Virus genome (UHGV): UHGV-1354657
DNA from: a virus
Reading direction: 5' to 3' (one strand)
DNA: 41,408 bases
Part shown: positions 1-41,408 of the stretch, piece by piece
Layout: every line of letters starts with the position of its first letter
How positions within the stretch are numbered: the first letter of the stretch is position 1
Made by a program: the position numbers and the translations under genes
The notes under the pieces: model-generated
Told to the model about the DNA's origin: nothing
Seen by the model: the letters and a program-made list of their open reading frames with translations, nothing else
Database searches by the model: none

Positions 1-123
1 TATGTTGTAGGAGGTGGCGCATGTGAAAAGATAAGTTCTATTACTAAAGAAAAATACACAATGATAAAAGGTAATGATAGATTTGATACGCTTCACAAAG
101 TATTAGATTTTATTAAGAAATAA
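1..123 (+). CDS. 3' end of an unknown protein-coding gene (partial)
   Basis: Frame is open from position 1 to TAA at 121-123 and is followed by a strong intrinsic terminator; no recognisable similarity. Confidence 0.3.
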   Translation, partial: YVVGGGACEKISSITKEKYTMIKGNDRFDTLHKVLDFIKK

Positions 124-131
124 GTTTGTAA

Positions 132-177
132 AGAGTGGTAACTATTTCATCAGTTACCACTCTCTCTTTTTTTATCC
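132..177 (+). terminator. Rho-independent terminator
   Basis: Perfect 12-bp stem AGAGTGGTAACT/AGTTACCACTCT (132-163) followed by a T-run (164-177). It overlaps the 3' end of the minus-strand ORF 150-359. Confidence 0.7.
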
Positions 178-359
178 TTTTTGTTATATTCTCTTTCAAG
201 TGCTGTTTTTTTAAAAACCCATGTCGTTCCGAATTTTTTACAATCTACACCTTCCACAAATTTTCTGTTTCTTATATTAAGTCTTAACGTGCTTTCACCC
301 TTTTTATAAAGTTCGCAAGCATCTTTTATAGAGATTAGTTCTTCAAATATATCTTTCAT
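150..359 (-). CDS. Small HTH DNA-binding protein, excisionase/MerR-like (Xis/AlpA-type) family
   Basis: 69 aa with an RBS AAAGGAG upstream. The motif pattern (helix...GESTLRLNIRNRKF...GTTWVFKK) resembles excisionase-family HTH_17 proteins. It is transcribed divergently from gene 513-962 across palindromic operators. Confidence 0.55.
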   Translation of the reverse strand: MKDIFEELISIKDACELYKKGESTLRLNIRNRKFVEGVDCKKFGTTWVFKKTALEREYNKKDKKRESGN

Positions 360-394
360 TTTAACAACTCCTTTTACTTATATTATAATCGCAA

Positions 395-480
395 AAGTTT
401 AAAAAGACAAGAAAAAAATAAACGTTTATGTTTAAAAAAACTATTGACTTAATAAACGTAAACGTTTATAATATAATTAA
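395..480. promoter_or_regulatory. Divergent promoter region with AAACGTTT palindromic operators
   Basis: Plus-strand promoter TTGACT-17-TATAAT (433-461). The palindromes TAAACGTTTA and ATAAACGTAAACGTTTAT overlap its spacer. A minus-strand promoter TTGTCT-17-TATAAT serves gene 150-359. Confidence 0.5.
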
Positions 481-512
481 AGAAAGAGATAAATAAAAGG
501 GGGATTTAAAAA

Positions 513-962
513 ATGGAGAAATTCATCAGACTTGATTTTGATAAAGGTTTTAGAGGTAAAGAACATAGAAGTAGCGCAACAGGAGATGGAGAACATTTTG
601 AAGCAGGAATTAGTTGCTATAAAATAAATAAAGAAAAATGTGTTGATGCTATAATAAATTTATGTGAATATTGGTTTGAATTTGCAGGTGAATGTCAATT
701 CAAAGATTTCGATATAAATATTTTTGAAGGGTACTATGTAGGTGAAGGGGCTAGTTATGAAGATTTAGCAACTTGTGAAAATCACTTACATTGTGTAGAT
801 GGTTCTTTGTTTAATGAAGTTTATGACTTATATTATATGCATGAAACATACTTAGAAGAAAATAGAGATATTGAAGAATTAGAAGAAAACTACAAAGATG
901 AATATATAACAACAGAAGAATTTGAAACTAAGATAAAAGAAATGTTTATAAAATACTTGTAG
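513..962 (+). CDS. Hypothetical acidic protein
   Basis: 149-aa ORF with RBS AAAGGGGGA and consensus promoter upstream; D/E-rich; no recognisable domain. Confidence 0.6.
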   Translation: MEKFIRLDFDKGFRGKEHRSSATGDGEHFEAGISCYKINKEKCVDAIINLCEYWFEFAGECQFKDFDINIFEGYYVGEGASYEDLATCENHLHCVDGSLFNEVYDLYYMHETYLEENRDIEELEENYKDEYITTEEFETKIKEMFIKYL

Positions 963-973
963 GAAGTGAAAAT

Positions 974-1621
974 ATGGAAATTGGAGATAAATTTGAGAAT
1001 CTTACAATACTAGATATAGAACAAAGAAACAGTAGAAAATATTGTCTATGTAAATGCGGGAATTGTGGAAATGAAAAGTGGATAAGAGCAGATAGTTTGA
1101 AAAGAATAAAAGCATGTGGGTGCATGAAAAGTAGCACACAATTTAAACAAAATGATTTAACAGGCAGAAAGTTTGGCAGATTAACAGCAATAAAGAACAC
1201 TAACAAAAAAGCTAAAAGTGGTCACTATATTTGAGCTTGTAAGTGTGATTGTGGAAATGAGATTAAGACAGCAGAAAACAATTTAACTACTGGCAGAACT
1301 AAATCATGTGGATGTCTAAAAAAGGAATCTAATATAAAAAATGCAAAGATAGCTTTAAAAGTGCACAAAGAAAAAAATATTGTTGATAATACAAATTTAT
1401 CTATTATAAAAAAGACAGAAGCATATTCTAATTCAAAAACTAAAATTAGAGGGGTTTATTGGAATAAAGAAAAAAGAAAATACTGTGCTCAAATAGAATT
1501 TAAGAAAATACATTATAGTCTAGGTTACTATGATAACATAGAAGATGCTGAAAAGGCATATATAGAAGCTAAAGATAATTTACATAATAAATTTTTAGAA
1601 AAATTGTCTGAAGAAGAATAA
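974..1621 (+). pseudogene. AP2-domain / Zn-ribbon-repeat (HNH-associated) phage protein interrupted by a single in-frame TGA (1232-1234)
   Basis: ORFs 974-1234 and 1361-1621 are in the same frame and the frame is open between them except for one TGA. Two CxCxCGN...TxSCGC Zn-ribbon repeats (LTILD...CKCGNCGNE...ACGC and IKN...CKCDCGNE...SCGCL) are followed by an AP2-like domain (GVYWNKEKRKYCAQI...LGYYDNIEDAEKAY). Confidence 0.6.
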
Positions 1622-1654
1622 TAAATATATTTGATAGTAGGAGAGGAAATTAAA

Positions 1655-2128
1655 ATGAATAAACAAAAAATTAAAAGATTTTTAAAAATAATAGATAAGA
1701 ATATGAATGAAATAAAAGAAGAAGCTATAAAAGCATATAAAGAAAGTTTTTTAGCAAAAGATAATAATATAAGAATATATATCAATCTAGCAGGCAAAGT
1801 TAAAGCTGTAGTAGTTCCGAGCTGGAGCAGATATATAGAAGATACGTACGAAAAAGAAATTTTTGTTTGTGAATTTGACAAAGAAGAAATCAACCTCAAC
1901 GAGTTGCTCGGAGAACTTTGCTATTTGAACGATTATGAAGAGTTCAAAAAATGGTGCGAAATTGAAAATGAAGATTTGAAATGGGACAGTTATAAAAAAT
2001 TTAATAAAGATAATTTTGACGAATTTATTGAAAGAAATATAGAATATAGTCTATCAGATTTTTTGAAAGAGTTAAGTGAAAGTATAGAAAATTGTAAACA
2101 AGATTTAAAATTAATGATTGAAATTTAA
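1655..2128 (+). CDS. Hypothetical protein
   Basis: ATG at 1655 is preceded by GGAGAGGA. The six-frame ORF from 1631 has no RBS. No recognisable domain. Confidence 0.6.
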   Translation: MNKQKIKRFLKIIDKNMNEIKEEAIKAYKESFLAKDNNIRIYINLAGKVKAVVVPSWSRYIEDTYEKEIFVCEFDKEEINLNELLGELCYLNDYEEFKKWCEIENEDLKWDSYKKFNKDNFDEFIERNIEYSLSDFLKELSESIENCKQDLKLMIEI

Positions 2129-2164
2129 ATGAAAGAGTATTATTATTAATGTATATAGTATCGC

Positions 2165-2320
2165 TTTTAAGATTAACTACGAGGGATTTAAAATATTTTT
2201 TAATTTATTTAGAAATAATATTGTAATAAGAATTTTTAGATTAACTATAAGGGATTTAAATATCAATTTAATTTATATCGAAATGATACAATATCCAAAT
2301 TATTTTAGATTAACTATGCG
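2165..2320. repeat. Three direct repeats TTTWAGATTAACTAYRMGG(G)ATTTAAA spaced about 68 bp apart (iteron or protein-binding array candidate)
   Basis: Copies at 2165-2194, 2233-2263 and partially at 2302-2320. The first two also share the downstream stretch TTTAATTTATWT-GAAAT-ATA. Confidence 0.5.
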
Positions 2321-2326
2321 GAAATA

Positions 2327-2361
2327 AAAACAGTGTATTCAATAAATACACTGTTTTTTAA
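2327..2361. terminator. Bidirectional rho-independent terminator
   Basis: AAAACAGTGTATTcaataaATACACTGTTTTTT: 9-bp perfect stem flanked by an A-run and a T-run. It lies between the convergent genes 1655-2128(+) and 2370-2651(-). Confidence 0.75.
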
Positions 2362-2369
2362 TGCTAAAA

Positions 2370-2651
2370 TTAGTTATTATGATAACTTAATCCTTCAATT
2401 ATAAATCCTACATTCGTCGTCATTTCTGCTTCATCACTTTGTAATATTCCTTGTGTAAATTTGCTGTCATTCGGTAATGATACTTTTTTTCTTGCAACTA
2501 CTTCTATGATTGTTTGAAATAGTTTAATTTTCATATTCTTATCAAATCCAGCAAATTGCAGATAATTTGTTACTTCTTGTGAAAACTTATTTAATTCAGA
2601 TTTAGTCATTTTTTCAGATAACTCTTTTCCAATTTGCAAATAAACATTCAT
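2370..2651 (-). CDS. Hypothetical protein downstream of the partition operon
   Basis: ATG at 2651 with AAAAAGGGG 9 nt upstream (the six-frame track starts at TTG 2660); 93 aa; no recognisable domain. Confidence 0.5.
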   Translation of the reverse strand: MNVYLQIGKELSEKMTKSELNKFSQEVTNYLQFAGFDKNMKIKLFQTIIEVVARKKVSLPNDSKFTQGILQSDEAEMTTNVGFIIEGLSYHNN

Positions 2652-2695
2652 CTTTTCCAACCCCTTTTTTAGATTATAGTTAAAACATATTATTT

Positions 2696-2790
2696 AAACA
2701 ATATCGATATATTGTAATAATAATATTAAAATATTACTTAAATATTATATATACAATATTTAAGTAATATCTAAACAATATAAATATAAT
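2696..2790. promoter_or_regulatory. Intergenic operator-like region with ACAATAT motifs and a perfect 16-bp inverted repeat
   Basis: ATATTACTTAAATATT (2731-2746) and AATATTTAAGTAATAT (2755-2770) are perfect reverse complements separated by 8 bp. AACAATATCGATATATTGT is a palindrome at about 2696-2714. Confidence 0.45.
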
Positions 2791-2795
2791 ATTAT

Positions 2796-3128
2796 TTACT
2801 TTTTCTTAGTCTTATTTCTTCTATTTCTCTCATTGTATATATTTAAATTCTCTTCTTTTATAGTGACATCAGATAAAATTTGAGTTAGTATATCACTTAA
2901 TAATTTACTAACGTCGCTGTTCATATCAATAGAAAAAGATTTTAATTTGTTTACAAGCTCCTCATCAAGCGTTGCACTCATAGTCACTTTTTTACTTTTC
3001 TTATTAACTAAATTATATATGTTTAATGTCTTATTGTCTGTAGTTGTAGAATCATTTTGTGCGATTGTTCCATTTTTCAAAATCGGTTTTTCCTTATCAA
3101 CTAAAAGGTCTCTGTTGAAACTTGGCAT
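2796..3128 (-). CDS. ParG/CopG-like ribbon-helix-helix partition (centromere-binding) protein
   Basis: 110 aa; the RHH-like segment KKVTMSATLDEELVNKLKSFSIDMNSDVSKLLSDIL. Its ATG abuts the parA stop (TAGATG), so it is translationally coupled downstream of parA. Confidence 0.55.
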   Translation of the reverse strand: MPSFNRDLLVDKEKPILKNGTIAQNDSTTTDNKTLNIYNLVNKKSKKVTMSATLDEELVNKLKSFSIDMNSDVSKLLSDILTQILSDVTIKEENLNIYNERNRRNKTKKK

Positions 3129-3938
3129 CTATAACACTCCTTTTCTTTTCAATTCTTCTAACATATTAGTAAATTCCTGTCTGCTGAAATGCTCTTTAGT
3201 TATTTTTGTATAATCTGTTAGAGATAGTTTTTTCAATAGTGCCTTCTCTATAAACTCATTTTTTCTAATGTATGTATCTAACATAATATCCCTCATATCG
3301 TTAAACCCTTCCAGATAAGAATCGAAAGTATCGCTAATTTGAGTTTTCTTCTTCTCAAATCCAACTAAAATAGTACTTTTTATATTATCCTCCTTATCAA
3401 AATAGGTTCTATCAACATCCCAGAGTTGTTTAAATAATTCTGCTCCTCTTAAAGAAGAAATGTTTTTATCTTGAATTGGAATAATTATACTATCTGCTAA
3501 GAAAAGCACATTTTTAGCTGTCAAATCGTAGCGTGGAGATAAATCACAGATAATATAATCATACTCACTCAAAGTATTAAAGTTTTGCATGTACCAGCGA
3601 GCTAAAAATTTTTCTCTGGCTGGTAAAGGTGATAGCTCTTGTTCAAATCTAGCCATTTGTATGTCAGAAGGAATTAAGTCTACATTAATGTAATTTCCAT
3701 TAGGTGACTTGACTATTGCATCATTAGCACTAATCCCTTTTAAAATATCTAATGTAGTATTATCATTATGATTTATTTCATAAACATATTGTGTTAGATT
3801 TGCTTGCACATCTAAGTCCCATAAGAGTATTTTTTTATCTTTATCTTTCGCAAGTTCATACGCTGTCATTATAGACGTTGTTGTCTTATAGATACCTCCT
3901 TTTATGTTAAAGTACGTAAGTAGCTTTGTATTAGCCAT
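3129..3938 (-). CDS. parA: ParA/Soj-family partition ATPase
   Basis: Deviant Walker A NIKGGIYKTTTS, then DLDVQANLT and the usual ParA layout. ATG at 3938 is preceded by GAGGTGGAG (the track starts at an upstream GTG). Confidence 0.85.
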   Translation of the reverse strand: MANTKLLTYFNIKGGIYKTTTSIMTAYELAKDKDKKILLWDLDVQANLTQYVYEINHNDNTTLDILKGISANDAIVKSPNGNYINVDLIPSDIQMARFEQELSPLPAREKFLARWYMQNFNTLSEYDYIICDLSPRYDLTAKNVLFLADSIIIPIQDKNISSLRGAELFKQLWDVDRTYFDKEDNIKSTILVGFEKKKTQISDTFDSYLEGFNDMRDIMLDTYIRKNEFIEKALLKKLSLTDYTKITKEHFSRQEFTNMLEELKRKGVL

Positions 3939-3949
3939 TTTCTCCACCT

Positions 3950-4178
3950 CATTATTATATTTATAATATTATAACAATATTGTAGTATTGTTTTTATAAT
4001 ATTGCAACAATATATTAATATTGTTAATTACAATATTCAAATAATATAAATACAATATTTACATATTGCTTTTACAATACCAATATATTATATTAAAAAT
4101 ACTAAAATATTGTATATACAATACTAAAATAATATTTTTATAATATTACAGTATTATTTTTATATTATAGTAAAATTT
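3950..4178. repeat. parS-like centromere/operator array of ACAATAT / ATATTGT heptamers upstream of parA
   Basis: At least 10 copies in both orientations, including the palindrome ACAATATTGT and ACAATATattaATATTGT. This is typical for the site bound by an RHH ParG-type protein and the par promoter. Confidence 0.55.
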
Positions 4179-4216
4179 AAAAAAAAGAAGGCTAAGAAAA
4201 AAAGCAACCTTCTTTT
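4179..4216 (-). terminator. Rho-independent terminator of the peptide-AbrB operon
   Basis: GAAGG...CCTTC stem. On the minus strand it is followed by a run of 8 T; it sits immediately downstream of the 4227-4409 gene. Confidence 0.6.
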
Positions 4217-4226
4217 ATAGAAAAAG

Positions 4227-4409
4227 TCATTCATTCTTAGCCTTTTCAATTATTATCCTGTCGCCCTCGAATGTTGCCGTAACATTAGGGTTTTCTCTTG
4301 TTATGCCCATTTCATCAGCCCATCTCTTGGGAACACTCATTCTAGGGGTAAACGACCCACTCCCACCCCTGTGAAAATTAAATTTTAAATTTCTTTTTTC
4401 TTTTTCCAT
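4227..4409 (-). CDS. AbrB/MazE/SpoVT-family swapped-hairpin DNA-binding protein
   Basis: 60 aa; motif RMSVPKRWADEMGI...GDRIIIEKA typical of the AbrB-N fold. RBS AAGGAG sits 7 nt upstream, and the stop of the upstream peptide gene lies 3 nt before this ATG. Confidence 0.7.
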   Translation of the reverse strand: MEKEKRNLKFNFHRGGSGSFTPRMSVPKRWADEMGITRENPNVTATFEGDRIIIEKAKNE

Positions 4410-4412
4410 TCG

Positions 4413-4574
4413 TTAACTCCTTTTTTGCTGTATTACAAAGAAAAGTAATAATACAACACTAAAAACTAAACCGAGTATGTTGCTTGTACTAGAGTTTAAT
4501 GCTATAGATACTATATTTAAGACTATGGTTATCAAAACTAAAACAATGCAAATCTTATAAAATTTATCACTCAT
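4413..4574 (-). CDS. Small hydrophobic membrane peptide (53 aa, 2 predicted TM segments), translationally coupled to the AbrB-like gene
   Basis: MSDKFYKICIVLVLITIVLNIVSIALNSSTSNILGLVFSVVLLLFFVIQQKRS. Its stop TAA (4413-4415) overlaps the RBS of the AbrB gene. It is below the 60-aa cutoff of the ORF track. Confidence 0.45.
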   Translation of the reverse strand: MSDKFYKICIVLVLITIVLNIVSIALNSSTSNILGLVFSVVLLLFFVIQQKRS

Positions 4575-4647
4575 GTTTTTTAGAAATGTGTTATAATATT
4601 AGAAAGAAGTCACCTAGAGAGAAGGGCTATTCCCTCTAGGCTTATCC

Positions 4648-4776
4648 TTACAGTTCTTTCAAAATTCTTAGAACTGCGAGGATTATGTTAAGTAATAATA
4701 GGATGAAGGAGAAAACTTTTTTAACTATGTTAAATTTGTTTTCTCTCTTCTTTTTACTTCTTTCTAACCTCCCCAT
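4648..4776 (-). CDS. Small cationic-hydrophobic membrane peptide (42 aa), first gene of the peptide-AbrB operon
   Basis: MGRLERSKKKRENKFNIVKKVFSFILLLLNIILAVLRILKEL. RBS AAAGGAGG 8 nt upstream. Promoter TTGTTT-17-TGGTATAAT on the minus strand at about 4846-4875. Confidence 0.45.
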   Translation of the reverse strand: MGRLERSKKKRENKFNIVKKVFSFILLLLNIILAVLRILKEL

Positions 4777-4837
4777 TCCTGTGCCTCCTTTCTTTTATTT
4801 TTTTTGCTTTCTCACCTCCTTCTCTATAAATATATTA

Positions 4838-4880
4838 TACCATGACGGGTCGTCAAAAACAATAGTTTTCTCCTATTTTT
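4838..4880 (-). promoter_or_regulatory. Sigma-A promoter (extended -10) for the small-peptide/AbrB operon
   Basis: Minus-strand sequence TTGTTTTTGACGACCCGTCATGGTATAAT, followed by a purine-rich leader carrying two SD-like GGAGG motifs. Confidence 0.5.
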
Positions 4881-4920
4881 TAAACAAATTTTGGTAAAAA
4901 GTAAAGATTTTAGTATATTA

Positions 4921-5085
4921 GAAATGATGTAAAATTGTATCTTTTTTTAAAAAATGTGATATAATAAAAGCAAGGAAATAATGATTTACTTTACACAAGA
5001 GTAGCTATTTCCAATGTTTTGAAAAATAACTTATTTTCTTAAACCACTCTTATTGGCGTTTGAGTGGTTTTTTAATTTTATCGTT
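4921..5085 (+). ncRNA. sRNA unit 1: promoter plus about 100-nt transcript plus intrinsic terminator; paralog of the type I antitoxin-like RNA
   Basis: Extended -10 TGATATAAT (4958-4966), predicted TSS about 4973, terminator CCACTCTTATTGGCGTTTGAGTGG followed by TTTTTT (5044-5074). The unit repeats (about 165 bp) at 5131-5300. No coding potential. Confidence 0.5.
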
Positions 5086-5130
5086 CTTAAAATAAACTTT
5101 GATAAAAATAAAAAAAAATAGAATACTGAA

Positions 5131-5300
5131 AATGATGTAAAGTTGTATCTTTTAAAGAAAATGTGATATAATAAAAGCAAGAGAACTGTATTCTAGTCAT
5201 AAGAGTAGAGTTTTAGTCTAAAATAAAAAATTATTTAAACTTTTTGAATTTGATTCTCAAATCAAATTCCCAACCACTCTTTTGCGCAGAGTGGTTTTTT
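5131..5300 (+). ncRNA. sRNA unit 2: antisense RNA overlapping the 3' end of the toxin-like peptide gene (type I antitoxin candidate)
   Basis: The same promoter, GAAAATGATGTAAAGTTGTATC...TGATATAAT (5165-5173). Terminator CCACTCTTTTGCGCAGAGTGG plus TTTTTT (5274-5300). It overlaps the minus-strand CDS 5231-5383 over about 70 nt. Confidence 0.55.
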
Positions 5301-5383
5301 ACTTGTCTAAATAATTTGCTAATTATATAGAATATTAAACTAGCTATAACACCAGCTAATACATTAAGTAAAAAATTATCCAT
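5231..5383 (-). CDS. Type I toxin-like small membrane peptide (50 aa)
   Basis: MDNFLLNVLAGVIASLIFYIISKLFRQVKNHSAQKSGWEFDLRIKFKKFK: an N-terminal TM helix with a charged tail. Strong RBS GGGAGGTGA, partly sequestered by the upstream CCTCCC. A convergent antisense sRNA covers the 3' end. Confidence 0.55.
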   Translation of the reverse strand: MDNFLLNVLAGVIASLIFYIISKLFRQVKNHSAQKSGWEFDLRIKFKKFK

Positions 5384-5497
5384 ACTTCATCACCTCCCTT
5401 TGTAGCGTTGGGAGGATAATCTTTTGTGTATAGACTCCACTCTTTTTTTAGAATATAGATTGCTTTCTCTTGCTAAAATTATTATAACATATATTTA

Positions 5498-5534
5498 CAT
5501 AAAAAAAGACTTAGTTTATATACTAAGTCTTTTA
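5498..5534. terminator. Bidirectional rho-independent terminator
   Basis: AAAAAAAGACTTAGTttataTACTAAGTCTTTT. It insulates the toxin promoter from the helicase control region. Confidence 0.65.
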
Positions 5535-5605
5535 AAATGCAGTATTTTAGAAAATATATTTTTAAAATATAATTTATTTTCAAAAAGAGTATATTTTTTT
5601 ATAAT

Positions 5606-5901
5606 TTAAATGTGCTATAATTATAATCACAACGAACAGAAAACTTTTTTTTAATTGGTTTAAAAAAATCTACAAAAAAATAAACAAGGAACATGTACTT
5701 GCCGTCAAACAACCATGTTCCTTACACCGGAGGTTAGACCTCTCTTAAGGATAATATATCCTTGTTTTTCTATACTTATATTTATATTATAAGACAAAGT
5801 GTAGAAAAACACAAGGTTTTTAGGGTAATTTTAATAGTAAAATTATTACAAAAAATCAAAAAAAGAGCGTCAGCCTCCAGGTAAAAAATGGAGGGATAAA
5901 G
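5606..5901 (+). promoter_or_regulatory. Promoter and about 270-nt structured leader of the helicase gene (attenuation/RBS-sequestration candidate)
   Basis: Extended -10 TGCTATAAT (5613-5621). A perfect 10-bp hairpin AAGGAACATG-N18-CATGTTCCTT (5686-5722). Hairpin GGAGGTtagACCTC (5728-5742). A weak terminator-like hairpin plus a T-run (5746-5770). CCTCCA...TGGAGG overlaps the RBS (5873-5896). Confidence 0.5.
5670..5779 (-). ncRNA. Predicted countertranscript antisense to the helicase leader
   Basis: Minus-strand promoter TTGTGT-17-TATAAT (plus-strand coordinates 5809-5814 and 5786-5791). The complement of leader hairpin 1 is followed on the minus strand by GTTTATTTTTTT, an intrinsic terminator. 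Predicted length about 110 nt. Confidence 0.4.
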
Positions 5902-8067
5902 ATGGAAAATAATAATAAAAATAATATAGATAAGATGTTTTTAGAAGAATGTAGCGCTGAAAGAGCAGAGCATGAAAAAGAAAATTATTCAAATTTCAAT
6001 AGACATGAAACATATGAAATAAAAAAATATATAAACGAAAAAAAACTAGGAATTAAAACGGCTATAGCCAACGCGATAAATGGCGGGAAAACCCTGTTTA
6101 TTGCACCGACAGGAGCAGGAAAAAGTTATAGCTTTATAAATACATTAAAAAAATTAAAAACAAAAGCGTTATTCATACTTCCAAATGCCTCAAATGTAGA
6201 GCAGGCAATGCACGAGTATGATATACCAGGAGCATATGACAAAATACCTGTTAGCGAAGCATTTAAAAGTGGCAACTTAGTTGTAATGACTTGGGATAAA
6301 ACCGAAAAACTTATAAATACAGACTTAAGTGAATACATAATTGTAGTTGATGAGATACATCAAACTTATACAGATGCATATCGAGGAAAAGCAATAAAAA
6401 ATTTAAATAATATAATGTCTAAGTGCAAAGGAAGAATAGACATTACAGCAACACCAACAAAACTTGAATTTGAAATATATGACTACATAATAGAGTACAC
6501 TCAAAAGCAAAAAACAGAATATAAAGTTAAATTGTACAACGACTTTGACAATAAAAATTTTACTGAAATGATTAACATAATAAATAAATCTAAAAACAGC
6601 GCCATGTTGATGAATGATATATCAACATTAGAATTTATAAGAGATTCAGTGAACAAAAAAGTTGGAGTTGTATATGCAGATGGAAAAGAAGAAAATGAAT
6701 TGTACAATAGAATAGTTAAAAATTCAGACATGAAAGACTATGAAACGCTTTTAAATACAACAACAATCCTAGCTGGTGTAAATATAAACAACAAAGATAT
6801 CACAGATATAATTATTGTTAATATAAAAGATGTTGGAGCTATAAAACAGTATGTTGCGAGGTTTAGAAACTTAAAAAAAGTAAATGTACACATATTCAAT
6901 AAATATGAAGAAGAGTGCAATGTATACAAAATTGAATGGCTAGTTAACAAAAATATAGAAAAAGCAACTATCTTAAAAGATGCTTATAACAAAGTATCTA
7001 AACACATGTTACAGTTTGAAACAGTTGGAATAAATGCAACGCCAATTCGCATAGACTCAAATGTGTACTACTGTACAAAAGATAATTGCTATAAAGTAGA
7101 TAAATTATATATAAAAAGTCAAGTTTACAGCAACTATTACAATACAAGAACAATTCAAAGTTTTAAAGTGCTATTAGAAGAATATTTTGAAAATGTTAAT
7201 ATAACTGATGCTAAAGAAGTTGGCACAAATGAAAAAGAGTTAAAAGAGTACAAGAAAGTTGTAAAAGAAATTAAAGATGCAACAAGAGAAATTTTAAAAG
7301 AACATAAAGAAATTCTAGTAGGTTATAGACAGATTAAAAGCGATTCTAAGAGCTTTTCACTAATGCAGTATCATAATGATATGAAACTAAGTTCAAAAGG
7401 GTGCTTAGAGGCTTACAGAGCGTATGACATACATAATTTGGTAAAGAAAAGTAAAAGTAATAGCATGTTAGAACTATATTCTAATTATGTACTAGATAAT
7501 AAGTTCGACTTAGACCTTGCGTGGAAATTAGCAAATTTATCAAATCGAAAGCGTGGAGCAGTATTTAATAAAATAAATACTTTGATATATAGAGAATTAA
7601 AAGAAGAATGCCCAGAATTTTTAAATGATGAACTTATTCAAGTTACAGTATTTAATTTCATAGATAAGCTATTTGGGATTGGAACATCTTATACAGAACT
7701 TCATTTACAAGAGTTAAGTAACGACTTAAGAACGTTTTTAGGAGAGAATTGGGGGTTAAACACTAAAAAAATAGGTTGTATATTGAACGAAATTTTCGTA
7801 ATAGAAAAGAAAAAATATAGAAGTGTGAACCACTTAGAAAATATCTTTTTTTATAAAAATATGAATCCTAAGTGGTTCACAGTAGAAGTTAAACAAATAC
7901 AACTTAGCAATATAAAAAGATATGTAACTGTTGATGACATAAAAAAAGAATTAGAATTAGATAAAAAAGATAATAGCTTAGAGCGTGCTATAAAATATAC
8001 AAAAGATAGAATGTTAAACTCTTTAGATGAAGATGAAAAACTATTGCTATTAAAAGGATTGATGTAA
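5902..8067 (+). CDS. Superfamily-2 (DEAD/DEAH-box-like) helicase with a roughly 370-aa C-terminal domain of unknown function; candidate replication protein
   Basis: Motif I APTGAGKS, Ia LFILPN, II VVDEIH, III TATP, V TTTILAGVNI, VI QYVARFRN. RBS TGGAGGGA. No match to a named Rep family recognised from sequence alone. Confidence 0.8.
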   Translation: MENNNKNNIDKMFLEECSAERAEHEKENYSNFNRHETYEIKKYINEKKLGIKTAIANAINGGKTLFIAPTGAGKSYSFINTLKKLKTKALFILPNASNVEQAMHEYDIPGAYDKIPVSEAFKSGNLVVMTWDKTEKLINTDLSEYIIVVDEIHQTYTDAYRGKAIKNLNNIMSKCKGRIDITATPTKLEFEIYDYIIEYTQKQKTEYKVKLYNDFDNKNFTEMINIINKSKNSAMLMNDISTLEFIRDSVNKKVGVVYADGKEENELYNRIVKNSDMKDYETLLNTTTILAGVNINNKDITDIIIVNIKDVGAIKQYVARFRNLKKVNVHIFNKYEEECNVYKIEWLVNKNIEKATILKDAYNKVSKHMLQFETVGINATPIRIDSNVYYCTKDNCYKVDKLYIKSQVYSNYYNTRTIQSFKVLLEEYFENVNITDAKEVGTNEKELKEYKKVVKEIKDATREILKEHKEILVGYRQIKSDSKSFSLMQYHNDMKLSSKGCLEAYRAYDIHNLVKKSKSNSMLELYSNYVLDNKFDLDLAWKLANLSNRKRGAVFNKINTLIYRELKEECPEFLNDELIQVTVFNFIDKLFGIGTSYTELHLQELSNDLRTFLGENWGLNTKKIGCILNEIFVIEKKKYRSVNHLENIFFYKNMNPKWFTVEVKQIQLSNIKRYVTVDDIKKELELDKKDNSLERAIKYTKDRMLNSLDEDEKLLLLKGLM

Positions 8068-8120
8068 GAATTAGAAAAGAAACAGAGTCAAAAAAACAAA
8101 TGGAAATTTGCGTTTAAACA

Positions 8121-8185
8121 AAAAGTCAACGGGTCTGATTTATATATATATATATATTAATTTCAGACCCGTTGACTTTTTGATA
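8121..8185. terminator. Bidirectional terminator with a long perfect stem
   Basis: AAAGTCAACGGGTCTGA - (TA)n loop - TCAGACCCGTTGACTTTTT. Confidence 0.8.
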
Positions 8186-8368
8186 ATGAGCCATCAATTA
8201 AAATAAACATAATTAGCATACAATATTTAAAGAAATGCTATAAAAACTAGAAAGCAAAGGTTATTGAGTAAATCAGATGAAATTGAAAATAGGAATGTAT
8301 GCAATTAAAAAAGGAAAATTCACTTTAATGTAGAAATATATATAAAAAAGCAAATATAGGGGGATAAA

Positions 8369-8950
8369 ATGAAAAAAATATTATTATGTGTCATTATTGG
8401 AATGTTAGGATTAACTTTAGTTGCCTGTTCATCAACAGCAAGTGGAGATAAGATTAATGGAATTGAAATTGTTGCAAAAGAAACATCTGCAGAACAAGTC
8501 AAAGGAAATTGCAATCAAGATGGGAGCTACAATGAAAATGGAGAGTATTTTCAAGTGGGATTGGATACAGCTAAGGCGTCAGACTATGAATATAAAATAG
8601 TTAATGTGTCAGTTGAAAATACTAGCGACGAGGCTATTAAACTGTTTCAAACAGGTTGGAATGCTACAGCTAAGGACGGCTACGAATTTGAACATATAAG
8701 GGTTACAGATAAGTTAGAAAATCAACAAGTGCCTGCAAATTATTCTTTTGATGCACAAGTTAAGATACTAGTCGAAAAGAAAATGAATGTAAAAGAGATA
8801 ATACTTAAATATAATTTAAAAGACTATAGTAACTTAACTAATGCTATGAAAGACGCAAGTTCTGGAGCTACTAAAGAGGATATACAAAAGAAGTATCCAG
8901 AATTATATGACGATAATTGGATAGAATTTGGAACTATAAAATTTGAATAA
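8369..8950 (+). CDS. Lipoprotein (signal peptide plus lipobox LTLVAC); superinfection-exclusion candidate
   Basis: MKKILLCVIIGMLGLTLVAC|SS; RBS AGGGGGA. Confidence 0.75.
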   Translation: MKKILLCVIIGMLGLTLVACSSTASGDKINGIEIVAKETSAEQVKGNCNQDGSYNENGEYFQVGLDTAKASDYEYKIVNVSVENTSDEAIKLFQTGWNATAKDGYEFEHIRVTDKLENQQVPANYSFDAQVKILVEKKMNVKEIILKYNLKDYSNLTNAMKDASSGATKEDIQKKYPELYDDNWIEFGTIKFE

Positions 8951-9206
8951 AAAAGGAAAAGGCTTAATGTTTTGCATTAGGTCTTTTAAATATAGTAAAC
9001 AGCATTGTTATGTTCTAATTTTTGTGGAATTATTTTCCAGTGGAATGAATGGCGAAATAGTACTATAATCGTAGTATAAGGTATAATTTTGTCATAAATC
9101 GTACATATGTTCTTGAAAATAATACAAAAGGGGAGTATAATATTTGATAGTTACATACTTGATACAATTATTATCTTATTATTTTTTTCACAGGGGGATT
9201 GGGTAT

Positions 9207-9350
9207 ATGAAAATCGAATATATTAACACGGAAGAATATACTGAATTTATTGAATTTATTGAATTTATTGTTAGTGCTAAAAAAACTAAAATGAAAGAAT
9301 TTATATACATAAAAAAAGTTCTTTTTGAATTAGAAAAAGAAGATAGATAG
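9207..9350 (+). CDS. Small protein (47 aa) with three tandem 9-bp repeats (EFIEFIEFI), expressed from its own promoter and terminator
   Basis: Promoter TTGAAA-17-TATAAT (9111-9140); RBS GGGGGA 8 nt before the ATG; terminator 9338-9370. Confidence 0.45.
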   Translation: MKIEYINTEEYTEFIEFIEFIVSAKKTKMKEFIYIKKVLFELEKEDR

Positions 9351-9370
9351 TATCTATCTTCTTTTTTTTA
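9338..9370. terminator. Bidirectional terminator
   Basis: GAAGATAGATAgtATCTATCTTC followed by TTTTTTTT. Confidence 0.7.
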
Positions 9371-9736
9371 TTCAGAGTCTAACGATTTTTGCATTAATTT
9401 TTTTATATGTTCTCTTTTACTTGGCGTTAATTTTAAATATAATTTTGCCATTTCCTCAATTTCTGGGTCTAAATCTAAGTCAATTAGTGGGTCTATAAAT
9501 TTCTTACCTATTCCATTCACTAGCCAATCCTTATTCACCTTGTAAACTCTGCAAATATCATCTATTGCCCTGTCCGTTGGTATTCTATACCCTTTTTCGT
9601 AAGAAGCAATCTGGCTTTGACTTAAATTTATTTTTTCGCCAAAAGCCTTTTGTGATATATTTTCAAAACTTCTTATTTCTGCAACTCTTTCGCATATGCC
9701 AGGTATTTTACCCTCGTTACTATTTCTTTCCTTCAA
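9368..9736 (-). CDS. cI-like XRE-family HTH repressor
   Basis: HTH QKAFGEKINLSQSQIASYEKGYRIPTDRAIDDICRVY. TTG start at 9736 with AAAGGAGGAG upstream (the track's ATG at 9787 lacks an RBS). It is divergent from the early operon. Confidence 0.7.
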   Translation of the reverse strand: MKERNSNEGKIPGICERVAEIRSFENISQKAFGEKINLSQSQIASYEKGYRIPTDRAIDDICRVYKVNKDWLVNGIGKKFIDPLIDLDLDPEIEEMAKLYLKLTPSKREHIKKLMQKSLDSE

Positions 9737-9789
9737 AGTAAACTCCTCCTTTTGCGATATTATAACATACATAATATCACAAAGCAATG

Positions 9790-9905
9790 TAATGCGATTT
9801 AAAATATTGCAAAAATATTATTTTTATTATTTAGTGATAAATAGTATTGCAAAGTAATAAAAAGTGTATTATAATCTTTTTATAGAATTAAAAAAAGGAG
9901 GGGCA
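9790..9905. promoter_or_regulatory. Lysis-lysogeny switch region: divergent promoters and TATTGCAAA operator repeats
   Basis: AAATATTGCAAAAATATT and AATAGTATTGCAAAGTAATA. Early promoter with extended -10 TGTATTATAAT; repressor -10 TTATAAT on the minus strand. Confidence 0.5.
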
Positions 9906-9908
9906 AAT

Positions 9909-10061
9909 ATGGAATATAACGTACCATATGACCAAAAAGACTTCTTAGAATTTCTTAAATTAGGTGAGACTATCATGGGGCAAAATCCTTTGAAATTTCA
10001 AAGATTAATCGGACGCATGCAAGGAATAGTTGATTGTTTAGAAGATGAAGAGGAGCAATAA
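9909..10061 (+). CDS. First early-operon small protein (Cro position); no HTH recognised
   Basis: ATG at 9909 with AAAAAGGAGGGG upstream; 50 aa. Confidence 0.5.
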   Translation: MEYNVPYDQKDFLEFLKLGETIMGQNPLKFQRLIGRMQGIVDCLEDEEEQ

Positions 10062-10142
10062 ATGCTAATTAAATAAAAGCGTACTTTGACGGCTACGCTA
10101 AACCAATTAAAAAAGTAAAAAAATAAATAAGGAGGCTGGAAA

Positions 10143-10559
10143 ATGATAAAAGTTATTTTATGTAGTACTATCGACGAATACATGGAGTATGAGGACGTAA
10201 TAGGAGCAAAGGACAGCTATTTGATGGATGTTATCATAGGTGGCGAATGTTCAGAAATTGATGCTATAGAAACTTTAGAAATTTTAAAAAATAGTAAAGC
10301 GAGAGTTATATCAGAAGCAGAAAAAACTTTAGAAATTGGTAAGCAAATAGTAAAAGGTATAGAGCAAGGTATAAAAGAGGGTTCAAAACTAAAAAGGAGG
10401 ATATGTTGTGATAATTGTGGGGCAAGTGTAGGCAGTTCGGAGGAATTAACTTCAATGCCAATTTTAGAAAATTATAACAACAATCGTTCCGTTTCTGACC
10501 AACTAGGAAGTATAGACGTATGCCCAGATTGTTTGCTAGAAATAACAGACTTACTGTAA
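10143..10559 (+). CDS. Hypothetical protein with a C-terminal CxxC...CxxC zinc-finger
   Basis: RBS AAGGAGG; CCDNCG...CPDC. Confidence 0.6.
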   Translation: MIKVILCSTIDEYMEYEDVIGAKDSYLMDVIIGGECSEIDAIETLEILKNSKARVISEAEKTLEIGKQIVKGIEQGIKEGSKLKRRICCDNCGASVGSSEELTSMPILENYNNNRSVSDQLGSIDVCPDCLLEITDLL

Positions 10560-10634
10560 TTCCCTGTTTTAGTTGAAAAGAAACAAAAGGTAACAGCGTA
10601 AGCCGTCAATAAAAAAGAAGGGAGGATTTAAAAA

Positions 10635-11039
10635 ATGATTAATTTAGAAACATTGTGCAATGGAGAAACAAAAGAAAAAATTGAAAGTGGGTTCATGGAG
10701 ATATTTAAAAACATACAAGACCCTAATACGCCAGCAACATCTACAAGGTCTTTGACTGTAAAGGTTACACTGAAACCAGGCAAAAATCGTTCTCATGTTA
10801 ATACGCAAATACAAGTTATTCCAAAACTCGCAAGTGTCTTACCTAGTGAAACGGACATTATAGTTGAAAAGGACTTTAGAACTGGAGAAGTTAATGCAAA
10901 TGAATATGGAAACCAGTTGCCAGGACAAGTAAAATTAGGCGACTTGGAGAGTAAAGAAACAAATGTAACAGAAGAAACAGAAGTAAAAGAAAGTGAAGAA
11001 GATAATATTCGTAAATTTAAGAGTTTAAAAGACTTATAA
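10635..11039 (+). CDS. Hypothetical early protein
   Basis: RBS GAAGGGAGGA; no recognised domain. Confidence 0.6.
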   Translation: MINLETLCNGETKEKIESGFMEIFKNIQDPNTPATSTRSLTVKVTLKPGKNRSHVNTQIQVIPKLASVLPSETDIIVEKDFRTGEVNANEYGNQLPGQVKLGDLESKETNVTEETEVKESEEDNIRKFKSLKDL

Positions 11040-11061
11040 AAATTAAAAAGGAGTGTTTAAT

Positions 11062-11775
11062 ATGTTAACAGATTTATTTAACAGAATAATGGAAGTTGGA
11101 GCAAGAAAAATAGAAACGAAGGAAATTAATGGGGTTACATATACAGCAGACCATTTAATTCCAGTACATTCAAAGCCAGTTGAAATAATTGGTTTAAACA
11201 CATTGGACGGTTTAATAGGGTATATAAAATCAGAGTTTGATAGTGATGCTAAAAGTGATAGACTTATAGTTCATGTTGAAAGCTCTAAGAGTGTTGCATT
11301 GTACTCTGAATTAATGGCAAGTGGGAAAAGGAATGTTTATGTTCATAGTAAAGCATTATCACCTCATATCAATTTTGGTTGTTCACTTGATACAGAAGAA
11401 TTTAATATTATGTTACAATCCTCTTTTGTAGATACAGAAGATAAAAATTTGCTTTTAAAAGTAGCTGGGAATGTAAAAGAAACTAGCGTAAAAACTGTGC
11501 AGGATGATGGAGTATCGCAAGTTGTTGCAATGAGTACAGGCGTGGCAAGCGTCGAGGATGTAATACTACCTAATAGGGTTAAGTTAAAACCTTACAGAAC
11601 TTTTGTAGAAGTAGACCAGCCCGAGAGTGAATTTATTTTCAGAGTAAAAGAGGGCATTACATTTAAGTTAATCGAAGCAGATGGTGGAGCATGGAGACTT
11701 GAAGCGATAAAGAATATAAAAGAGTACTTAGAGAAGAAATTAGAAGGTATTGAAAATATAGATATAATAGCATAA
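11062..11775 (+). CDS. Hypothetical early protein
   Basis: ATG at 11062 after AAAAAGGAG; followed by terminator 11784-11814. Confidence 0.6.
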   Translation: MLTDLFNRIMEVGARKIETKEINGVTYTADHLIPVHSKPVEIIGLNTLDGLIGYIKSEFDSDAKSDRLIVHVESSKSVALYSELMASGKRNVYVHSKALSPHINFGCSLDTEEFNIMLQSSFVDTEDKNLLLKVAGNVKETSVKTVQDDGVSQVVAMSTGVASVEDVILPNRVKLKPYRTFVEVDQPESEFIFRVKEGITFKLIEADGGAWRLEAIKNIKEYLEKKLEGIENIDIIA

Positions 11776-11783
11776 AAAATTGA

Positions 11784-11814
11784 AGAGGCTGGACTAAATA
11801 ACCAGCCTCTTTTA
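11784..11814 (+). terminator. Rho-independent terminator
   Basis: AGAGGCTGGactaaataaCCAGCCTCT followed by TTT. Confidence 0.7.
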
Positions 11815-11831
11815 AAAAAGGAGTGTTTATT

Positions 11832-11996
11832 TTGTATAAAGATATAACAAAAATGGGAGCAATCGAACGTGGGGAATATGTTGGTAATGTTGCTCTTGAA
11901 TTAAGGGAAGAAAATCCTCATCTTAGTAAAATAGATTTAATTGAGTTAGCTCTTAAGAAAATAAGAGAGGAAAGTGAACAGGAGGCTGGGCAATGA
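11832..11996 (+). CDS. Small hypothetical protein (54 aa, TTG start)
   Basis: RBS AAAAAAGGAG; its stop overlaps the next gene's ATG (ATGA). Confidence 0.4.
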   Translation: MYKDITKMGAIERGEYVGNVALELREENPHLSKIDLIELALKKIREESEQEAGQ

Positions 11997-12316
11997 AAAT
12001 AGGTAAATACTTAATCGTTTCCCAGGAGCAGGTGGATAGAAATATTGAATGTTTGAAAGAAGAAAGCAAAGTAAGGGACGATAAAATAAGGTTTTATGAG
12101 CGTATTATGAGTAACAATGAAGAATTGATTCAAATTTTAGAAGAACAGTTGAAAGAATATAAAAGTGAATTAGATGTATATAGCTTGTTTATAGATTGTA
12201 TTTTAAATAAAGAAACAAGGAAAGCGATAGCGATTTATAACAGAACTAAAAGCATTAGAATTAAGCAGAAATGTCTTAATTCTATACCTGTGAAAAGGGT
12301 TAAGTTAAAAAAATAA
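11993..12316 (+). CDS. Hypothetical protein
   Basis: 107-aa ORF; coiled-coil-like. Confidence 0.55.
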   Translation: MKIGKYLIVSQEQVDRNIECLKEESKVRDDKIRFYERIMSNNEELIQILEEQLKEYKSELDVYSLFIDCILNKETRKAIAIYNRTKSIRIKQKCLNSIPVKRVKLKK

Positions 12317-12348
12317 TTTCCTTGTAGGAATAAATGAGGTGTTTAAAT

Positions 12349-12498
12349 ATGAGTGAATTTGTGCAGTGTTGTTGCTGTGAAAAAATAATAAATATAGAAG
12401 AAAATAACCATGTACAGTATGAAAAAGAGGCTCTAGGTTTAGTTTTTACACTGTATTTCTGCTTAAATTGCGTAGATGAATTAAGCGAAATGGAATAA
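12349..12498 (+). CDS. Small Zn-ribbon protein (49 aa)
   Basis: CCCC...CLNC; RBS TGAGGTG. Confidence 0.45.
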   Translation: MSEFVQCCCCEKIINIEENNHVQYEKEALGLVFTLYFCLNCVDELSEME

Positions 12499-12528
12499 TT
12501 TTTAAATGACGAATGGAGGTATATAGAT

Positions 12529-12702
12529 ATGATAATGAAAAATGTTTTAAAACTATTAGCAATGTATTGTTTTTGCCCAGAGTGTGGAAGTGATGAACTT
12601 GGAGAAGGTGAAGGAAGTTTAATCGTTGATGAGTATACATTTCATAGAAAGTGTAAATGTGGATTTGACGTGATAGTAGATGAAAGGGAGGACAAAATAT
12701 AA
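12529..12702 (+). CDS. Small Zn-ribbon protein (57 aa)
   Basis: CPECG...CKCG; RBS GGAGGT 8 nt upstream. Confidence 0.45.
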   Translation: MIMKNVLKLLAMYCFCPECGSDELGEGEGSLIVDEYTFHRKCKCGFDVIVDEREDKI

Positions 12703-12821
12703 TGAATTTCTTAGGAATGATAATTTTGATTATATTTGCATTTTTTATTGGTCGTATATATGAATATAGAGTTAATTTAAGAGAATGTGAGAATTGTAAG
12801 GGAGAGGTTGGAAATGAATAA
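12702..12821 (+). CDS. Possible small membrane peptide (39 aa)
   Basis: MNFLGMIILIIFAFFIGRIY...; starts at ATAATG, overlapping the previous stop; ends overlapping the ssb start. Confidence 0.3.
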   Translation: MNFLGMIILIIFAFFIGRIYEYRVNLRECENCKGEVGNE

Positions 12822-13221
12822 CACTACACTAATTGGTAGACTAACAAGAGACCCCGAATTGAAATATATACCAGGCTCGGGAACGGCTGTATCGACTTTT
12901 ACAATAGCAGTAGATAGAGATTATATTAAAAAAGATGGAACTAAGGAAACTGATTTTATACCTATTGAGGTGATGGGGAAGTTAGCAGAAGTATGTGCTA
13001 ATAATTTAGGTAAAGGTAGGTTAGTAGCGGTTGAAGGGTCTATAAGAGTTAATAGTTATGAAAAAGACGGCGAGAAAAGAACTTATACAAAAGTTCATGC
13101 TAATAAAATTAAATTTTTAGATTATAAAAAAGAGGATAATGAAAAAGAATGTAAGTTCGAGCCGGGAGGCTTAGACCCGCAAGGTTTCCAGGCTATAGAC
13201 GACGACGATATACCTTTTTAA
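12814..13221 (+). CDS. ssb: Single-stranded DNA-binding protein
   Basis: OB-fold N-terminus and the acidic tail DDDIPF; RBS AAGGGAGAGG. Confidence 0.9.
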   Translation: MNNTTLIGRLTRDPELKYIPGSGTAVSTFTIAVDRDYIKKDGTKETDFIPIEVMGKLAEVCANNLGKGRLVAVEGSIRVNSYEKDGEKRTYTKVHANKIKFLDYKKEDNEKECKFEPGGLDPQGFQAIDDDDIPF

Positions 13222-13233
13222 GTAGGTGATTAA

Positions 13234-13596
13234 ATGATTAAAAAAGTAGAAAAAATTTTTAGTGGTTCAGTTAATCCGAAATTTATGGAAGATGACCCAA
13301 CTTTTAAAAATTATTTAGCGTTATATTGTTGCATAAAACCGGTTAAAGTTCATGGAAATAAAAAGGTTTTGGCTAGTTCTACTAAGGCATGTAGTGCATT
13401 GAAAATTAGAGAGCATCAGAAAAAAGAACGTAAAAAGGTAAGACTTATAAATGCGAAAACAGGTGAAATAAAAGAAATGGCTATAGATGAAGCAGAAAAT
13501 TTTTTGAATGTTAAAAACTTGTATCCGGTTATTTGGCGAGGGAGACCAACTCGAACTGGTTGGTATGTAAAGGATGTTGAAGATGAAGGAGACTAA
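13234..13596 (+). CDS. Hypothetical protein
   Basis: 120-aa ORF. Confidence 0.55.
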   Translation: MIKKVEKIFSGSVNPKFMEDDPTFKNYLALYCCIKPVKVHGNKKVLASSTKACSALKIREHQKKERKKVRLINAKTGEIKEMAIDEAENFLNVKNLYPVIWRGRPTRTGWYVKDVEDEGD

Positions 13597-13753
13597 ATAT
13601 AATGTTGTGTATTTTGATTTAAAGACTTTAAAATTTAATGAAAAAAGTTTTGACACTTTAAAAGATGCTAGAGCATTTAAAAAAGAAAAAGAGAAAAAAT
13701 ACGAAAATGTTGAGATTATTAAAAAGACAATTATAGAAAAATTGATGGTATAG
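13583..13753 (+). CDS. Small hypothetical protein (56 aa)
   Basis: MKETKYNVVYFDLKTLKFNEKSF...; overlaps the previous gene's end. Confidence 0.35.
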   Translation: MKETKYNVVYFDLKTLKFNEKSFDTLKDARAFKKEKEKKYENVEIIKKTIIEKLMV

Positions 13754-13764
13754 GAAGTGAATTT

Positions 13765-14337
13765 ATGGCAAAAAAGAAAAGGATTTGTTCATGGTGTGGT
13801 AAGTCGTTTTTTACAGAGTCGAAAAATAGATTTTGCTGTAAATCATGCGAAAGAAAGTATAAAAAAGACAAAGAAAAAAACGTAAGTTCTTGCTTAGTTG
13901 AAGAAACCAAAGAATATTTAATTGAACTTGGAAATAAGAAAAGAAGAGTAGATATTCTAAGAAAAGAGATAGATTTTTTAAAAGATAAAGAATTTTATAG
14001 AGAAATAAATTTCAATGAATTGGGATTTAAAATACATTCTAGCCCGAAGGGCATAGATGAAATGGTTATGAATAATGAGGATAAAATATCATTGAAGGAA
14101 AGTGAAATTGATTTTATAGAATATAGATTAAGACTAATGGATATTTACATAAGTGAACTTACAGAAGAGAAACAGCAGATTATAAAATTCATGTATTTTT
14201 ACGATGGAGCAAGTAAACTTTCTAATGAAGAAATTGCATCAAAGCTTAAATGTAGTCGTAGTAATATTCATTATAAGCACGCAGAAGCATTGAAAGAACT
14301 GACTGAAATGCTTTTTGAAAGTGGAAGTCTTTTGTAG
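13765..14337 (+). CDS. Putative late-gene transcriptional activator (N-terminal Zn-ribbon plus C-terminal sigma-70 region-4/ArpU-RinA-like HTH)
   Basis: CSWCG...CKSCE, then LTEEKQQIIKFMYFYDGASKLSNEEIASKLKCSRSNIHYKHAEALKEL. Its position immediately upstream of the packaging module fits this role. Confidence 0.5.
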   Translation: MAKKKRICSWCGKSFFTESKNRFCCKSCERKYKKDKEKNVSSCLVEETKEYLIELGNKKRRVDILRKEIDFLKDKEFYREINFNELGFKIHSSPKGIDEMVMNNEDKISLKESEIDFIEYRLRLMDIYISELTEEKQQIIKFMYFYDGASKLSNEEIASKLKCSRSNIHYKHAEALKELTEMLFESGSLL

Positions 14338-14442
14338 AACAAAAAAAGACGGTTTTTAGGACAAAGTTAGAACACTCTTTTACGTTTATATAGTGTATAA
14401 TATTAATATCAAGAAGTTTAAAATTAAATAAATATAGATTTG

Positions 14443-14470
14443 AAGCCTAACGGAAATGTTGGGCTTTTAT
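14443..14470 (+). terminator. Rho-independent terminator
   Basis: AAGCCTAACggaaatGTTGGGCTT followed by TTAT. Confidence 0.5.
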
Positions 14471-14513
14471 AATGCAAATTAATATTAAAGGGGGCTTAAG
14501 AAGGTGAATAGAA

Positions 14514-15122
14514 GTGGGTAGTAAGAAGCCAGCTAACCCAATCAAAGACAAGCGCATGGCCTTAAATATTCAGGAATATTTGAAAGAAAAGAGTATTAGA
14601 AATTATGTATTATTTGTTCTAGGAATAGGTACTGGCTATAGGGCTGGGGATTTGGTTAAACTCCAGGTAAGAGATGTTAGAAAAGCACTAGACGAAGGTT
14701 ATTTCTTGATAATGGAGAGTAAGAAAGAAAAGACTAAAAACATAAGGAAGAAGAATAGGAAGCCTAGAAAAGCTCCGATAATTCCTAACTTAGAGAAGGT
14801 ACTCAAAAGTTATATAAAGGACAAAAAAGATTATGAATATATGTTCCCATCCAGGCAAAAGTCTGTTACTCCATATATAGGTGTTGAGAGAGTAACAGTA
14901 ATACTGAAAGAGGCTGGTAGGCACTTTGGGCTTAAACATATAACAGCACATAGTATGCGTAAAACATATGCTCATACTATATACGAAGAGAGTGGGTTTG
15001 ACATTATAATGGTCAAGGAAATGCTTGGACATTCTAGCATAGAAGAAACTAAGGTATATCTAGGTCTTAATGAAGAACAATATCAAGAATATAGCATGTT
15101 TTTAAATGACCTAATAGGGTGA
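14514..15122 (+). CDS. Small (202 aa) tyrosine recombinase of the catalytic-domain-only FimB/FimE / RecV-like class
   Basis: GYRAGDL (box I Arg); HSMRKTYA (HxxR); LGHSSIEETKVYL (His...Tyr). It lacks the N-terminal arm- and core-binding domains of phage integrases. GTG start with AAGAAGGTGA. Confidence 0.75.
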   Translation: MGSKKPANPIKDKRMALNIQEYLKEKSIRNYVLFVLGIGTGYRAGDLVKLQVRDVRKALDEGYFLIMESKKEKTKNIRKKNRKPRKAPIIPNLEKVLKSYIKDKKDYEYMFPSRQKSVTPYIGVERVTVILKEAGRHFGLKHITAHSMRKTYAHTIYEESGFDIIMVKEMLGHSSIEETKVYLGLNEEQYQEYSMFLNDLIG

Positions 15123-15618
15123 TTTTTTTATTTTGTCTTTTTGAATGTTGGAAAAATAAAGACCTGCATGTTCAATGTATTTTTTTCGCTATATATAAAG
15201 TAGGAAAAGAAAAAAGTGAATGTCTGATTCTCTAAGAAAACCCCATATTCGTTAAAATAGGCGTTAGCCATTATAAATACTGGGATAGAAGCTATTTAAC
15301 GTTAAAATGGCTATGGCGAAGCTTAGAAGCTAATACGAACTATAATGCTAAAATGAGAAAAATAAAATACTATGCTAATGTTGTAATTAGAGAATGAAAA
15401 AAGAGTTTGATGCAACAAAAACTACAAAATTCACAAGCAAACAATTCAATTACACCCTTTTACAAGAGTAATGACAATACTTATAAGTACTTTTGATTCA
15501 TTTAAAAAAATTCACCGTATTCAAAACTGTACGGTATTGACTACGATTTGATTATGTAGTAAAATGAACATATAGAAGGTAGTCATAACTAATGGTCAAA
15601 AGTAAGGGGTGTATTTTT
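15123..15618. promoter_or_regulatory. About 500-bp non-coding spacer between the two recombinase genes (candidate res/recombination site plus resolvase promoter)
   Basis: Promoter TTGACT-17-TAAAAT (15537-15565). IR ACCGTA-N11-TACGGT. Direct repeats CGTTAAAATRGC. IR TAGCCATT/AATGGCTA. Confidence 0.4.
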
Positions 15619-16188
15619 ATGATATTTGGGTATTGTCGGGTAAGTAGTAAAGTACAAATTGATAATAATAGTTTAGAACAGCAGGAGCAGGAAATAAAAA
15701 GACATTATAGTGATGCTAAAATATTTAGGGAACAACATACAGGGTCAACCACGCACAGACCTATTTTTGAGGAAATGGTTAAGCAAATGCGTGATGGTGA
15801 TAAATTAGTTGTAACTAAATTGGATAGACTTGCAAGAAATGCAACAGAAGGTATTAATCTTATACAAAATTTATTTGATAGTGGTATTTCTGTTCATGTG
15901 CTTAATGTTGGGCTTTTAGAAAATACTACTCTTGGCAAGTTTTTTATAACAACCTTGCTTGCAGTTGCAGAAATGGAAAGGAATCTAATTTTAGAACGAA
16001 CTTTTGCAGGTAAGGAGATAGCAAAGCAAAATCCTAATTTCCGGGAAGGTAGACCTAAAAAATATACTAAGATGCAAATGGAACATGCTTTAGAGTTATT
16101 AAAAACTAATTCTTATACGCAAGTAGAGAGAATGACAGGGATTAGTAAGAGTACATTACAAAGAGCAAAGCGAAAACAAGAAGACTAG
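15619..16188 (+). CDS. Small serine recombinase (resolvase/invertase family)
   Basis: N-terminus [10 protein letters not shown] with the catalytic Ser; C-terminal [20 protein letters not shown] at 15619 after GGGGTG. Confidence 0.85.
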
Positions 16189-16216
16189 GTACTTAGTCTT
16201 TTTTTATTGAAAGGAG

Positions 16217-16924
16217 TTGATTTGTATTTCGATAAAAAATTCCAATCGAGAAAAAGCGTTTGAGATTTACAAGGAGAAAAATGGGAGAATAAAATTAATT
16301 GATATCTCTAAAATGTTAGAAGAAAAAAGTTGCAATATTAGTCGTTGGAAAAAAATTGATAGATGGGATTATAGACTTGGAATAAATAAGAAAGTTGGCG
16401 CACCAGCCGGCAACCAAAATGCTTTAGGGCATGAAGGAGGCGCACCAGCGAATAATCAAAATGCTAGAACTCATGGATTTTTCTCTAAGCTTTTGCCTGC
16501 TAGAACTTACGAGATTGTTAAATATATCGAGAAGGATGGTGGCAATTCTTTAGACATTCTCTGGAACAGTATAGTAGTTCAGTATGCGAAAATATTAGAT
16601 TCTTTTAAGATTACCCATGTCAAAAATAAAAAAGACCATACAACTGACATTAAGAAAAATGGTAATAAAATTAAAGAGTATGAAATTCAACACTCTTGGG
16701 ATAAAGTTACAAATGCTATGAAGGCAGAGGCGACAGCATTTAAAGCTTTGTCCAAAATGATAAAAGACTATGAAGAACTGCTTCATAAGAATTGGGATTT
16801 AGCAACAGAAGAACAAAAAAGCAGAATAGAAAATATAAAAGCGAGAACAAATAAGTTGACTGGAAATAATTTAGAAATAGAGGATATAGAAGAGATAGAG
16901 GCAGAAATTTATGGCAGTAACTAA
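16217..16924 (+). CDS. terS: Terminase small subunit
   Basis: Repeated GAPAGNQNALGHEGGAPANNQNARTHG motifs characteristic of Firmicutes-phage TerS; overlaps the terL start. The start codon is uncertain. Confidence 0.65.
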   Translation: MICISIKNSNREKAFEIYKEKNGRIKLIDISKMLEEKSCNISRWKKIDRWDYRLGINKKVGAPAGNQNALGHEGGAPANNQNARTHGFFSKLLPARTYEIVKYIEKDGGNSLDILWNSIVVQYAKILDSFKITHVKNKKDHTTDIKKNGNKIKEYEIQHSWDKVTNAMKAEATAFKALSKMIKDYEELLHKNWDLATEEQKSRIENIKARTNKLTGNNLEIEDIEEIEAEIYGSN

Positions 16925-18233
16925 GAAGAAAACTATACCTTTTCGATTTGGAGATAAACATAAGGAATATATTAGACGTTGCGCTAGTAACACATATAAT
17001 ATAGCCGAAGGTGCTGTAAGAGCAGGTAAGACGGTTGACAATGTGTTTGCTTTTGCACATGAAATAAAAACGTCTAAGGATAAGATACATCTAGCGACAG
17101 GGTCTACAAGTGCAAATGCAAAGTTGAATATTGGAGACGCTAATGGCTTTGGACTTGAATATATTTTTCGTGGTCAATGTCATTGGGGTAAATTTAAAGG
17201 CAATGAATGTTTATACATAAAAGGTATTTCAACTAAGCATAAGCAAAAGATTGTTATTTTTGCTGGAGGGGCTAAGGCTGATAGTTATAAGAAAATAAGG
17301 GGTAACTCGTATGGCATGTGGATAGCAACAGAGATAAATCTGCACCATGATAATACTATCAAAGAAGCTTTTAATAGAATTATAGCATCAACCAACCGTA
17401 AAATATTCTGGGATTTAAATCCCGATAATCCTAATTCAGCAATTTATAAAGAGTATATTGACAGCTATATGGAAAAAGATAAGAAGGGGACTTTACTGGG
17501 TGGATATAACTATCAGCATTTTACTATACATGATAATATAACAGTATCAGATGAGAGAAAGCGGGCGATTATATCTCAATATGACGAGGGCAGTATTTGG
17601 TACAAGAGAGATATACTAGGTCAGCGCTGTGTAGCAGAGGGGCTTATATATGAATACTTTGCTAATAATAAAGAACAGTTTAAGACTGAAACAGTTGACC
17701 CGCTTATGGACGTTATTATTGGAGTGGATTTTGGGGGTAACAAATCATATCATGCCTTTGTCGCAACTGGAATTACTTATAACTATAAAAAAGTAATAGC
17801 TCTTGCAAGTGAAAGACCTAGTGCAGATACCAGTCCAGACGAGTTGAATGCTTTACTTATAAACTTTATAAAAAGGGTAATAAATCTGTATGGTAAAGTA
17901 GATTATGTTTATTGCGATAGTGCTGAACAGGTATTAATACGAGGCATTAAAAATGCAGTAGAAAAAGAAAATTTAAATGTTAGTGTTAGAAATGCTTTAA
18001 AGAGTGCTATTAACGATAGAATAAGACTTACAGACTTATTAATTAGTCAAGGTAAGTTTGAGTATACAAGGTATAGTGAGACTCTTGTTAATGCCTTATG
18101 TAGTGCCGTGTGGGACAGTAAAGAACTTAATGAGGATATACGACTTGATGATGGTTCTAGTGATATAGATAGTTTAGACGCTTTTGAATATACGATAGAG
18201 AGAAATTTAAAAAGATTCATAAGGGGGGACTAA
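16911..18233 (+). CDS. terL: Terminase large subunit
   Basis: Walker A GAVRAGKT; typical size; overlaps terS. Confidence 0.85.
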   Translation: MAVTKKKTIPFRFGDKHKEYIRRCASNTYNIAEGAVRAGKTVDNVFAFAHEIKTSKDKIHLATGSTSANAKLNIGDANGFGLEYIFRGQCHWGKFKGNECLYIKGISTKHKQKIVIFAGGAKADSYKKIRGNSYGMWIATEINLHHDNTIKEAFNRIIASTNRKIFWDLNPDNPNSAIYKEYIDSYMEKDKKGTLLGGYNYQHFTIHDNITVSDERKRAIISQYDEGSIWYKRDILGQRCVAEGLIYEYFANNKEQFKTETVDPLMDVIIGVDFGGNKSYHAFVATGITYNYKKVIALASERPSADTSPDELNALLINFIKRVINLYGKVDYVYCDSAEQVLIRGIKNAVEKENLNVSVRNALKSAINDRIRLTDLLISQGKFEYTRYSETLVNALCSAVWDSKELNEDIRLDDGSSDIDSLDAFEYTIERNLKRFIRGD

Positions 18234-19646
18234 ATGTTTGAAGGATTGAAAAATGTTGTAAGGGGGGTGATTAACAAGTTGTTTAATAAGAGTTCTATAC
18301 AAAATGAATTAAAGGTAGATATAGCTGTTAGTGATAAGATGTCAAGAGCTATTGATTTATGGATGTCTATGTATAAGAATAAATCACCTTGGATAAATGA
18401 AATAACTAAAAGTTTAAATTTATCTGCTACAATTTCAAGTGAAGTTGCAAGACTTGTTACCCTTGAACTTGAAAGTGAAGTAGTCGGGAATGACTTTTTA
18501 AATGAACAATATCAAGATGTATTGAAAGATATAAGAAAGTATTGTGAGTATGCTTGTGGGGTTGGTGGGCTGGTATTTAAACCATATGTAAGCGGAGACA
18601 AAATAGAAGTTGATTATGTGCAGGCAAGTAATTTTTTTCCTGTTGAATATAGTTCTACAGGTGATATTACATCAGCTATTTTTTCAGAAATAAAAGTTAA
18701 AGGTGATATTAAATATACTAGGTTAGAGTATCATAATTGGACTTCTACTTCTTATACTATCTCTAATTACGCATATAAGAGTAATACCGCAAAATTAATT
18801 GGCTATTCAGATGATTTAGGGAAGAGGATTAAATTAAGTGATGTTCCCGAATGGGCAGAGCTTTCAGAAGAGTTAGTGTTAGAAGGAATTGAAAGACCTT
18901 TATTTGCATACTTTAAAATCCCACAAGCTAATAGTTTAGAAAACTCATCACCTCTGGGTGTTTCTGTTTTTTCAAGAGCAGTTGACTTAATAAAAGAGGC
19001 TGATAAGCAATATTCGAGGATTTTGTGGGAGTATGAGGCTACAGAGATAGCAATTGATGCAGATTCTAGTATGTTCAGAAGAAACGCAAATGGAGAATAT
19101 GAAGTTCCGCATGGCAAGAAACGACTGTACAGGATGTTAGAAATGGAGGATGGAGACAATAAATGGAATGTGTTTTCACCAGCCATAAGGGATTCGAGTC
19201 TTTACGCTGGGCTTAATCAATTACTAAGAAAAATAGAGTTCAATTGTGGATTGTCATACGGGATTATATCAGATGCACAAGAGATTGAAAAAACAGCAAC
19301 AGAAATAAAAACTAGTAAGCAACGTTTATACTCTACTGTTAAGGATATACAAAAGTCTTTAGAGGATGCCCTAGAGGGATTAATTTATTCTATAGATAAG
19401 TGGTCTATTTTGGCAGGATTTACTCCTAGTTTGAAGTATGAAACGACTTTTAATTGGGACGATAGCGTAATAATAGACAAAGATTCTGAACTCTTAGCAA
19501 TGCAACAAGATGTCGCATCTGGACTAATTAGACCCGAGTTATATATTGCAAAAAAATATGGAGTCACAGAGGATGAGGCTTTGAAAATGATGCCCGACAC
19601 TGGGGAATTAGTAGAGGATAATCCTTTTGACAAGGGTGGTATGTAG
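18234..19646 (+). CDS. Portal protein
   Basis: 470 aa, directly after terL (the stop of terL abuts the portal start). Confidence 0.7.
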   Translation: MFEGLKNVVRGVINKLFNKSSIQNELKVDIAVSDKMSRAIDLWMSMYKNKSPWINEITKSLNLSATISSEVARLVTLELESEVVGNDFLNEQYQDVLKDIRKYCEYACGVGGLVFKPYVSGDKIEVDYVQASNFFPVEYSSTGDITSAIFSEIKVKGDIKYTRLEYHNWTSTSYTISNYAYKSNTAKLIGYSDDLGKRIKLSDVPEWAELSEELVLEGIERPLFAYFKIPQANSLENSSPLGVSVFSRAVDLIKEADKQYSRILWEYEATEIAIDADSSMFRRNANGEYEVPHGKKRLYRMLEMEDGDNKWNVFSPAIRDSSLYAGLNQLLRKIEFNCGLSYGIISDAQEIEKTATEIKTSKQRLYSTVKDIQKSLEDALEGLIYSIDKWSILAGFTPSLKYETTFNWDDSVIIDKDSELLAMQQDVASGLIRPELYIAKKYGVTEDEALKMMPDTGELVEDNPFDKGGM

Positions 19647-20870
19647 ATGTTAACACCTAATGAGTTACAAGAAATTCCTAAGTATTTTGTTAGTTTATTT
19701 CAATCTTTAGAGGACTTTGTAATAGCAGATATTGCAAGACGTATAGCAAAAGTTGGGAACATTACAGATATGGCAGAGTGGCAGTTAATAAGAGCGGAAG
19801 AGGTTGGAATTGCTGATAAAGTTATTAAAAGGAAAATTGCTGAAACACTTGGTATTTCTTTTGAGACAGTTGACAAGTTATTTGAAGAAAGTGCTATAAA
19901 ATCTATTGAAAGTGATAGTGCTTTATATGAACATGCTAAATTAACACCGATACACTTGAATAGTTCTGAAGAACTTAAGAACTATGTTTCTTCAGCTAAA
20001 GAACAAACGAAGGGTAAACTGAAGAATATGACAGGTACATTAGGATTTTGCACTATTAAAAAAGGTAGAGTTATTAGTAAGAAACTTACAGACATATATA
20101 TAGAGTCTTTAGACTTAGCGCAATTTCAAGTCAGTACAGGAGTCTTGGATTATAAGACAGCAGTTAAAAAAGCAGTTAAGAGGCTTGCAGATAGTGGTTT
20201 AAGGTTTATAGACTATGAGACTGGTTGGACAAATAGAATAGATGTTGCAACTAGAAGGGCTGTGCTGACTGGTGTTAATCAGATGTCACAGAATATTAAC
20301 AATAAAGTTATAGACGATTTAGATACTGATATAGTAGAAGTTACAGCGCACTCAGGGGCAAGGTGCGAGGGTGCAGGCATTAAAAATCATAAGAAATGGC
20401 AGGGCAAATGGTATAGTTTAAGTGGTAAAAGTACGAAATACCCTTCTTTAAGGGCTGTTACAGGCTGGGGACAGGGTGATGGATTAGGAGGTTGGAACTG
20501 TTCGCATCAATTTCATGCAGTTGTACCTGGTATCTCTGTTCCTGCTTACACTAAAGAGCAATTAAAAAATATAGACCCTCCCGATATTGGATATAAGGGG
20601 CGAACTTATACGCATTATCAAGCGTTGCAGTATCAGCGCAAAATTGAAACAGCTATGAGGCAGACTAAGAGACAACTAATTGCTTACGAGTCTGCTGGTC
20701 TTAAAGATGAGTTTACAAATGCAAGTATAAAGTTGCAAAGACAGAAGCAAGAATATAGAGAGTTTAGTAAGGTTGCTAAATTGAGGTTGCAGAATGATAG
20801 ACACCAGGTGTTAGGATATAATAAGAGCATCAGCCAAAAGGCTGTTTATGCTGGCAAAAAGGAGAAGTAA
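19647..20870 (+). CDS. Head morphogenesis protein (Mu gpF / SPP1 gp7-like)
   Basis: Position after the portal; conserved Cys/His cluster GGWNCSHQFH near the C-terminus. Confidence 0.65.
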   Translation: MLTPNELQEIPKYFVSLFQSLEDFVIADIARRIAKVGNITDMAEWQLIRAEEVGIADKVIKRKIAETLGISFETVDKLFEESAIKSIESDSALYEHAKLTPIHLNSSEELKNYVSSAKEQTKGKLKNMTGTLGFCTIKKGRVISKKLTDIYIESLDLAQFQVSTGVLDYKTAVKKAVKRLADSGLRFIDYETGWTNRIDVATRRAVLTGVNQMSQNINNKVIDDLDTDIVEVTAHSGARCEGAGIKNHKKWQGKWYSLSGKSTKYPSLRAVTGWGQGDGLGGWNCSHQFHAVVPGISVPAYTKEQLKNIDPPDIGYKGRTYTHYQALQYQRKIETAMRQTKRQLIAYESAGLKDEFTNASIKLQRQKQEYREFSKVAKLRLQNDRHQVLGYNKSISQKAVYAGKKEK

Positions 20871-20871
20871 A

Positions 20872-21198
20872 ATGGATGTTGATATATTAGGTGCTAAATA
20901 TACTATAGTAAAAGATTGCACAAAAGATAAAGAGCCTTTATTGGCTAAATTTGATGGTTTTATGGATGATACTGTAAACAAGATTGTAATTGCTAAAATG
21001 GAGCATTCAGATGAAAGTTTAAAGGATTTAAACTTTTATGAAAAACAAGTTCTTAGACATGAAGTTATACATGCTTTTTTATCTGAAAGCGGGTTAAAGA
21101 GTAATAGCGATTGGGCTAGAAACGAGGAAATGGTTGACTATTTTGCAATACAATTTCCTAAAATGTTAAAAGTGTTTATGAAATTAGACGCTTTATAA
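20872..21198 (+). CDS. Small HEXXH (zincin-like) protein
   Basis: LRHEVIHAFLSE; ATG at 20872 after AAAAAGGAGAAG. Confidence 0.5.
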   Translation: MDVDILGAKYTIVKDCTKDKEPLLAKFDGFMDDTVNKIVIAKMEHSDESLKDLNFYEKQVLRHEVIHAFLSESGLKSNSDWARNEEMVDYFAIQFPKMLKVFMKLDAL

Positions 21199-21214
21199 AA
21201 AAGGAGTGATTTAA

Positions 21215-21496
21215 ATGGGGAAATATAGAAAGAAACCAGTTGTTATTGAGGCTTTTAAATGGCTAGGAAGTGCAGAACAAAAGGAAGAACCGACATGGAT
21301 AGTTAGGGCTATTGAAAGTGGTAATGTTTGGATTGAACAAAGCCTAGGGGAATTATCTCCACGCATGTATATAAGGACACTTGAAGGTATACACGAGGCT
21401 AATGTAGGTGATTACATTATCCAAGGAATAAAGGGGGAATTGTATCCATGCAAGGCTGATATATTTAGAGAAACATATGAAGAAGTCTTATATTAA
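21215..21496 (+). CDS. Hypothetical protein
   Basis: RBS AAAAGGAGTGA; 93 aa. Confidence 0.55.
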   Translation: MGKYRKKPVVIEAFKWLGSAEQKEEPTWIVRAIESGNVWIEQSLGELSPRMYIRTLEGIHEANVGDYIIQGIKGELYPCKADIFRETYEEVLY

Positions 21497-21627
21497 TAAG
21501 GCTTATTTTTATGCTTAAAAATACTTAATTCATTTATATAGATGTCTACTAAGCGACGTAAAAAGTTAGACAATATGTGATGCTACCACGTAAAAAGCGT
21601 AATTGTAAACGAAAGCAGGAGGTTTTT

Positions 21628-22200
21628 ATGAAAAGAGAGTTTTTGAAAGATTTAAATTTAGAGGACGAGGTTATAGAAAAAATCATGTCCGAGAATGGGA
21701 GGGATATAGAAAAGTATAAAAAAGAAGTAGAAAAGAAAAAAGAAGAATTGGAAAGTAAAAATACTGAACTCGAAACAGCTAATAATAAAATTAAAGACTT
21801 AGAAAAAATAGATGTTGAGAGTATAAAAAAAGAGGTTGACGACTGGAAGAGTAAAGCCGAACAGGCTCAAAAAGATAAGGAATTGATTGAAAATCAAATG
21901 TCAGAGCAGACTTATAATTTAAACTTAGATAATTATTTAAGTAATTTCAAGTTTTCTAGCAATCTCTCAAAAGAGGCTGTAAAAATAAAAATGAAAGAAA
22001 AAGGACTTGAATATAAGGACGGGGCTTTTGAGGGAGCAGATGATTATATAAAAGAATTGCAGGCGAATGACCCAGGGGCTTTTATAAGTGGCAATAGTGT
22101 TCCAAAGGTTGTTAGTTCTAGCAGTGGAGATGCTGGAGAGTCTAAAGTAAGTTTAATGGAACAAATGATAGCAAAAAATAGAGAAATGTTGAACATATAG
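21628..22200 (+). CDS. Scaffolding protein (phage minor structural protein GP20-like)
   Basis: MKREFLKDLNLEDEVIEKIMSENGRDIE... followed by an E/K-rich coiled coil. ATG at 21628 after GCAGGAGG. Confidence 0.7.
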   Translation: MKREFLKDLNLEDEVIEKIMSENGRDIEKYKKEVEKKKEELESKNTELETANNKIKDLEKIDVESIKKEVDDWKSKAEQAQKDKELIENQMSEQTYNLNLDNYLSNFKFSSNLSKEAVKIKMKEKGLEYKDGAFEGADDYIKELQANDPGAFISGNSVPKVVSSSSGDAGESKVSLMEQMIAKNREMLNI

Positions 22201-22210
22201 GAGGTAGAAA

Positions 22211-23284
22211 ATGAGTTTATTTGATTCAAAAATTTTTAATGGAGAAGTGTTTGGAAAGTACGTTGAGACTGTACCTAATCTAAATAGGGACGAATTAATA
22301 AAGTCTGGAGCAATAAGAAGAAGGGGCGATTTAAAGGCTATGTTTTCAGCCCAATCGGGAGCAAATTATGCAACTATTCCAATGCTTGGCTTGATTGATG
22401 GCGACCCAGTCAATTACGACGGACAAACGGATATAGTAGCAACTACAACAAAGACCTTTTCGCAGTCTGTAATTGTTGTTGGTAGAGCTAAATCGTGGGC
22501 GGAAAAAGACTTTAGCCAGGACGTAACCGGCGGAGTTCCTTTTATGGAGAATGTAGGAAATCAAGTTGCTAAATATTGGGATAATATAGACCAAAAAACT
22601 TTGTTAGCTGTTTTGGAAGGTATTTTCGCAATGACAGGGGCGAAAAATTTAGAATTTGTTAACAATCATACTTTTGATATAACAAAAGAAACAGAAGCAG
22701 AAAATCAAAAGGTTAAAGCTGAAACTCTTAATAGTGCAACTCAAAAAGCGTGTGGAGATAATAAAGAAAAATTTGCACTTGTTATAATGCACAGTGTTAT
22801 ATCAACTAACTTAGAAAATTTAAATCTTGTTGCTAGGTTAAAATATACTGACCCACAAGGTATTCAAAGAGAAATGAAGTTAGGAACTTGGGGTGGCAAA
22901 TTAGTCTTAATTGATGACAATATGCCAACTAGAGAGGTCGCTGAAAGTTCAGAGGGTTCAAATGATGGATACACAGAGTATACGACATATGTGCTTGGGG
23001 AAAATTCTATTGACTTCGAGGATGTTGGTACAAAAGTCACATATGAAATGGATAGAGTTCCAGGCAAAAATGGTGGAGAAGATTACTTATATAGTAGACA
23101 AAGAAAAGTATTTGCGCCATATGGTATTAGCTTTACTAAAAAAGCAGTTGCAACAGCATCTCCAACTGATGCAGAACTGAAAAACGGAGCAAATTGGGAG
23201 CTTGTGAATGATAGTTCGAATGGGTCTAAAACTTATATAAACCATAAGGCTATACCTATCGCTAGAATTATTTCGAGAGGGTAG
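22211..23284 (+). CDS. Major capsid protein
   Basis: 357 aa, immediately after the scaffold; RBS GGAGGT. Confidence 0.7.
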   Translation: MSLFDSKIFNGEVFGKYVETVPNLNRDELIKSGAIRRRGDLKAMFSAQSGANYATIPMLGLIDGDPVNYDGQTDIVATTTKTFSQSVIVVGRAKSWAEKDFSQDVTGGVPFMENVGNQVAKYWDNIDQKTLLAVLEGIFAMTGAKNLEFVNNHTFDITKETEAENQKVKAETLNSATQKACGDNKEKFALVIMHSVISTNLENLNLVARLKYTDPQGIQREMKLGTWGGKLVLIDDNMPTREVAESSEGSNDGYTEYTTYVLGENSIDFEDVGTKVTYEMDRVPGKNGGEDYLYSRQRKVFAPYGISFTKKAVATASPTDAELKNGANWELVNDSSNGSKTYINHKAIPIARIISRG

Positions 23285-23287
23285 GCT

Positions 23288-23620
23288 ATGAATATGTATA
23301 TAGACTATGAATTTTATAGCACTCTTGGGGGAGAAATCCCACAGGACAAATTTAATAAATATGCAATAAGAGCAACTAAGTATATAGATTATAATACTTT
23401 TAATAGAATAGAAGAAGTTACAGAAGAAATAAAAATAGCCGCTTGTGAGATTGCTGACCTCATATATAAAAGTAACCTGGAAGGCGACAAAGAAATTCAG
23501 TCTGAAAGTATTGGAAGTCATTCAGTGACTTATTCAGCTAACAATAAAACGATAGAGCAAAAGGCATATGATATTTTAAAAATGTATTTAGATTCAGATT
23601 TGTTGTATCGAGGTGTTTAG
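23288..23620 (+). CDS. Head-tail connector protein (putative)
   Basis: Position in the head-tail joining block. Confidence 0.4.
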   Translation: MNMYIDYEFYSTLGGEIPQDKFNKYAIRATKYIDYNTFNRIEEVTEEIKIAACEIADLIYKSNLEGDKEIQSESIGSHSVTYSANNKTIEQKAYDILKMYLDSDLLYRGV

Positions 23621-24056
23621 CGTGTTTTTTAAAGATAATATAACTTTATATAATAAATATTATGATAAGTACTCTGACAAAACTTTATACAAGAGGGCTT
23701 ATTTAATTGGAGTAGATTATCAAGGTTCTAAAAATATAGCTGTTACAGATAAGGGGTTGTTAAGTGCTGATAGTGTTAAGGTTATAGTTCCCTTTTCTGC
23801 AAATGCAAGAGGGAAGAAATATATAGACCCTTTCAAATATTATGAATTAGATGAAATCGAAAAGGAAAAATTTTATACTTTCAAGGTTGGCGATATTATT
23901 GTAAAAGAGGTCGTAGACTTTGAAATAACTAGCGTTAAGCCTTATACATTAAGAGAATTACAAAGTAAATTTGATGATGTCAGTATTATAAAATCAGTCA
24001 TTAAATGTGATTTTGGGAGCATAAGAATGCGACATATAGAGTTGGAGGCAGAATGA
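23613..24056 (+). CDS. Head-tail joining protein (putative)
   Basis: Position. Confidence 0.4.
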   Translation: MFSVFFKDNITLYNKYYDKYSDKTLYKRAYLIGVDYQGSKNIAVTDKGLLSADSVKVIVPFSANARGKKYIDPFKYYELDEIEKEKFYTFKVGDIIVKEVVDFEITSVKPYTLRELQSKFDDVSIIKSVIKCDFGSIRMRHIELEAE

Positions 24057-24062
24057 TATGGG

Positions 24063-24410
24063 ATGAATGTACACGTAGATATTGACGTTGCTAGAATAAT
24101 GAGAGAGCGGGGTCTTGAAAGAGGCGGGAAGGCACAAAAATTTTTTACCCATGAAGTTAGAAGGCTTTCAGACTCTTATGTCCCTAAACAAAGTGGAACG
24201 TTGAAAAATACAGCTAGAGAAGAAGTTGACAAGATAAAGTATATACAGCCTTACGCTAAAATACATTACTATAATAATTCTGGGCGTGGTTCAGAAGGTA
24301 TGGGGGCAGGAGGCAAAAGAGGCAAGTATTGGGATAAAAGAATGTTAGCAGACAATAAAGATGAGTTGACAAGGTCTGTTGCTAGGTTTATTGGAGGTAG
24401 TAGAGAGTGA
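24063..24410 (+). CDS. Minor capsid / tail completion protein (putative)
   Basis: Position. Confidence 0.4.
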   Translation: MNVHVDIDVARIMRERGLERGGKAQKFFTHEVRRLSDSYVPKQSGTLKNTAREEVDKIKYIQPYAKIHYYNNSGRGSEGMGAGGKRGKYWDKRMLADNKDELTRSVARFIGGSRE

Positions 24411-24838
24411 CTATAGTTGAAAGCGTTAGAGAGTTTATAAAAAAATGCCCCCACTTAGATGAATTTGCAAAAAGTATAAATGTTGAATTTTTAGCGGAGG
24501 AATTTACTTCTTATACAATTGAGACTGTTCCAGCTGAAACGATTGTAAAAAAATTTGTAAATGGTGATGCAATAAAACAATTTGTTTTTATATTTGCAAG
24601 TAGAGAGTCTTATGGGTCTGATGTTATGCAGAATATAGAAAATAGCCAGTTTTACGAACAATTTGCGGACTGGATATATAGAGAAAATTTAAATGGCAAT
24701 TTACCTGTTTTAGATGGAAATAAAGAGTCTATGTCACTAGAGGTAAGTACTACAGGTTATCCAGTTCAAACAAGTATAGACACAGCACAATATCAAATAC
24801 AATTAAAACTAAAATATTTTGAAAAAGGAGAAATATAA
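24407..24838 (+). CDS. Tail terminator-like protein (putative)
   Basis: Position upstream of the major tail gene. Confidence 0.4.
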   Translation: MTIVESVREFIKKCPHLDEFAKSINVEFLAEEFTSYTIETVPAETIVKKFVNGDAIKQFVFIFASRESYGSDVMQNIENSQFYEQFADWIYRENLNGNLPVLDGNKESMSLEVSTTGYPVQTSIDTAQYQIQLKLKYFEKGEI

Positions 24839-24840
24839 AA

Positions 24841-25641
24841 ATGGCAGGAATAGAAACGATACAAAGATATAAAATAGCGGATTATTTGGGAATTTTAGGG
24901 GATGACGGACAAAGCTCTTGGGAATTGATGGGAGCAGGATTTAATACATTAGACGAGAACCCATCCGCGCAAAGTGACTCTAAGACATATATAAACGATA
25001 GAAACAGTACTAGCACTATAAAATCTTACCAAACGCAATTCCCGTTTGAGTCAGATTTAATTAAAAGCGAAAAAGCTATAATGGAACTTTATAAGATAGG
25101 TAGAGACCAGGCGACTGGCGCGGATGCCGAAAGAGATTATTTAAGAGTAGAATTATTTTTACCAGTTGAAGGAAAAGATAATACTTTTAAGGCTAGAAAA
25201 TTTAGAGTGTCAGTTGAAGTCTCTGGGCTTGCAGGAGCAGGAGGAGAAACAATTATTGTCAGCGGGAACTTAAATAGCGTTGGTAATTTTGTAGATGGAG
25301 AATTTAACACTCAGACAAAGATTTTCACGGAGGTTGGGGAAGAAGCACCACCAGCTGAAAGTTTAAAGGTTTTAACTGTAAATTCAATTGCGGGTACTAA
25401 CACAGGGGATACAAAAGTAACCGTTACTCCAGGTCTTGAAAGTGGAAATAGTTATAAATATAAGACTGGGGCAAGTGTTTCAGTTCCAGCATTAGATGCT
25501 GATTGTTCAGTTGGATATACTACTTGGGATGGTACTGAGGATATAACAGCAAATGAAGGGGATAAAATATTGATAGTAGAGGTTAATTCGGGCAATAAAG
25601 CGAAAAAGGCAGGAATAGCTACTGTTACAGTAAAAGAGTAG
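24841..25641 (+). CDS. Major tail protein with a C-terminal Ig-like domain
   Basis: Position; the C-terminal 90 aa are beta-rich and Big_2-like (VTVTPGLESGN...ATVTVKE). Confidence 0.65.
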   Translation: MAGIETIQRYKIADYLGILGDDGQSSWELMGAGFNTLDENPSAQSDSKTYINDRNSTSTIKSYQTQFPFESDLIKSEKAIMELYKIGRDQATGADAERDYLRVELFLPVEGKDNTFKARKFRVSVEVSGLAGAGGETIIVSGNLNSVGNFVDGEFNTQTKIFTEVGEEAPPAESLKVLTVNSIAGTNTGDTKVTVTPGLESGNSYKYKTGASVSVPALDADCSVGYTTWDGTEDITANEGDKILIVEVNSGNKAKKAGIATVTVKE

Positions 25642-25698
25642 CTATATAATTGAATTAAAATATTTATATAAATAATTAAAAATAAGGAGATTCAAAAG

Positions 25699-26061
25699 AT
25701 GTTAATTAATAATATAGAATTAAAAGATTTTGATATATATGATGCTGATGAACATGAAAACATTGAAAAAACAATAGGCTTGACTATTACTGAAACGGGA
25801 AAAGTTGAGAAAGAGGCAACCAAAGGTTATGAAATGATTAGAGATATATGTAATTTAATTTTTAAATGCTTTGACGATATTTTCGGGGAAGGTACATCAA
25901 ATAAAATGTTTGGAGATAAGAGAAATTTAAAGGTATGCTCAAATGCTTTTTTTGAATTAATAGAAGAAGTTAATAGACAGAAACAAGAGGGGGAAGAATT
26001 TTTCGCCTCAGCTGTATCAAAGTATACGCCAAACCGAGCGCAACGCAGAGCTAAAAAATAA
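25699..26061 (+). CDS. Tail assembly chaperone (gpG-like)
   Basis: 120 aa upstream of the TMP; ends AAAAAATAATG. Confidence 0.5.
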   Translation: MLINNIELKDFDIYDADEHENIEKTIGLTITETGKVEKEATKGYEMIRDICNLIFKCFDDIFGEGTSNKMFGDKRNLKVCSNAFFELIEEVNRQKQEGEEFFASAVSKYTPNRAQRRAKK

Positions 26062-26666
26062 TGAATATGTTGATTGATGTGCTTCCCGAAAGCGTTGAAA
26101 TTGATGGGGAAGAATATAAAATTAATACAGATTTTAGAATATCAATTTTGTTTGAAATGTTGATACAAGATAATTCTATAAGCGACGAGGAAAAAGGGGA
26201 AAATGCCCTTCTTTTATTTTACCCTGTAATCCCTAAAAATACTGCAACGGCTATAGATAAAATTATTTGGTTTTATTCGTGTGGGAAAAAAGAAAACAAT
26301 GTGGATGATGGTTGCAGAGGCGGTACAGGGTCTAGTAAAAGTCAAATATATTCATATGACTATGACGACGAGTATATATATTCAGCTTTCTTAGGTCAAT
26401 ATGGAATTGACTTACAGGACATAGAAAAATTGCATTGGTGGAAATTTAAAGCATTGTTTAAGTCTTTGAAAGAGGACACTGAAATAGTTAAAATCATGGG
26501 CTATAGGGCAATGGATATAAGCGGAGATATGCCAAAGGCTCAAAAAGATTTTTATAGAAAAATGAAAAAGATACATGCTATACCGCTTCCTCAAAACGAG
26601 GTTGAAAAAATAAACGAAATTGAAAAGGCGTTGCTAAATGGTGGAGATATTAGTAATTTATTATAA
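26061..26666 (+). CDS. Tail assembly chaperone gpT-like ORF (possibly expressed as a G-T fusion by -1 frameshift at AAAAAA)
   Basis: -1 frame relative to 25699-26061; that frame opens only after the TAA at 26052. Confidence 0.45.
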   Translation: MNMLIDVLPESVEIDGEEYKINTDFRISILFEMLIQDNSISDEEKGENALLLFYPVIPKNTATAIDKIIWFYSCGKKENNVDDGCRGGTGSSKSQIYSYDYDDEYIYSAFLGQYGIDLQDIEKLHWWKFKALFKSLKEDTEIVKIMGYRAMDISGDMPKAQKDFYRKMKKIHAIPLPQNEVEKINEIEKALLNGGDISNLL

Positions 26667-26739
26667 AATAATATACTCTACACTTTCCGAATTGATATAT
26701 AATTAGTATATAAATAATTTTAATTCGGGGGGGATTATT

Positions 26740-27381
26740 ATGGGGTTTAAATTTAGAAAAAGTATAAATCTAGGCGGTGGATTGAAGTTAAATATTAATA
26801 AAAATAGTGTTAGTGTTAGCGGTGGCGTTAAAGGTGCTAGAGTTTCAGTTAATTCTAAAGGGAAAGCTACGACGACTTTGGGAGTTCCTGGAAGTGGCTT
26901 ATATTATCAAGAAACAACTCAACTAGGTGGAGGTAAAAAGAAAAATGGTAAGAGTGCAGGAGGCTCGGAGAGTAGTAGGCAGGCTCAACAGCTATTAAAA
27001 ATAATAAACGATTGTGCTAATATAGTTAATACTACAAAAGACCCTAAAACATTTTTTTATAGATATAATATGTTGTTAGATAAATCATATGCCTTAGTTG
27101 CCATAGAGGATAACTTAAACTTTTCTGGTCAATCTCCTAGCCAGATGCTAGACAGCATAATAGCAAAAAAGACTGATACTATAAATGACTTTTTGACTAG
27201 ATACTACAATGAAATGTCTAGTAAATTGAAAGAACTAAAAACTGAAAAGGCTCGCATGAACAATGCTTATAAATTCTCTAGTTTAGCAATAGATTATAAA
27301 GAGCATTTAAATAATGATAATAAAACTAAGCTTAATAGGCTATATAAACAACTATTAAATGATGTTAAAAAACAAGATTAA
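26740..27381 (+). CDS. DUF4236-like protein (moron with its own promoter and terminator)
   Basis: N-terminus MGFKFRKSINLGGGLKLNINKNSVSVSGGVKGARVSVNSKGKATTTLGVPGSGLYY matches the DUF4236 pattern as recalled from memory. RBS GGGGGGA. Terminator 27418-27456. Confidence 0.6.
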   Translation: MGFKFRKSINLGGGLKLNINKNSVSVSGGVKGARVSVNSKGKATTTLGVPGSGLYYQETTQLGGGKKKNGKSAGGSESSRQAQQLLKIINDCANIVNTTKDPKTFFYRYNMLLDKSYALVAIEDNLNFSGQSPSQMLDSIIAKKTDTINDFLTRYYNEMSSKLKELKTEKARMNNAYKFSSLAIDYKEHLNNDNKTKLNRLYKQLLNDVKKQD

Positions 27382-27417
27382 TATTTGTAAAGAGAAAAAT
27401 ATAGTAGAAGATTTAAA

Positions 27418-27456
27418 TAAAAAGCACTTACTTTTTTAAAAAGTAGGTGCTTTTTA
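27418..27456 (+). terminator. Rho-independent terminator after the moron
   Basis: AAGCACTTACTtttttaaaaAGTAGGTGCTT followed by TTT. Confidence 0.6.
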
Positions 27457-27485
27457 ATGCAAATTTATAAAAAGGGGGTGAATAG

Positions 27486-30400
27486 ATGGCAGATGGTTCT
27501 ATTATTATAGATACCTTTTTAAATACCGAAGATGCAGAGAAACAACTTAATAACTTAGCTGATACTATGAAGAAGAAAGCAAAAAGCGCTCTTGCGATAG
27601 CTGGAATTGGCGCAAGTCTGGGAGCTATAGGAAAACAGGCTATTGACTTTGGGGATGAATACCAAAAGGCAATGAATGGTTTCGAGTCAGCAACGGGAAA
27701 TGCGGAAGCTAAGGCAAAAGGCTTTGGAGAAGCGCTACAGCAGGTCTATGCAAATAATTTTGGCGAGGACATGGGCGATATAAGCGAAGTTATGAGTTTA
27801 ATATCTCAAAAGCTTGATGGGATAGACGCTAGCAATATTCAAGAAGTTACTGAAAGTGCGATTATGATGCGGGATACTTTCGACATGGATGTTGGGGAAA
27901 GTTTAAATGCCGTAAACTCCATGATGCGCCAATTTGGTATTAGCGCAAAAGAGTCGTACAACTTGATTGCACAGGGAGCACAACAAGGATTAAATCAGAA
28001 TGATGACCTCGGAGACCAGTTAGCAGAATATTCGACATATTACGCACAGATGGGTTTTTCAGCAGAAGAAATGTTTAATATGATGAAAAACGGGGCAGAG
28101 AGTGGAGTCTATCAAATAGACTATCTAAATGACGCTTTGAAAGAATTTAATATTAGGGCTAAAGACGGTTCGAATGGAACTAAGGAAGCTTTTGAGGCGC
28201 TCGGTTTTAATGCTGACGAACTAACTAAGAAATTTGCAAATGGTGGAAGTAGTGCAAAAGAGGCTTTTGTTGAGGTTACAACAGCTTTAAATAATTTAGA
28301 TGATAATGTATTAAAAAATCAGATAGGTGTACAACTCTTTGGTACTAAGTTTGAGGATTTGGAAGCGGATGCAGTAACAGCGCTAACAAATATCGAAGGA
28401 AGTATAAGCAGTTCAAAAGATAAATTAGAAGAAATTAATAAGATAAAATACAATAGTTTCGGAGAAGCGATAACAGGAATTGGAAGGCAAATGCAGGTTA
28501 ATTTACTTCTTCCAATTGCAGAGGGATTGCTTCCTGTTTTAAATGATTTGGCAAATAAATTTGCTAAGGCTTTTCAAAACGAAAATACAAAAAATGCTAT
28601 AAGAAGTACAGCAGAAAGCATTGGTGCGTTAATTGGAACAGTTGTAAAGTTAATATCTTTAGCATTAACCCCTTTAATCAATGTTATAACCTTCTTGATT
28701 CAGCATGGTAGCCTTGTAGCTCCTTTGATAACAGGGATTGGAGTTGCTTTCGCTGGATTAAAAATTGCTGGAATTGTAAGGGGTATACAAAAAAGCTTTA
28801 CAGATGCGCAACTTGCTGTAAGGCTGTTCGTCACAGGGATGGCAGAATCAGGAACTACGTTAACGCTGTATGAAACTATAGTTGGATTAGTTACAAAAAA
28901 AATAAGTTTAGCGCAAGTAGCAACTAATTTGTGGAAGGGTGCATTAACGGCGCTTGGTGGTCCGATTGGTTTAACTATAGTAGCAGTAGGGGCTTTGATT
29001 GCGGTATTCGTATCGCTCTGGAAAAACAATGAGGGTTTCAGAGATGCCGTTATAAATATTTGGAATAATATTAAAGAAGTTGGGGAGAAAATATTCGGTC
29101 AAATTGCTAAATTCTTTACTGAAACAATACCGCAAGCTATGAGTAAATTTATAGACTTTGCAAAAGAAAATTGGCAAGGATTGGCTCTATTACTTGTTAA
29201 TCCCTTCATTGGTGGTTTTAAATTAATCTATGATAATTGCGAAGGTTTTAGAAATACTATAAATAAATTATTTAACAGCATTAAAGATGCTTTAAGCAAA
29301 ACAATGTCTTTTATTAAGAGTAACTGGCAAGGCTTATTATTAATTTTAGTAAATCCGTTCATTGGAGCATTTAAATTAATTTACGATAATTGTGAAGGTT
29401 TTAGAAACACTGTAAATTCTATATTTAACAAAATTGTAGGCATCTTTAAAAATGTTTTAAGTTTTATTAAAAATAACTGGAAAAGTATAGGAAGTATGTT
29501 ATTAAGCCCTTTTGTAAATGGATTTAAAGCTATTTATAATAGTTGTGTAAGTTTTAAAAATAAGGTTTTTAGTTTCTTTTCTAGTGTTGTAAAAGGCTTT
29601 GTTACCTTTGGAAAAAACATAATAGCTGGGATAATAAATGGGCTTTCGAGCGGTATCGGTTTGGTTGTAGATACTGTAAAAAATATCGGTTTAACTGTAG
29701 TTAATACATTTAAAAAAGTACTAAGAATACATTCACCGTCTAAAGTTACAACAGAACTTGGAGAATTTGCAGGCATTGGATTTGCTAATGGTATAAAAAA
29801 TACAAGCAAAGATGTAGTAGAGGCAACAAAAGAATTAATAAGTGCTATGGAAAAAAATCTTGAGACCAACAAGAGTAAATTTGAAAAAATTTGCGAGGCT
29901 ATAACTACAGCATTAAAAAATCAATATGAAAGTCAAAAAGATATACAAATAAAAGCGCTTGATGAAAGATTAAAAGTTGAGGAAAAGGCATCGAATGATA
30001 GATTAAAGGTCTATGAAAAAGAATACAATGAAAAATTAAAATATTTAGATACAGAAACAAACGAAAAAACTAATGCTATACAAGAACAAATTGACGCTAT
30101 AGACAAGCAAATTGAAGAAGAACAAAAAGCAGAAGAAGAGAAGGCGTACAATGAAAAAATAAGCGACCTTGAAAGAAAACTTGCAACAGCTAAAAACCAA
30201 AAAGAGCGAGAAAAAATACAAAAAGAAATAGCAGAAGCCCAGACAGAAAGACAAAAGAAATTATTAGCTGAACAAAGACAACAGGAAAAAGATAGATTAA
30301 AAGAACAGATTGAAAATATAAAAACAGAAGCTAGTAACAAAAAAGAGCAGTACAAAGAAGAGTACGACAATCAAAAGGAAGCAGAAAGTAAAAAACTTGA

Positions 30401-32789
30401 ATTAATAAAAGAGTCTAATGCTAGTCAAAAAGAAGAAATTGAAAAATATTTTAGTGAACTTTTAGAAGAGACAAATATTCAAAATGAAGCGAGAAGGCTA
30501 CTTTTACAAAAAAATTCAGAGGAAATTATAAAACTTTTAAGCGAATATAATCCGCATTGGCAGGATGCAGGGCAAAGTTTAGCAGATAGTTTGCTAAATG
30601 GAGTTAACTCTAAAAAGCAATCTATCCAGGAGGCTGTAAAGGAAGCTATCAACTTAAAAGAGATTATACCAACTCAAGAAAAAGAGCTTGATAGATTAAA
30701 GAAAAAGTTAGAAGAATATGAGAAACTAAAAGAAAATGCTAGTACTTCTAGTTCAAGTGGGGGGGATTTAGACACTTCCGCTCAAGATTCTTTAGTTAAT
30801 TCGGGTTCAAGTGGATTGAATACTGGAGAACTAGAAAAATACGCGGATGGTGTAGACGATATTAAAGATTCAGTTGAAGGGTTAGACCTTGTAAGTGATG
30901 AACTCGTAACAGGAACAGTCCCTAAAATTGAGGATTCAGCTGGTAAATTATCTGAAAGCATAAAAAATGGATTCAGCGGTATAGGTGATTTTTTCGGCGG
31001 AATTGAAAAATGGTTAAGAGATACAGACAAAAATATAAATGAATGGTTAGCTAGTGCAAAGAACTCTATTGGGGATTTTTTCTCTAAAGTAAAAGATAAA
31101 TTCAAAGAAGGAATTGAAAGTATAGGCGGATTTTTTTGTGGTCTTGGAAATAAAATAAGTGAAGGATTTGCGAGAGCTGGAGACTTTTTCGCAGGGCTTG
31201 GAGACAAGGCGCAACAAGGATTTGCAAGTATAAAAGACAAAGCTGTAGAGATTTTCAGCGGTCTTGGCAATTGGTTCAAAGAAACTTGGTCGAAAATTGG
31301 AGATGCGATTGGAAACGGATTAAAAAGCGGTTTAGACTTTTTTACTAGCACAGTACCAGAGTGGTTTGCGGGTATTGGCGATAAAATAAAAGAAGAATGT
31401 GGGAAAATAGGAGAAAAAATATCAAGTTTCTTTAATGAGACAATGCCAGCTATAATAAATAGCATTGCCGAATGGTTTAAACAAATTCCATACAACATTG
31501 GCTTTATAGTTGGGTCTATTGCTAGATTCTTTGTTGATTTAGGGACTAATCTATATGCATGGGCAACAGAAACATTGCCAGGGATAATTAACAGTATTAT
31601 AGAATGGTTTGTAAGCCTTCCGGAAAAAATTGGGGAGTTTCTTAGTGCTACACTACAAAATATTCAAACTTGGGGCGAAAATTTCAAGGTTTCTGTTTCA
31701 GAATTTTTTAGTACGATTTGGGAAAATATAACACAGTTCTTTACAGAACTACCCGAGAAAATTTCGGAATGGTTTAATACAGTAGTAGAAACAGTCAGTA
31801 GCTGGGGCGAGAATTTAAAGCAGTTAGCAACAGATATTTTTAATCAATTTGTTGACAATGTATTAATTCCAGTTTCACAACTTCCAGGCAAGATATGGGA
31901 AAAGTTCGCAGATATTATTAACAAAGTTAATGAATGGGGTTCTAATCTATTACAAAAAGGACTAGATATAGCAGGTAAATTTTTAGAAAATGTAATGAAA
32001 TTCTTTTCAGAACTTCCAAAAAAAATAAAAGAAAAATTAGACGATATAATAAGAAAAGTTACAGATTGGGGAACTAATCTAATAAATAAAGCTCTTGAAA
32101 TTGCAAAAAACTTTTTTAATAATATTTACAATACAGTTAGCCAATTACCAGGAAAATTTAAGGAATGGCTAGACAATATCATTTCAAATGTCATAAGTTG
32201 GGGGACTAACTTAGTCAAACAAGCTGGAGAAGCTGGAAAAAATATGGCAAATGCTGTTAAGGATGCTTTGAAGGATTTGCCTAGCAGAATTATGAGTATC
32301 GGGAAAGATGTCGTAAGAGGCTTGTGGGAAGGTATAACGGGCATGGGTGGCTGGTTAAAAGACAAAGTCTTTGACTTTGCTGGTGACGTTATAAACGGAT
32401 TTAAGGATGGTTTTGGAGTACATTCGCCTTCTATAATTATGCGTGATTTGATTGGTAGAAACCTTGTAAGAGGTGTTGGCGTTGGAATAGATGTAGAAAC
32501 ACCAGGGTTGAAAGAAAAAATAGAGAAAAATATATCTGAACTTACAGGTAAATTAAAAGCTACAGTTAATTTTGAAACGTCTAAAATGCAAGCTAATATA
32601 GTTGCAAGTACAGATTTTAAAGCTGAAAAAGAAACATCTATGATGAGTAGCAATAAGACTGATGAAGCTAATGAAAATCAAGCAGGTATTAAACTTAATA
32701 TAGAAAACTTTGTAAATAATAGACAACAAGACATAGAAAATCTTTTTGATGAAATATTGTTCCTAGCAAAAAGAAAAGGCGCTTTATAA
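27486..32789 (+). CDS. Tail tape measure protein (1767 aa)
   Basis: Size and position; TM-like central segment; E/K coiled coil; three tandem 42-aa repeats (NWQGL...DNCEGFRN); many xxWFxxxxxKI/WGxN repeats. Confidence 0.85.
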   Translation: MADGSIIIDTFLNTEDAEKQLNNLADTMKKKAKSALAIAGIGASLGAIGKQAIDFGDEYQKAMNGFESATGNAEAKAKGFGEALQQVYANNFGEDMGDISEVMSLISQKLDGIDASNIQEVTESAIMMRDTFDMDVGESLNAVNSMMRQFGISAKESYNLIAQGAQQGLNQNDDLGDQLAEYSTYYAQMGFSAEEMFNMMKNGAESGVYQIDYLNDALKEFNIRAKDGSNGTKEAFEALGFNADELTKKFANGGSSAKEAFVEVTTALNNLDDNVLKNQIGVQLFGTKFEDLEADAVTALTNIEGSISSSKDKLEEINKIKYNSFGEAITGIGRQMQVNLLLPIAEGLLPVLNDLANKFAKAFQNENTKNAIRSTAESIGALIGTVVKLISLALTPLINVITFLIQHGSLVAPLITGIGVAFAGLKIAGIVRGIQKSFTDAQLAVRLFVTGMAESGTTLTLYETIVGLVTKKISLAQVATNLWKGALTALGGPIGLTIVAVGALIAVFVSLWKNNEGFRDAVINIWNNIKEVGEKIFGQIAKFFTETIPQAMSKFIDFAKENWQGLALLLVNPFIGGFKLIYDNCEGFRNTINKLFNSIKDALSKTMSFIKSNWQGLLLILVNPFIGAFKLIYDNCEGFRNTVNSIFNKIVGIFKNVLSFIKNNWKSIGSMLLSPFVNGFKAIYNSCVSFKNKVFSFFSSVVKGFVTFGKNIIAGIINGLSSGIGLVVDTVKNIGLTVVNTFKKVLRIHSPSKVTTELGEFAGIGFANGIKNTSKDVVEATKELISAMEKNLETNKSKFEKICEAITTALKNQYESQKDIQIKALDERLKVEEKASNDRLKVYEKEYNEKLKYLDTETNEKTNAIQEQIDAIDKQIEEEQKAEEEKAYNEKISDLERKLATAKNQKEREKIQKEIAEAQTERQKKLLAEQRQQEKDRLKEQIENIKTEASNKKEQYKEEYDNQKEAESKKLELIKESNASQKEEIEKYFSELLEETNIQNEARRLLLQKNSEEIIKLLSEYNPHWQDAGQSLADSLLNGVNSKKQSIQEAVKEAINLKEIIPTQEKELDRLKKKLEEYEKLKENASTSSSSGGDLDTSAQDSLVNSGSSGLNTGELEKYADGVDDIKDSVEGLDLVSDELVTGTVPKIEDSAGKLSESIKNGFSGIGDFFGGIEKWLRDTDKNINEWLASAKNSIGDFFSKVKDKFKEGIESIGGFFCGLGNKISEGFARAGDFFAGLGDKAQQGFASIKDKAVEIFSGLGNWFKETWSKIGDAIGNGLKSGLDFFTSTVPEWFAGIGDKIKEECGKIGEKISSFFNETMPAIINSIAEWFKQIPYNIGFIVGSIARFFVDLGTNLYAWATETLPGIINSIIEWFVSLPEKIGEFLSATLQNIQTWGENFKVSVSEFFSTIWENITQFFTELPEKISEWFNTVVETVSSWGENLKQLATDIFNQFVDNVLIPVSQLPGKIWEKFADIINKVNEWGSNLLQKGLDIAGKFLENVMKFFSELPKKIKEKLDDIIRKVTDWGTNLINKALEIAKNFFNNIYNTVSQLPGKFKEWLDNIISNVISWGTNLVKQAGEAGKNMANAVKDALKDLPSRIMSIGKDVVRGLWEGITGMGGWLKDKVFDFAGDVINGFKDGFGVHSPSIIMRDLIGRNLVRGVGVGIDVETPGLKEKIEKNISELTGKLKATVNFETSKMQANIVASTDFKAEKETSMMSSNKTDEANENQAGIKLNIENFVNNRQQDIENLFDEILFLAKRKGAL

Positions 32790-32903
32790 AATGTTCCTTT
32801 TTTATATTTCCTTCTATCTTTTTTTAAAGACTATAGTAAAAAATATAACTACAAAAACGGAGTTATGTCTAAAAAATAATAAATGAGAGGAGGGTATGAA
32901 GCT

Positions 32904-33638
32904 ATGTTTTTCGTTTATGATGGTCGAGACAGTAGAGAATTTGGTTTAAAAATATACAATATAAATGACTTATCAGCTCCGCAAATGGAAGTTGAAAGAG
33001 TGAGTGTACCAGGTAGAGATGGAGATTTACTATTAAAAAAAGGTTTTGGAAATTTTACGCTTACAATAGAATGTGATATAGACGCAAGACAGAGCAATAT
33101 AGAAGAAGTTGCAACAGAAATAAAAAAATGGCTACAGGGCGACATATCATATAAAAAACTTTTTTTAAGTAACAGTGACTTTTATTATCTAGCAAGCTGT
33201 AACAATAAACTAGATATAACTAGAAATTTTAAAAATTTTGCATCATGCCTTTTAACATTCGACTGCTACCCTTTTAAATATGCAGAAAAAGAAATTATAA
33301 ATTTAAATGTATTAAATAAAAAGAGTACTACTATAACAAATTTCTACAGAGAGTCAAAACCTACTCTCTATATAGAAGGAGCAGGGGACATAAGTATAAA
33401 AATAAATACTCAAAACATAATGTTAAGGGGGGTGGCAGAAAATGGAATCTTAAGCGACTTAATAATAGATAGCGAACAAATGAATGTATATAGAATAAAC
33501 AAAGAAAATAATATTATTGTAAATGAAAATAATAAGCTTTTTAGTGACTTTCCCATACTCGAAGAAGGGGAAAATCGGATTAGATGGGAAGGAGATATAA
33601 AAAGTATAAAAATAAATCCTAGATGGAATATTTTATAA
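32904..33638 (+). CDS. Distal tail protein (Dit-like)
   Basis: Position after the TMP; ATG at 32904 after GGAGGG. Confidence 0.6.
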   Translation: MFFVYDGRDSREFGLKIYNINDLSAPQMEVERVSVPGRDGDLLLKKGFGNFTLTIECDIDARQSNIEEVATEIKKWLQGDISYKKLFLSNSDFYYLASCNNKLDITRNFKNFASCLLTFDCYPFKYAEKEIINLNVLNKKSTTITNFYRESKPTLYIEGAGDISIKINTQNIMLRGVAENGILSDLIIDSEQMNVYRINKENNIIVNENNKLFSDFPILEEGENRIRWEGDIKSIKINPRWNIL

Positions 33639-33767
33639 AATTTTTAAATTAAAATTCGGAGGGAGGGATTAATTATTCAAAAAGGGAAATTAATTTTATA
33701 TGAAGAAAAAGAAATAGATTTTAGACATTTAGGGCTGGGTGTCCTTACAAATGTAATAAATGACCAT

Positions 33768-35768
33768 GTGAGAGAGCAAGAAAATGGAGTTTTCGAGTTG
33801 GAATTTACTATCTACGAAAACTCTTTTTTATTTAAAGAAATAAAAACTGATAGATTAGTAAAAGCTGACGCATCTCCAAATTTTAAAGGGCAACTTTTTA
33901 GAATTTATTATATATCAAAAAATTTAGGTGGATATATTAATGTAAAAGCACAGCATGTTAAATATGATTTGCTTAATAATTTCATAGAAAGCTTAGAATT
34001 GAATGATATTACTTGTGAAGAAGCTTTAGAAAGAGTCTTTCGTGCTTGCGAGGAACAGAATAGATTTAGAGGGCATTCAGATATCAAGGCAAGGAATACT
34101 ATTAATATTGAAATGCAAAGCCCTTACAGCGCAATCTGTGAGGGCGAAAATTCTCTAATTCAAAAATTTGAACCAACTGCAAAACTTTTCTTTGATAATT
34201 TCGACGCTTATTTAAATTATCAAAGAGGAGAAAGTAAAAATGTATTACTTGCATATAGAAAAAATATAACAGGGCTTGAAGCGGAATATGATACACAAGA
34301 TATTGTAACTAAAATATATCCTTTTGCAACTTACGAGGATGAAATGATTACATTAACAGAAAAATACATTGTTAGTCCTAATCTGAATAAATATGCTACT
34401 CAAAAGATTGTTGCTATAGATTTTAGTTCTGATGAGGTCAGCGTTGAAGAAGAACTAAGAGAAAAATGCAAAGATTATTTTAAATACAATCAAGTTGATT
34501 TACCAAAAGTTTTATATAAAGTCAACTTTGTAGATTTGTCTACAACTGTAAATTATAAAGATTATAAGATGCTAGAAACAGTCAATCTAGGCGATGAAGT
34601 AATAATACGAGATTTTAATTTAAACATCAATGCAACTGCTAGAGTAGTTAAAACAGACTATAGCCCAATAAATAAAAAATACTATAGTATTGAAGTTGGC
34701 GATTTAATAAATCATTTAGACTTTTTAAACAACAAGTTTAATAATATAGAAAATAAAATAGATACAGTAAAAAAAGCTATTGATAATGTCAAAGTAGACG
34801 ATTCAGAGTTTCCAAACACTTTGCCAGAAGTACCGATTTTGACAGCAGAGGGGTTATTCGCTTTTATTAATCTGACATGGACATTCACAAATAAGTCTTA
34901 TTACAAATATGAAGTTTATGCGTCTCAAATTAAAGACTTTGTACCAGATACGACTAATTTTACAAATCGAATTTTTGCAGGGCAGGCAAGTGCTTACGTT
35001 CACCAAGCTGAACCTTTTCAAACTTGGTATTTTAGAGTAAGAGCAGTAAACTCACATGGAAATGTTACAGAGTTTTCTAATCAAGTAGAAGCACAGACTA
35101 CAAAAATGTCGGATGGAGCTACATGGATACAAGAGGGAGCAATCGCGGATGCTCTTATTGGGCAACTAAAACTTGACAGAGGTTGGTTTGGACAGTTAAA
35201 AGGTTCATATATAAATGCGAGAGAATTGGTGGTTGAAAATGATAACGGAGTTAAAACAATGGAAGTAGATAGCTTTGGAGATGTTCATTTCAACCCAAAC
35301 ACTTTTAAAGTTTCTTTCAATGAAATAAGCCCTCATGTTCTTATTGATGATGAGGGATTGAAACTTATAAGCGGGAAGGGATTTACAAGAATGACCGAAT
35401 CGGGGCTATATACAAAATTTTATACTGGTTCAGATGTAACGGAGTCGTGGTATTTGCAAGAAAGTGGATACACATACTTTGACTATAAAGATTCAAAAAT
35501 CATAATAGACTTACCAAAAAAATTTGCAGGTAAAAATTTTAAAGCAACTTGTGCGATAAGGTCTACATCGACGAATGCCAGTTGCTTAAGTTATTTCAGC
35601 ACATCGGCGACAGTAAAAAAAAGTGATACAAATCCACAATTAGAGCTTTCTGCATCTGTGCGAGGCGTGTCTTACGAAATGTCAGGAAGCCAGACAATAG
35701 GCTACTGGCTCGGAATGAATTTTTTTTCAGAAGGATTTATTACAGTACAATACTATGTTTACGCTTAA
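33768..35768 (+). CDS. Tail-associated protein (Tal / prophage tail endopeptidase-like) with an FN3 domain
   Basis: Position. FN3-like segment LTWTFTNKSYYKYEVYAS...WYFRVRAVNSHGNVTEFS. GTG at 33768 lacks an RBS. The frame is open back to 33648 behind the strong RBS GGAGGGAGGGA. Confidence 0.6.
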   Translation: MREQENGVFELEFTIYENSFLFKEIKTDRLVKADASPNFKGQLFRIYYISKNLGGYINVKAQHVKYDLLNNFIESLELNDITCEEALERVFRACEEQNRFRGHSDIKARNTINIEMQSPYSAICEGENSLIQKFEPTAKLFFDNFDAYLNYQRGESKNVLLAYRKNITGLEAEYDTQDIVTKIYPFATYEDEMITLTEKYIVSPNLNKYATQKIVAIDFSSDEVSVEEELREKCKDYFKYNQVDLPKVLYKVNFVDLSTTVNYKDYKMLETVNLGDEVIIRDFNLNINATARVVKTDYSPINKKYYSIEVGDLINHLDFLNNKFNNIENKIDTVKKAIDNVKVDDSEFPNTLPEVPILTAEGLFAFINLTWTFTNKSYYKYEVYASQIKDFVPDTTNFTNRIFAGQASAYVHQAEPFQTWYFRVRAVNSHGNVTEFSNQVEAQTTKMSDGATWIQEGAIADALIGQLKLDRGWFGQLKGSYINARELVVENDNGVKTMEVDSFGDVHFNPNTFKVSFNEISPHVLIDDEGLKLISGKGFTRMTESGLYTKFYTGSDVTESWYLQESGYTYFDYKDSKIIIDLPKKFAGKNFKATCAIRSTSTNASCLSYFSTSATVKKSDTNPQLELSASVRGVSYEMSGSQTIGYWLGMNFFSEGFITVQYYVYA

Positions 35769-35792
35769 AATTTTCAAAAAAGGAGAAGAAGT

Positions 35793-36035
35793 ATGGTTAC
35801 TATTTTTTACAGTAAGAGAACTGGAGAAATATATAATTGCATAAAATCAGAGGTAGAGCAGGATTATACTTGTTTTGCAGATAGGGAAGAGGATTATAGA
35901 CAAATATTAGATAAAATAGTTGTTGAGGATATTCCAGAAATTTTAAATCCTCGTGATTATAAAATTGAAAACGGAAAATTTGTATTAAAGGAAAAAGAAA
36001 TAATAAAAGAATTTACTCCGAAAATGGTAGAGTAA
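35793..36035 (+). CDS. Small hypothetical tail-associated protein
   Basis: RBS AAAAGGAGAAG. Confidence 0.5.
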   Translation: MVTIFYSKRTGEIYNCIKSEVEQDYTCFADREEDYRQILDKIVVEDIPEILNPRDYKIENGKFVLKEKEIIKEFTPKMVE

Positions 36036-36049
36036 AAGGAGTGATAAAT

Positions 36050-38518
36050 TTGAGAGATAGAATTTATACAGTAGATATTAATACTAAAAGTTATCAAGTT
36101 GCAAAATATAAGCAATATGATAATGGGATAGAGTTTAAGATTAATTTATTAGAAAATAATATAGAAAAAGATTTAACAGGATATACAGCTATAGCAAATT
36201 TTCAAAGACCAGATAGGAAAATAGTTTATCAGAGCTGTACTATAGAAAATTCTATTGTAACAACTCTGATAGAAAATAACATAACAGCAGTTGCGGGGGA
36301 TGTAATAGTAGAGTTTACTTTCTACAAAGATGATTTAGTTGTTACTACTTTTTCTTTAAAGATTAATATAGAGAAAAGTATAGATAAAAACAGTATTACA
36401 GAAGAGCCGAAATGGGATTATATCAGCGTTACAATAAATCAAGTAAAAGAAGTCGTCGAAGGCATAGAAGAAATAAAAGAAACAGAAGAAGCAAGAAAAG
36501 AGGCTGAGATTGAAAGGGTCAAGGAGTTTAATAGTATTAAAGAAACTTTCGACTCTAAAGTTACAGAAGTTACGGACGCTAAAAATACTATGATTAGTGA
36601 CGTTAATACTACTAAAGATACTTTAACAAGCGAAGTTACAGATGCCAAAACAGACTTAATTAGTGTAGTTACTACAGCTAAAGAAAATATGATTAATGAA
36701 GTAAGTGCAGTTAAAACAGAACTTGAAACAGCAGAAGCTGAAAGGGTCGAAGAATTTAATAGTATAAAAGAAACTTTTGACTCTAAAGTTACAGAAGTCA
36801 CAGACGCTAAAAATACTATGATTAGTGACGTTAATACTACTAAAGATACTTTAACAAGCGAAGTTACAGATGCCAAAACAGACTTAATTAGTGTAGTTAC
36901 TACAGCTAAAGAAAATATGATTAATGAAGTAAGTGCAGTTAAAACAGAACTTGAAACAGCAGAAGCTGAAAGGGTCGAAGAATTTAATAGTATAAAAGAA
37001 ACTTTTGACTCTAAAGTTACAGAAGTCACAGACGCTAAAGAAAACATGATTAGTGACGTTAATACTACTAAAGATACTTTAATAGACGAAGTTAACACAG
37101 TTAAAACAGAAGTTATAACAGCTAAAAATAATATGATTAGTGAAGTAACAACAGCAAAAGAAACTATGCAGACAGAAGTTACAGACGCTATTAATGCAAT
37201 CCCCGCAAAAGAAGAATTAAAAGGGGTTGGAATAGAAATAAAAGGAAGTTTAGATAATATATCAGCACTTCCAACTAATCCGACTTTAAGTGATGCTTAC
37301 TTTGTAAAAAGTGCTACAATAGAAAATCAAATTGATTTGTATGTGTGGGATAATACCAGTTGGATTAAAGTTCCTGATATAAAAATCAAAGGTGAAAATG
37401 GGGATAATTTAGAGTTTAATTGGAATAGTACACAGCTAGGTGTTAGGGTAGAAGGTCAAACAGATTATAGCTATGTTGACCTAAAAGGTCAAAAAGGTGA
37501 TAAAGGGGATAGTATAGAATTTATTTGGAATAACACGGAGTTAGGTGTTAAAACAGAAGGTCAAGAAAATTATAGTTATACAGAATTGAAAGGGGAGCAG
37601 GGCTATACTCCAATAATCGGCGAAAACGGTAATTGGTGGATTAATAATATAGATACCAAAAAACCAGCTAGAGGGGCATCTTTGAGGATTTTAGGAAAAT
37701 TAGATTCTATAGATAATTTACCATTAGACCCTACTATCGGAGATTGCTGGATTATAGGGAGAAATATTTATATATATCAAACTAAATGGGAAGACTTAGG
37801 TTCTCTAGCGGGCGTGGACGGCAAGAACTTAGAATTTAATTGGGATGGCACGCAGTTAGGCGTTAGGCAACAATACGAATTAGATTATAAGTATATAGAC
37901 CTCAAAGGGGACAATATAGAATTTAATTGGAATGGTACAGAGTTAGGCGTTAAAATAGAAGGTCAAACAGAATATGTATATACCGATTTAAAAGGTCAAA
38001 AAGGTGATAGTTTTGAATTTAATTGGAATGGGACGCAACTAGGTGTTAGAGTAGAAGGTCAAGAGGACTATACTTATGTAAATTTAAAAGGAGCAACAGG
38101 AAATAAGCTGGAATTTAGCTGGAATGGAAGCCAGCTAGGTATTAGAGAAGAAGGACAGACAGAGTATGTATATACAGAATTAAGAGGGGAACAGGGTTAT
38201 ACTCCGATTATTGGAGAAAATGGCAACTGGTGGATAAATAACGAGGATACGGGAAAAGCATCTAAGGGTAAAGTTACTTGGAATGAGTTATTAGAAAAAC
38301 CAAAAGAGTTAGATTATACCAAAAAAACTACAACATTTAATCCGGATGGTTCTATAACAGATATTTTAGACTCAGCCAACAAGACTATAACTAAGTTTAA
38401 TCCGGATGGAACTATAGTAGACGAAAAATATATAGATAATGTATTAGTAAGTAAAGTAAAAACAAGTTTTAAGGGTAATCAGATAGAAGAAGTAAAAGAA
38501 GAAATAGAGGTGAGTTGA
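36050..38518 (+). CDS. BppU-like baseplate/tail fibre protein with a coiled-coil repeat stalk and C-terminal beta-repeat modules
   Basis: N-terminal RIYTVDINTKSY...GIEFKINLLENN (BppU_N-like). Three 76-aa tandem repeats. Six LEFNWNGTQLGVRVEGQxDYxY modules. TTG at 36050 sits 8 nt after GGAG (the track's GTG at 36041 abuts the RBS). Confidence 0.7.
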   Translation: MRDRIYTVDINTKSYQVAKYKQYDNGIEFKINLLENNIEKDLTGYTAIANFQRPDRKIVYQSCTIENSIVTTLIENNITAVAGDVIVEFTFYKDDLVVTTFSLKINIEKSIDKNSITEEPKWDYISVTINQVKEVVEGIEEIKETEEARKEAEIERVKEFNSIKETFDSKVTEVTDAKNTMISDVNTTKDTLTSEVTDAKTDLISVVTTAKENMINEVSAVKTELETAEAERVEEFNSIKETFDSKVTEVTDAKNTMISDVNTTKDTLTSEVTDAKTDLISVVTTAKENMINEVSAVKTELETAEAERVEEFNSIKETFDSKVTEVTDAKENMISDVNTTKDTLIDEVNTVKTEVITAKNNMISEVTTAKETMQTEVTDAINAIPAKEELKGVGIEIKGSLDNISALPTNPTLSDAYFVKSATIENQIDLYVWDNTSWIKVPDIKIKGENGDNLEFNWNSTQLGVRVEGQTDYSYVDLKGQKGDKGDSIEFIWNNTELGVKTEGQENYSYTELKGEQGYTPIIGENGNWWINNIDTKKPARGASLRILGKLDSIDNLPLDPTIGDCWIIGRNIYIYQTKWEDLGSLAGVDGKNLEFNWDGTQLGVRQQYELDYKYIDLKGDNIEFNWNGTELGVKIEGQTEYVYTDLKGQKGDSFEFNWNGTQLGVRVEGQEDYTYVNLKGATGNKLEFSWNGSQLGIREEGQTEYVYTELRGEQGYTPIIGENGNWWINNEDTGKASKGKVTWNELLEKPKELDYTKKTTTFNPDGSITDILDSANKTITKFNPDGTIVDEKYIDNVLVSKVKTSFKGNQIEEVKEEIEVS
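36503..37105 (+). repeat. Near-perfect 228-bp tandem repeats (2.6 copies) inside the BppU-like gene
   Basis: Copies start at 36503, 36737 and 36965; copies 2 and 3 are virtually identical. Confidence 0.85.
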
Positions 38519-40404
38519 TGAGTTGGGCAGAAACATATAAAGTAAATAGCGACTTGCAAGGCGAGCCACTAAATTTTTTAAATTATTTACAAGATATAAA
38601 GCTAAATGGACTAGATAGTTATGTGCTTTTTGTTGGAAATGCTAGGATTTGGGAAGAATTATATTTAAATAGTTTATACTTGTTTTCTAATAAGGGTATA
38701 AGAGATACAGTTTATACAGCCTTTTCAGAAACTGATATTGATAATTTATTTAACAAAAGCACAAAGTTAGGAGAGCAATTAAATGCTTTTTATAGAACAA
38801 ATGTATACAGCTTAGGAAATGCGGATAGCGTAGTAAAAGAAATGACTATAGAGCATTATAATTCGCTAGAGCAAAAATTTAAAGATGGTTATGACAGATA
38901 TGTTACTAGAGAACAAGAAAAAGCAACTATAGGAGTATGGTTTAATTCCACTTTTAATTTAAATAATACAGATTTAGAGAGTCTTGCAACGATAGATGAT
39001 ATATTAGCAAATACGGAAGCTACTAACGCAATACTTAATAATAGTAATGCAATAGTAGCTTTAACTATGTGTAAATCTAGCATGGACGCAGTTGTAGCAA
39101 GTTCAAACGCTATGGATTTGCTAGGACAATACATTTTAAAAGTTACAACAGAACCAGCAGTTATAAGAGCGATTTTAGAAAATAATGTAATTAGAGAAGC
39201 TATAATAAATAGCACTGAAGCAATGACACAAATTGCTATTAATGCAGATTCAATAATAGAGATTTTAAAAAATTTAGAAGCAGTAAAACTATTGCAGGGC
39301 AACAGTCAAACATTAGAAATCATATTAACAAATGAGGATATAGCAAAAGAAATTTTTTCTAAAATTATATCGTTAAAAACATTAATAAGCACAATAAACT
39401 CTTGCACAATAGCAATAGGAAACAATATTGAGTCAGCAAAGAATACAATAAACTCTATTACTTATAAAAATCAAACATTTCCATTTTTATCAGAGATAAA
39501 AGAAAATTATGAGGAAATGGAAAATATTAAAAACTTAACTGTGGAAAATGTTCCATATACTCTCGATATTATAAATAACATTATAAATAATTTATCAATA
39601 ATGAGAGTAATTACACAAAATACATTGTGTATAAATTCTATTATAAGTAACTCGCACGCAATGAACGCAGTTGCAAATAGTGCTAATGCGGTAATGGCAT
39701 TTTGTGAAAATTTAGCAGGATTAAAAGCGATATTTAATAATACTACAGCTAGAAATGCAATATTAAATAGCTCTACAGCTATGCCTGTAATAGTAAATGA
39801 CGCTAGAGCTATAAGTATGTTAGTAAATAATAATACATACTTTAACGCAATATCAAATAACTCTACAGCTATGACTTATGTTGTTAATAGTTCTACAGCT
39901 ATGACTTATGTTGCTGATAGTTCTACAGCTATGAGTTGTATTGTTAATACTCCATCAGCAATAAACAAAGTTATAAATAGTTCAGTCGCAATGGGAAAAG
40001 TTGCAACTACTGGAAGAGCCTTAAGGGAAATGTGCAAAGTAGAATCAGTATCCGTTGCTATAGCTGAAAAAATGCAAACTTATCACAGAACGTCAGTTGT
40101 TTCTGCATTAAATAATTCATCTTTGTTCAGTAAAACAACTGTAAATGTAGGAAATGGTAGTGGAACTGTTAACGACGGACTTAACACAAACACTATTTAT
40201 ATTCCTATGAGTTGTTATGACGATGGAGACACAAGTTTTACAGCTTATTATGGTTGTAAAGATTCTCTTGTAGTAGTTCCAGAAATAGCAAAACATAAAG
40301 GGAATGTGACAATAACAAGCGGAGTATCATTCAGAGGTGTTAGAGTAACAGGTTCGGGTTCTTCGGTTGGATATATAACTTTTGATAAATATACAGCATT
40401 ATAA
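38515..40404 (+). CDS. Tail fibre / receptor-binding protein candidate with helical A/N/S-rich repeats
   Basis: Position after BppU. Repeats NSSTAMTYVVNSSTAMTYVADSSTAMSCIVNT. Beta-rich C-terminal head. A terminator follows. Confidence 0.55.
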   Translation: MMSWAETYKVNSDLQGEPLNFLNYLQDIKLNGLDSYVLFVGNARIWEELYLNSLYLFSNKGIRDTVYTAFSETDIDNLFNKSTKLGEQLNAFYRTNVYSLGNADSVVKEMTIEHYNSLEQKFKDGYDRYVTREQEKATIGVWFNSTFNLNNTDLESLATIDDILANTEATNAILNNSNAIVALTMCKSSMDAVVASSNAMDLLGQYILKVTTEPAVIRAILENNVIREAIINSTEAMTQIAINADSIIEILKNLEAVKLLQGNSQTLEIILTNEDIAKEIFSKIISLKTLISTINSCTIAIGNNIESAKNTINSITYKNQTFPFLSEIKENYEEMENIKNLTVENVPYTLDIINNIINNLSIMRVITQNTLCINSIISNSHAMNAVANSANAVMAFCENLAGLKAIFNNTTARNAILNSSTAMPVIVNDARAISMLVNNNTYFNAISNNSTAMTYVVNSSTAMTYVADSSTAMSCIVNTPSAINKVINSSVAMGKVATTGRALREMCKVESVSVAIAEKMQTYHRTSVVSALNNSSLFSKTTVNVGNGSGTVNDGLNTNTIYIPMSCYDDGDTSFTAYYGCKDSLVVVPEIAKHKGNVTITSGVSFRGVRVTGSGSSVGYITFDKYTAL

Positions 40405-40432
40405 GATTAGATTAATAGTCTAATCTTTTTTT
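40405..40432 (+). terminator. Rho-independent terminator after the tail module
   Basis: GATTAGAttaataTCTAATC followed by TTTTTTT. Confidence 0.75.
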
Positions 40433-40469
40433 ATATAAAAAATAAATAATCAAAATTAGGAGGAAAGTT

Positions 40470-40733
40470 ATGGAAGAATTAATAACACAACTAAGTGGAC
40501 TAGGAGCAGTAGGGATATTATGCGCTTTGCTGTTCAAAAACACTATGCAAGAGAAAAAAGAAGATAGGGACATGTATAAAAAGACAGTAGAAAATTTCAT
40601 AGAACTATCTACACAGCAACAAGAGATAAATAAGAATATACTCGTTGAAATGGGAGCAATGAAAACAGATGTAGAAGAAATCAAAGAAGATGTAACAGAC
40701 ATAAAAGACATGTTACAGAAAGAAGGTCTTTAA
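40470..40733 (+). CDS. Holin (BhlA/UviB-like: one N-terminal TM plus a C-terminal coiled coil)
   Basis: LSGLGAVGILCALLF TM helix; RBS AGGAGGAAAG; directly upstream of the amidase. Confidence 0.65.
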   Translation: MEELITQLSGLGAVGILCALLFKNTMQEKKEDRDMYKKTVENFIELSTQQQEINKNILVEMGAMKTDVEEIKEDVTDIKDMLQKEGL

Positions 40734-41408
40734 ATGAGAGTAGCAGTAATAGCAGGTCATACACTAGCAGGAAAAGGAACAGGTGCAGTAGGTTATATAA
40801 ATGAAGGAAAAGAAAATAGGATACTAATGGATTTAGTTGTCAAGTGGCTTAAAAAAGGTGGTGCTACTGTATATACCGGAAAAGTAGATAAATCTAATAA
40901 CTATTTAGCAGAGCAATGTCAAATAGCCAATAAGCAAAATGTAGACTTAGCAGTACAAATACATTTCAACGCAAATAAAACAACTCTAAATCCGATGGGT
41001 ACAGAGACAATATACAAAACTAATAATGGGAAAGTATATGCTGAAAGAGTCAACGAGAAACTAGCAACAGTATTTAAAAATAGAGGTGCAAAATCGGATG
41101 TAAGAGGGCTTTATTGGCTTAGTCATACAAAAGCTCCTGCAATATTAATTGAAGTGTGTTTCGTAGATAGTAAAGCAGATACAGACTATTATATTAGGCA
41201 TAAAGACATAGTTGCTAAATTAATAGCAGAGGGTATTTTAAATAAAAATATAGAGAATAAAGAGGATAAGAAAATGTATAAACATACAATAGTTTATGAT
41301 GGAGAAGTTGACAAAATCCCTGCAACTGTTGTTGGATGGGGTTATAATGATGGGAAAATATTAATATGTGATATAAAAGATTATGTACCTGGCCAGACGG
41401 AAAATTTA
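40734..41408 (+). CDS. Endolysin, N-acetylmuramoyl-L-alanine amidase (Amidase_3), C-terminally truncated by the window edge
   Basis: MRVAVIAGHT...QIHFNAN...APAILIEVCFVDS pattern of the CwlA/Amidase_3 family. Confidence 0.8.
   Translation, partial: MRVAVIAGHTLAGKGTGAVGYINEGKENRILMDLVVKWLKKGGATVYTGKVDKSNNYLAEQCQIANKQNVDLAVQIHFNANKTTLNPMGTETIYKTNNGKVYAERVNEKLATVFKNRGAKSDVRGLYWLSHTKAPAILIEVCFVDSKADTDYYIRHKDIVAKLIAEGILNKNIENKEDKKMYKHTIVYDGEVDKIPATVVGWGYNDGKILICDIKDYVPGQTENL

What the first reader, a model, noticed from the sequence alone, without database searches (positions are those of the whole stretch)
4179..4880. Operon of two tiny membrane peptides translationally coupled to an AbrB/SpoVT-fold protein
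On the minus strand a strong promoter (TTGTTT-17-TGGTATAAT) and a purine-rich leader with two SD motifs drive a 42-aa cationic/hydrophobic peptide (4776-4648). A structured 73-nt spacer follows, then a 53-aa two-TM peptide (4574-4413) whose stop lies 3 nt before the ATG of a 60-aa AbrB-N swapped-hairpin protein (4409-4227), then a terminator. Neither peptide is in the ORF track (both under 60 aa). AbrB-fold proteins serve as antitoxins and regulators, and small membrane peptides are typical toxins or abortive-infection effectors. This gene order (peptide-peptide-AbrB) does not match a module I recognise. It could be a new toxin/antitoxin, superinfection-exclusion or abortive-infection cassette of the phage-plasmid. 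The opposite strand of the peptide-1 leader is CU-rich with several CCUCC anti-SD motifs, and a possible plus-strand promoter (TTATAAT about 4598) could give an antisense RNA.
Basis: partly seen in the sequence, partly recalled or inferred. Interest (0 to 1): 0.7.

Follow-up and report, generated by a model that had tools for sequence, protein, structure and literature searches.

The report
Peptide–peptide–AbrB cassette with RNA locks
A real, mobile three-gene unit of Clostridioides difficile phages and plasmids (two tiny membrane peptides plus a minimal AbrB-type DNA-binding protein) carries the RNA safety locks typical of small-toxin genes, so it is probably an undescribed toxin/addiction module present in thousands of C. 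difficile genomes.

Summary
The window is a phiCD38-2-like C. difficile phage-plasmid. On the minus strand, 4862-4179 carries a promoter, a 42-aa peptide (pep1), a hairpin, a 53-aa two-TM peptide (pep2), a 60-aa AbrB-fold protein and a terminator. All three ORFs are under purifying selection (dN/dS 0.1-0.4). They always occur together and in the same order (37/37 untruncated viral loci). They are found in phage-plasmids, integrated prophages (often 2-3 diverged tandem copies) and an 8-kb Terrisporobacter plasmid.

- A palindrome in the promoter spacer changes symmetrically with each AbrB clade, so it is a likely operator.
- pep1 codons 4-8 are the exact reverse complement of an invariant block 3' of the hairpin. 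This pairing covaries in distant cassettes.
- A perfect extended -10 on the opposite strand is conserved 5-7 nt from that block.
- A terminator-like hairpin lies about 140 nt downstream of that promoter in every cassette type.

The AbrB protein has no C-terminal tail, so it is more likely an autorepressor than a toxin-binding antitoxin.

Best reading (about 0.5): a type I-like toxin module with an extra membrane peptide and its own repressor. No experiments were found in the searchable literature. The adjacent gp33 is a separate, known type I toxin.

The parts
4834..4862 (-). Promoter of the cassette: -35 TTGTTT (4862-4857), spacer, extended -10 TGGTATAAT (4842-4834). The predicted transcription start is about 4827.
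   Evidence: Read directly. TGNTATAAT is listed. The promoter is conserved in all cassettes.
4843..4855 (.). Palindrome TGACG-ACC-CGTCA in the promoter spacer, abutting the -10. Predicted operator of the AbrB-like protein.
   Evidence: It occurs once in the 41-kb window against 0.09 expected. Six cassette clades carry different palindromes. In five the symmetry is exact, kept by changes in both half-sites; the sixth (TATCGT-C-ACGTTA) has one mismatched position. Each palindrome is linked to its own AbrB clade.
4777..4827 (-). Purine-rich 5' leader with two AGGAGG motifs (4820-4815 and 4789-4784).
   Evidence: The sequence UAGA.AAGGAGG is invariant in alignment A2. Three clades carry only one SD.
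4648..4776 (-). pep1: a 42-aa peptide (phiCD38-2 gp32) with a polybasic N-terminus and a hydrophobic, amphipathic C-terminal helix. Proposed toxin.
   Evidence: ORF. dN/dS 0.08-0.31 in close and moderately diverged pairs. PHROG 5134, unknown function. Always 42 aa in the seven compared C. difficile cassettes; database clusters are 41-54 aa as called, almost all 42. Hydropathy and charge.
4756..4767 (-). 5' arm of the long-range RNA helix (UUAGAAAGAAGU, pep1 codons 4-7).
   Evidence: Exact reverse complement of 4610-4599. Present in the minimum-free-energy fold. Conserved, and covaries in L011 and L013. The 9-bp core is invariant in the C. difficile copies.
4709..4745 (.). Helix inside the pep1 ORF (GAGAAAAC...GUUUUCUC). 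Read on the plus strand it is a hairpin followed by UCUUCUUUUU, the predicted terminator of the antisense RNA.
   Evidence: helix 2: 82% paired, 3 compensated pairs. A hairpin plus U-rich tail lies at +134 to +152 from the predicted antisense start in all 9 cassette types tested.
4612..4641 (-). A 12-bp GC-rich hairpin directly after the pep1 stop codon. At best a leaky terminator; it serves as a 3' structural element of pep1 mRNA.
   Evidence: 98.8% paired with 4 compensated pairs. Completely different stem sequences in L011 and L013. G.U pairs occur only in the sense orientation.
4599..4610 (-). 3' arm of the long-range helix (ACUUCUUUCUAA). It lies in the most conserved non-coding block of the cassette.
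4589..4597 (+). Antisense promoter: extended -10 TGTTATAAT on the plus strand. The predicted start is about 4603-4605.
   Evidence: Conserved in every C. difficile cassette, in L013 (TGTTATAAT) and in L011 (GCTTATAAT). The same motif acts as promoter plus leader of unrelated genes elsewhere.
4604..4754 (+). Predicted cis-antisense RNA of about 150 nt. It covers the block, the hairpin and pep1 codons about 8 to the stop (4754-4648). It is not experimentally shown.
   Evidence: Promoter plus terminator-like hairpin. Folds at -45.5 kcal/mol, z -4.4. No Rfam family matches.
4413..4574 (-). pep2: a 53-aa peptide with two hydrophobic segments and no Shine-Dalgarno. It is unannotated in most records.
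   Evidence: ORF. dN/dS 0.13-0.42. PHROG 11497 'membrane protein'. No SD in any copy. Only 25-33 aa with one TM in L011 and L013.
4227..4409 (-). A 60-aa AbrB/MazE/SpoVT-fold protein (phiCD38-2 gp31) with its own SD AAGGAG at 4422-4417. Proposed autorepressor.
   Evidence: Pfam PF04014, E 0.008 for this protein; 39/58 family members hit it, best 3e-8. Profile against PDB: AbrB-N at E 6e-4. AF2 pLDDT 88 with beta-beta-alpha-beta-beta topology. Top Foldseek hits are MazE, AbrB-N, SpoVT and VapB.
4179..4214 (-). Intrinsic terminator of the operon: 12-bp stem followed by U8.

Best explanation
The region is one copy of a self-contained, mobile three-gene cassette.

Transcription (sequence features observed, function inferred). 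A strong sigma-A promoter drives pep1, pep2 and abrB as one unit. A palindrome sits in the promoter spacer. The AbrB-like protein is a bare swapped-hairpin DNA-binding domain. I infer that it binds this palindrome as a dimer and represses its own operon.

The RNA lock (complementarity observed, effect inferred). pep1 mRNA forms a closed structure. Codons 4-8 pair with a block just 3' of a conserved hairpin, so transcripts that run past the hairpin have the pep1 initiation region occluded. This is the same logic as fold-back inhibition in hok or aapA1.

The antisense RNA (promoter and terminator-like hairpin observed, transcript not shown). A conserved extended -10 on the opposite strand would give an RNA of about 150 nt. 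Its 5' tail is complementary to that block. Its body covers the hairpin and all of pep1 except about the first seven codons.

Function (inferred). pep1 has a polybasic head and an amphipathic hydrophobic helix. It is most likely a membrane-damaging toxin kept silent at three levels: the repressor, the mRNA lock and the antisense RNA. pep2 has no ribosome-binding site and lies downstream of pep1. It is most likely made only when pep1 is translated, and acts in the membrane as its partner, either as an immunity peptide or as a co-effector.

The cassette would then stabilise the phage-plasmid, prophage or plasmid that carries it, or kill infected cells. It sits next to, but is separate from, the known type I toxin gp33.
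For: - The genes are real. dN/dS is 0.1-0.4 for all three ORFs.
- They form an obligate trio. 37/37 untruncated cassette sites in viral contigs carry all three. The same order is kept in Leicestervirus, Sherbrookevirus, phiCDKH01, chromosomal prophages, a Terrisporobacter plasmid and a metagenomic prophage.
- The AbrB fold is supported. There is no tail after the last strand.
- The operator is supported. The palindrome occurs once in the window. Six variants exist, five exactly symmetric with changes in both half-sites and one with a single mismatched position. Each is tied to one AbrB clade and always abuts the -10.
- The long-range helix is supported. A 9-16 nt perfect complement lies at start +6 to +13 in almost every cassette (8 nt plus a G.U pair in L040). 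The sequences differ in L013 (12 nt) and L011 (16 nt), and shuffle p <= 0.005 for most. It appears in the MFE fold (z -4.9). The whole structure is 84% paired against 45-56% for slid controls, with 11 compensated pairs. G.U pairs occur only in the sense orientation.
- The antisense promoter is conserved, and a terminator-like hairpin lies at +134 to +152 in all 9 types tested.
- The context fits addiction modules. The cassette lies beside parA and a bona fide type I toxin-antitoxin pair (PMC7699646). Two cassettes sit on an 8.2-kb plasmid. Tandem diverged copies occur at prophage ends.
Against: - There are no transcript, translation or toxicity data for any part. The relevant phiCD38-2 lysogen RNA-seq paper was not readable.
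- pep1 is built the other way round from known C. difficile type I toxins: it has a basic N-terminus and a hydrophobic C-terminus. It hits no toxin family.
- The U-tract of the antisense terminator is C-interrupted. It is also partly a by-product of the purine-rich lysine, arginine and glutamate codons on the other strand.
- The link between operator variants and AbrB clades could reflect inheritance as a block rather than recognition.
- A repressor encoded in the same operon does not by itself explain killing after loss of the element.
- The role of pep2 is a guess.
Confidence: 0.5

Rival explanations
1. Lysogenic-conversion 'moron'. pep1 and pep2 would be non-toxic membrane proteins that block superinfection or otherwise defend the lysogen, for example by interfering with DNA injection or with incoming holins. 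The AbrB-like protein would set their level.
For: - Chromosomal copies sit at prophage ends beside the lysis genes, facing outward.
- PHROGs files pep2 under 'moron, auxiliary metabolic gene and host takeover'.
- Tandem diverged copies could broaden specificity.
Against: - The cassette also occurs twice on an 8.2-kb plasmid with almost no other cargo.
- The fold-back lock on the pep1 start region plus a convergent antisense promoter is typical of genes whose product is harmful, not of constitutive exclusion proteins.
- No PADLOC model matches.
Confidence: 0.2
2. Classical type II (protein-protein) toxin-antitoxin system. The AbrB-like protein would be the antitoxin that binds and neutralises one of the peptides, with reversed gene order as in higBA.
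For: - Some records annotate the AbrB homologue as PemI or MazE family.
- The pep2 stop and the AbrB start are 3 nt apart or overlap in most copies.
- A palindromic operator in the promoter is typical of type II autoregulation.
Against: - The protein is only the DNA-binding domain, with about 4 residues after the last strand. It has no toxin-binding extension.
- The candidate partner is an integral membrane peptide, not a soluble toxin of any known family.
- In L013 pep2 and AbrB are separated by about 60 nt and a hairpin.
- More distant AbrB homologues stand alone in other contexts.
Confidence: 0.12
3. Lysis-timing accessory. pep1 and pep2 would act as a holin/antiholin-like pair tuning phage lysis.
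For: - The proteins are small one- and two-TM peptides.
- They lie close to endolysin and holin genes in integrated prophages.
Against: - The cassette is transcribed opposite to the lysis genes.
- In the window it lies next to parA, about 20 kb from the late genes.
- It is present on a non-phage plasmid.
- No holin family matches.
Confidence: 0.05
4. The small ORFs are chance open frames in AT-rich DNA, and only the AbrB gene is real.
For: - Most annotations omit pep2.
- pep2 lacks an SD.
- Hydrophobic ORFs arise easily in AT-rich sequence.
Against: - dN/dS is 0.08-0.4 for both peptides.
- pep1 length is fixed at 42 aa in the compared C. difficile copies.
- pep1 substitutions fall in the order position 3 > position 1 > position 2.
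- Both ORFs are kept at 38-44% identity and always co-occur with the AbrB gene.
Confidence: 0.02

Closest known systems
hok/sok of plasmid R1 and aapA1/IsoA1 of Helicobacter pylori (type I toxin-antitoxin systems with a 5'-3' long-distance lock). Comparison drawn from my own knowledge.
   Same: - A small membrane peptide gene.
- Its mRNA closes on itself by pairing a 5' segment at the start region with a 3' segment.
- A short cis-antisense RNA is made from a strong promoter.
- The location is on mobile elements.
   Different: - There is no sequence relationship.
- Here the antisense RNA overlaps the 3' end, not the start region.
- The lock needs read-through of a hairpin.
- Two further genes (pep2 and an AbrB repressor) are co-transcribed.
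- 3' processing is unknown.
[quoted passage not shown] A copy lies 450 nt away at 5383-5231.
   Same: - The same hosts and elements.
- Toxins under 55 aa.
- A convergent antisense RNA of about 100-150 nt overlapping the 3' part.
- Extended -10 promoters on both strands.
- A role in maintenance of prophages and plasmids.
   Different: - pep1 and pep2 do not match NF047374.
- pep1 has the opposite charge and hydrophobicity order.
- Those systems have no second peptide and no dedicated repressor.
Bacillus subtilis prophage type I systems bsrG/SR4 and txpA/RatA. Comparison drawn from my own knowledge.
   Same: - Prophage-borne.
- The antisense RNA overlaps the 3' end.
- It acts through mRNA structure or degradation rather than by covering the SD.
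   Different: - No homology.
- No co-transcribed regulator or second peptide.
Three-component toxin-antitoxin operons with a separate regulator (omega-epsilon-zeta, paaR-paaA-parE). Comparison drawn from my own knowledge.
   Same: Three small genes in one autoregulated operon, in which the DNA-binding protein is a regulator distinct from the neutralising partner.
   Different: - Those toxins are soluble enzymes and all partners are proteins.
- The gene order is regulator first.
- There is no RNA layer.
AbrB/MazE/SpoVT swapped-hairpin proteins: AbrB-N, Abh, MazE, VapB, PemI, and archaeal plasmid C56.
   Same: - The fold and size of the DNA-binding domain.
- Sequence-profile matches at E 5e-4 to 1e-2.
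- Fold matches.
   Different: - It has no C-terminal domain (unlike AbrB and SpoVT) and no toxin-binding tail (unlike MazE, VapB and PemI).
- It scores below the Pfam gathering threshold on its own (16.5 against 24.7 bits).
- It has a longer G-x-G loop between strands 1 and 2.

Membership tests
AbrB/MazE/SpoVT superfamily (Pfam PF04014) | Sequence match to the domain profile | tested here: inconclusive
   The window protein scores E 0.0083 and 16.5 bits, below the 24.7-bit cutoff. However, 39 of 58 family members match at E < 0.01, best 3.3e-8. The family profile hits AbrB-N at E 6e-4 and MazE at 0.012 in PDB sequences.
AbrB/MazE/SpoVT superfamily (Pfam PF04014) | Swapped-hairpin beta-beta-alpha-beta-beta fold | tested here: met
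   AF2 model with pLDDT 88: strands 10-14 and 20-24, helix 28-34, strands 43-48 and 51-56. Top Foldseek hits are MazE 2mrn (prob 0.98), AbrB-N 1yfb (TM 0.60/0.68), SpoVT and VapB. The E-values are weak, as expected for a 60-aa monomer taken from an intertwined dimer.
Type II toxin-antitoxin with AbrB-type antitoxin (MazEF, PemIK, VapBC) | The antitoxin carries a C-terminal extension that binds the toxin | tested here: not met
   The protein ends about 4 residues after the last strand in the cassette clade. A few distant aligned sequences carry short extra C-terminal residues.
Type II toxin-antitoxin with AbrB-type antitoxin (MazEF, PemIK, VapBC) | An adjacent toxin of a known protein family (MazF, PIN and similar) | tested here: not met
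   The neighbours are a 42-aa and a 53-aa membrane peptide with no family hit above cutoff in Pfam, NCBIfam or PADLOC.
Type II toxin-antitoxin with AbrB-type antitoxin (MazEF, PemIK, VapBC) | A palindromic operator in its own promoter (autoregulation) | tested here: inconclusive
   The palindrome is present, unique in the window, and its symmetry is maintained across clades. Binding was not tested.
Type I toxin-antitoxin systems (general) | A small hydrophobic toxin peptide under 60 aa | tested here: met
   pep1 is 42 aa with a C-terminal hydrophobic helix. pep2 is 53 aa with two hydrophobic segments. Toxicity was not tested.
Type I toxin-antitoxin systems (general) | A cis-encoded antisense RNA overlapping the toxin mRNA | tested here: inconclusive
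   A conserved extended -10 lies on the opposite strand. A terminator-like hairpin lies at +134 to +152 in 9 of 9 cassette types. No transcript data are available and no Rfam family matches.
Type I toxin-antitoxin systems (general) | Toxin mRNA structure that blocks its own translation | tested here: met
   The long-range helix starts 8-9 nt after the AUG. It is conserved and covaries. Its effect on translation is inferred.
Type I toxin-antitoxin systems (general) | Growth arrest on toxin expression, rescued by the RNA | not testable with these tools
   This needs inducible expression in C. difficile.
C. difficile type I toxin family (NCBIfam NF047374) | Match to the equivalog model above its cutoff of 60 bits | tested here: not met
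   pep1 and pep2 give no hit. The neighbouring gp33 (5383-5231) scores 94.3 bits.
Holins | Match to a holin family, and location in the lysis module on the late strand | tested here: not met
   There is no holin Pfam hit. The cassette is on the opposite strand, next to parA.

The most novel reading that the evidence does not exclude
A hybrid, tripartite addiction module not yet described. A membrane toxin (pep1) would have its mRNA locked by a hok-like 5'-3' fold-back and targeted by a 3'-overlapping antisense RNA. A second membrane peptide (pep2) would be translated only by ribosomes that have just made pep1, and would neutralise it inside the membrane. A minimal AbrB repressor would have co-diversified with its operator, so that tandem copies work independently of one another. 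This would combine type I RNA control with type II-style autoregulation and a peptide-peptide antidote.
Probability: 0.25. Interest if true: 0.8.

Novelty: new variant of a known kind. Interest (0 to 1): 0.65.

Why it matters
The cassette is very common. pep1 and AbrB variants are each recorded on about 1000 or more C. difficile contigs, which is the counting cap. It occurs in epidemic-type prophages, phage-plasmids and small plasmids, yet it is annotated only as 'hypothetical' or 'PemI'.

If pep1 is a toxin, the cassette adds a new family to the type I-like systems that stabilise C. difficile mobile elements. Those systems have already been turned into counter-selection tools.

It also offers a compact natural example of three stacked controls: a repressor, an mRNA fold-back lock and an antisense RNA. 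The operator and repressor pairs appear to diversify together, which makes it a tractable system for studying how specificity evolves.

Finally, it shows that pep2-type genes (no SD, under 60 aa) are systematically missed by annotation.

Tried and rejected
- Rfam (E <= 1) over 3500-6000 gave only two chance-level hits.
- PADLOC found nothing. NCBIfam and Pfam gave no family for either peptide.
- Three transcriptome papers did not resolve this region: JD032 (PMC7205517), CDHS-1 (PMC8619979) and AcrIB2 (PMC10732046). Two Sekulovic papers, on phiCD38-2 lysogen RNA-seq and the phiCD38-2 genome, are not held.
- I looked for a sense-strand promoter for pep2-abrB in the spacer. The TTGACT...TATAAC spacing is 12 nt, so I rejected it. 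Read-through from the pep1 promoter is assumed instead.
- I tested whether the promoter palindrome could be an RNA terminator for either strand. No U-run follows it on either strand, so I rejected this.
- I considered the plus-strand ORF 4685-4897, annotated in phiCD111, as the real gene. I rejected it. It stays open only through pyrimidine bias and has no conserved start or end, and substitutions fit the pep1 frame.
- I considered a link to the parA centromere. I rejected it because the cassette occurs without parA.
- More distant AbrB homologues (C. perfringens, P. sordellii, phiCD211, Fusobacterium phage) lack the peptides, so they do not extend the cassette.
- Five of 43 block-motif hits in viral contigs are unrelated promoter-plus-SD sites.
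- MAFFT misaligned the hairpins of L009a, L011 and L013, so I assessed those by folding rather than by pair counting.
Full report
**Identity of the window.**
- The 1.4 kb around the finding is 96-98% identical to the C. difficile siphophages slur17, CDSH1 and phiCD38-2 (genus Leicestervirus). It is equally close to circular C. difficile plasmids of 33-42 kb.
- The window is therefore a phiCD38-2-like phage-plasmid.
- In phiCD38-2 the 60-aa ORF is gp31 ('hypothetical') and the 42-aa ORF is gp32 ('putative membrane protein').
- The 53-aa ORF is not annotated in phiCD38-2. Among the records inspected, only phiCD111 and phiCDKH01 annotate it, with a homologue also called in Hain-Saunders-2022a.
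- Some RefSeq plasmids call gp31 'PemI' or 'AbrB/MazE/SpoVT family'.

**Check of the observation.**
- All listed elements are present at the stated coordinates on the minus strand:
  - promoter: TTGTTT (4862-4857), 17 nt, TGGTATAAT (4842-4834);
  - two AGGAGG motifs (4820-4815 and 4789-4784);
  - pep1 at 4776-4648;
  - a 73-nt spacer with a 12-bp hairpin at 4641-4612 (-21.1 kcal/mol, z -3.6);
  - pep2 at 4574-4413;
  - a 3-nt gap, then the AbrB-like ORF at 4409-4227;
  - a terminator at 4214-4179.
- pep1 has net charge +8, concentrated in its first 20 residues, and a hydrophobic C-terminal half. pep2 has two hydrophobic segments.
pep2 has no Shine-Dalgarno in any copy, whereas the AbrB gene has AAGGAG 7 nt upstream of its ATG.

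**The three ORFs are real genes and form an obligate trio.**
- tblastn against fetched relatives found the same three ORFs, in the same order, in diverged elements:
  - Hain-Saunders-2022a, at 38/44/43% identity for pep1/pep2/AbrB;
  - the Sherbrookevirus phages phiCD08011 and CD2301;
  - the integrase phage phiCDKH01, which carries two tandem copies between its endolysin and integrase.
- Nei-Gojobori dN/dS is 0.08-0.42 in nearly all informative pairs (one saturated pep1 pair gives 0.74). In pep1, substitutions follow position 3 > position 1 > position 2.
- pep1 is exactly 42 aa in every compared C. difficile copy. Database clusters are 41-54 aa as called, almost all 42.
- The invariant spacer block was used as a DNA probe against IMG/VR and gave 43 sites. 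Five are unrelated promoter-plus-SD sites. Of the true cassettes not cut by a contig end, 37/37 carry all three ORFs.
- Chromosomal copies lie at prophage ends next to the endolysin, singly or as two or three diverged tandem copies.
- An 8.2-kb Terrisporobacter mayombei plasmid carries two tandem cassettes. A metagenomic prophage carries one between its cI-like repressor and its endolysin. In these two distant cases the peptides no longer match the HMMs but keep their size, charge pattern and order.

**The AbrB-like protein.**
- On its own it is a sub-threshold PF04014 hit (E 0.008).
- Its family is small: 81 clusters in 5.8 billion proteins, nearly all Clostridioides or Terrisporobacter. Within it, 39/58 members match PF04014, best 3e-8.
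- The family profile hits AbrB-N (E 6e-4), the archaeal plasmid protein C56 (5e-4) and MazE (0.012) among PDB sequences.
- The AF2 model (pLDDT 88) is beta-beta-alpha-beta-beta. Its best structural neighbours are MazE, AbrB-N, SpoVT and VapB.
- The fold assignment is therefore sound.
- The protein stops about 4 residues after the last strand. It is the DNA-binding module alone and lacks the tail with which MazE, VapB and PemI grip their toxins.
- More distant homologues stand alone in other contexts, without the peptides: after ParB in P. sordellii pCS1, in phiCD211, in C. perfringens pCQ92, and as 'SymE' in Fusobacterium phages.

**A probable operator.**
- The promoter spacer holds TGACG-ACC-CGTCA (4855-4843), directly abutting the extended -10. 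It is the only such site in the 41-kb window, against 0.09 expected.
- Across 50 distinct cassettes the palindrome varies. In five of six variants both halves change together. Each variant goes with one AbrB clade:
  - TGACG-NCC-CGTCA with loop GGSGSFTPR;
  - TGACGT-A-ACGTCA with SGSGSxGTK;
  - TCACGT-C-ACGTGA with SGKGSFTPR;
  - T(T)ACG-N3-CGTA(A) with SGNGY[TY]T[TP]R, including the Terrisporobacter and metagenome copies;
  - TGCCG-GTT-CGGCA with GGSGTYSAK;
  - TATCGT-C-ACGTTA with SGCGS, which has one mismatched position.
- No U-run follows the palindrome on either strand, so it is not a terminator.
- The repeated symmetric double changes argue for a dimer-binding site, and the only DNA-binding protein that travels with it is the AbrB-like one.
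- The clade-to-operator match could also be simple linkage. Binding is inferred, not shown.

**RNA features.**
- *Hairpin.* The hairpin after the pep1 stop is kept in every cassette. Its stem sequence is entirely different in L011 and L013 (-13 to -22 kcal/mol, z -3.4 to -6.3). In the seven-sequence alignment it is 98.8% paired with four compensated pairs. Where wobble pairs occur they are G.U in the sense orientation, never A.C, so the structure acts in pep1 mRNA.
- *Block.* The roughly 40 nt after the hairpin (GACTTCTTTCT.A.ATTATAACA.A.TTTCT) are nearly invariant, although the flanking proteins are only about 40% identical.
- *Long-range helix.*
  - Part of the block (ACUUCUUUCUAA, 4610-4599) is the exact reverse complement of pep1 codons 4-7 (UUAGAAAGAAGU, 4767-4756).
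  - The complementarity is 9-16 nt, starts 6-13 nt after the start codon, and occurs in almost every cassette.
  - It covaries. L013 pairs AAGAAACAAAAG with CUUUUGUUUCUU. L011 pairs AAAGAAAUAAAUCCAA with UUGGAUUUAUUUCUUU.
  - Shuffle p <= 0.005 for most cassettes and 0.06-0.15 for the shortest ones. One variant (L040) carries an A-to-G change that leaves 8 nt of perfect complement plus a sense-strand G.U pair.
  - The helix is part of the minimum-free-energy fold of the 236-nt transcript (-64.6 kcal/mol, z -4.9).
  - The full structure is 84% paired against 45-56% in slid controls. It has 11 compensated pairs, and 0/500 shuffles reach this.
  - Because the helix begins about 9 nt after the AUG, it should hinder ribosome loading. 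It can only form on RNAs that run at least 15 nt past the hairpin, so the hairpin is at most a leaky terminator.
- *Antisense promoter and RNA.*
  - The rest of the block reads TGTTATAAT on the plus strand (4589-4597), a perfect extended -10.
  - It is conserved in all C. difficile cassettes and in L013. L011 has GCTTATAAT. It always lies 5-7 nt from the complement of the long-range arm.
  - The predicted RNA would start with a single-stranded tail complementary to the block, followed by the hairpin.
  - In all nine cassette types examined, a hairpin followed by a U-rich tail lies 134-152 nt downstream. In the window this is 4709-4745 with tail UCUUCUUUUU.
  - The predicted RNA of about 150 nt (4604-4754) folds at z -4.4.
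  - There are no transcript data, so this RNA is a prediction.

**Interpretation.**
- A small membrane peptide gene, an mRNA that closes over its own start region, and a convergent antisense RNA of about 150 nt overlapping the 3' part together form the signature of type I toxin-antitoxin loci. Examples are hok/sok and aapA1/IsoA1 for the fold-back lock, and bsrG/SR4 and the C. difficile RCd systems for the 3' overlap. These comparisons rest on my own knowledge and on PMC7699646.
- The cassette adds two things those systems lack: a dedicated, co-transcribed AbrB-type repressor with a co-varying operator, and a second membrane peptide.
- I therefore favour a type I-like toxin module with extra layers (confidence about 0.5). 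pep1 would be the effector.
- pep2 has no SD and is positioned 73 nt behind the pep1 stop. Its translation probably depends on ribosomes finishing pep1. It would act as pep1's membrane partner or antidote.
- The contexts fit maintenance or abortive functions: beside parA and a bona fide type I pair, on a tiny plasmid, and in tandem diverged copies at prophage ends.
- Rival readings are a non-toxic exclusion moron (0.2), a protein-protein type II system (0.12), a lysis accessory (0.05) and chance ORFs (0.02).

**What is already known.**
- gp33 (5383-5231), just upstream, matches NF047374 'CD_typeI_toxin' at 94 bits. Peltier et al. 2020 pointed it out as the toxin-antitoxin module of the parA region of phiCD38-2. 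The finding's three genes are not part of that module.
- In the searchable literature the AbrB homologue appears only as 'putative PemI' or 'transcriptional regulator' in the phiCDKH01 genome note.
- PHROGs lists all three as families of unknown function or as 'membrane protein'.
- pep1 and AbrB variants each occur on about 1000 or more C. difficile contigs, the counting cap.
- Within the limits of the library searched, the cassette as a unit and its RNA and operator features appear to be undescribed.

**Verdict.** I rate the cassette a new variant of a known kind (type I-like toxin module with its own repressor and a second peptide), with interest 0.65. Every functional step remains inferred until transcripts, toxicity and DNA binding are tested.

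Noticed in passing
window 5131-5383: A known type I toxin-antitoxin pair lies just upstream of the finding. gp33 (5383-5231, minus strand) matches NF047374 CD_typeI_toxin at 94 bits. A convergent plus-strand unit has an extended -10 (TGATATAAT, 5164-5172) and a terminator inside the toxin ORF (5272-5296 plus a T-run). This is its probable RCd-like antitoxin.
   Followed up: partly
window 4924-5080: A near-duplicate of that antitoxin unit. It has the same promoter block (TGATATAAT at 4957-4965) and a related terminator (about 5043-5076). It lies over a decayed toxin remnant (minus-strand ORF 5180-5031 ending ...KLKNHSNANKSG...). This looks like an orphan antitoxin with a pseudo-toxin, sitting between gp33 and the cassette promoter.
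   Followed up: partly
window 3968-5621: Eight of the 16 TGNTATAAT extended -10 motifs in the 41-kb window (5.6 expected in the whole window) fall in this 1.65-kb stretch, on both strands. It is a dense cluster of small convergent transcription units.
   Followed up: no
window 3950-4180: AT-rich iterons (ACAATATT / TACAATA, start-to-start spacing often 22 or 44 nt, many in inverted pairs) lie between the cassette terminator and parA (3947-3129). They are a probable centromere or parA operator.
   Followed up: partly
window 2796-3128 (minus strand): The 110-aa ORF directly after parA hits an Arc-like repressor PHROG (E 6e-5) in its residues 45-77. It is probably the ribbon-helix-helix centromere-binding partner of a type Ib partition system.
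   Followed up: no
window 4685-4897 (plus strand): A 70-aa ORF antisense to pep1, annotated as 'putative membrane protein' in phiCD111. It stays open only because the strand is pyrimidine-rich, and it has no conserved start or stop across cassettes. It is probably a mis-annotation.
   Followed up: yes
L042 377-2100; L009 1850-3170; L011 2100-3300: Cassettes occur as tandem arrays of two or three diverged copies, each with its own palindrome and AbrB variant. This suggests copies that do not cross-talk.
   Followed up: partly
window 4599-4610 and relatives: The conserved block CUUCUUUCUA differs by one base from the 3' end of Firmicute 16S rRNA (CUCCUUUCUA, recalled from memory). In some predicted folds it pairs with the first SD of the leader instead of with codons 4-8. 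It may act as an anti-SD mimic with two alternative partners.
   Followed up: no
L019-L021 (C. difficile chromosomes): A single cassette sits between a Mn-catalase gene and a cell-wall-binding protein, an amidase and an Abi_2 gene. This is the layout of the phi027-type prophage end that carries the published AbiF/RCd22 system, so RT027-type strains may carry the cassette.
   Followed up: no

Follow-up and report, generated by a model that had tools for sequence, protein, structure and literature searches.

Fst/RNAI-RNAII (par of pAD1), txpA/RatA and bsrG/SR4 (Bacillus prophages), and hok/Sok (plasmid R1) each combine a small membrane toxin with an overlapping antisense RNA. In these systems the Shine-Dalgarno (SD) sequence is sequestered, a stable mRNA is set against a labile antisense RNA, and the mobile element is stabilized; in txpA/RatA and bsrG/SR4 the antisense RNA overlaps the 3′ end of the mRNA. 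[quoted passage not shown] 2018 (PMC5961336) and Peltier et al. 2020 (PMC7699646), whose authors report no homology of their toxins to the Fst, txpA, bsrG, or hok systems. The toxins of these relatives localize to the membrane and arrest growth on induction, and supplying the antisense RNA, in cis as well as in trans, rescues the cells; toxicity and rescue are shown only for CD2517.1, CD2907.1/CD0956.2, CD0977.1, CD0904.1, and CD0956.3 (PMC5961336, PMC7699646). Their antisense RNAs have a stability of ~13 min, compared with ~35 min for the mRNAs, and the full RNA duplex is degraded by RNase III in vitro; RNase depletion led to only moderate effects (PMC5961336, PMC7699646). Four phiCD630-1 modules stabilized a test plasmid (PMC7699646), and the chromosomal relatives adjoin CRISPR arrays and are co-regulated by Sigma B and biofilm factors (PMC5961336, PMC7699646). 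An in silico search also led Peltier et al. 2020 (PMC7699646) to name phiCD38-2 gp33 as a type I TA beside parA that presumably aids phage maintenance; for this phage the text and supplement of that paper name only the toxin and do not describe the antitoxin gene, its ends, the fold, or the orphan antitoxin-like gene discussed below. Our literature search found no other paper mentioning phiCD38-2 gp33. The module is already known by homology, and our main finding adds very little to this; new here are the coordinates of the antitoxin, promoters, and terminator, a covariation-supported mRNA fold, and the orphan antitoxin.

The window analyzed is the whole 41,408-nt stretch of the virus genome UHGV-1354657. 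The 50-aa minus-strand ORF pointed out in the initial annotation is present at positions 5231 to 5383, starts with ATG, and encodes MDNFLLNVLAGVIASLIFYIISKLFRQVKNHSAQKSGWEFDLRIKFKKFK, a peptide 100% identical to phiCD38-2 gp33. Over its full length, a 1.65-kb stretch around the module is 98% identical to phiCD38-2, slur17, CDSH1, and AR1075-1, and likewise to the C. difficile plasmids pCd23_2 and NZ_CP021446. The phiCD38-2-like phages belong to the genus Leicestervirus; they are siphophages whose prophage is maintained as a circular, plasmid-like molecule. On one side, the gp33 gene is flanked by parA (gp30 in phiCD38-2; 3129-3947, minus strand) and on the other by a DEAD/DEAH helicase gene (gp35 in phiCD38-2; 5902-8067, plus strand). 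Upstream of the toxin promoter lies a perfect-palindrome hairpin (inverted repeat I15, 5504-5533, not assigned to a strand) that is terminator-like on the minus strand and, in the locus alignment, is also found in phiCD111 and Hain-Saunders-2022a; it probably insulates the gp33 module. We put at roughly 0.88 the probability that this locus is a C. difficile type I TA module of the kind formed by the CD2517.1, CD0956.2, and CD2907.1 toxins with RCd8, RCd9, and RCd10, carried on a plasmid-like phiCD38-2-like prophage beside parA. The type I reading proposed at the outset draws its support from a curated family match, the identity to gp33, and antisense gene elements that agree one by one with those of relatives studied by RACE, Northern blotting, toxicity tests, and plasmid-stabilization assays. 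For this copy, transcripts, toxicity, and stabilization would follow by analogy with those relatives.

The toxins of the family are 30-56 aa long with a hydrophobic N terminus and a positively charged, Lys-rich C terminus, and gp33 has the same build. The N-terminal transmembrane helix and Lys-rich tail suggested earlier are both borne out: ~25 N-terminal residues are hydrophobic and the tail is basic, the C-terminal 25 residues containing six Lys and two Arg versus one Asp and one Glu. The peptide matches the NCBIfam equivalog model NF047374.1 (CD_typeI_toxin) with 94.3 bits (cut-off 60 bits) and E = 4.2e-27 in a full-length match (1-50/1-51). PHROGs places it in phrog_738, of unknown function, and a Pfam scan of the peptide (E ≤ 1) returned only subthreshold FtsX and FeoB_associated hits and no family at gathering score. 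The identical peptide is shared by four phages (five records) and by two plasmid records. A collection of 5.8 billion proteins yielded 16 matches, all from Clostridioides or without a source name, several of which NCBI/UniRef name "type I toxin-antitoxin system toxin." By tblastn (E ≤ 0.01), the family is found in 60 phage and 37 plasmid records, all Clostridioides, with most matches covering at least 80% of the peptide, and it is present on C. difficile chromosomes as well. A scan of species-representative genomes returned Clostridioides loci and one contig labeled as a Veillonella MAG, which bears C. difficile primer sites and is probably misbinned. Identity of gp33 to the characterized relatives is 53-68% (CD0977.1 and CD0956.2 types, the CD0956.2 type being at 68%), versus ~31% to the short CD0904.1-type toxin. 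Against 14 homologues, pN/pS ranges from 0.12 to 0.77, mostly 0.25-0.4, for codons 2-27, which lie outside the antisense overlap. Because pN/pS is below 1 in this part of the ORF, the gp33 peptide itself, to judge from its codons, is under purifying selection.

To compare the locus with characterized modules, we aligned 21 loci with MAFFT: the window and 20 others, taken from phages, plasmids, and chromosomes and sharing as little as 50% identity across the module. Both promoters, the SD and anti-SD, and the terminator hairpin keep their register throughout this alignment; structure counts refer to 18 of the 21 loci. The characterized toxins are shown only in figures of the papers, so the comparison was anchored on published primers, which match exactly in two loci (L010 and L029). 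L010, from the scan of species-representative genomes, contains exact sites for JP219 (CD0956.2 deletion arm), JP419, and JP478/JP660 (RCd8/RCd10 promoter end), encodes a 53-aa toxin, and by these primers is a CD0956.2-type locus. With the toxin transcription start site (TSS) assigned to the conserved A in TTTTAGCAAGA and that of the antitoxin to the A in GCAAG, the 5′UTR, mRNA, and antitoxin of L010 come to 83, 298, and 134 nt, respectively, equal to the published RACE values. The mRNA 3′ end of L010 coincides with the antitoxin TSS, as published.

Family modules contain a convergent antisense gene with a sigma-A-type promoter, a rho-independent terminator, and an overlap with the 3′ part of the toxin mRNA, and the predicted plus-strand gene at this locus has the same composition. 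The extended −10 promoter and intrinsic terminator attributed to it in the initial annotation are both there. Its promoter (5143-5172, plus strand) consists of a −35-like TTGTAT (5143-5148), an 18-nt spacer, and the extended −10 TGATATAAT (5164-5172), in which TATAAT (5167-5172) is preceded by TGA. The sequence TATAATAAAAGCAAG occurs exactly twice in the whole window, at 4960 and 5167, and TGTGnTATAATAAAAGC is near-invariant on the antitoxin strand, a few of the 21 loci differing by one base. A sigma-70 consensus scan listed neither module promoter, because their −35 boxes match only three of six positions; both were located by reading the sequence and by conservation. Their predicted activity thus relies on the extended −10 motif and on homology, the −35 elements being weak (3/6).

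With ends transferred from RCd10, the predicted antitoxin is a ~124-nt RNA from 5179 to 5302 on the plus strand (TSS at ~A5179, 3′ end at ~C5302). Its whole length is perfectly complementary to the final 124 nt of the predicted toxin mRNA, a stretch that takes in the last 72 nt of the ORF. The overlap of ~70 nt given in the initial annotation therefore holds for the ORF (5231-5302, 72 nt) and falls short for the two RNAs, where it is predicted to comprise the whole antitoxin of ~124 nt. The antitoxin is predicted to fold into a 5′ stem-loop, a central stem-loop formed by GAAUUUGAUU and AAUCAAAUUC, and the terminator, with a folding z of −4.4 that beats all 200 shuffles. In RNAalifold analyses, three antitoxin helices are 95.5% paired in 17 distinct sequences, compared with 29-51% when slid.

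The antitoxin terminator (5272-5301, plus strand) lies inside the toxin ORF and has a GC-containing 9-bp stem (5272-5296, AACCACUCU/AGAGUGGUU) followed by TTTTTT. A terminator scan found three terminator-like sites in positions 4300-5950, compared with 0.4 expected. The ORF-internal hairpin is kept across loci as AAAAA(A/G)CC(A/G)CTC...GAG(T/C)GG(T/C)T, and in the 17 sequences its helix is 100% paired. Two positions of the helix show compensatory changes, one of them A-U/G-C in 7-8 loci (about half) and the other A-U to G-C in pCD5401_3. The selected strand is not assignable from this covariation, since the hairpin forms on both strands. The stem arms encode NHS and KSGW (K-N/S-H-S and K-S-G-W), the most conserved C-terminal motifs of the toxin, and part of the apparent conservation of the toxin protein is for this reason RNA constraint; the linker, which alone varies in length among the toxins, is encoded by the loop. 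A scan of the whole window at Rfam gathering thresholds returned only GP20-b (21543-21601) and nothing for either antitoxin RNA.

On the minus strand, the toxin promoter carries the extended −10 TGTTATAAT (5481-5489), with a predicted TSS at ~A5474. The pattern TATGnTATAAT followed by TTTTAGCAAGA is kept in nearly all 21 loci, with single-base variants in a few, and AGAGTGGAG in the toxin 5′UTR is conserved in register in the 21 loci. Transferring the ends determined by RACE for CD0956.2 gives a predicted mRNA of ~296 nt (5179-5474) with a 5′UTR of ~91 nt, in line with the ~300-nt mRNAs, 83-88-nt 5′UTRs, and sequestered ribosome-binding sites of the family. For the minus-strand mRNA anticipated in the initial annotation, the length given as ~250 nt is revised to a predicted ~296 nt by the transferred ends. 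Reading the sequence places the SD, GGGAGGTG, at 5398-5391, 7 nt before the ATG, and its GGAGGTG is invariant in 21/21 aligned loci. An anti-SD, CCUCCC (CCTCCC in the DNA, 5415-5410, minus strand), pairs with the SD across an 11-nt loop. This pairing appears in both the minimum free energy fold and the 18-locus consensus fold, in agreement with the proposed sequestration of the ribosome-binding site. The consensus SD/anti-SD helix (columns 66-71/85-90) is 92.6% paired, and one of its pairs changes from CG to UA in five loci.

The predicted toxin mRNA as a whole folds with −93.1 kcal/mol (z = −10.0) and beats all 100 shuffles. The consensus of 18 loci contains five helices that are 96.1% paired, versus 37-46% when slid, with nine pairs changed on both sides compared with 2.6 ± 1.0 in shuffles. 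These helices are the SD/anti-SD hairpin, a pairing of the 5′UTR with the AUG, a long-range helix of 10 bp joining AGAGUGGAGU of the 5′UTR (5443-5434) to ACUCUACUCU of the 3′UTR (5211-5202), a hairpin within the N-terminal coding part, and an internal hairpin mirroring the antitoxin terminator. The covariation counts are to be read with the hairpins forming on both strands, the sequences being related by descent, and the structure being taken from the same alignment. Toxin and antitoxin transcripts have homologous 5′ regions, which form an inverted repeat (I4, I9) at the two ends of the module, and because of this repeat the toxin mRNA can close on itself. In the predicted fold, the SD and AUG sit within the domain closed by the 5′UTR-3′UTR helix. 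The closing helix suggests a hok-like activation step, not yet described for this C. difficile family. Antitoxin binding should open the 5′-3′ helix, and could expose rather than hide the start region.

Taken together with the work on the relatives, these features outline how the module would operate. From a constitutive extended −10 promoter, as indicated by its conservation and by RACE in relatives, a ~296-nt minus-strand mRNA for gp33 would be made. In the covariation-supported in silico fold, this mRNA would pair its SD (via CCUCCC) and its AUG within the domain closed by the 5′UTR-3′UTR helix, and so would be poorly translated on its own. The convergent promoter would give rise to the ~124-nt plus-strand RNA, which would terminate inside the toxin ORF and be complementary to the 3′ 124 nt of the mRNA. 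By analogy with relatives, in which this is established, the labile antisense RNA would form a duplex with the stable mRNA, leading to RNase-dependent decay and rescue. Upon loss of the episome the antitoxin would decay first, gp33 would be made and enter the membrane, and growth would stop. The prophage would be stabilized by this growth arrest after loss, as shown for four phiCD630-1 modules in plasmid-stability assays.

Three other explanations were weighed against this reading. The simplest, a chance small ORF in AT-rich DNA beside an unrelated hairpin with no gene pair at all, gains some plausibility from the abundance of short ORFs (34 of ≥25 aa in 4 kb) and from promoter-like sites that are not enriched (13 found versus 9.6 expected). 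It does not accommodate the curated HMM match (E = 4e-27), the 60 phage and 37 plasmid tblastn records, the in-register conservation together with RNA covariation, or a hairpin pattern that is unique in the window where 0 are expected, and is already refuted. It is also very improbable that the locus is an inactive relic, with inherited elements and a toxin that is unexpressed or no longer toxic. Decayed copies of the family do exist, among them the remnant at 5034-5078, the truncated toxin of phiCDHM11, and phiCD146, which lacks an intact ORF. In the gp33 module, however, all elements are preserved, from the ATG and SD to the two extended −10 boxes and the terminator plus U-run, purifying selection is evident (pN/pS 0.12-0.77), and the peptide is identical in the five phage and two plasmid records.

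The remaining alternative accepts a true type I TA and differs over its main role, which would be abortive infection, competitor exclusion, or stress-triggered arrest of the lysogen instead of maintenance. The literature names abortive infection and persistence among TA roles, the chromosomal relatives have the CRISPR neighborhood and the co-regulation by Sigma B and biofilm factors described above, and the adjoining orphan antitoxin hints at interplay between different phages. Yet a site adjacent to parA on an episomal prophage is the classical position for post-segregational killing, four related modules stabilized a test plasmid, and the sequence offers no pointer to a phage sensor. We consider such a role unlikely and favor the type I TA module acting in prophage maintenance.

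Upstream of the gp33 antitoxin, the plus strand contains an orphan antitoxin-like gene (4935-5074) with a −35-like TTGTAT (4935-4940) and the extended −10 TGATATAAT (4957-4965). Its predicted RNA of ~105 nt (4970-5074) ends in a terminator hairpin at 5043-5069. The promoter and terminator of this gene are copies placed 207-227 bp upstream of those of the gp33 antitoxin (direct repeats D1, D2, and D5). Judged by sequence relationships, the orphan gene is the antitoxin half of a CD0904.1-RCd13-type short-toxin module, outside the gp33 module and in the same superfamily. It is identical at 104 of 105 positions to the antitoxin of an intact module in phiCD506. That module encodes a 32-aa short toxin, MVINFLLSILAGVISAFLYEKIKNHSNANKSG, and provides it with an SD, an anti-SD, the AGAGTGG motif, and a TGTTATAAT promoter. 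This toxin shares 77% identity with the CD0904.1-type toxin encoded by CDMH1, and the CDMH1 locus contains exact sites for the CD0904.1/RCd13 primers JP595 and JP635. The CD0904.1-RCd13 and CD0956.3-RCd14 modules of phiCD630-1 (PMC7699646) represent the subfamily of the unit at 4935-5080, in which the toxin is truncated. What is left of it is a short-toxin remnant (5034-5078, minus strand) with the last 15 codons, ending in KLKNHSNANKSGLRK and a stop, and missing the N-terminal membrane part, SD, and promoter. In tblastn searches of the window with the phiCD506 and CD0904.1-type toxins, only residues 21-32/35 matched, at this remnant, and homology to phiCD506 ends at ~5080, just past the orphan terminator. 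The orphan gene is present, unannotated, in phiCD38-2, CDSH1, slur17, AR1075-1, phiCD111, and others, and Hain-Saunders-2022a shows a compensatory change in its hairpin. Two other candidates in this region were rejected. The unit at 4915-5082 was considered as a decayed duplicate of the gp33 module or of a LIBA2945-type module, a reading set aside given the intact short-toxin modules in phiCD506 and CDMH1. A 49-aa ORF with a TTG start (5031-5180, minus strand) that runs into the remnant was judged to be no gene: it has no SD and no family match, and its start inside the antitoxin 5′ region counts against it.

Plasmid-prophages of the phiCD506/JD032 type share the parA-side region, window positions 4300-5080, at ~96% identity, and because this region is shared they may be incompatible with the present phage. 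The orphan may be debris of a recombination that joined the two modules. It is also conceivable, if rather doubtful, that the orphan is a functional antitoxin able to neutralize a phiCD506/JD032-type toxin in trans, a form of RNA-based anti-addiction; the case for this is thin, as ~96% identity extends over the whole flanking block. If true, a phiCD38-2-like phage could displace a resident phiCD506-like element without post-segregational killing, and the orphan RNA may in addition cross-talk weakly with the gp33 mRNA. To our knowledge, RNA-based anti-addiction between competing plasmid-prophages has been shown for no type I system.

Public records label gp33 merely as a "putative membrane protein" (the phiCD38-2 record) or as hypothetical (RefSeq), and the annotation of phiCD38-2-like phages and plasmids should add the antisense RNA gene. 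The gp33 toxin could also work as a counter-selection marker, a use to which CD2517.1 has already been put. More generally, the case indicates that a type I TA can be recognized by tool-free reading of raw sequence.

Among known systems, phiCD38-2 gp33 is the same gene (surrounding DNA ~98% identical). The CD0956.2-RCd10 and CD2907.1-RCd9 modules of phiCD630-1 and phiCD630-2, together with CD2517.1-RCd8 (PMC5961336), share with the gp33 module a homologous toxin, falling in the same NCBIfam model, and the convergent layout. All of these modules have an extended −10 followed by AGCAAGA at both transcription starts, the AGAGUGGAG motif in the 5′UTR, a sequestered GGAGGUG, an antitoxin terminator placed in the ORF across the KxHS...KSGW codons, and ~300 nt from TSS to TSS. 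There are differences, however. The gp33 toxin has 50 aa, compared with 53 aa in the CD0956.2 type, and a shorter linker, which makes up the terminator loop, and the gp33 module lies beside parA on an episomal siphophage whereas those of the CD0956.2/CD2907.1/CD2517.1 type lie beside a CRISPR array. Because the gp33 and RCd10-type antitoxins are only ~64% identical, they are presumably not interchangeable. The resemblance to C. difficile prophage toxins noted in the initial annotation is thus one of homology, while that to Fst/RNAII and txpA/RatA is analogy only: we found no sequence relationship of gp33 to Fst, TxpA, BsrG, or hok, and the peptide reached no Pfam toxin family at gathering score. 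The predicted 5′-3′ closing helix of the gp33 mRNA recalls the fbi pairing of hok mRNA. In geometry the systems diverge, with full 3′ overlap in the gp33 module compared with 5′ direct repeats in Fst and the 5′ leader in hok/Sok.

Beside the gp33 module, on the plus strand, lies a second, unannotated antitoxin-like sRNA gene of the CD0904.1-RCd13 type, which occupies a unit at 4935-5080, specifies an RNA of ~105 nt (4970-5074) and retains a truncated toxin remnant on the minus strand (5034-5078). Phage phiCD506 carries an intact short-toxin module, whose antitoxin is identical to this RNA gene at 104 of 105 positions, and the phiCD506 homology stops directly past the terminator of the RNA gene. 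The 4970-5074 RNA may be an orphan, anti-addiction antitoxin. Decayed forms of both modules, gp33 and orphan antitoxin, occur in the related phages phiCDHM11 and phiCD146. In phiCDHM11 (22,000-23,500; locus L025) the orphan antitoxin unit precedes a toxin of the gp33 type that has lost its N terminus, while phiCD146 (locus L021) contains neither an intact gp33 ORF nor the orphan antitoxin unit. This region, which adjoins parA, seems to be a hot spot of recombination.

Other small proteins are encoded nearby on the minus strand. The 42-aa gp32 peptide (4648-4776; phrog_5134, unknown function) harbors a Lys/Arg-rich N terminus and a C-terminal hydrophobic helix. With its own promoter-like site (4856-4829) and strong terminator (4641-4612), gp32 appears, as judged from sequence, to be a monocistronic unit, and it could be an exclusion factor or a further small membrane toxin. 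The 4227-4574 region, in which one related plasmid carries the annotation "PemI," contains the 60-aa, AbrB/MazE/SpoVT-like gp31, which gives a weak Pfam match to MazE_antitoxin (E = 0.008), and, directly upstream of it, a double-hydrophobic 53-aa ORF (phrog_11497, "membrane protein"). In the phiCD38-2 annotation, gp34 is a 61-aa "putative secreted protein" with a TTG start (5424-5609, plus strand). This ORF spans the toxin 5'UTR, the toxin promoter and the palindromic terminator at 5504-5533, is unannotated in the related RefSeq plasmid pCd23_2, and is probably not a gene. The sole Rfam match across the window is the GP20-b RNA motif (RF03003; 21543-21601 on the plus strand), which scores 53.4 bits where the gathering cut-off is 36.2.

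Among the homologous loci compared, L010 is a 35-kb contig (CAAFUD010000036.1) labeled as an uncultured Veillonella sp. MAG. It bears a CD0956.2/RCd10-type module of C. difficile, which published C. difficile 630 primers match exactly. The contig probably represents DNA of C. difficile or of a prophage that was misbinned.

The antitoxin terminator (5272-5296) lies within the toxin ORF, and its stem arms encode the conserved toxin motifs NHS and KSGW, while its loop codes for the one linker whose length varies within the toxin family. Some of the conservation seen in the protein is therefore due to RNA constraint. At their 5' ends, the toxin and antitoxin transcripts share homology that takes the form of inverted repeats (5173-5195/5449-5471), and because of this homology the toxin mRNA can self-close through a long-range, 10-bp helix on the minus strand that joins its 5'UTR (5434-5443) to its 3'UTR (5202-5211). 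This helix is retained in the 18 loci underlying the consensus structure, with both-sided changes at two positions, and by analogy would resemble the 5'-3' pairing of hok mRNA.

What the first reader, a model, noticed from the sequence alone, without database searches (positions are those of the whole stretch)
14514..16188. FimB/FimE-like mini tyrosine recombinase plus Hin/resolvase-size serine recombinase separated by a 500-bp repeat-rich spacer
The 202-aa tyrosine recombinase consists only of the catalytic domain (R...HxxR...H...Y), which is the architecture of DNA invertases such as FimB/FimE and RecV rather than phage integrases. It is followed by a 198-aa serine recombinase with its own consensus promoter. 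The spacer has inverted and direct repeats (ACCGTA/TACGGT, TAGCCATT/AATGGCTA, CGTTAAAATRGC x2). Candidate functions are dimer resolution for the plasmid form, or programmed DNA inversion/phase variation elsewhere in the element.
Basis: partly seen in the sequence, partly recalled or inferred. Interest (0 to 1): 0.55.

Follow-up and report, generated by a model that had tools for sequence, protein, structure and literature searches.

The report
Two unrelated recombinase modules, no invertase
In this phiCD38-2-like Clostridioides difficile plasmid-prophage the two neighbouring recombinase genes are not a pair: the serine enzyme is an ordinary plasmid-type resolvase with its own res site, while the 202-aa tyrosine enzyme belongs to a widespread, uncharacterised phage cassette whose two palindromic binding sites sit just ahead of the packaging genes.

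Summary
The window is a phiCD38-2-like C. difficile siphophage that is kept as a ParA plasmid. Both ORFs, the ~470-bp spacer and the TTGACT-17-TAAAAT promoter are real. The listed repeats are present but are no more frequent than in shuffled sequence.

Serine recombinase (probably 189 aa, starting at 15619). It is a plasmid-type resolvase. About 55 of 65 homologues share the same upstream layout: an inverted site I over the -35 (window 15516-15545) and a direct-repeat site II (15579-15603), as in Sin res. Homologues occur in 1,544 plasmids but in almost no phages. It is an inserted cassette; a close relative carries a different serine recombinase at the same spot.

Tyrosine recombinase. It consists of the catalytic domain only, with R-K-H-R-H-Y invariant. 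It belongs to a family found in Clostridia, Bacillus and Streptococcus phages, always just after the late activator gene. It is always followed by two fixed-geometry palindromes: site A (15142-15174) and the lox-like site B (15217-15251). The family occurs in plasmid prophages and also in integrated prophages that have their own integrase. Published RNA-seq shows middle/late lytic expression.

No inversion was found: 73/73 and 24/24 loci share one orientation, and seven relatives show no flipped segment. The tyrosine cassette's function remains inferred.

The parts
13765..14337 (+). Context: late-gene activator, sigma-70 region-4 / ECF-like (LtrA type), with an N-terminal zinc ribbon. Equivalent to phiCD38-2 gp52.
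   Evidence: Pfam Sigma70_r4. NCBIfam sigma70-ECF, 1.4e-8. PHROG transcription regulator. The Sigma70_r4 LtrA family activates terS promoters (PMC3753634).
14442..14467 (+). Terminator-like hairpin followed by a U-run, between the activator gene and the tyrosine recombinase gene.
   Evidence: RNA fold dG -14.0 kcal/mol, z -3.8. Analogous promoter-plus-hairpin leaders are seen upstream of the recombinase in L007 and L008.
14514..15122 (+). Catalytic-domain-only tyrosine recombinase, 202 aa. Equivalent to phiCD38-2 gp53.
   Evidence: Pfam PF00589, residues 21-187. Catalytic R43, K70/71, H146, R149, H173 and Y182 are invariant in 24 homologues, and in Bacillus and Streptococcus homologues at 32-37% identity. 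AF2 model pLDDT 86; nearest solved folds are the XerA, XerH, Brujita Int and Cre catalytic domains.
15142..15174 (.). Site A: 33-bp palindromic site, TGAATGT-N19-(A)CATTCA type. Window sequence is TGAATGT...ATGTTCA.
   Evidence: Found at a fixed position after the recombinase stop. The span is 32 nt in 63 of 70 distinct loci, and A-left to B-left is 75-77 bp in 64 of 76 loci.
15171..15199 (+). Promoter-like element between A and B (TTCAAT-17-TATAAA). The -35 overlaps the right arm of site A. Status uncertain.
   Evidence: A conserved TATAnA box ends 17-18 nt before site B in 17 of 40 representative loci; L008 has TTGACA-17-TATAGA. However, forward and reverse promoter scores are equal (8.4 vs 8.2), so this is not established.
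15217..15251 (.). Site B: 35-bp lox-like site, 13-9-13. Family consensus is TGAATGTnTGATT-CyCTAAGAA-AATnnACATTCA.
   Evidence: The span is 34 nt in 71 of 76 loci. Arm positions 1-7 and 11-13 are near-invariant and complementary; positions 8-10 are free, with no G-U bias. The 18-base motif has 28 exact hits in 2.9 million viral contigs; 24 of them lie 98-111 nt after a homologous recombinase in the same orientation.
15252..15325 (+). Leader segment conserved among the seven aligned close relatives; function unknown.
   Evidence: About 100% identical in 7 Leicestervirus genomes. No Rfam hit. RNA folding z -0.67 and -0.28. One compensatory change is seen in L010 by eye. The annotated small ORF (gp54) is not conserved in the window.
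15326..15400 (.). Variable segment with indels. Probably the left junction of the inserted resolvase cassette.
   Evidence: Alignment A1, columns 228-300. L010 diverges from the window at about 15282 and carries a different cassette.
15516..15545 (.). res site I: CGTATTCAAAAC-TGTACG-GTATTGACTACG, a 12-6-12 inverted repeat (10 of 12 positions). Inferred crossover site. It overlaps the -35.
   Evidence: The same element, nGTGTCATAAC-TTAACA-GTATTGACACc, lies at the same position in about 55 of 65 homologue loci. Half-site variants change together within each locus.
15537..15565 (+). Promoter of the serine recombinase gene (TTGACT-17-TAAAAT).
   Evidence: Consensus scan, 10 of 12 bases. The position is conserved in homologues.
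15579..15603 (+). res site II: two direct half-sites, GTAGTCATAAC and TGGTCAAAAGT.
   Evidence: A conserved direct-repeat pair, GTGTCATAAC-TTA-GTGTCATAAG, lies between the -10 and the ribosome-binding site in homologues. Sin res site II is a direct repeat (PMC2428073).
15619..16188 (+). Small serine recombinase (resolvase), 189 aa; the mechanical ORF starts at 15592. Equivalent to phiCD38-2 gp55.
   Evidence: Pfam Resolvase 1.7e-31 plus an HTH domain. The alignment to Gin starts at residue 1, and its RVS motif (Ser9) aligns with that of Gin. Homologues at 50-61% identity occur in 1,544 plasmids, but only in this clade and two other records among 50,697 phage records.
16178..16203 (+). Terminator-like hairpin plus U7. 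It overlaps the resolvase stop codon and lies about 10 nt before the terS ribosome-binding site.
   Evidence: RNA fold dG -9.4 kcal/mol, z -2.7.
16217..16924 (+). Context: terminase small subunit, the first packaging gene.
   Evidence: Pfam Phage_terminase and PHROG 509.

Best explanation
Two independent site-specific recombination modules lie side by side at the early/late boundary of a plasmid prophage.

Module 1 (14514-15251, perhaps extending to about 15325) is a conserved phage cassette. It comprises a catalytic-domain-only tyrosine recombinase plus its own two palindromic binding sites. Site A is 33 bp. Site B is a 13-9-13 lox-like site. They lie about 76 bp apart at the head of the packaging/late operon. 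I infer that the enzyme is made in the middle/late lytic phase, binds A and B as dimers, and cuts and rejoins DNA at site B. That would recombine copies of the replicated phage genome, interconverting monomers and multimers ahead of packaging. Occupancy of A and B may also modulate transcription entering the late genes. It is not the integrase and not an invertase.

Module 2 (about 15400-16205) is a plasmid-type Sin/beta-like resolvase gene. It has its own autoregulated promoter and its own res: an inverted site I over the -35 and a direct-repeat site II. It was inserted as a cassette between module 1 and terS. It resolves multimers of the circular prophage so that the ParA system can segregate monomers during lysogeny.

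Shown: the anatomy, conservation, distribution and lack of inversion. Inferred: binding, catalysis and both biological roles.
For: Identity of the element:
- It is 94-96% identical to phiCD38-2, slur17, CDSH1 and to 41-42 kb circular C. difficile plasmids.
- ParA is at 3129-3947.
- phiCD38-2 is maintained as a circular plasmid (PMC6127314).

Module 2:
- The gene is present in only 11 of 90 loci that carry the tyrosine gene.
- L010 has a different serine recombinase (25% identical) at the same position.
- Homologues occur in 1,544 plasmids against 10 phage records.
- The site I / promoter / site II architecture is conserved in about 55 of 65 homologues, with concerted half-site changes.
- Sin has site I plus a direct-repeat site II and resolves plasmid dimers (PMC2428073).

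Module 1:
- 573 homologues were found, most about 200 aa.
- The catalytic residues are invariant out to 32% identity.
- A and B have fixed geometry in about 70 distinct loci.
- The arm pattern is that of a protein-bound DNA palindrome, not an RNA hairpin.
- The sites track the recombinase (median 64% identity) and not the upstream regulators, which show no similarity in 648 of 703 pairs.
- The B motif is essentially exclusive to this position across 2.9 million viral contigs.
- The cassette is kept in integrated prophages that have their own integrase: HM T, Javan207 and the C. intestinale chromosome. It is also kept in ParA plasmid-prophages that have no other recombinase, such as phiMMP04.
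- Published RNA-seq shows middle/late lytic expression: JD032 ORF003 alongside HNH and terminase, and CDHS-1 'integrase' in the late phase.
- A core site made of inverted arms around a short spacer, and multi-motif sites adjacent to the gene, are established for tyrosine recombinases (TnpI/IRS, PMC2847244).
Against: - There is no biochemical or genetic evidence for binding, cleavage or recombination by either protein.
- The central 9 bp of site B is conserved across distant phages. A mere crossover spacer would not need that, so it hints at an additional or different role.
- Sites A and B bracket a promoter-like region at fixed distance, which fits a purely regulatory complex equally well.
- The promoter between A and B is not statistically established.
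- Why an integrated prophage would need multimer/monomer interconversion is conjecture. A role in making packageable multimers rests only on analogy recalled from lambda genetics.
- phiMMP04-type plasmid prophages manage without a serine resolvase. This leaves room for the tyrosine enzyme to act as their resolvase.
Confidence: 0.6

Rival explanations
1. The tyrosine recombinase is the Xer/Cre-like multimer resolvase of the plasmid prophage, acting at site B during lysogeny. This is the assumption in the literature.
For: It is the only recombinase in ParA-carrying phiMMP04-type phage-plasmids. Homologues occur in 42 non-mobilizable PLSDB records, nearly all 31-43 kb. Site B is lox-like and adjacent to the gene. 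A review table lists it as Xer-like and presumed to resolve dimers (PMC8026635).
Against: The same cassette, in the same position, is found in integrated prophages that have their own integrase (HM T, Javan207, C. intestinale chromosome). Expression is middle/late in lytic infection. The phiCD38-2 clade acquired dedicated serine resolvases twice. The position next to the late activator and packaging genes is invariant, which plasmid maintenance does not explain.
Confidence: 0.2
2. The tyrosine recombinase homologue works mainly as a DNA-binding regulator, as a repressor, co-activator or antitermination loader. It would act at the late promoter by occupying A and B and looping the 76-bp interval, without productive recombination.
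For: A and B bracket a promoter-like box at fixed distances, with conserved A-tracts between them. The gene always follows the late activator gene. terS is preceded by a terminator with no room for its own promoter. The conserved 9-bp centre of B suggests more than a crossover spacer.
Against: All six catalytic residues are invariant across Clostridia, Bacilli and Streptococci, which argues for retained DNA cleavage and ligation chemistry. The promoter call is not above background. A hairpin plus T-run after B was found in only 9 of 32 loci.
Confidence: 0.2
3. A Fim-like invertible switch. The tyrosine recombinase flips the A-B interval, or another segment, to turn the late operon or another gene on and off.
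For: The protein is about 200 aa and catalytic-domain only, like FimB/FimE. The layout is recombinase, then a short element with a promoter-like box, then the operon. C. difficile uses RecV switches, and phiCD38-2 biases cwpV ON.
Against: The interior has the same orientation in 73 of 73 distinct loci, and site B has the same orientation in 24 of 24. The central regions of A and B are unrelated in either orientation. The interval is only about 76 bp. No partner site exists elsewhere. Seven relatives show no flipped segment. The Fim-type profile scores 25.8 bits against a 221-bit cut-off. cwpV stays locked in a recV mutant lysogen (PMC5386303).
Confidence: 0.04
4. The serine recombinase is a Gin/Hin/Pin-type DNA invertase, as several records annotate it ('DNA invertase', 'pinR').
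For: The best solved-structure sequence match is Gin (2e-22 against 1e-17 for Tn3 resolvase). PHROG 125 is labelled 'DNA invertase'.
Against: No inverted copy of its upstream site exists anywhere in the 41-kb genome. The upstream architecture is site I plus a direct-repeat site II, shared with about 55 homologues. Homologues are overwhelmingly on plasmids, including 5-14 kb ones. No tail-fibre segment is flanked by inverted repeats, and relatives have no flipped segments.
Confidence: 0.05

Closest known systems
Sin (pI9789/Tn552) and beta (pSM19035) resolvases with two-subsite res
   Same: A small serine recombinase with an N-terminal catalytic domain and a C-terminal HTH. The res lies directly upstream of the gene. 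It has an inverted-repeat site I and a site II made of direct half-sites, with a spacer between them. Sin's established role is resolving plasmid dimers (PMC2428073). The window's layout matches this.
   Different: The half-site sequence here (GT[GA][GT]TCAwAAs) and a 12-6-12 site I were defined only by comparison. HU/IHF dependence and activity are untested. Here the gene sits inside a phage late-operon leader. By sequence, the nearest solved chains are Gin, then Tn3 and gamma-delta resolvase, with Sin further away.
Cre/loxP of plasmid prophage P1
   Same: A tyrosine recombinase in a plasmid prophage, with a palindromic site of about 34 bp (13-bp arms around a short asymmetric centre) next to its gene. 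Cre catalytic domains are among the fold neighbours.
   Different: The window enzyme has no N-terminal core-binding domain (202 aa against 343). The centre of B is 9 bp, not 8. There is a second site (A) 76 bp away. The cassette also occurs in integrating prophages. Expression is late lytic. No sequence-level family membership.
TnpI / IRS of Tn4430 (and Tn5401)
   Same: A tyrosine recombinase whose roughly 110-116 bp target lies beside its gene and contains four recombinase-binding motifs (PMC2847244). From memory, in Tn5401 the motifs also overlap a promoter and give transcriptional control.
   Different: The IRS is an IR1-IR2 core plus two direct accessory repeats. Here there are two inverted pairs (A and B) with about 19-21 bp between their outer arms. 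TnpI is 284 aa with two domains and has a transposon rather than a phage context.
FimB/FimE (and C. difficile RecV) tyrosine invertases
   Same: Size of about 200 aa, essentially the catalytic domain alone. A 9-bp centre between half-sites is reminiscent of the fim inverted repeats (from memory).
   Different: No invertible segment and no orientation polymorphism. The profile score is far below cut-off, and Xer profiles score higher. RecV itself could not be retrieved for comparison.
Xer-family single-recombinase systems (XerA, XerH/difH, XerS/difSL)
   Same: These give the best sequence and fold matches: XerA 81.8 bits, PDB 4a8e and 5hxy, and fold neighbours 5hxy, 4a8e and 5jk0. The recombinase gene is adjacent to its site.
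   Different: All scores are well below the family cut-offs. The N-terminal domain is missing. The gene is phage-borne, not a chromosome dimer resolution system.
LtrA/RinA/ArpU late-activator-terS promoter modules of Gram-positive phages
   Same: The same genomic place and context: a late activator gene (Sigma70_r4 or ArpU) immediately upstream of the packaging operon (PMC3753634).
   Different: The cited paper contains no mention of a recombinase (0 occurrences of the word). The recombinase plus A/B cassette between the activator and terS is an additional, undescribed component.

Membership tests
Tyrosine recombinase superfamily (Pfam PF00589) | Catalytic domain match above the gathering score | tested here: met
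   76.2 bits against a 27.1-bit cut-off, residues 21-187.
Tyrosine recombinase superfamily (Pfam PF00589) | Catalytic R-K-H-x-x-R-H/W-Y constellation | tested here: met
   R43, K70/71, H146, R149, H173 and Y182 are invariant in 24 homologues. The R, H, R, H and Y residues are also invariant in Bacillus and Streptococcus homologues.
Tyrosine recombinase superfamily (Pfam PF00589) | Catalysis of strand exchange at a core site | not testable with these tools
   Needs biochemistry or genetics.
FimB/FimE-type tyrosine DNA invertases | Family profile above cut-off (NCBIfam NF007370 / NF007371) | tested here: not met
   25.8 and 20.4 bits against cut-offs of 221 and 222.
FimB/FimE-type tyrosine DNA invertases | About 200 aa, no separate core-binding domain | tested here: met
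   202 aa. The domain starts at residue 21. The AF2 model is a single catalytic-type domain, and its fold neighbours are 266-350 aa.
FimB/FimE-type tyrosine DNA invertases | Invertible segment bounded by inverted repeats, found in both orientations | tested here: not met
   One orientation in 73 of 73 and 24 of 24 loci. The A and B centres are unrelated. No flipped segments in 7 relatives.
Xer recombinases (XerC/D/A/S/H) | Equivalog profile above cut-off | tested here: not met
   XerA 81.8 bits against 220; XerC 61 against 335; XerD 56.8 against 330; XerS 49.8 against 267.
Xer recombinases (XerC/D/A/S/H) | Two-domain architecture (N-terminal core-binding plus catalytic) | tested here: not met
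   Only the C-terminal domains of 4a8e (residues 118-269) and 5hxy (residues 155-308) align. In the fold search, TM-score normalised to target length is 0.36-0.51.
Cre/lox-like simple recombination system | Roughly 34-bp site of 13-bp inverted arms around a 6-8 bp asymmetric spacer | tested here: inconclusive
   Site B is 13-9-13 (35 bp), with arm positions 1-7 and 11-13 conserved and symmetric. The cleavage positions are unknown.
Phage integrase (integration/excision at attP) | Gene and attP at the prophage end; site split in the integrated state | tested here: not met
   In the integrated prophages L007 and HM T, the gene, sites A/B and the packaging genes remain contiguous. HM T has a separate large serine integrase at its end.
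Small serine recombinases (resolvase/invertase) | N-terminal Resolvase domain, C-terminal HTH, catalytic Ser about 9-10 | tested here: met
   PF00239 at 109.7 bits. HTH_49 matches above its cut-off (35.8 bits against 27); HTH_7 scores 21.4 bits, just under its 23.8-bit cut-off. Ser9 lies in the GYCRVS motif, which aligns with the corresponding RVS motif of Gin.
Sin/beta-type resolvase with two-subsite res | res upstream of the gene: inverted site I plus a site II of direct half-sites | tested here: met
   Window 15516-15545 and 15579-15603. The same architecture occurs in about 55 of 65 homologues, with concerted half-site variation. Definition from PMC2428073.
Sin/beta-type resolvase with two-subsite res | HU/IHF-type architectural protein site between the subsites; resolution-only topology | not testable with these tools
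   A 33-bp AT-rich spacer containing the -10 lies between the subsites. No assay was possible.
Gin/Hin/Cin/Pin DNA invertases | Two inverted crossover sites flanking an invertible segment (plus an enhancer) | tested here: not met
   No second copy of the upstream site in either orientation in 41.4 kb. No inversions compared with 7 relatives.
TnpI/IRS-like multi-motif resolution site | Four recombinase-binding motifs within about 110-116 bp next to the gene | tested here: inconclusive
   Four TGAATGT-type half-sites lie within 15142-15251 (110 bp). They are arranged as two inverted pairs, not a core plus two direct repeats. Binding was not tested.

The most novel reading that the evidence does not exclude
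The catalytic-domain-only tyrosine recombinase and its paired A/B sites form a previously unrecognised core component of the late/packaging switch of many temperate Firmicutes phages, in Clostridia, Bacillus and Streptococcus, whether integrating or plasmid-borne. In this reading, a late-expressed site-specific recombinase or nickase acts at the head of the late operon. It would either make or resolve genome multimers for packaging, or license late transcription. In C. difficile, the same RecV-sized enzyme could also be the phage factor that biases RecV-dependent cwpV phase variation in phiCD38-2 lysogens.
Probability: 0.4. Interest if true: 0.75.

Novelty: new variant of a known kind. Interest (0 to 1): 0.55.

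Why it matters
Three points matter.

1. Annotation. Databases and papers call the 200-aa protein the 'integrase' of C. difficile phages and use it as a marker of lysogeny ('all known C. difficile phages encode integrases', PMC8619979). JD032 authors read its late expression as a tendency to integrate (PMC7205517). The comparative evidence says it is neither the integrase nor specific to lysogeny. That bears on how temperate C. difficile phages are judged and engineered for therapy.

2. Plasmid maintenance. The serine gene is annotated as 'DNA invertase/pinR', but it is best read as a Sin-like multimer resolvase with a defined res. Together with the ParA/iteron locus, this explains how the prophage is kept as a plasmid. 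It also gives a concrete target for curing or stabilising these elements.

3. Unexplained biology. A compact recombinase with a roughly 35-bp site, conserved across many phages and with concerted specificity variants, is unexplained biology at the late-gene switch. It is also a possible source of small orthogonal recombinases.

Tried and rejected
- Rfam scan of 13500-17000 at E<=1: no hit.
- RNA structure for the conserved leader: folding z-scores of -0.67 and -0.28. The A and B arms show no G-U preference and tolerate three mismatched central arm positions. The RNA-hairpin reading was dropped in favour of DNA sites.
- Search for partner sites for inversion or deletion within the window: 18-mers with up to 3 mismatches, window-wide repeats, and the A/B pattern. 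Nothing above chance.
- Lambda-Q-like layout (promoter, then B, then terminator): a hairpin plus T-run between B and the next gene was found in only 9 of 32 loci with a crude scan. Not adopted.
- Sigma-A promoter between A and B: forward and reverse scores are indistinguishable. Kept only as 'promoter-like'.
- Mosaic break-point mapping as evidence of natural crossover at B: break points run from the B centre to site C. The test is circular, because break points must fall where conservation ends.
- A/B as operators of the sigma-like activator: rejected, because the upstream regulators are unrelated in 648 of 703 pairs while A/B are invariant.
- Tyrosine enzyme as integrase: rejected on the integrated prophages.
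- The primary phiCD38-2 papers (PMC3133130, PMC4309704) are not held. Their content is cited only through later papers.
- RecV could not be retrieved for a direct comparison.
Full report
**What the window is.** The region 13700-16950 is 94-96% identical to Clostridium phages slur17, AR1075-1, CDSH1, phiCD111 and phiCD38-2 (genus Leicestervirus). The two ORFs of the finding correspond to phiCD38-2 gp53 ('tyrosine-type recombinase/integrase') and gp55 ('DNA invertase'). They lie between a sigma-like regulator (gp52) and terS. Near-identical 41-42 kb circular plasmids exist in complete C. difficile genomes. The window carries a ParA gene at 3129-3947. phiCD38-2 is reported to be kept as a circular extrachromosomal prophage (PMC6127314; PMC8026635).

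**Checking the observation.**
- Both ORFs exist.
- The 202-aa protein matches Pfam Phage_integrase over residues 21-187. It has R43, K70/71, H146-x-x-R149, H173 and Y182.
- The second ORF has Resolvase and HTH domains.
- A TTGACT-17-TAAAAT promoter lies at 15537-15565.
- The serine recombinase probably starts at ATG 15619, giving 189 aa. That start aligns with residue 1 of Gin and the resolvases. The ATG at 15592 is lost and frameshifted in phage Hain-Saunders-2022a.
However, repeat counts and the longest repeats in 15123-15591 are matched by 5-42% of dinucleotide-preserving shuffles.
- The ACCGTA/TACGGT pair is interrupted by a 1-nt insertion in five of seven close relatives.
- Among those relatives, 15123-15325 is almost 100% conserved, more than the flanking coding DNA. 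The stretch 15326-15400 is variable, with indels.

**The serine recombinase is an inserted plasmid-type resolvase with its own res.**
- Of 90 loci encoding a homologue of the tyrosine recombinase, only 11 have a small serine recombinase nearby. All 11 are C. difficile phiCD38-2-like elements.
- One of them, L010, has a tyrosine recombinase 93% identical to the window's. It carries a different serine recombinase (203 aa, 25% identical) at the same place, between the leader and terS.
- Homologues of the window protein at 50-61% identity occur in 1,544 PLSDB plasmids. These include Enterococcus, lactobacilli, Lactococcus, small C. perfringens and Bacillus plasmids of 5-29 kb, and one next to ParM.
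- Among 50,697 phage records, homologues occur only in this clade and two other records.
- I aligned the upstream DNA of 65 homologues from plasmids and genomes. About 55 share one architecture:
  - nGTGTCATAAC-TTAACA-GTATTGACACc, a 12-6-12 inverted repeat whose right arm contains the -35;
  - then 17 nt and a -10;
  - then two direct half-sites, GTGTCATAAC-TTA-GTGTCATAAG;
  - then the ribosome-binding site and ATG.
- Loci with variant half-sites (TAGTCA or TAATCA instead of GTGTCA) carry the variant in all four half-sites. This is what one expects of sites read by the adjacent protein.
- The window fits this layout. Site I is CGTATTCAAAAC-TGTACG-GTATTGACTACG at 15516-15545. The -10 is at 15560-15565. 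The half-sites GTAGTCATAAC and TGGTCAAAAGT lie at 15579-15603.
- This layout matches Sin: cleavage at an inverted site I, a regulatory site II that is a direct repeat, and resolution of plasmid dimers (PMC2428073).
- A hairpin plus U7 at 16178-16203 closes the cassette about 10 nt before the terS ribosome-binding site.
- By sequence alone the protein cannot be assigned to resolvases or invertases (Gin 2e-22, Tn3 resolvase 1e-17). However, no second copy of the site exists in the genome in either orientation.

**The tyrosine recombinase belongs to a conserved phage cassette.**
- A protein search found 573 homologues, most about 200 aa and 57-67% identical. Many lie on 30-45 kb contigs, but some lie on contigs of 0.4-4.8 Mb.
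- In a C. intestinale chromosome and in Maledivibacter, the gene order is: Sigma70_r4-like regulator, small ORF, recombinase, a gap of 275-390 bp, then terS/HNH, terL and portal. There is no serine recombinase.
- I fetched 80 IMG/VR loci and compared the DNA after the stop codon. All share the same anatomy on the same strand:
  - a T-run;
  - site A, TGAATGT-N19-ACATTCr;
  - an A-rich stretch and a TATAnA box;
  - site B, TGAATGTnTGATT-CyCTAAGAA-AATnnACATTCA.
- The geometry is fixed. Site A spans 32 nt in 63 of 70 distinct loci. Site B spans 34 nt in 71 of 76. A-left to B-left is 75-77 bp in 64 of 76.
- In site B, arm positions 1-7 and 11-13 are nearly invariant and complementary. Positions 8-10 vary freely and are usually mismatched. 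There is no preference for G-U over A-C. This is the signature of a protein-bound DNA palindrome, not of an RNA hairpin.
- Rfam and folding gave nothing.
- The sites go with the recombinase, not with the upstream regulator. The recombinases are 52-100% identical (median 64%), whereas the upstream regulator ORFs show no detectable similarity in 648 of 703 pairs.
- An 18-base version of the B motif has 28 exact hits in 2.9 million viral contigs. Of these, 24 lie 98-111 nt after a homologous recombinase, in the same orientation. The other four are one family of chance matches inside an unrelated gene.
- In the window the sites are A at 15142-15174 and B at 15217-15251. Taken alone they would not stand out from chance.
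- More distant homologues keep the principle:
  - Bacillus phage PfEFR-4 has an ArpU regulator overlapping a 180-aa homologue. It is followed by TGAATT-N21-AATTCA (33 bp) and TGAATTCATTTCTAAGGA.
  - Streptococcus phage Javan207 has three to four ATTGCAT motifs after its homologue.
  - The catalytic R, H, R, H and Y residues are invariant in these proteins too.
- An AlphaFold model (pLDDT 86) is a single catalytic-type domain. Its nearest solved neighbours are XerA, XerH, Brujita Int and Cre.
- Profile scores are highest for Xer families, not Fim-type invertases, and all are far below cut-off.

**What the tyrosine cassette is not.**
- It is not the integrase. In integrated prophages the gene, its sites and the packaging genes stay contiguous. 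Phage HM T has a separate large serine integrase at the prophage end, and Javan207 has a separate tyrosine integrase.
- It is not specific to the plasmid lifestyle, for the same reason. Even so, it is the only recombinase in ParA-carrying phiMMP04-type phage-plasmids, and it is present in 42 PLSDB records, nearly all 31-43 kb.
- It is not an invertase switch:
  - the A-B interior matches the family profile in the forward orientation in 73 of 73 distinct loci;
  - the B motif is co-oriented with the gene in 24 of 24;
  - the central regions of A and B are unrelated;
  - the window is colinear with five phage records and two circular plasmids, with no inverted segment of 80 bp or more.
- The literature adds that a recV-mutant lysogen keeps cwpV locked, so the phage recombinases do not flip that host switch on their own (PMC5386303). 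How phiCD38-2 biases cwpV to ON remains unknown.

**What the tyrosine cassette most likely does.**
- Two independent RNA-seq studies place the gene in the lytic programme. In JD032 (phiMMP04-like) it is a middle gene, co-expressed with HNH and terminase, and 'highly expressed after 45 min'. In CDHS-1 (phiCD38-2-like) the 'integrase' peaks in the late phase.
- Four lines of evidence point the same way:
  - the catalytic residues are invariant;
  - site B has the form of a tyrosine-recombinase core site, with inverted arms around a short centre (PMC2847244);
  - the position between late activator and packaging genes is invariant;
  - the cassette is present regardless of the mode of lysogeny.
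- Taken together, these make me favour a late-phase site-specific reaction at B between genome copies, interconverting monomers and multimers ahead of packaging. Site A would act as an accessory or regulatory site.
- A purely regulatory nucleoprotein complex at the late promoter is a serious rival. A and B bracket a promoter-like box at fixed distance, the 9-bp centre of B is unusually conserved, and terS has no room for a promoter of its own.
- The promoter itself is not established. A terminator after B is seen only in a minority of loci.
- On this reading, the presence of both enzymes in phiCD38-2 makes sense. The tyrosine enzyme serves the lytic cycle. The separately promoted, autoregulated serine resolvase serves plasmid maintenance.

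**Verdict.** Programmed inversion is not supported. The serine module is an ordinary member of a known kind. The tyrosine cassette is a widespread, apparently undescribed variant of a simple tyrosine recombination system, and its role is still open.

Noticed in passing
window 2676-2807 and 3941-4188, flanking 2796-3947 (-): ParA (3129-3947) and a 110-aa ORF are bracketed on both sides by arrays of AT-rich iterons phased at about 11 bp. The two arrays match each other in inverted orientation (83 nt, 75%). They are probably centromere (parS) sites of the plasmid prophage.
   Followed up: partly
L010:5133-5744 (IMGVR_UViG_2541047295_000013): A close C. difficile relative (tyrosine recombinase 93% identical) carries a different small serine recombinase (203 aa, 25% identical, best profile match to the Mpi family) at exactly the same position between the leader and terS. 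This implies repeated capture of resolvase cassettes at this spot.
   Followed up: partly
window 14442-14467 and 16178-16203: Two terminator-like hairpins with U-runs (z -3.8 and -2.7). One lies between the sigma-like gene and the tyrosine recombinase. The other lies between the resolvase stop and the terS ribosome-binding site. terS therefore appears to depend on read-through from upstream. Similar promoter-plus-hairpin leaders precede the recombinase in L007 and L008.
   Followed up: partly
L016-L089, about 15-60 nt after site B (class-1 loci): A third palindrome, 'site C' (ACGAAC-N23-25-GTTCGT, 35-37 bp), follows site B in about half of the family. In some loci it is followed by a T-run. 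Mosaic junctions between related phages cluster from the B centre to the left arm of C.
   Followed up: partly
L179:2016-3210 (Bacillus phage PfEFR-4); L098:15172-16370 (Streptococcus phage Javan207): Distant homologues (32-37% identity) keep the same module logic. A late regulator gene (annotated as ArpU in PfEFR-4, as 'transcriptional regulator' in Javan207) is followed by the mini recombinase and then by repeated short motifs. The Bacillus one retains a TTCTAAGGA centre resembling the clostridial site B.
   Followed up: partly
window 8119-8182: A 64-bp near-perfect palindrome (32-nt arms, 88% complementary) lies immediately after the DEAD/DEAH helicase gene (5902-8067). It could be a terminator or an origin-like element.
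   Followed up: no
window 36511-37194 and 39701-39962: In-frame tandem repeats inside the two tail-fibre genes: 228 nt x3 and 30 nt x7, plus 96-105-nt repeats at 37388-38202. These are probably repeat domains of receptor-binding proteins.
   Followed up: no
window 15312-15340; L002:4634-4741 (phiCD38-2 gp54): The small ORF annotated in the spacer of phiCD38-2, phiCD111, CDSH1 and AR1075-1 is not conserved in the window, where it stops after 8 codons. It is probably not a gene.
   Followed up: yes
LN881738.1 (L208): The record for Clostridium phage slur17 is titled 'Escherichia phage slur17' and lists E. coli as host, although it is 95.6% identical to this C. difficile phage over the queried 3.25-kb region (13700-16950) and aligns with the window over about 40 kb. 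This looks like a metadata error.
   Followed up: no
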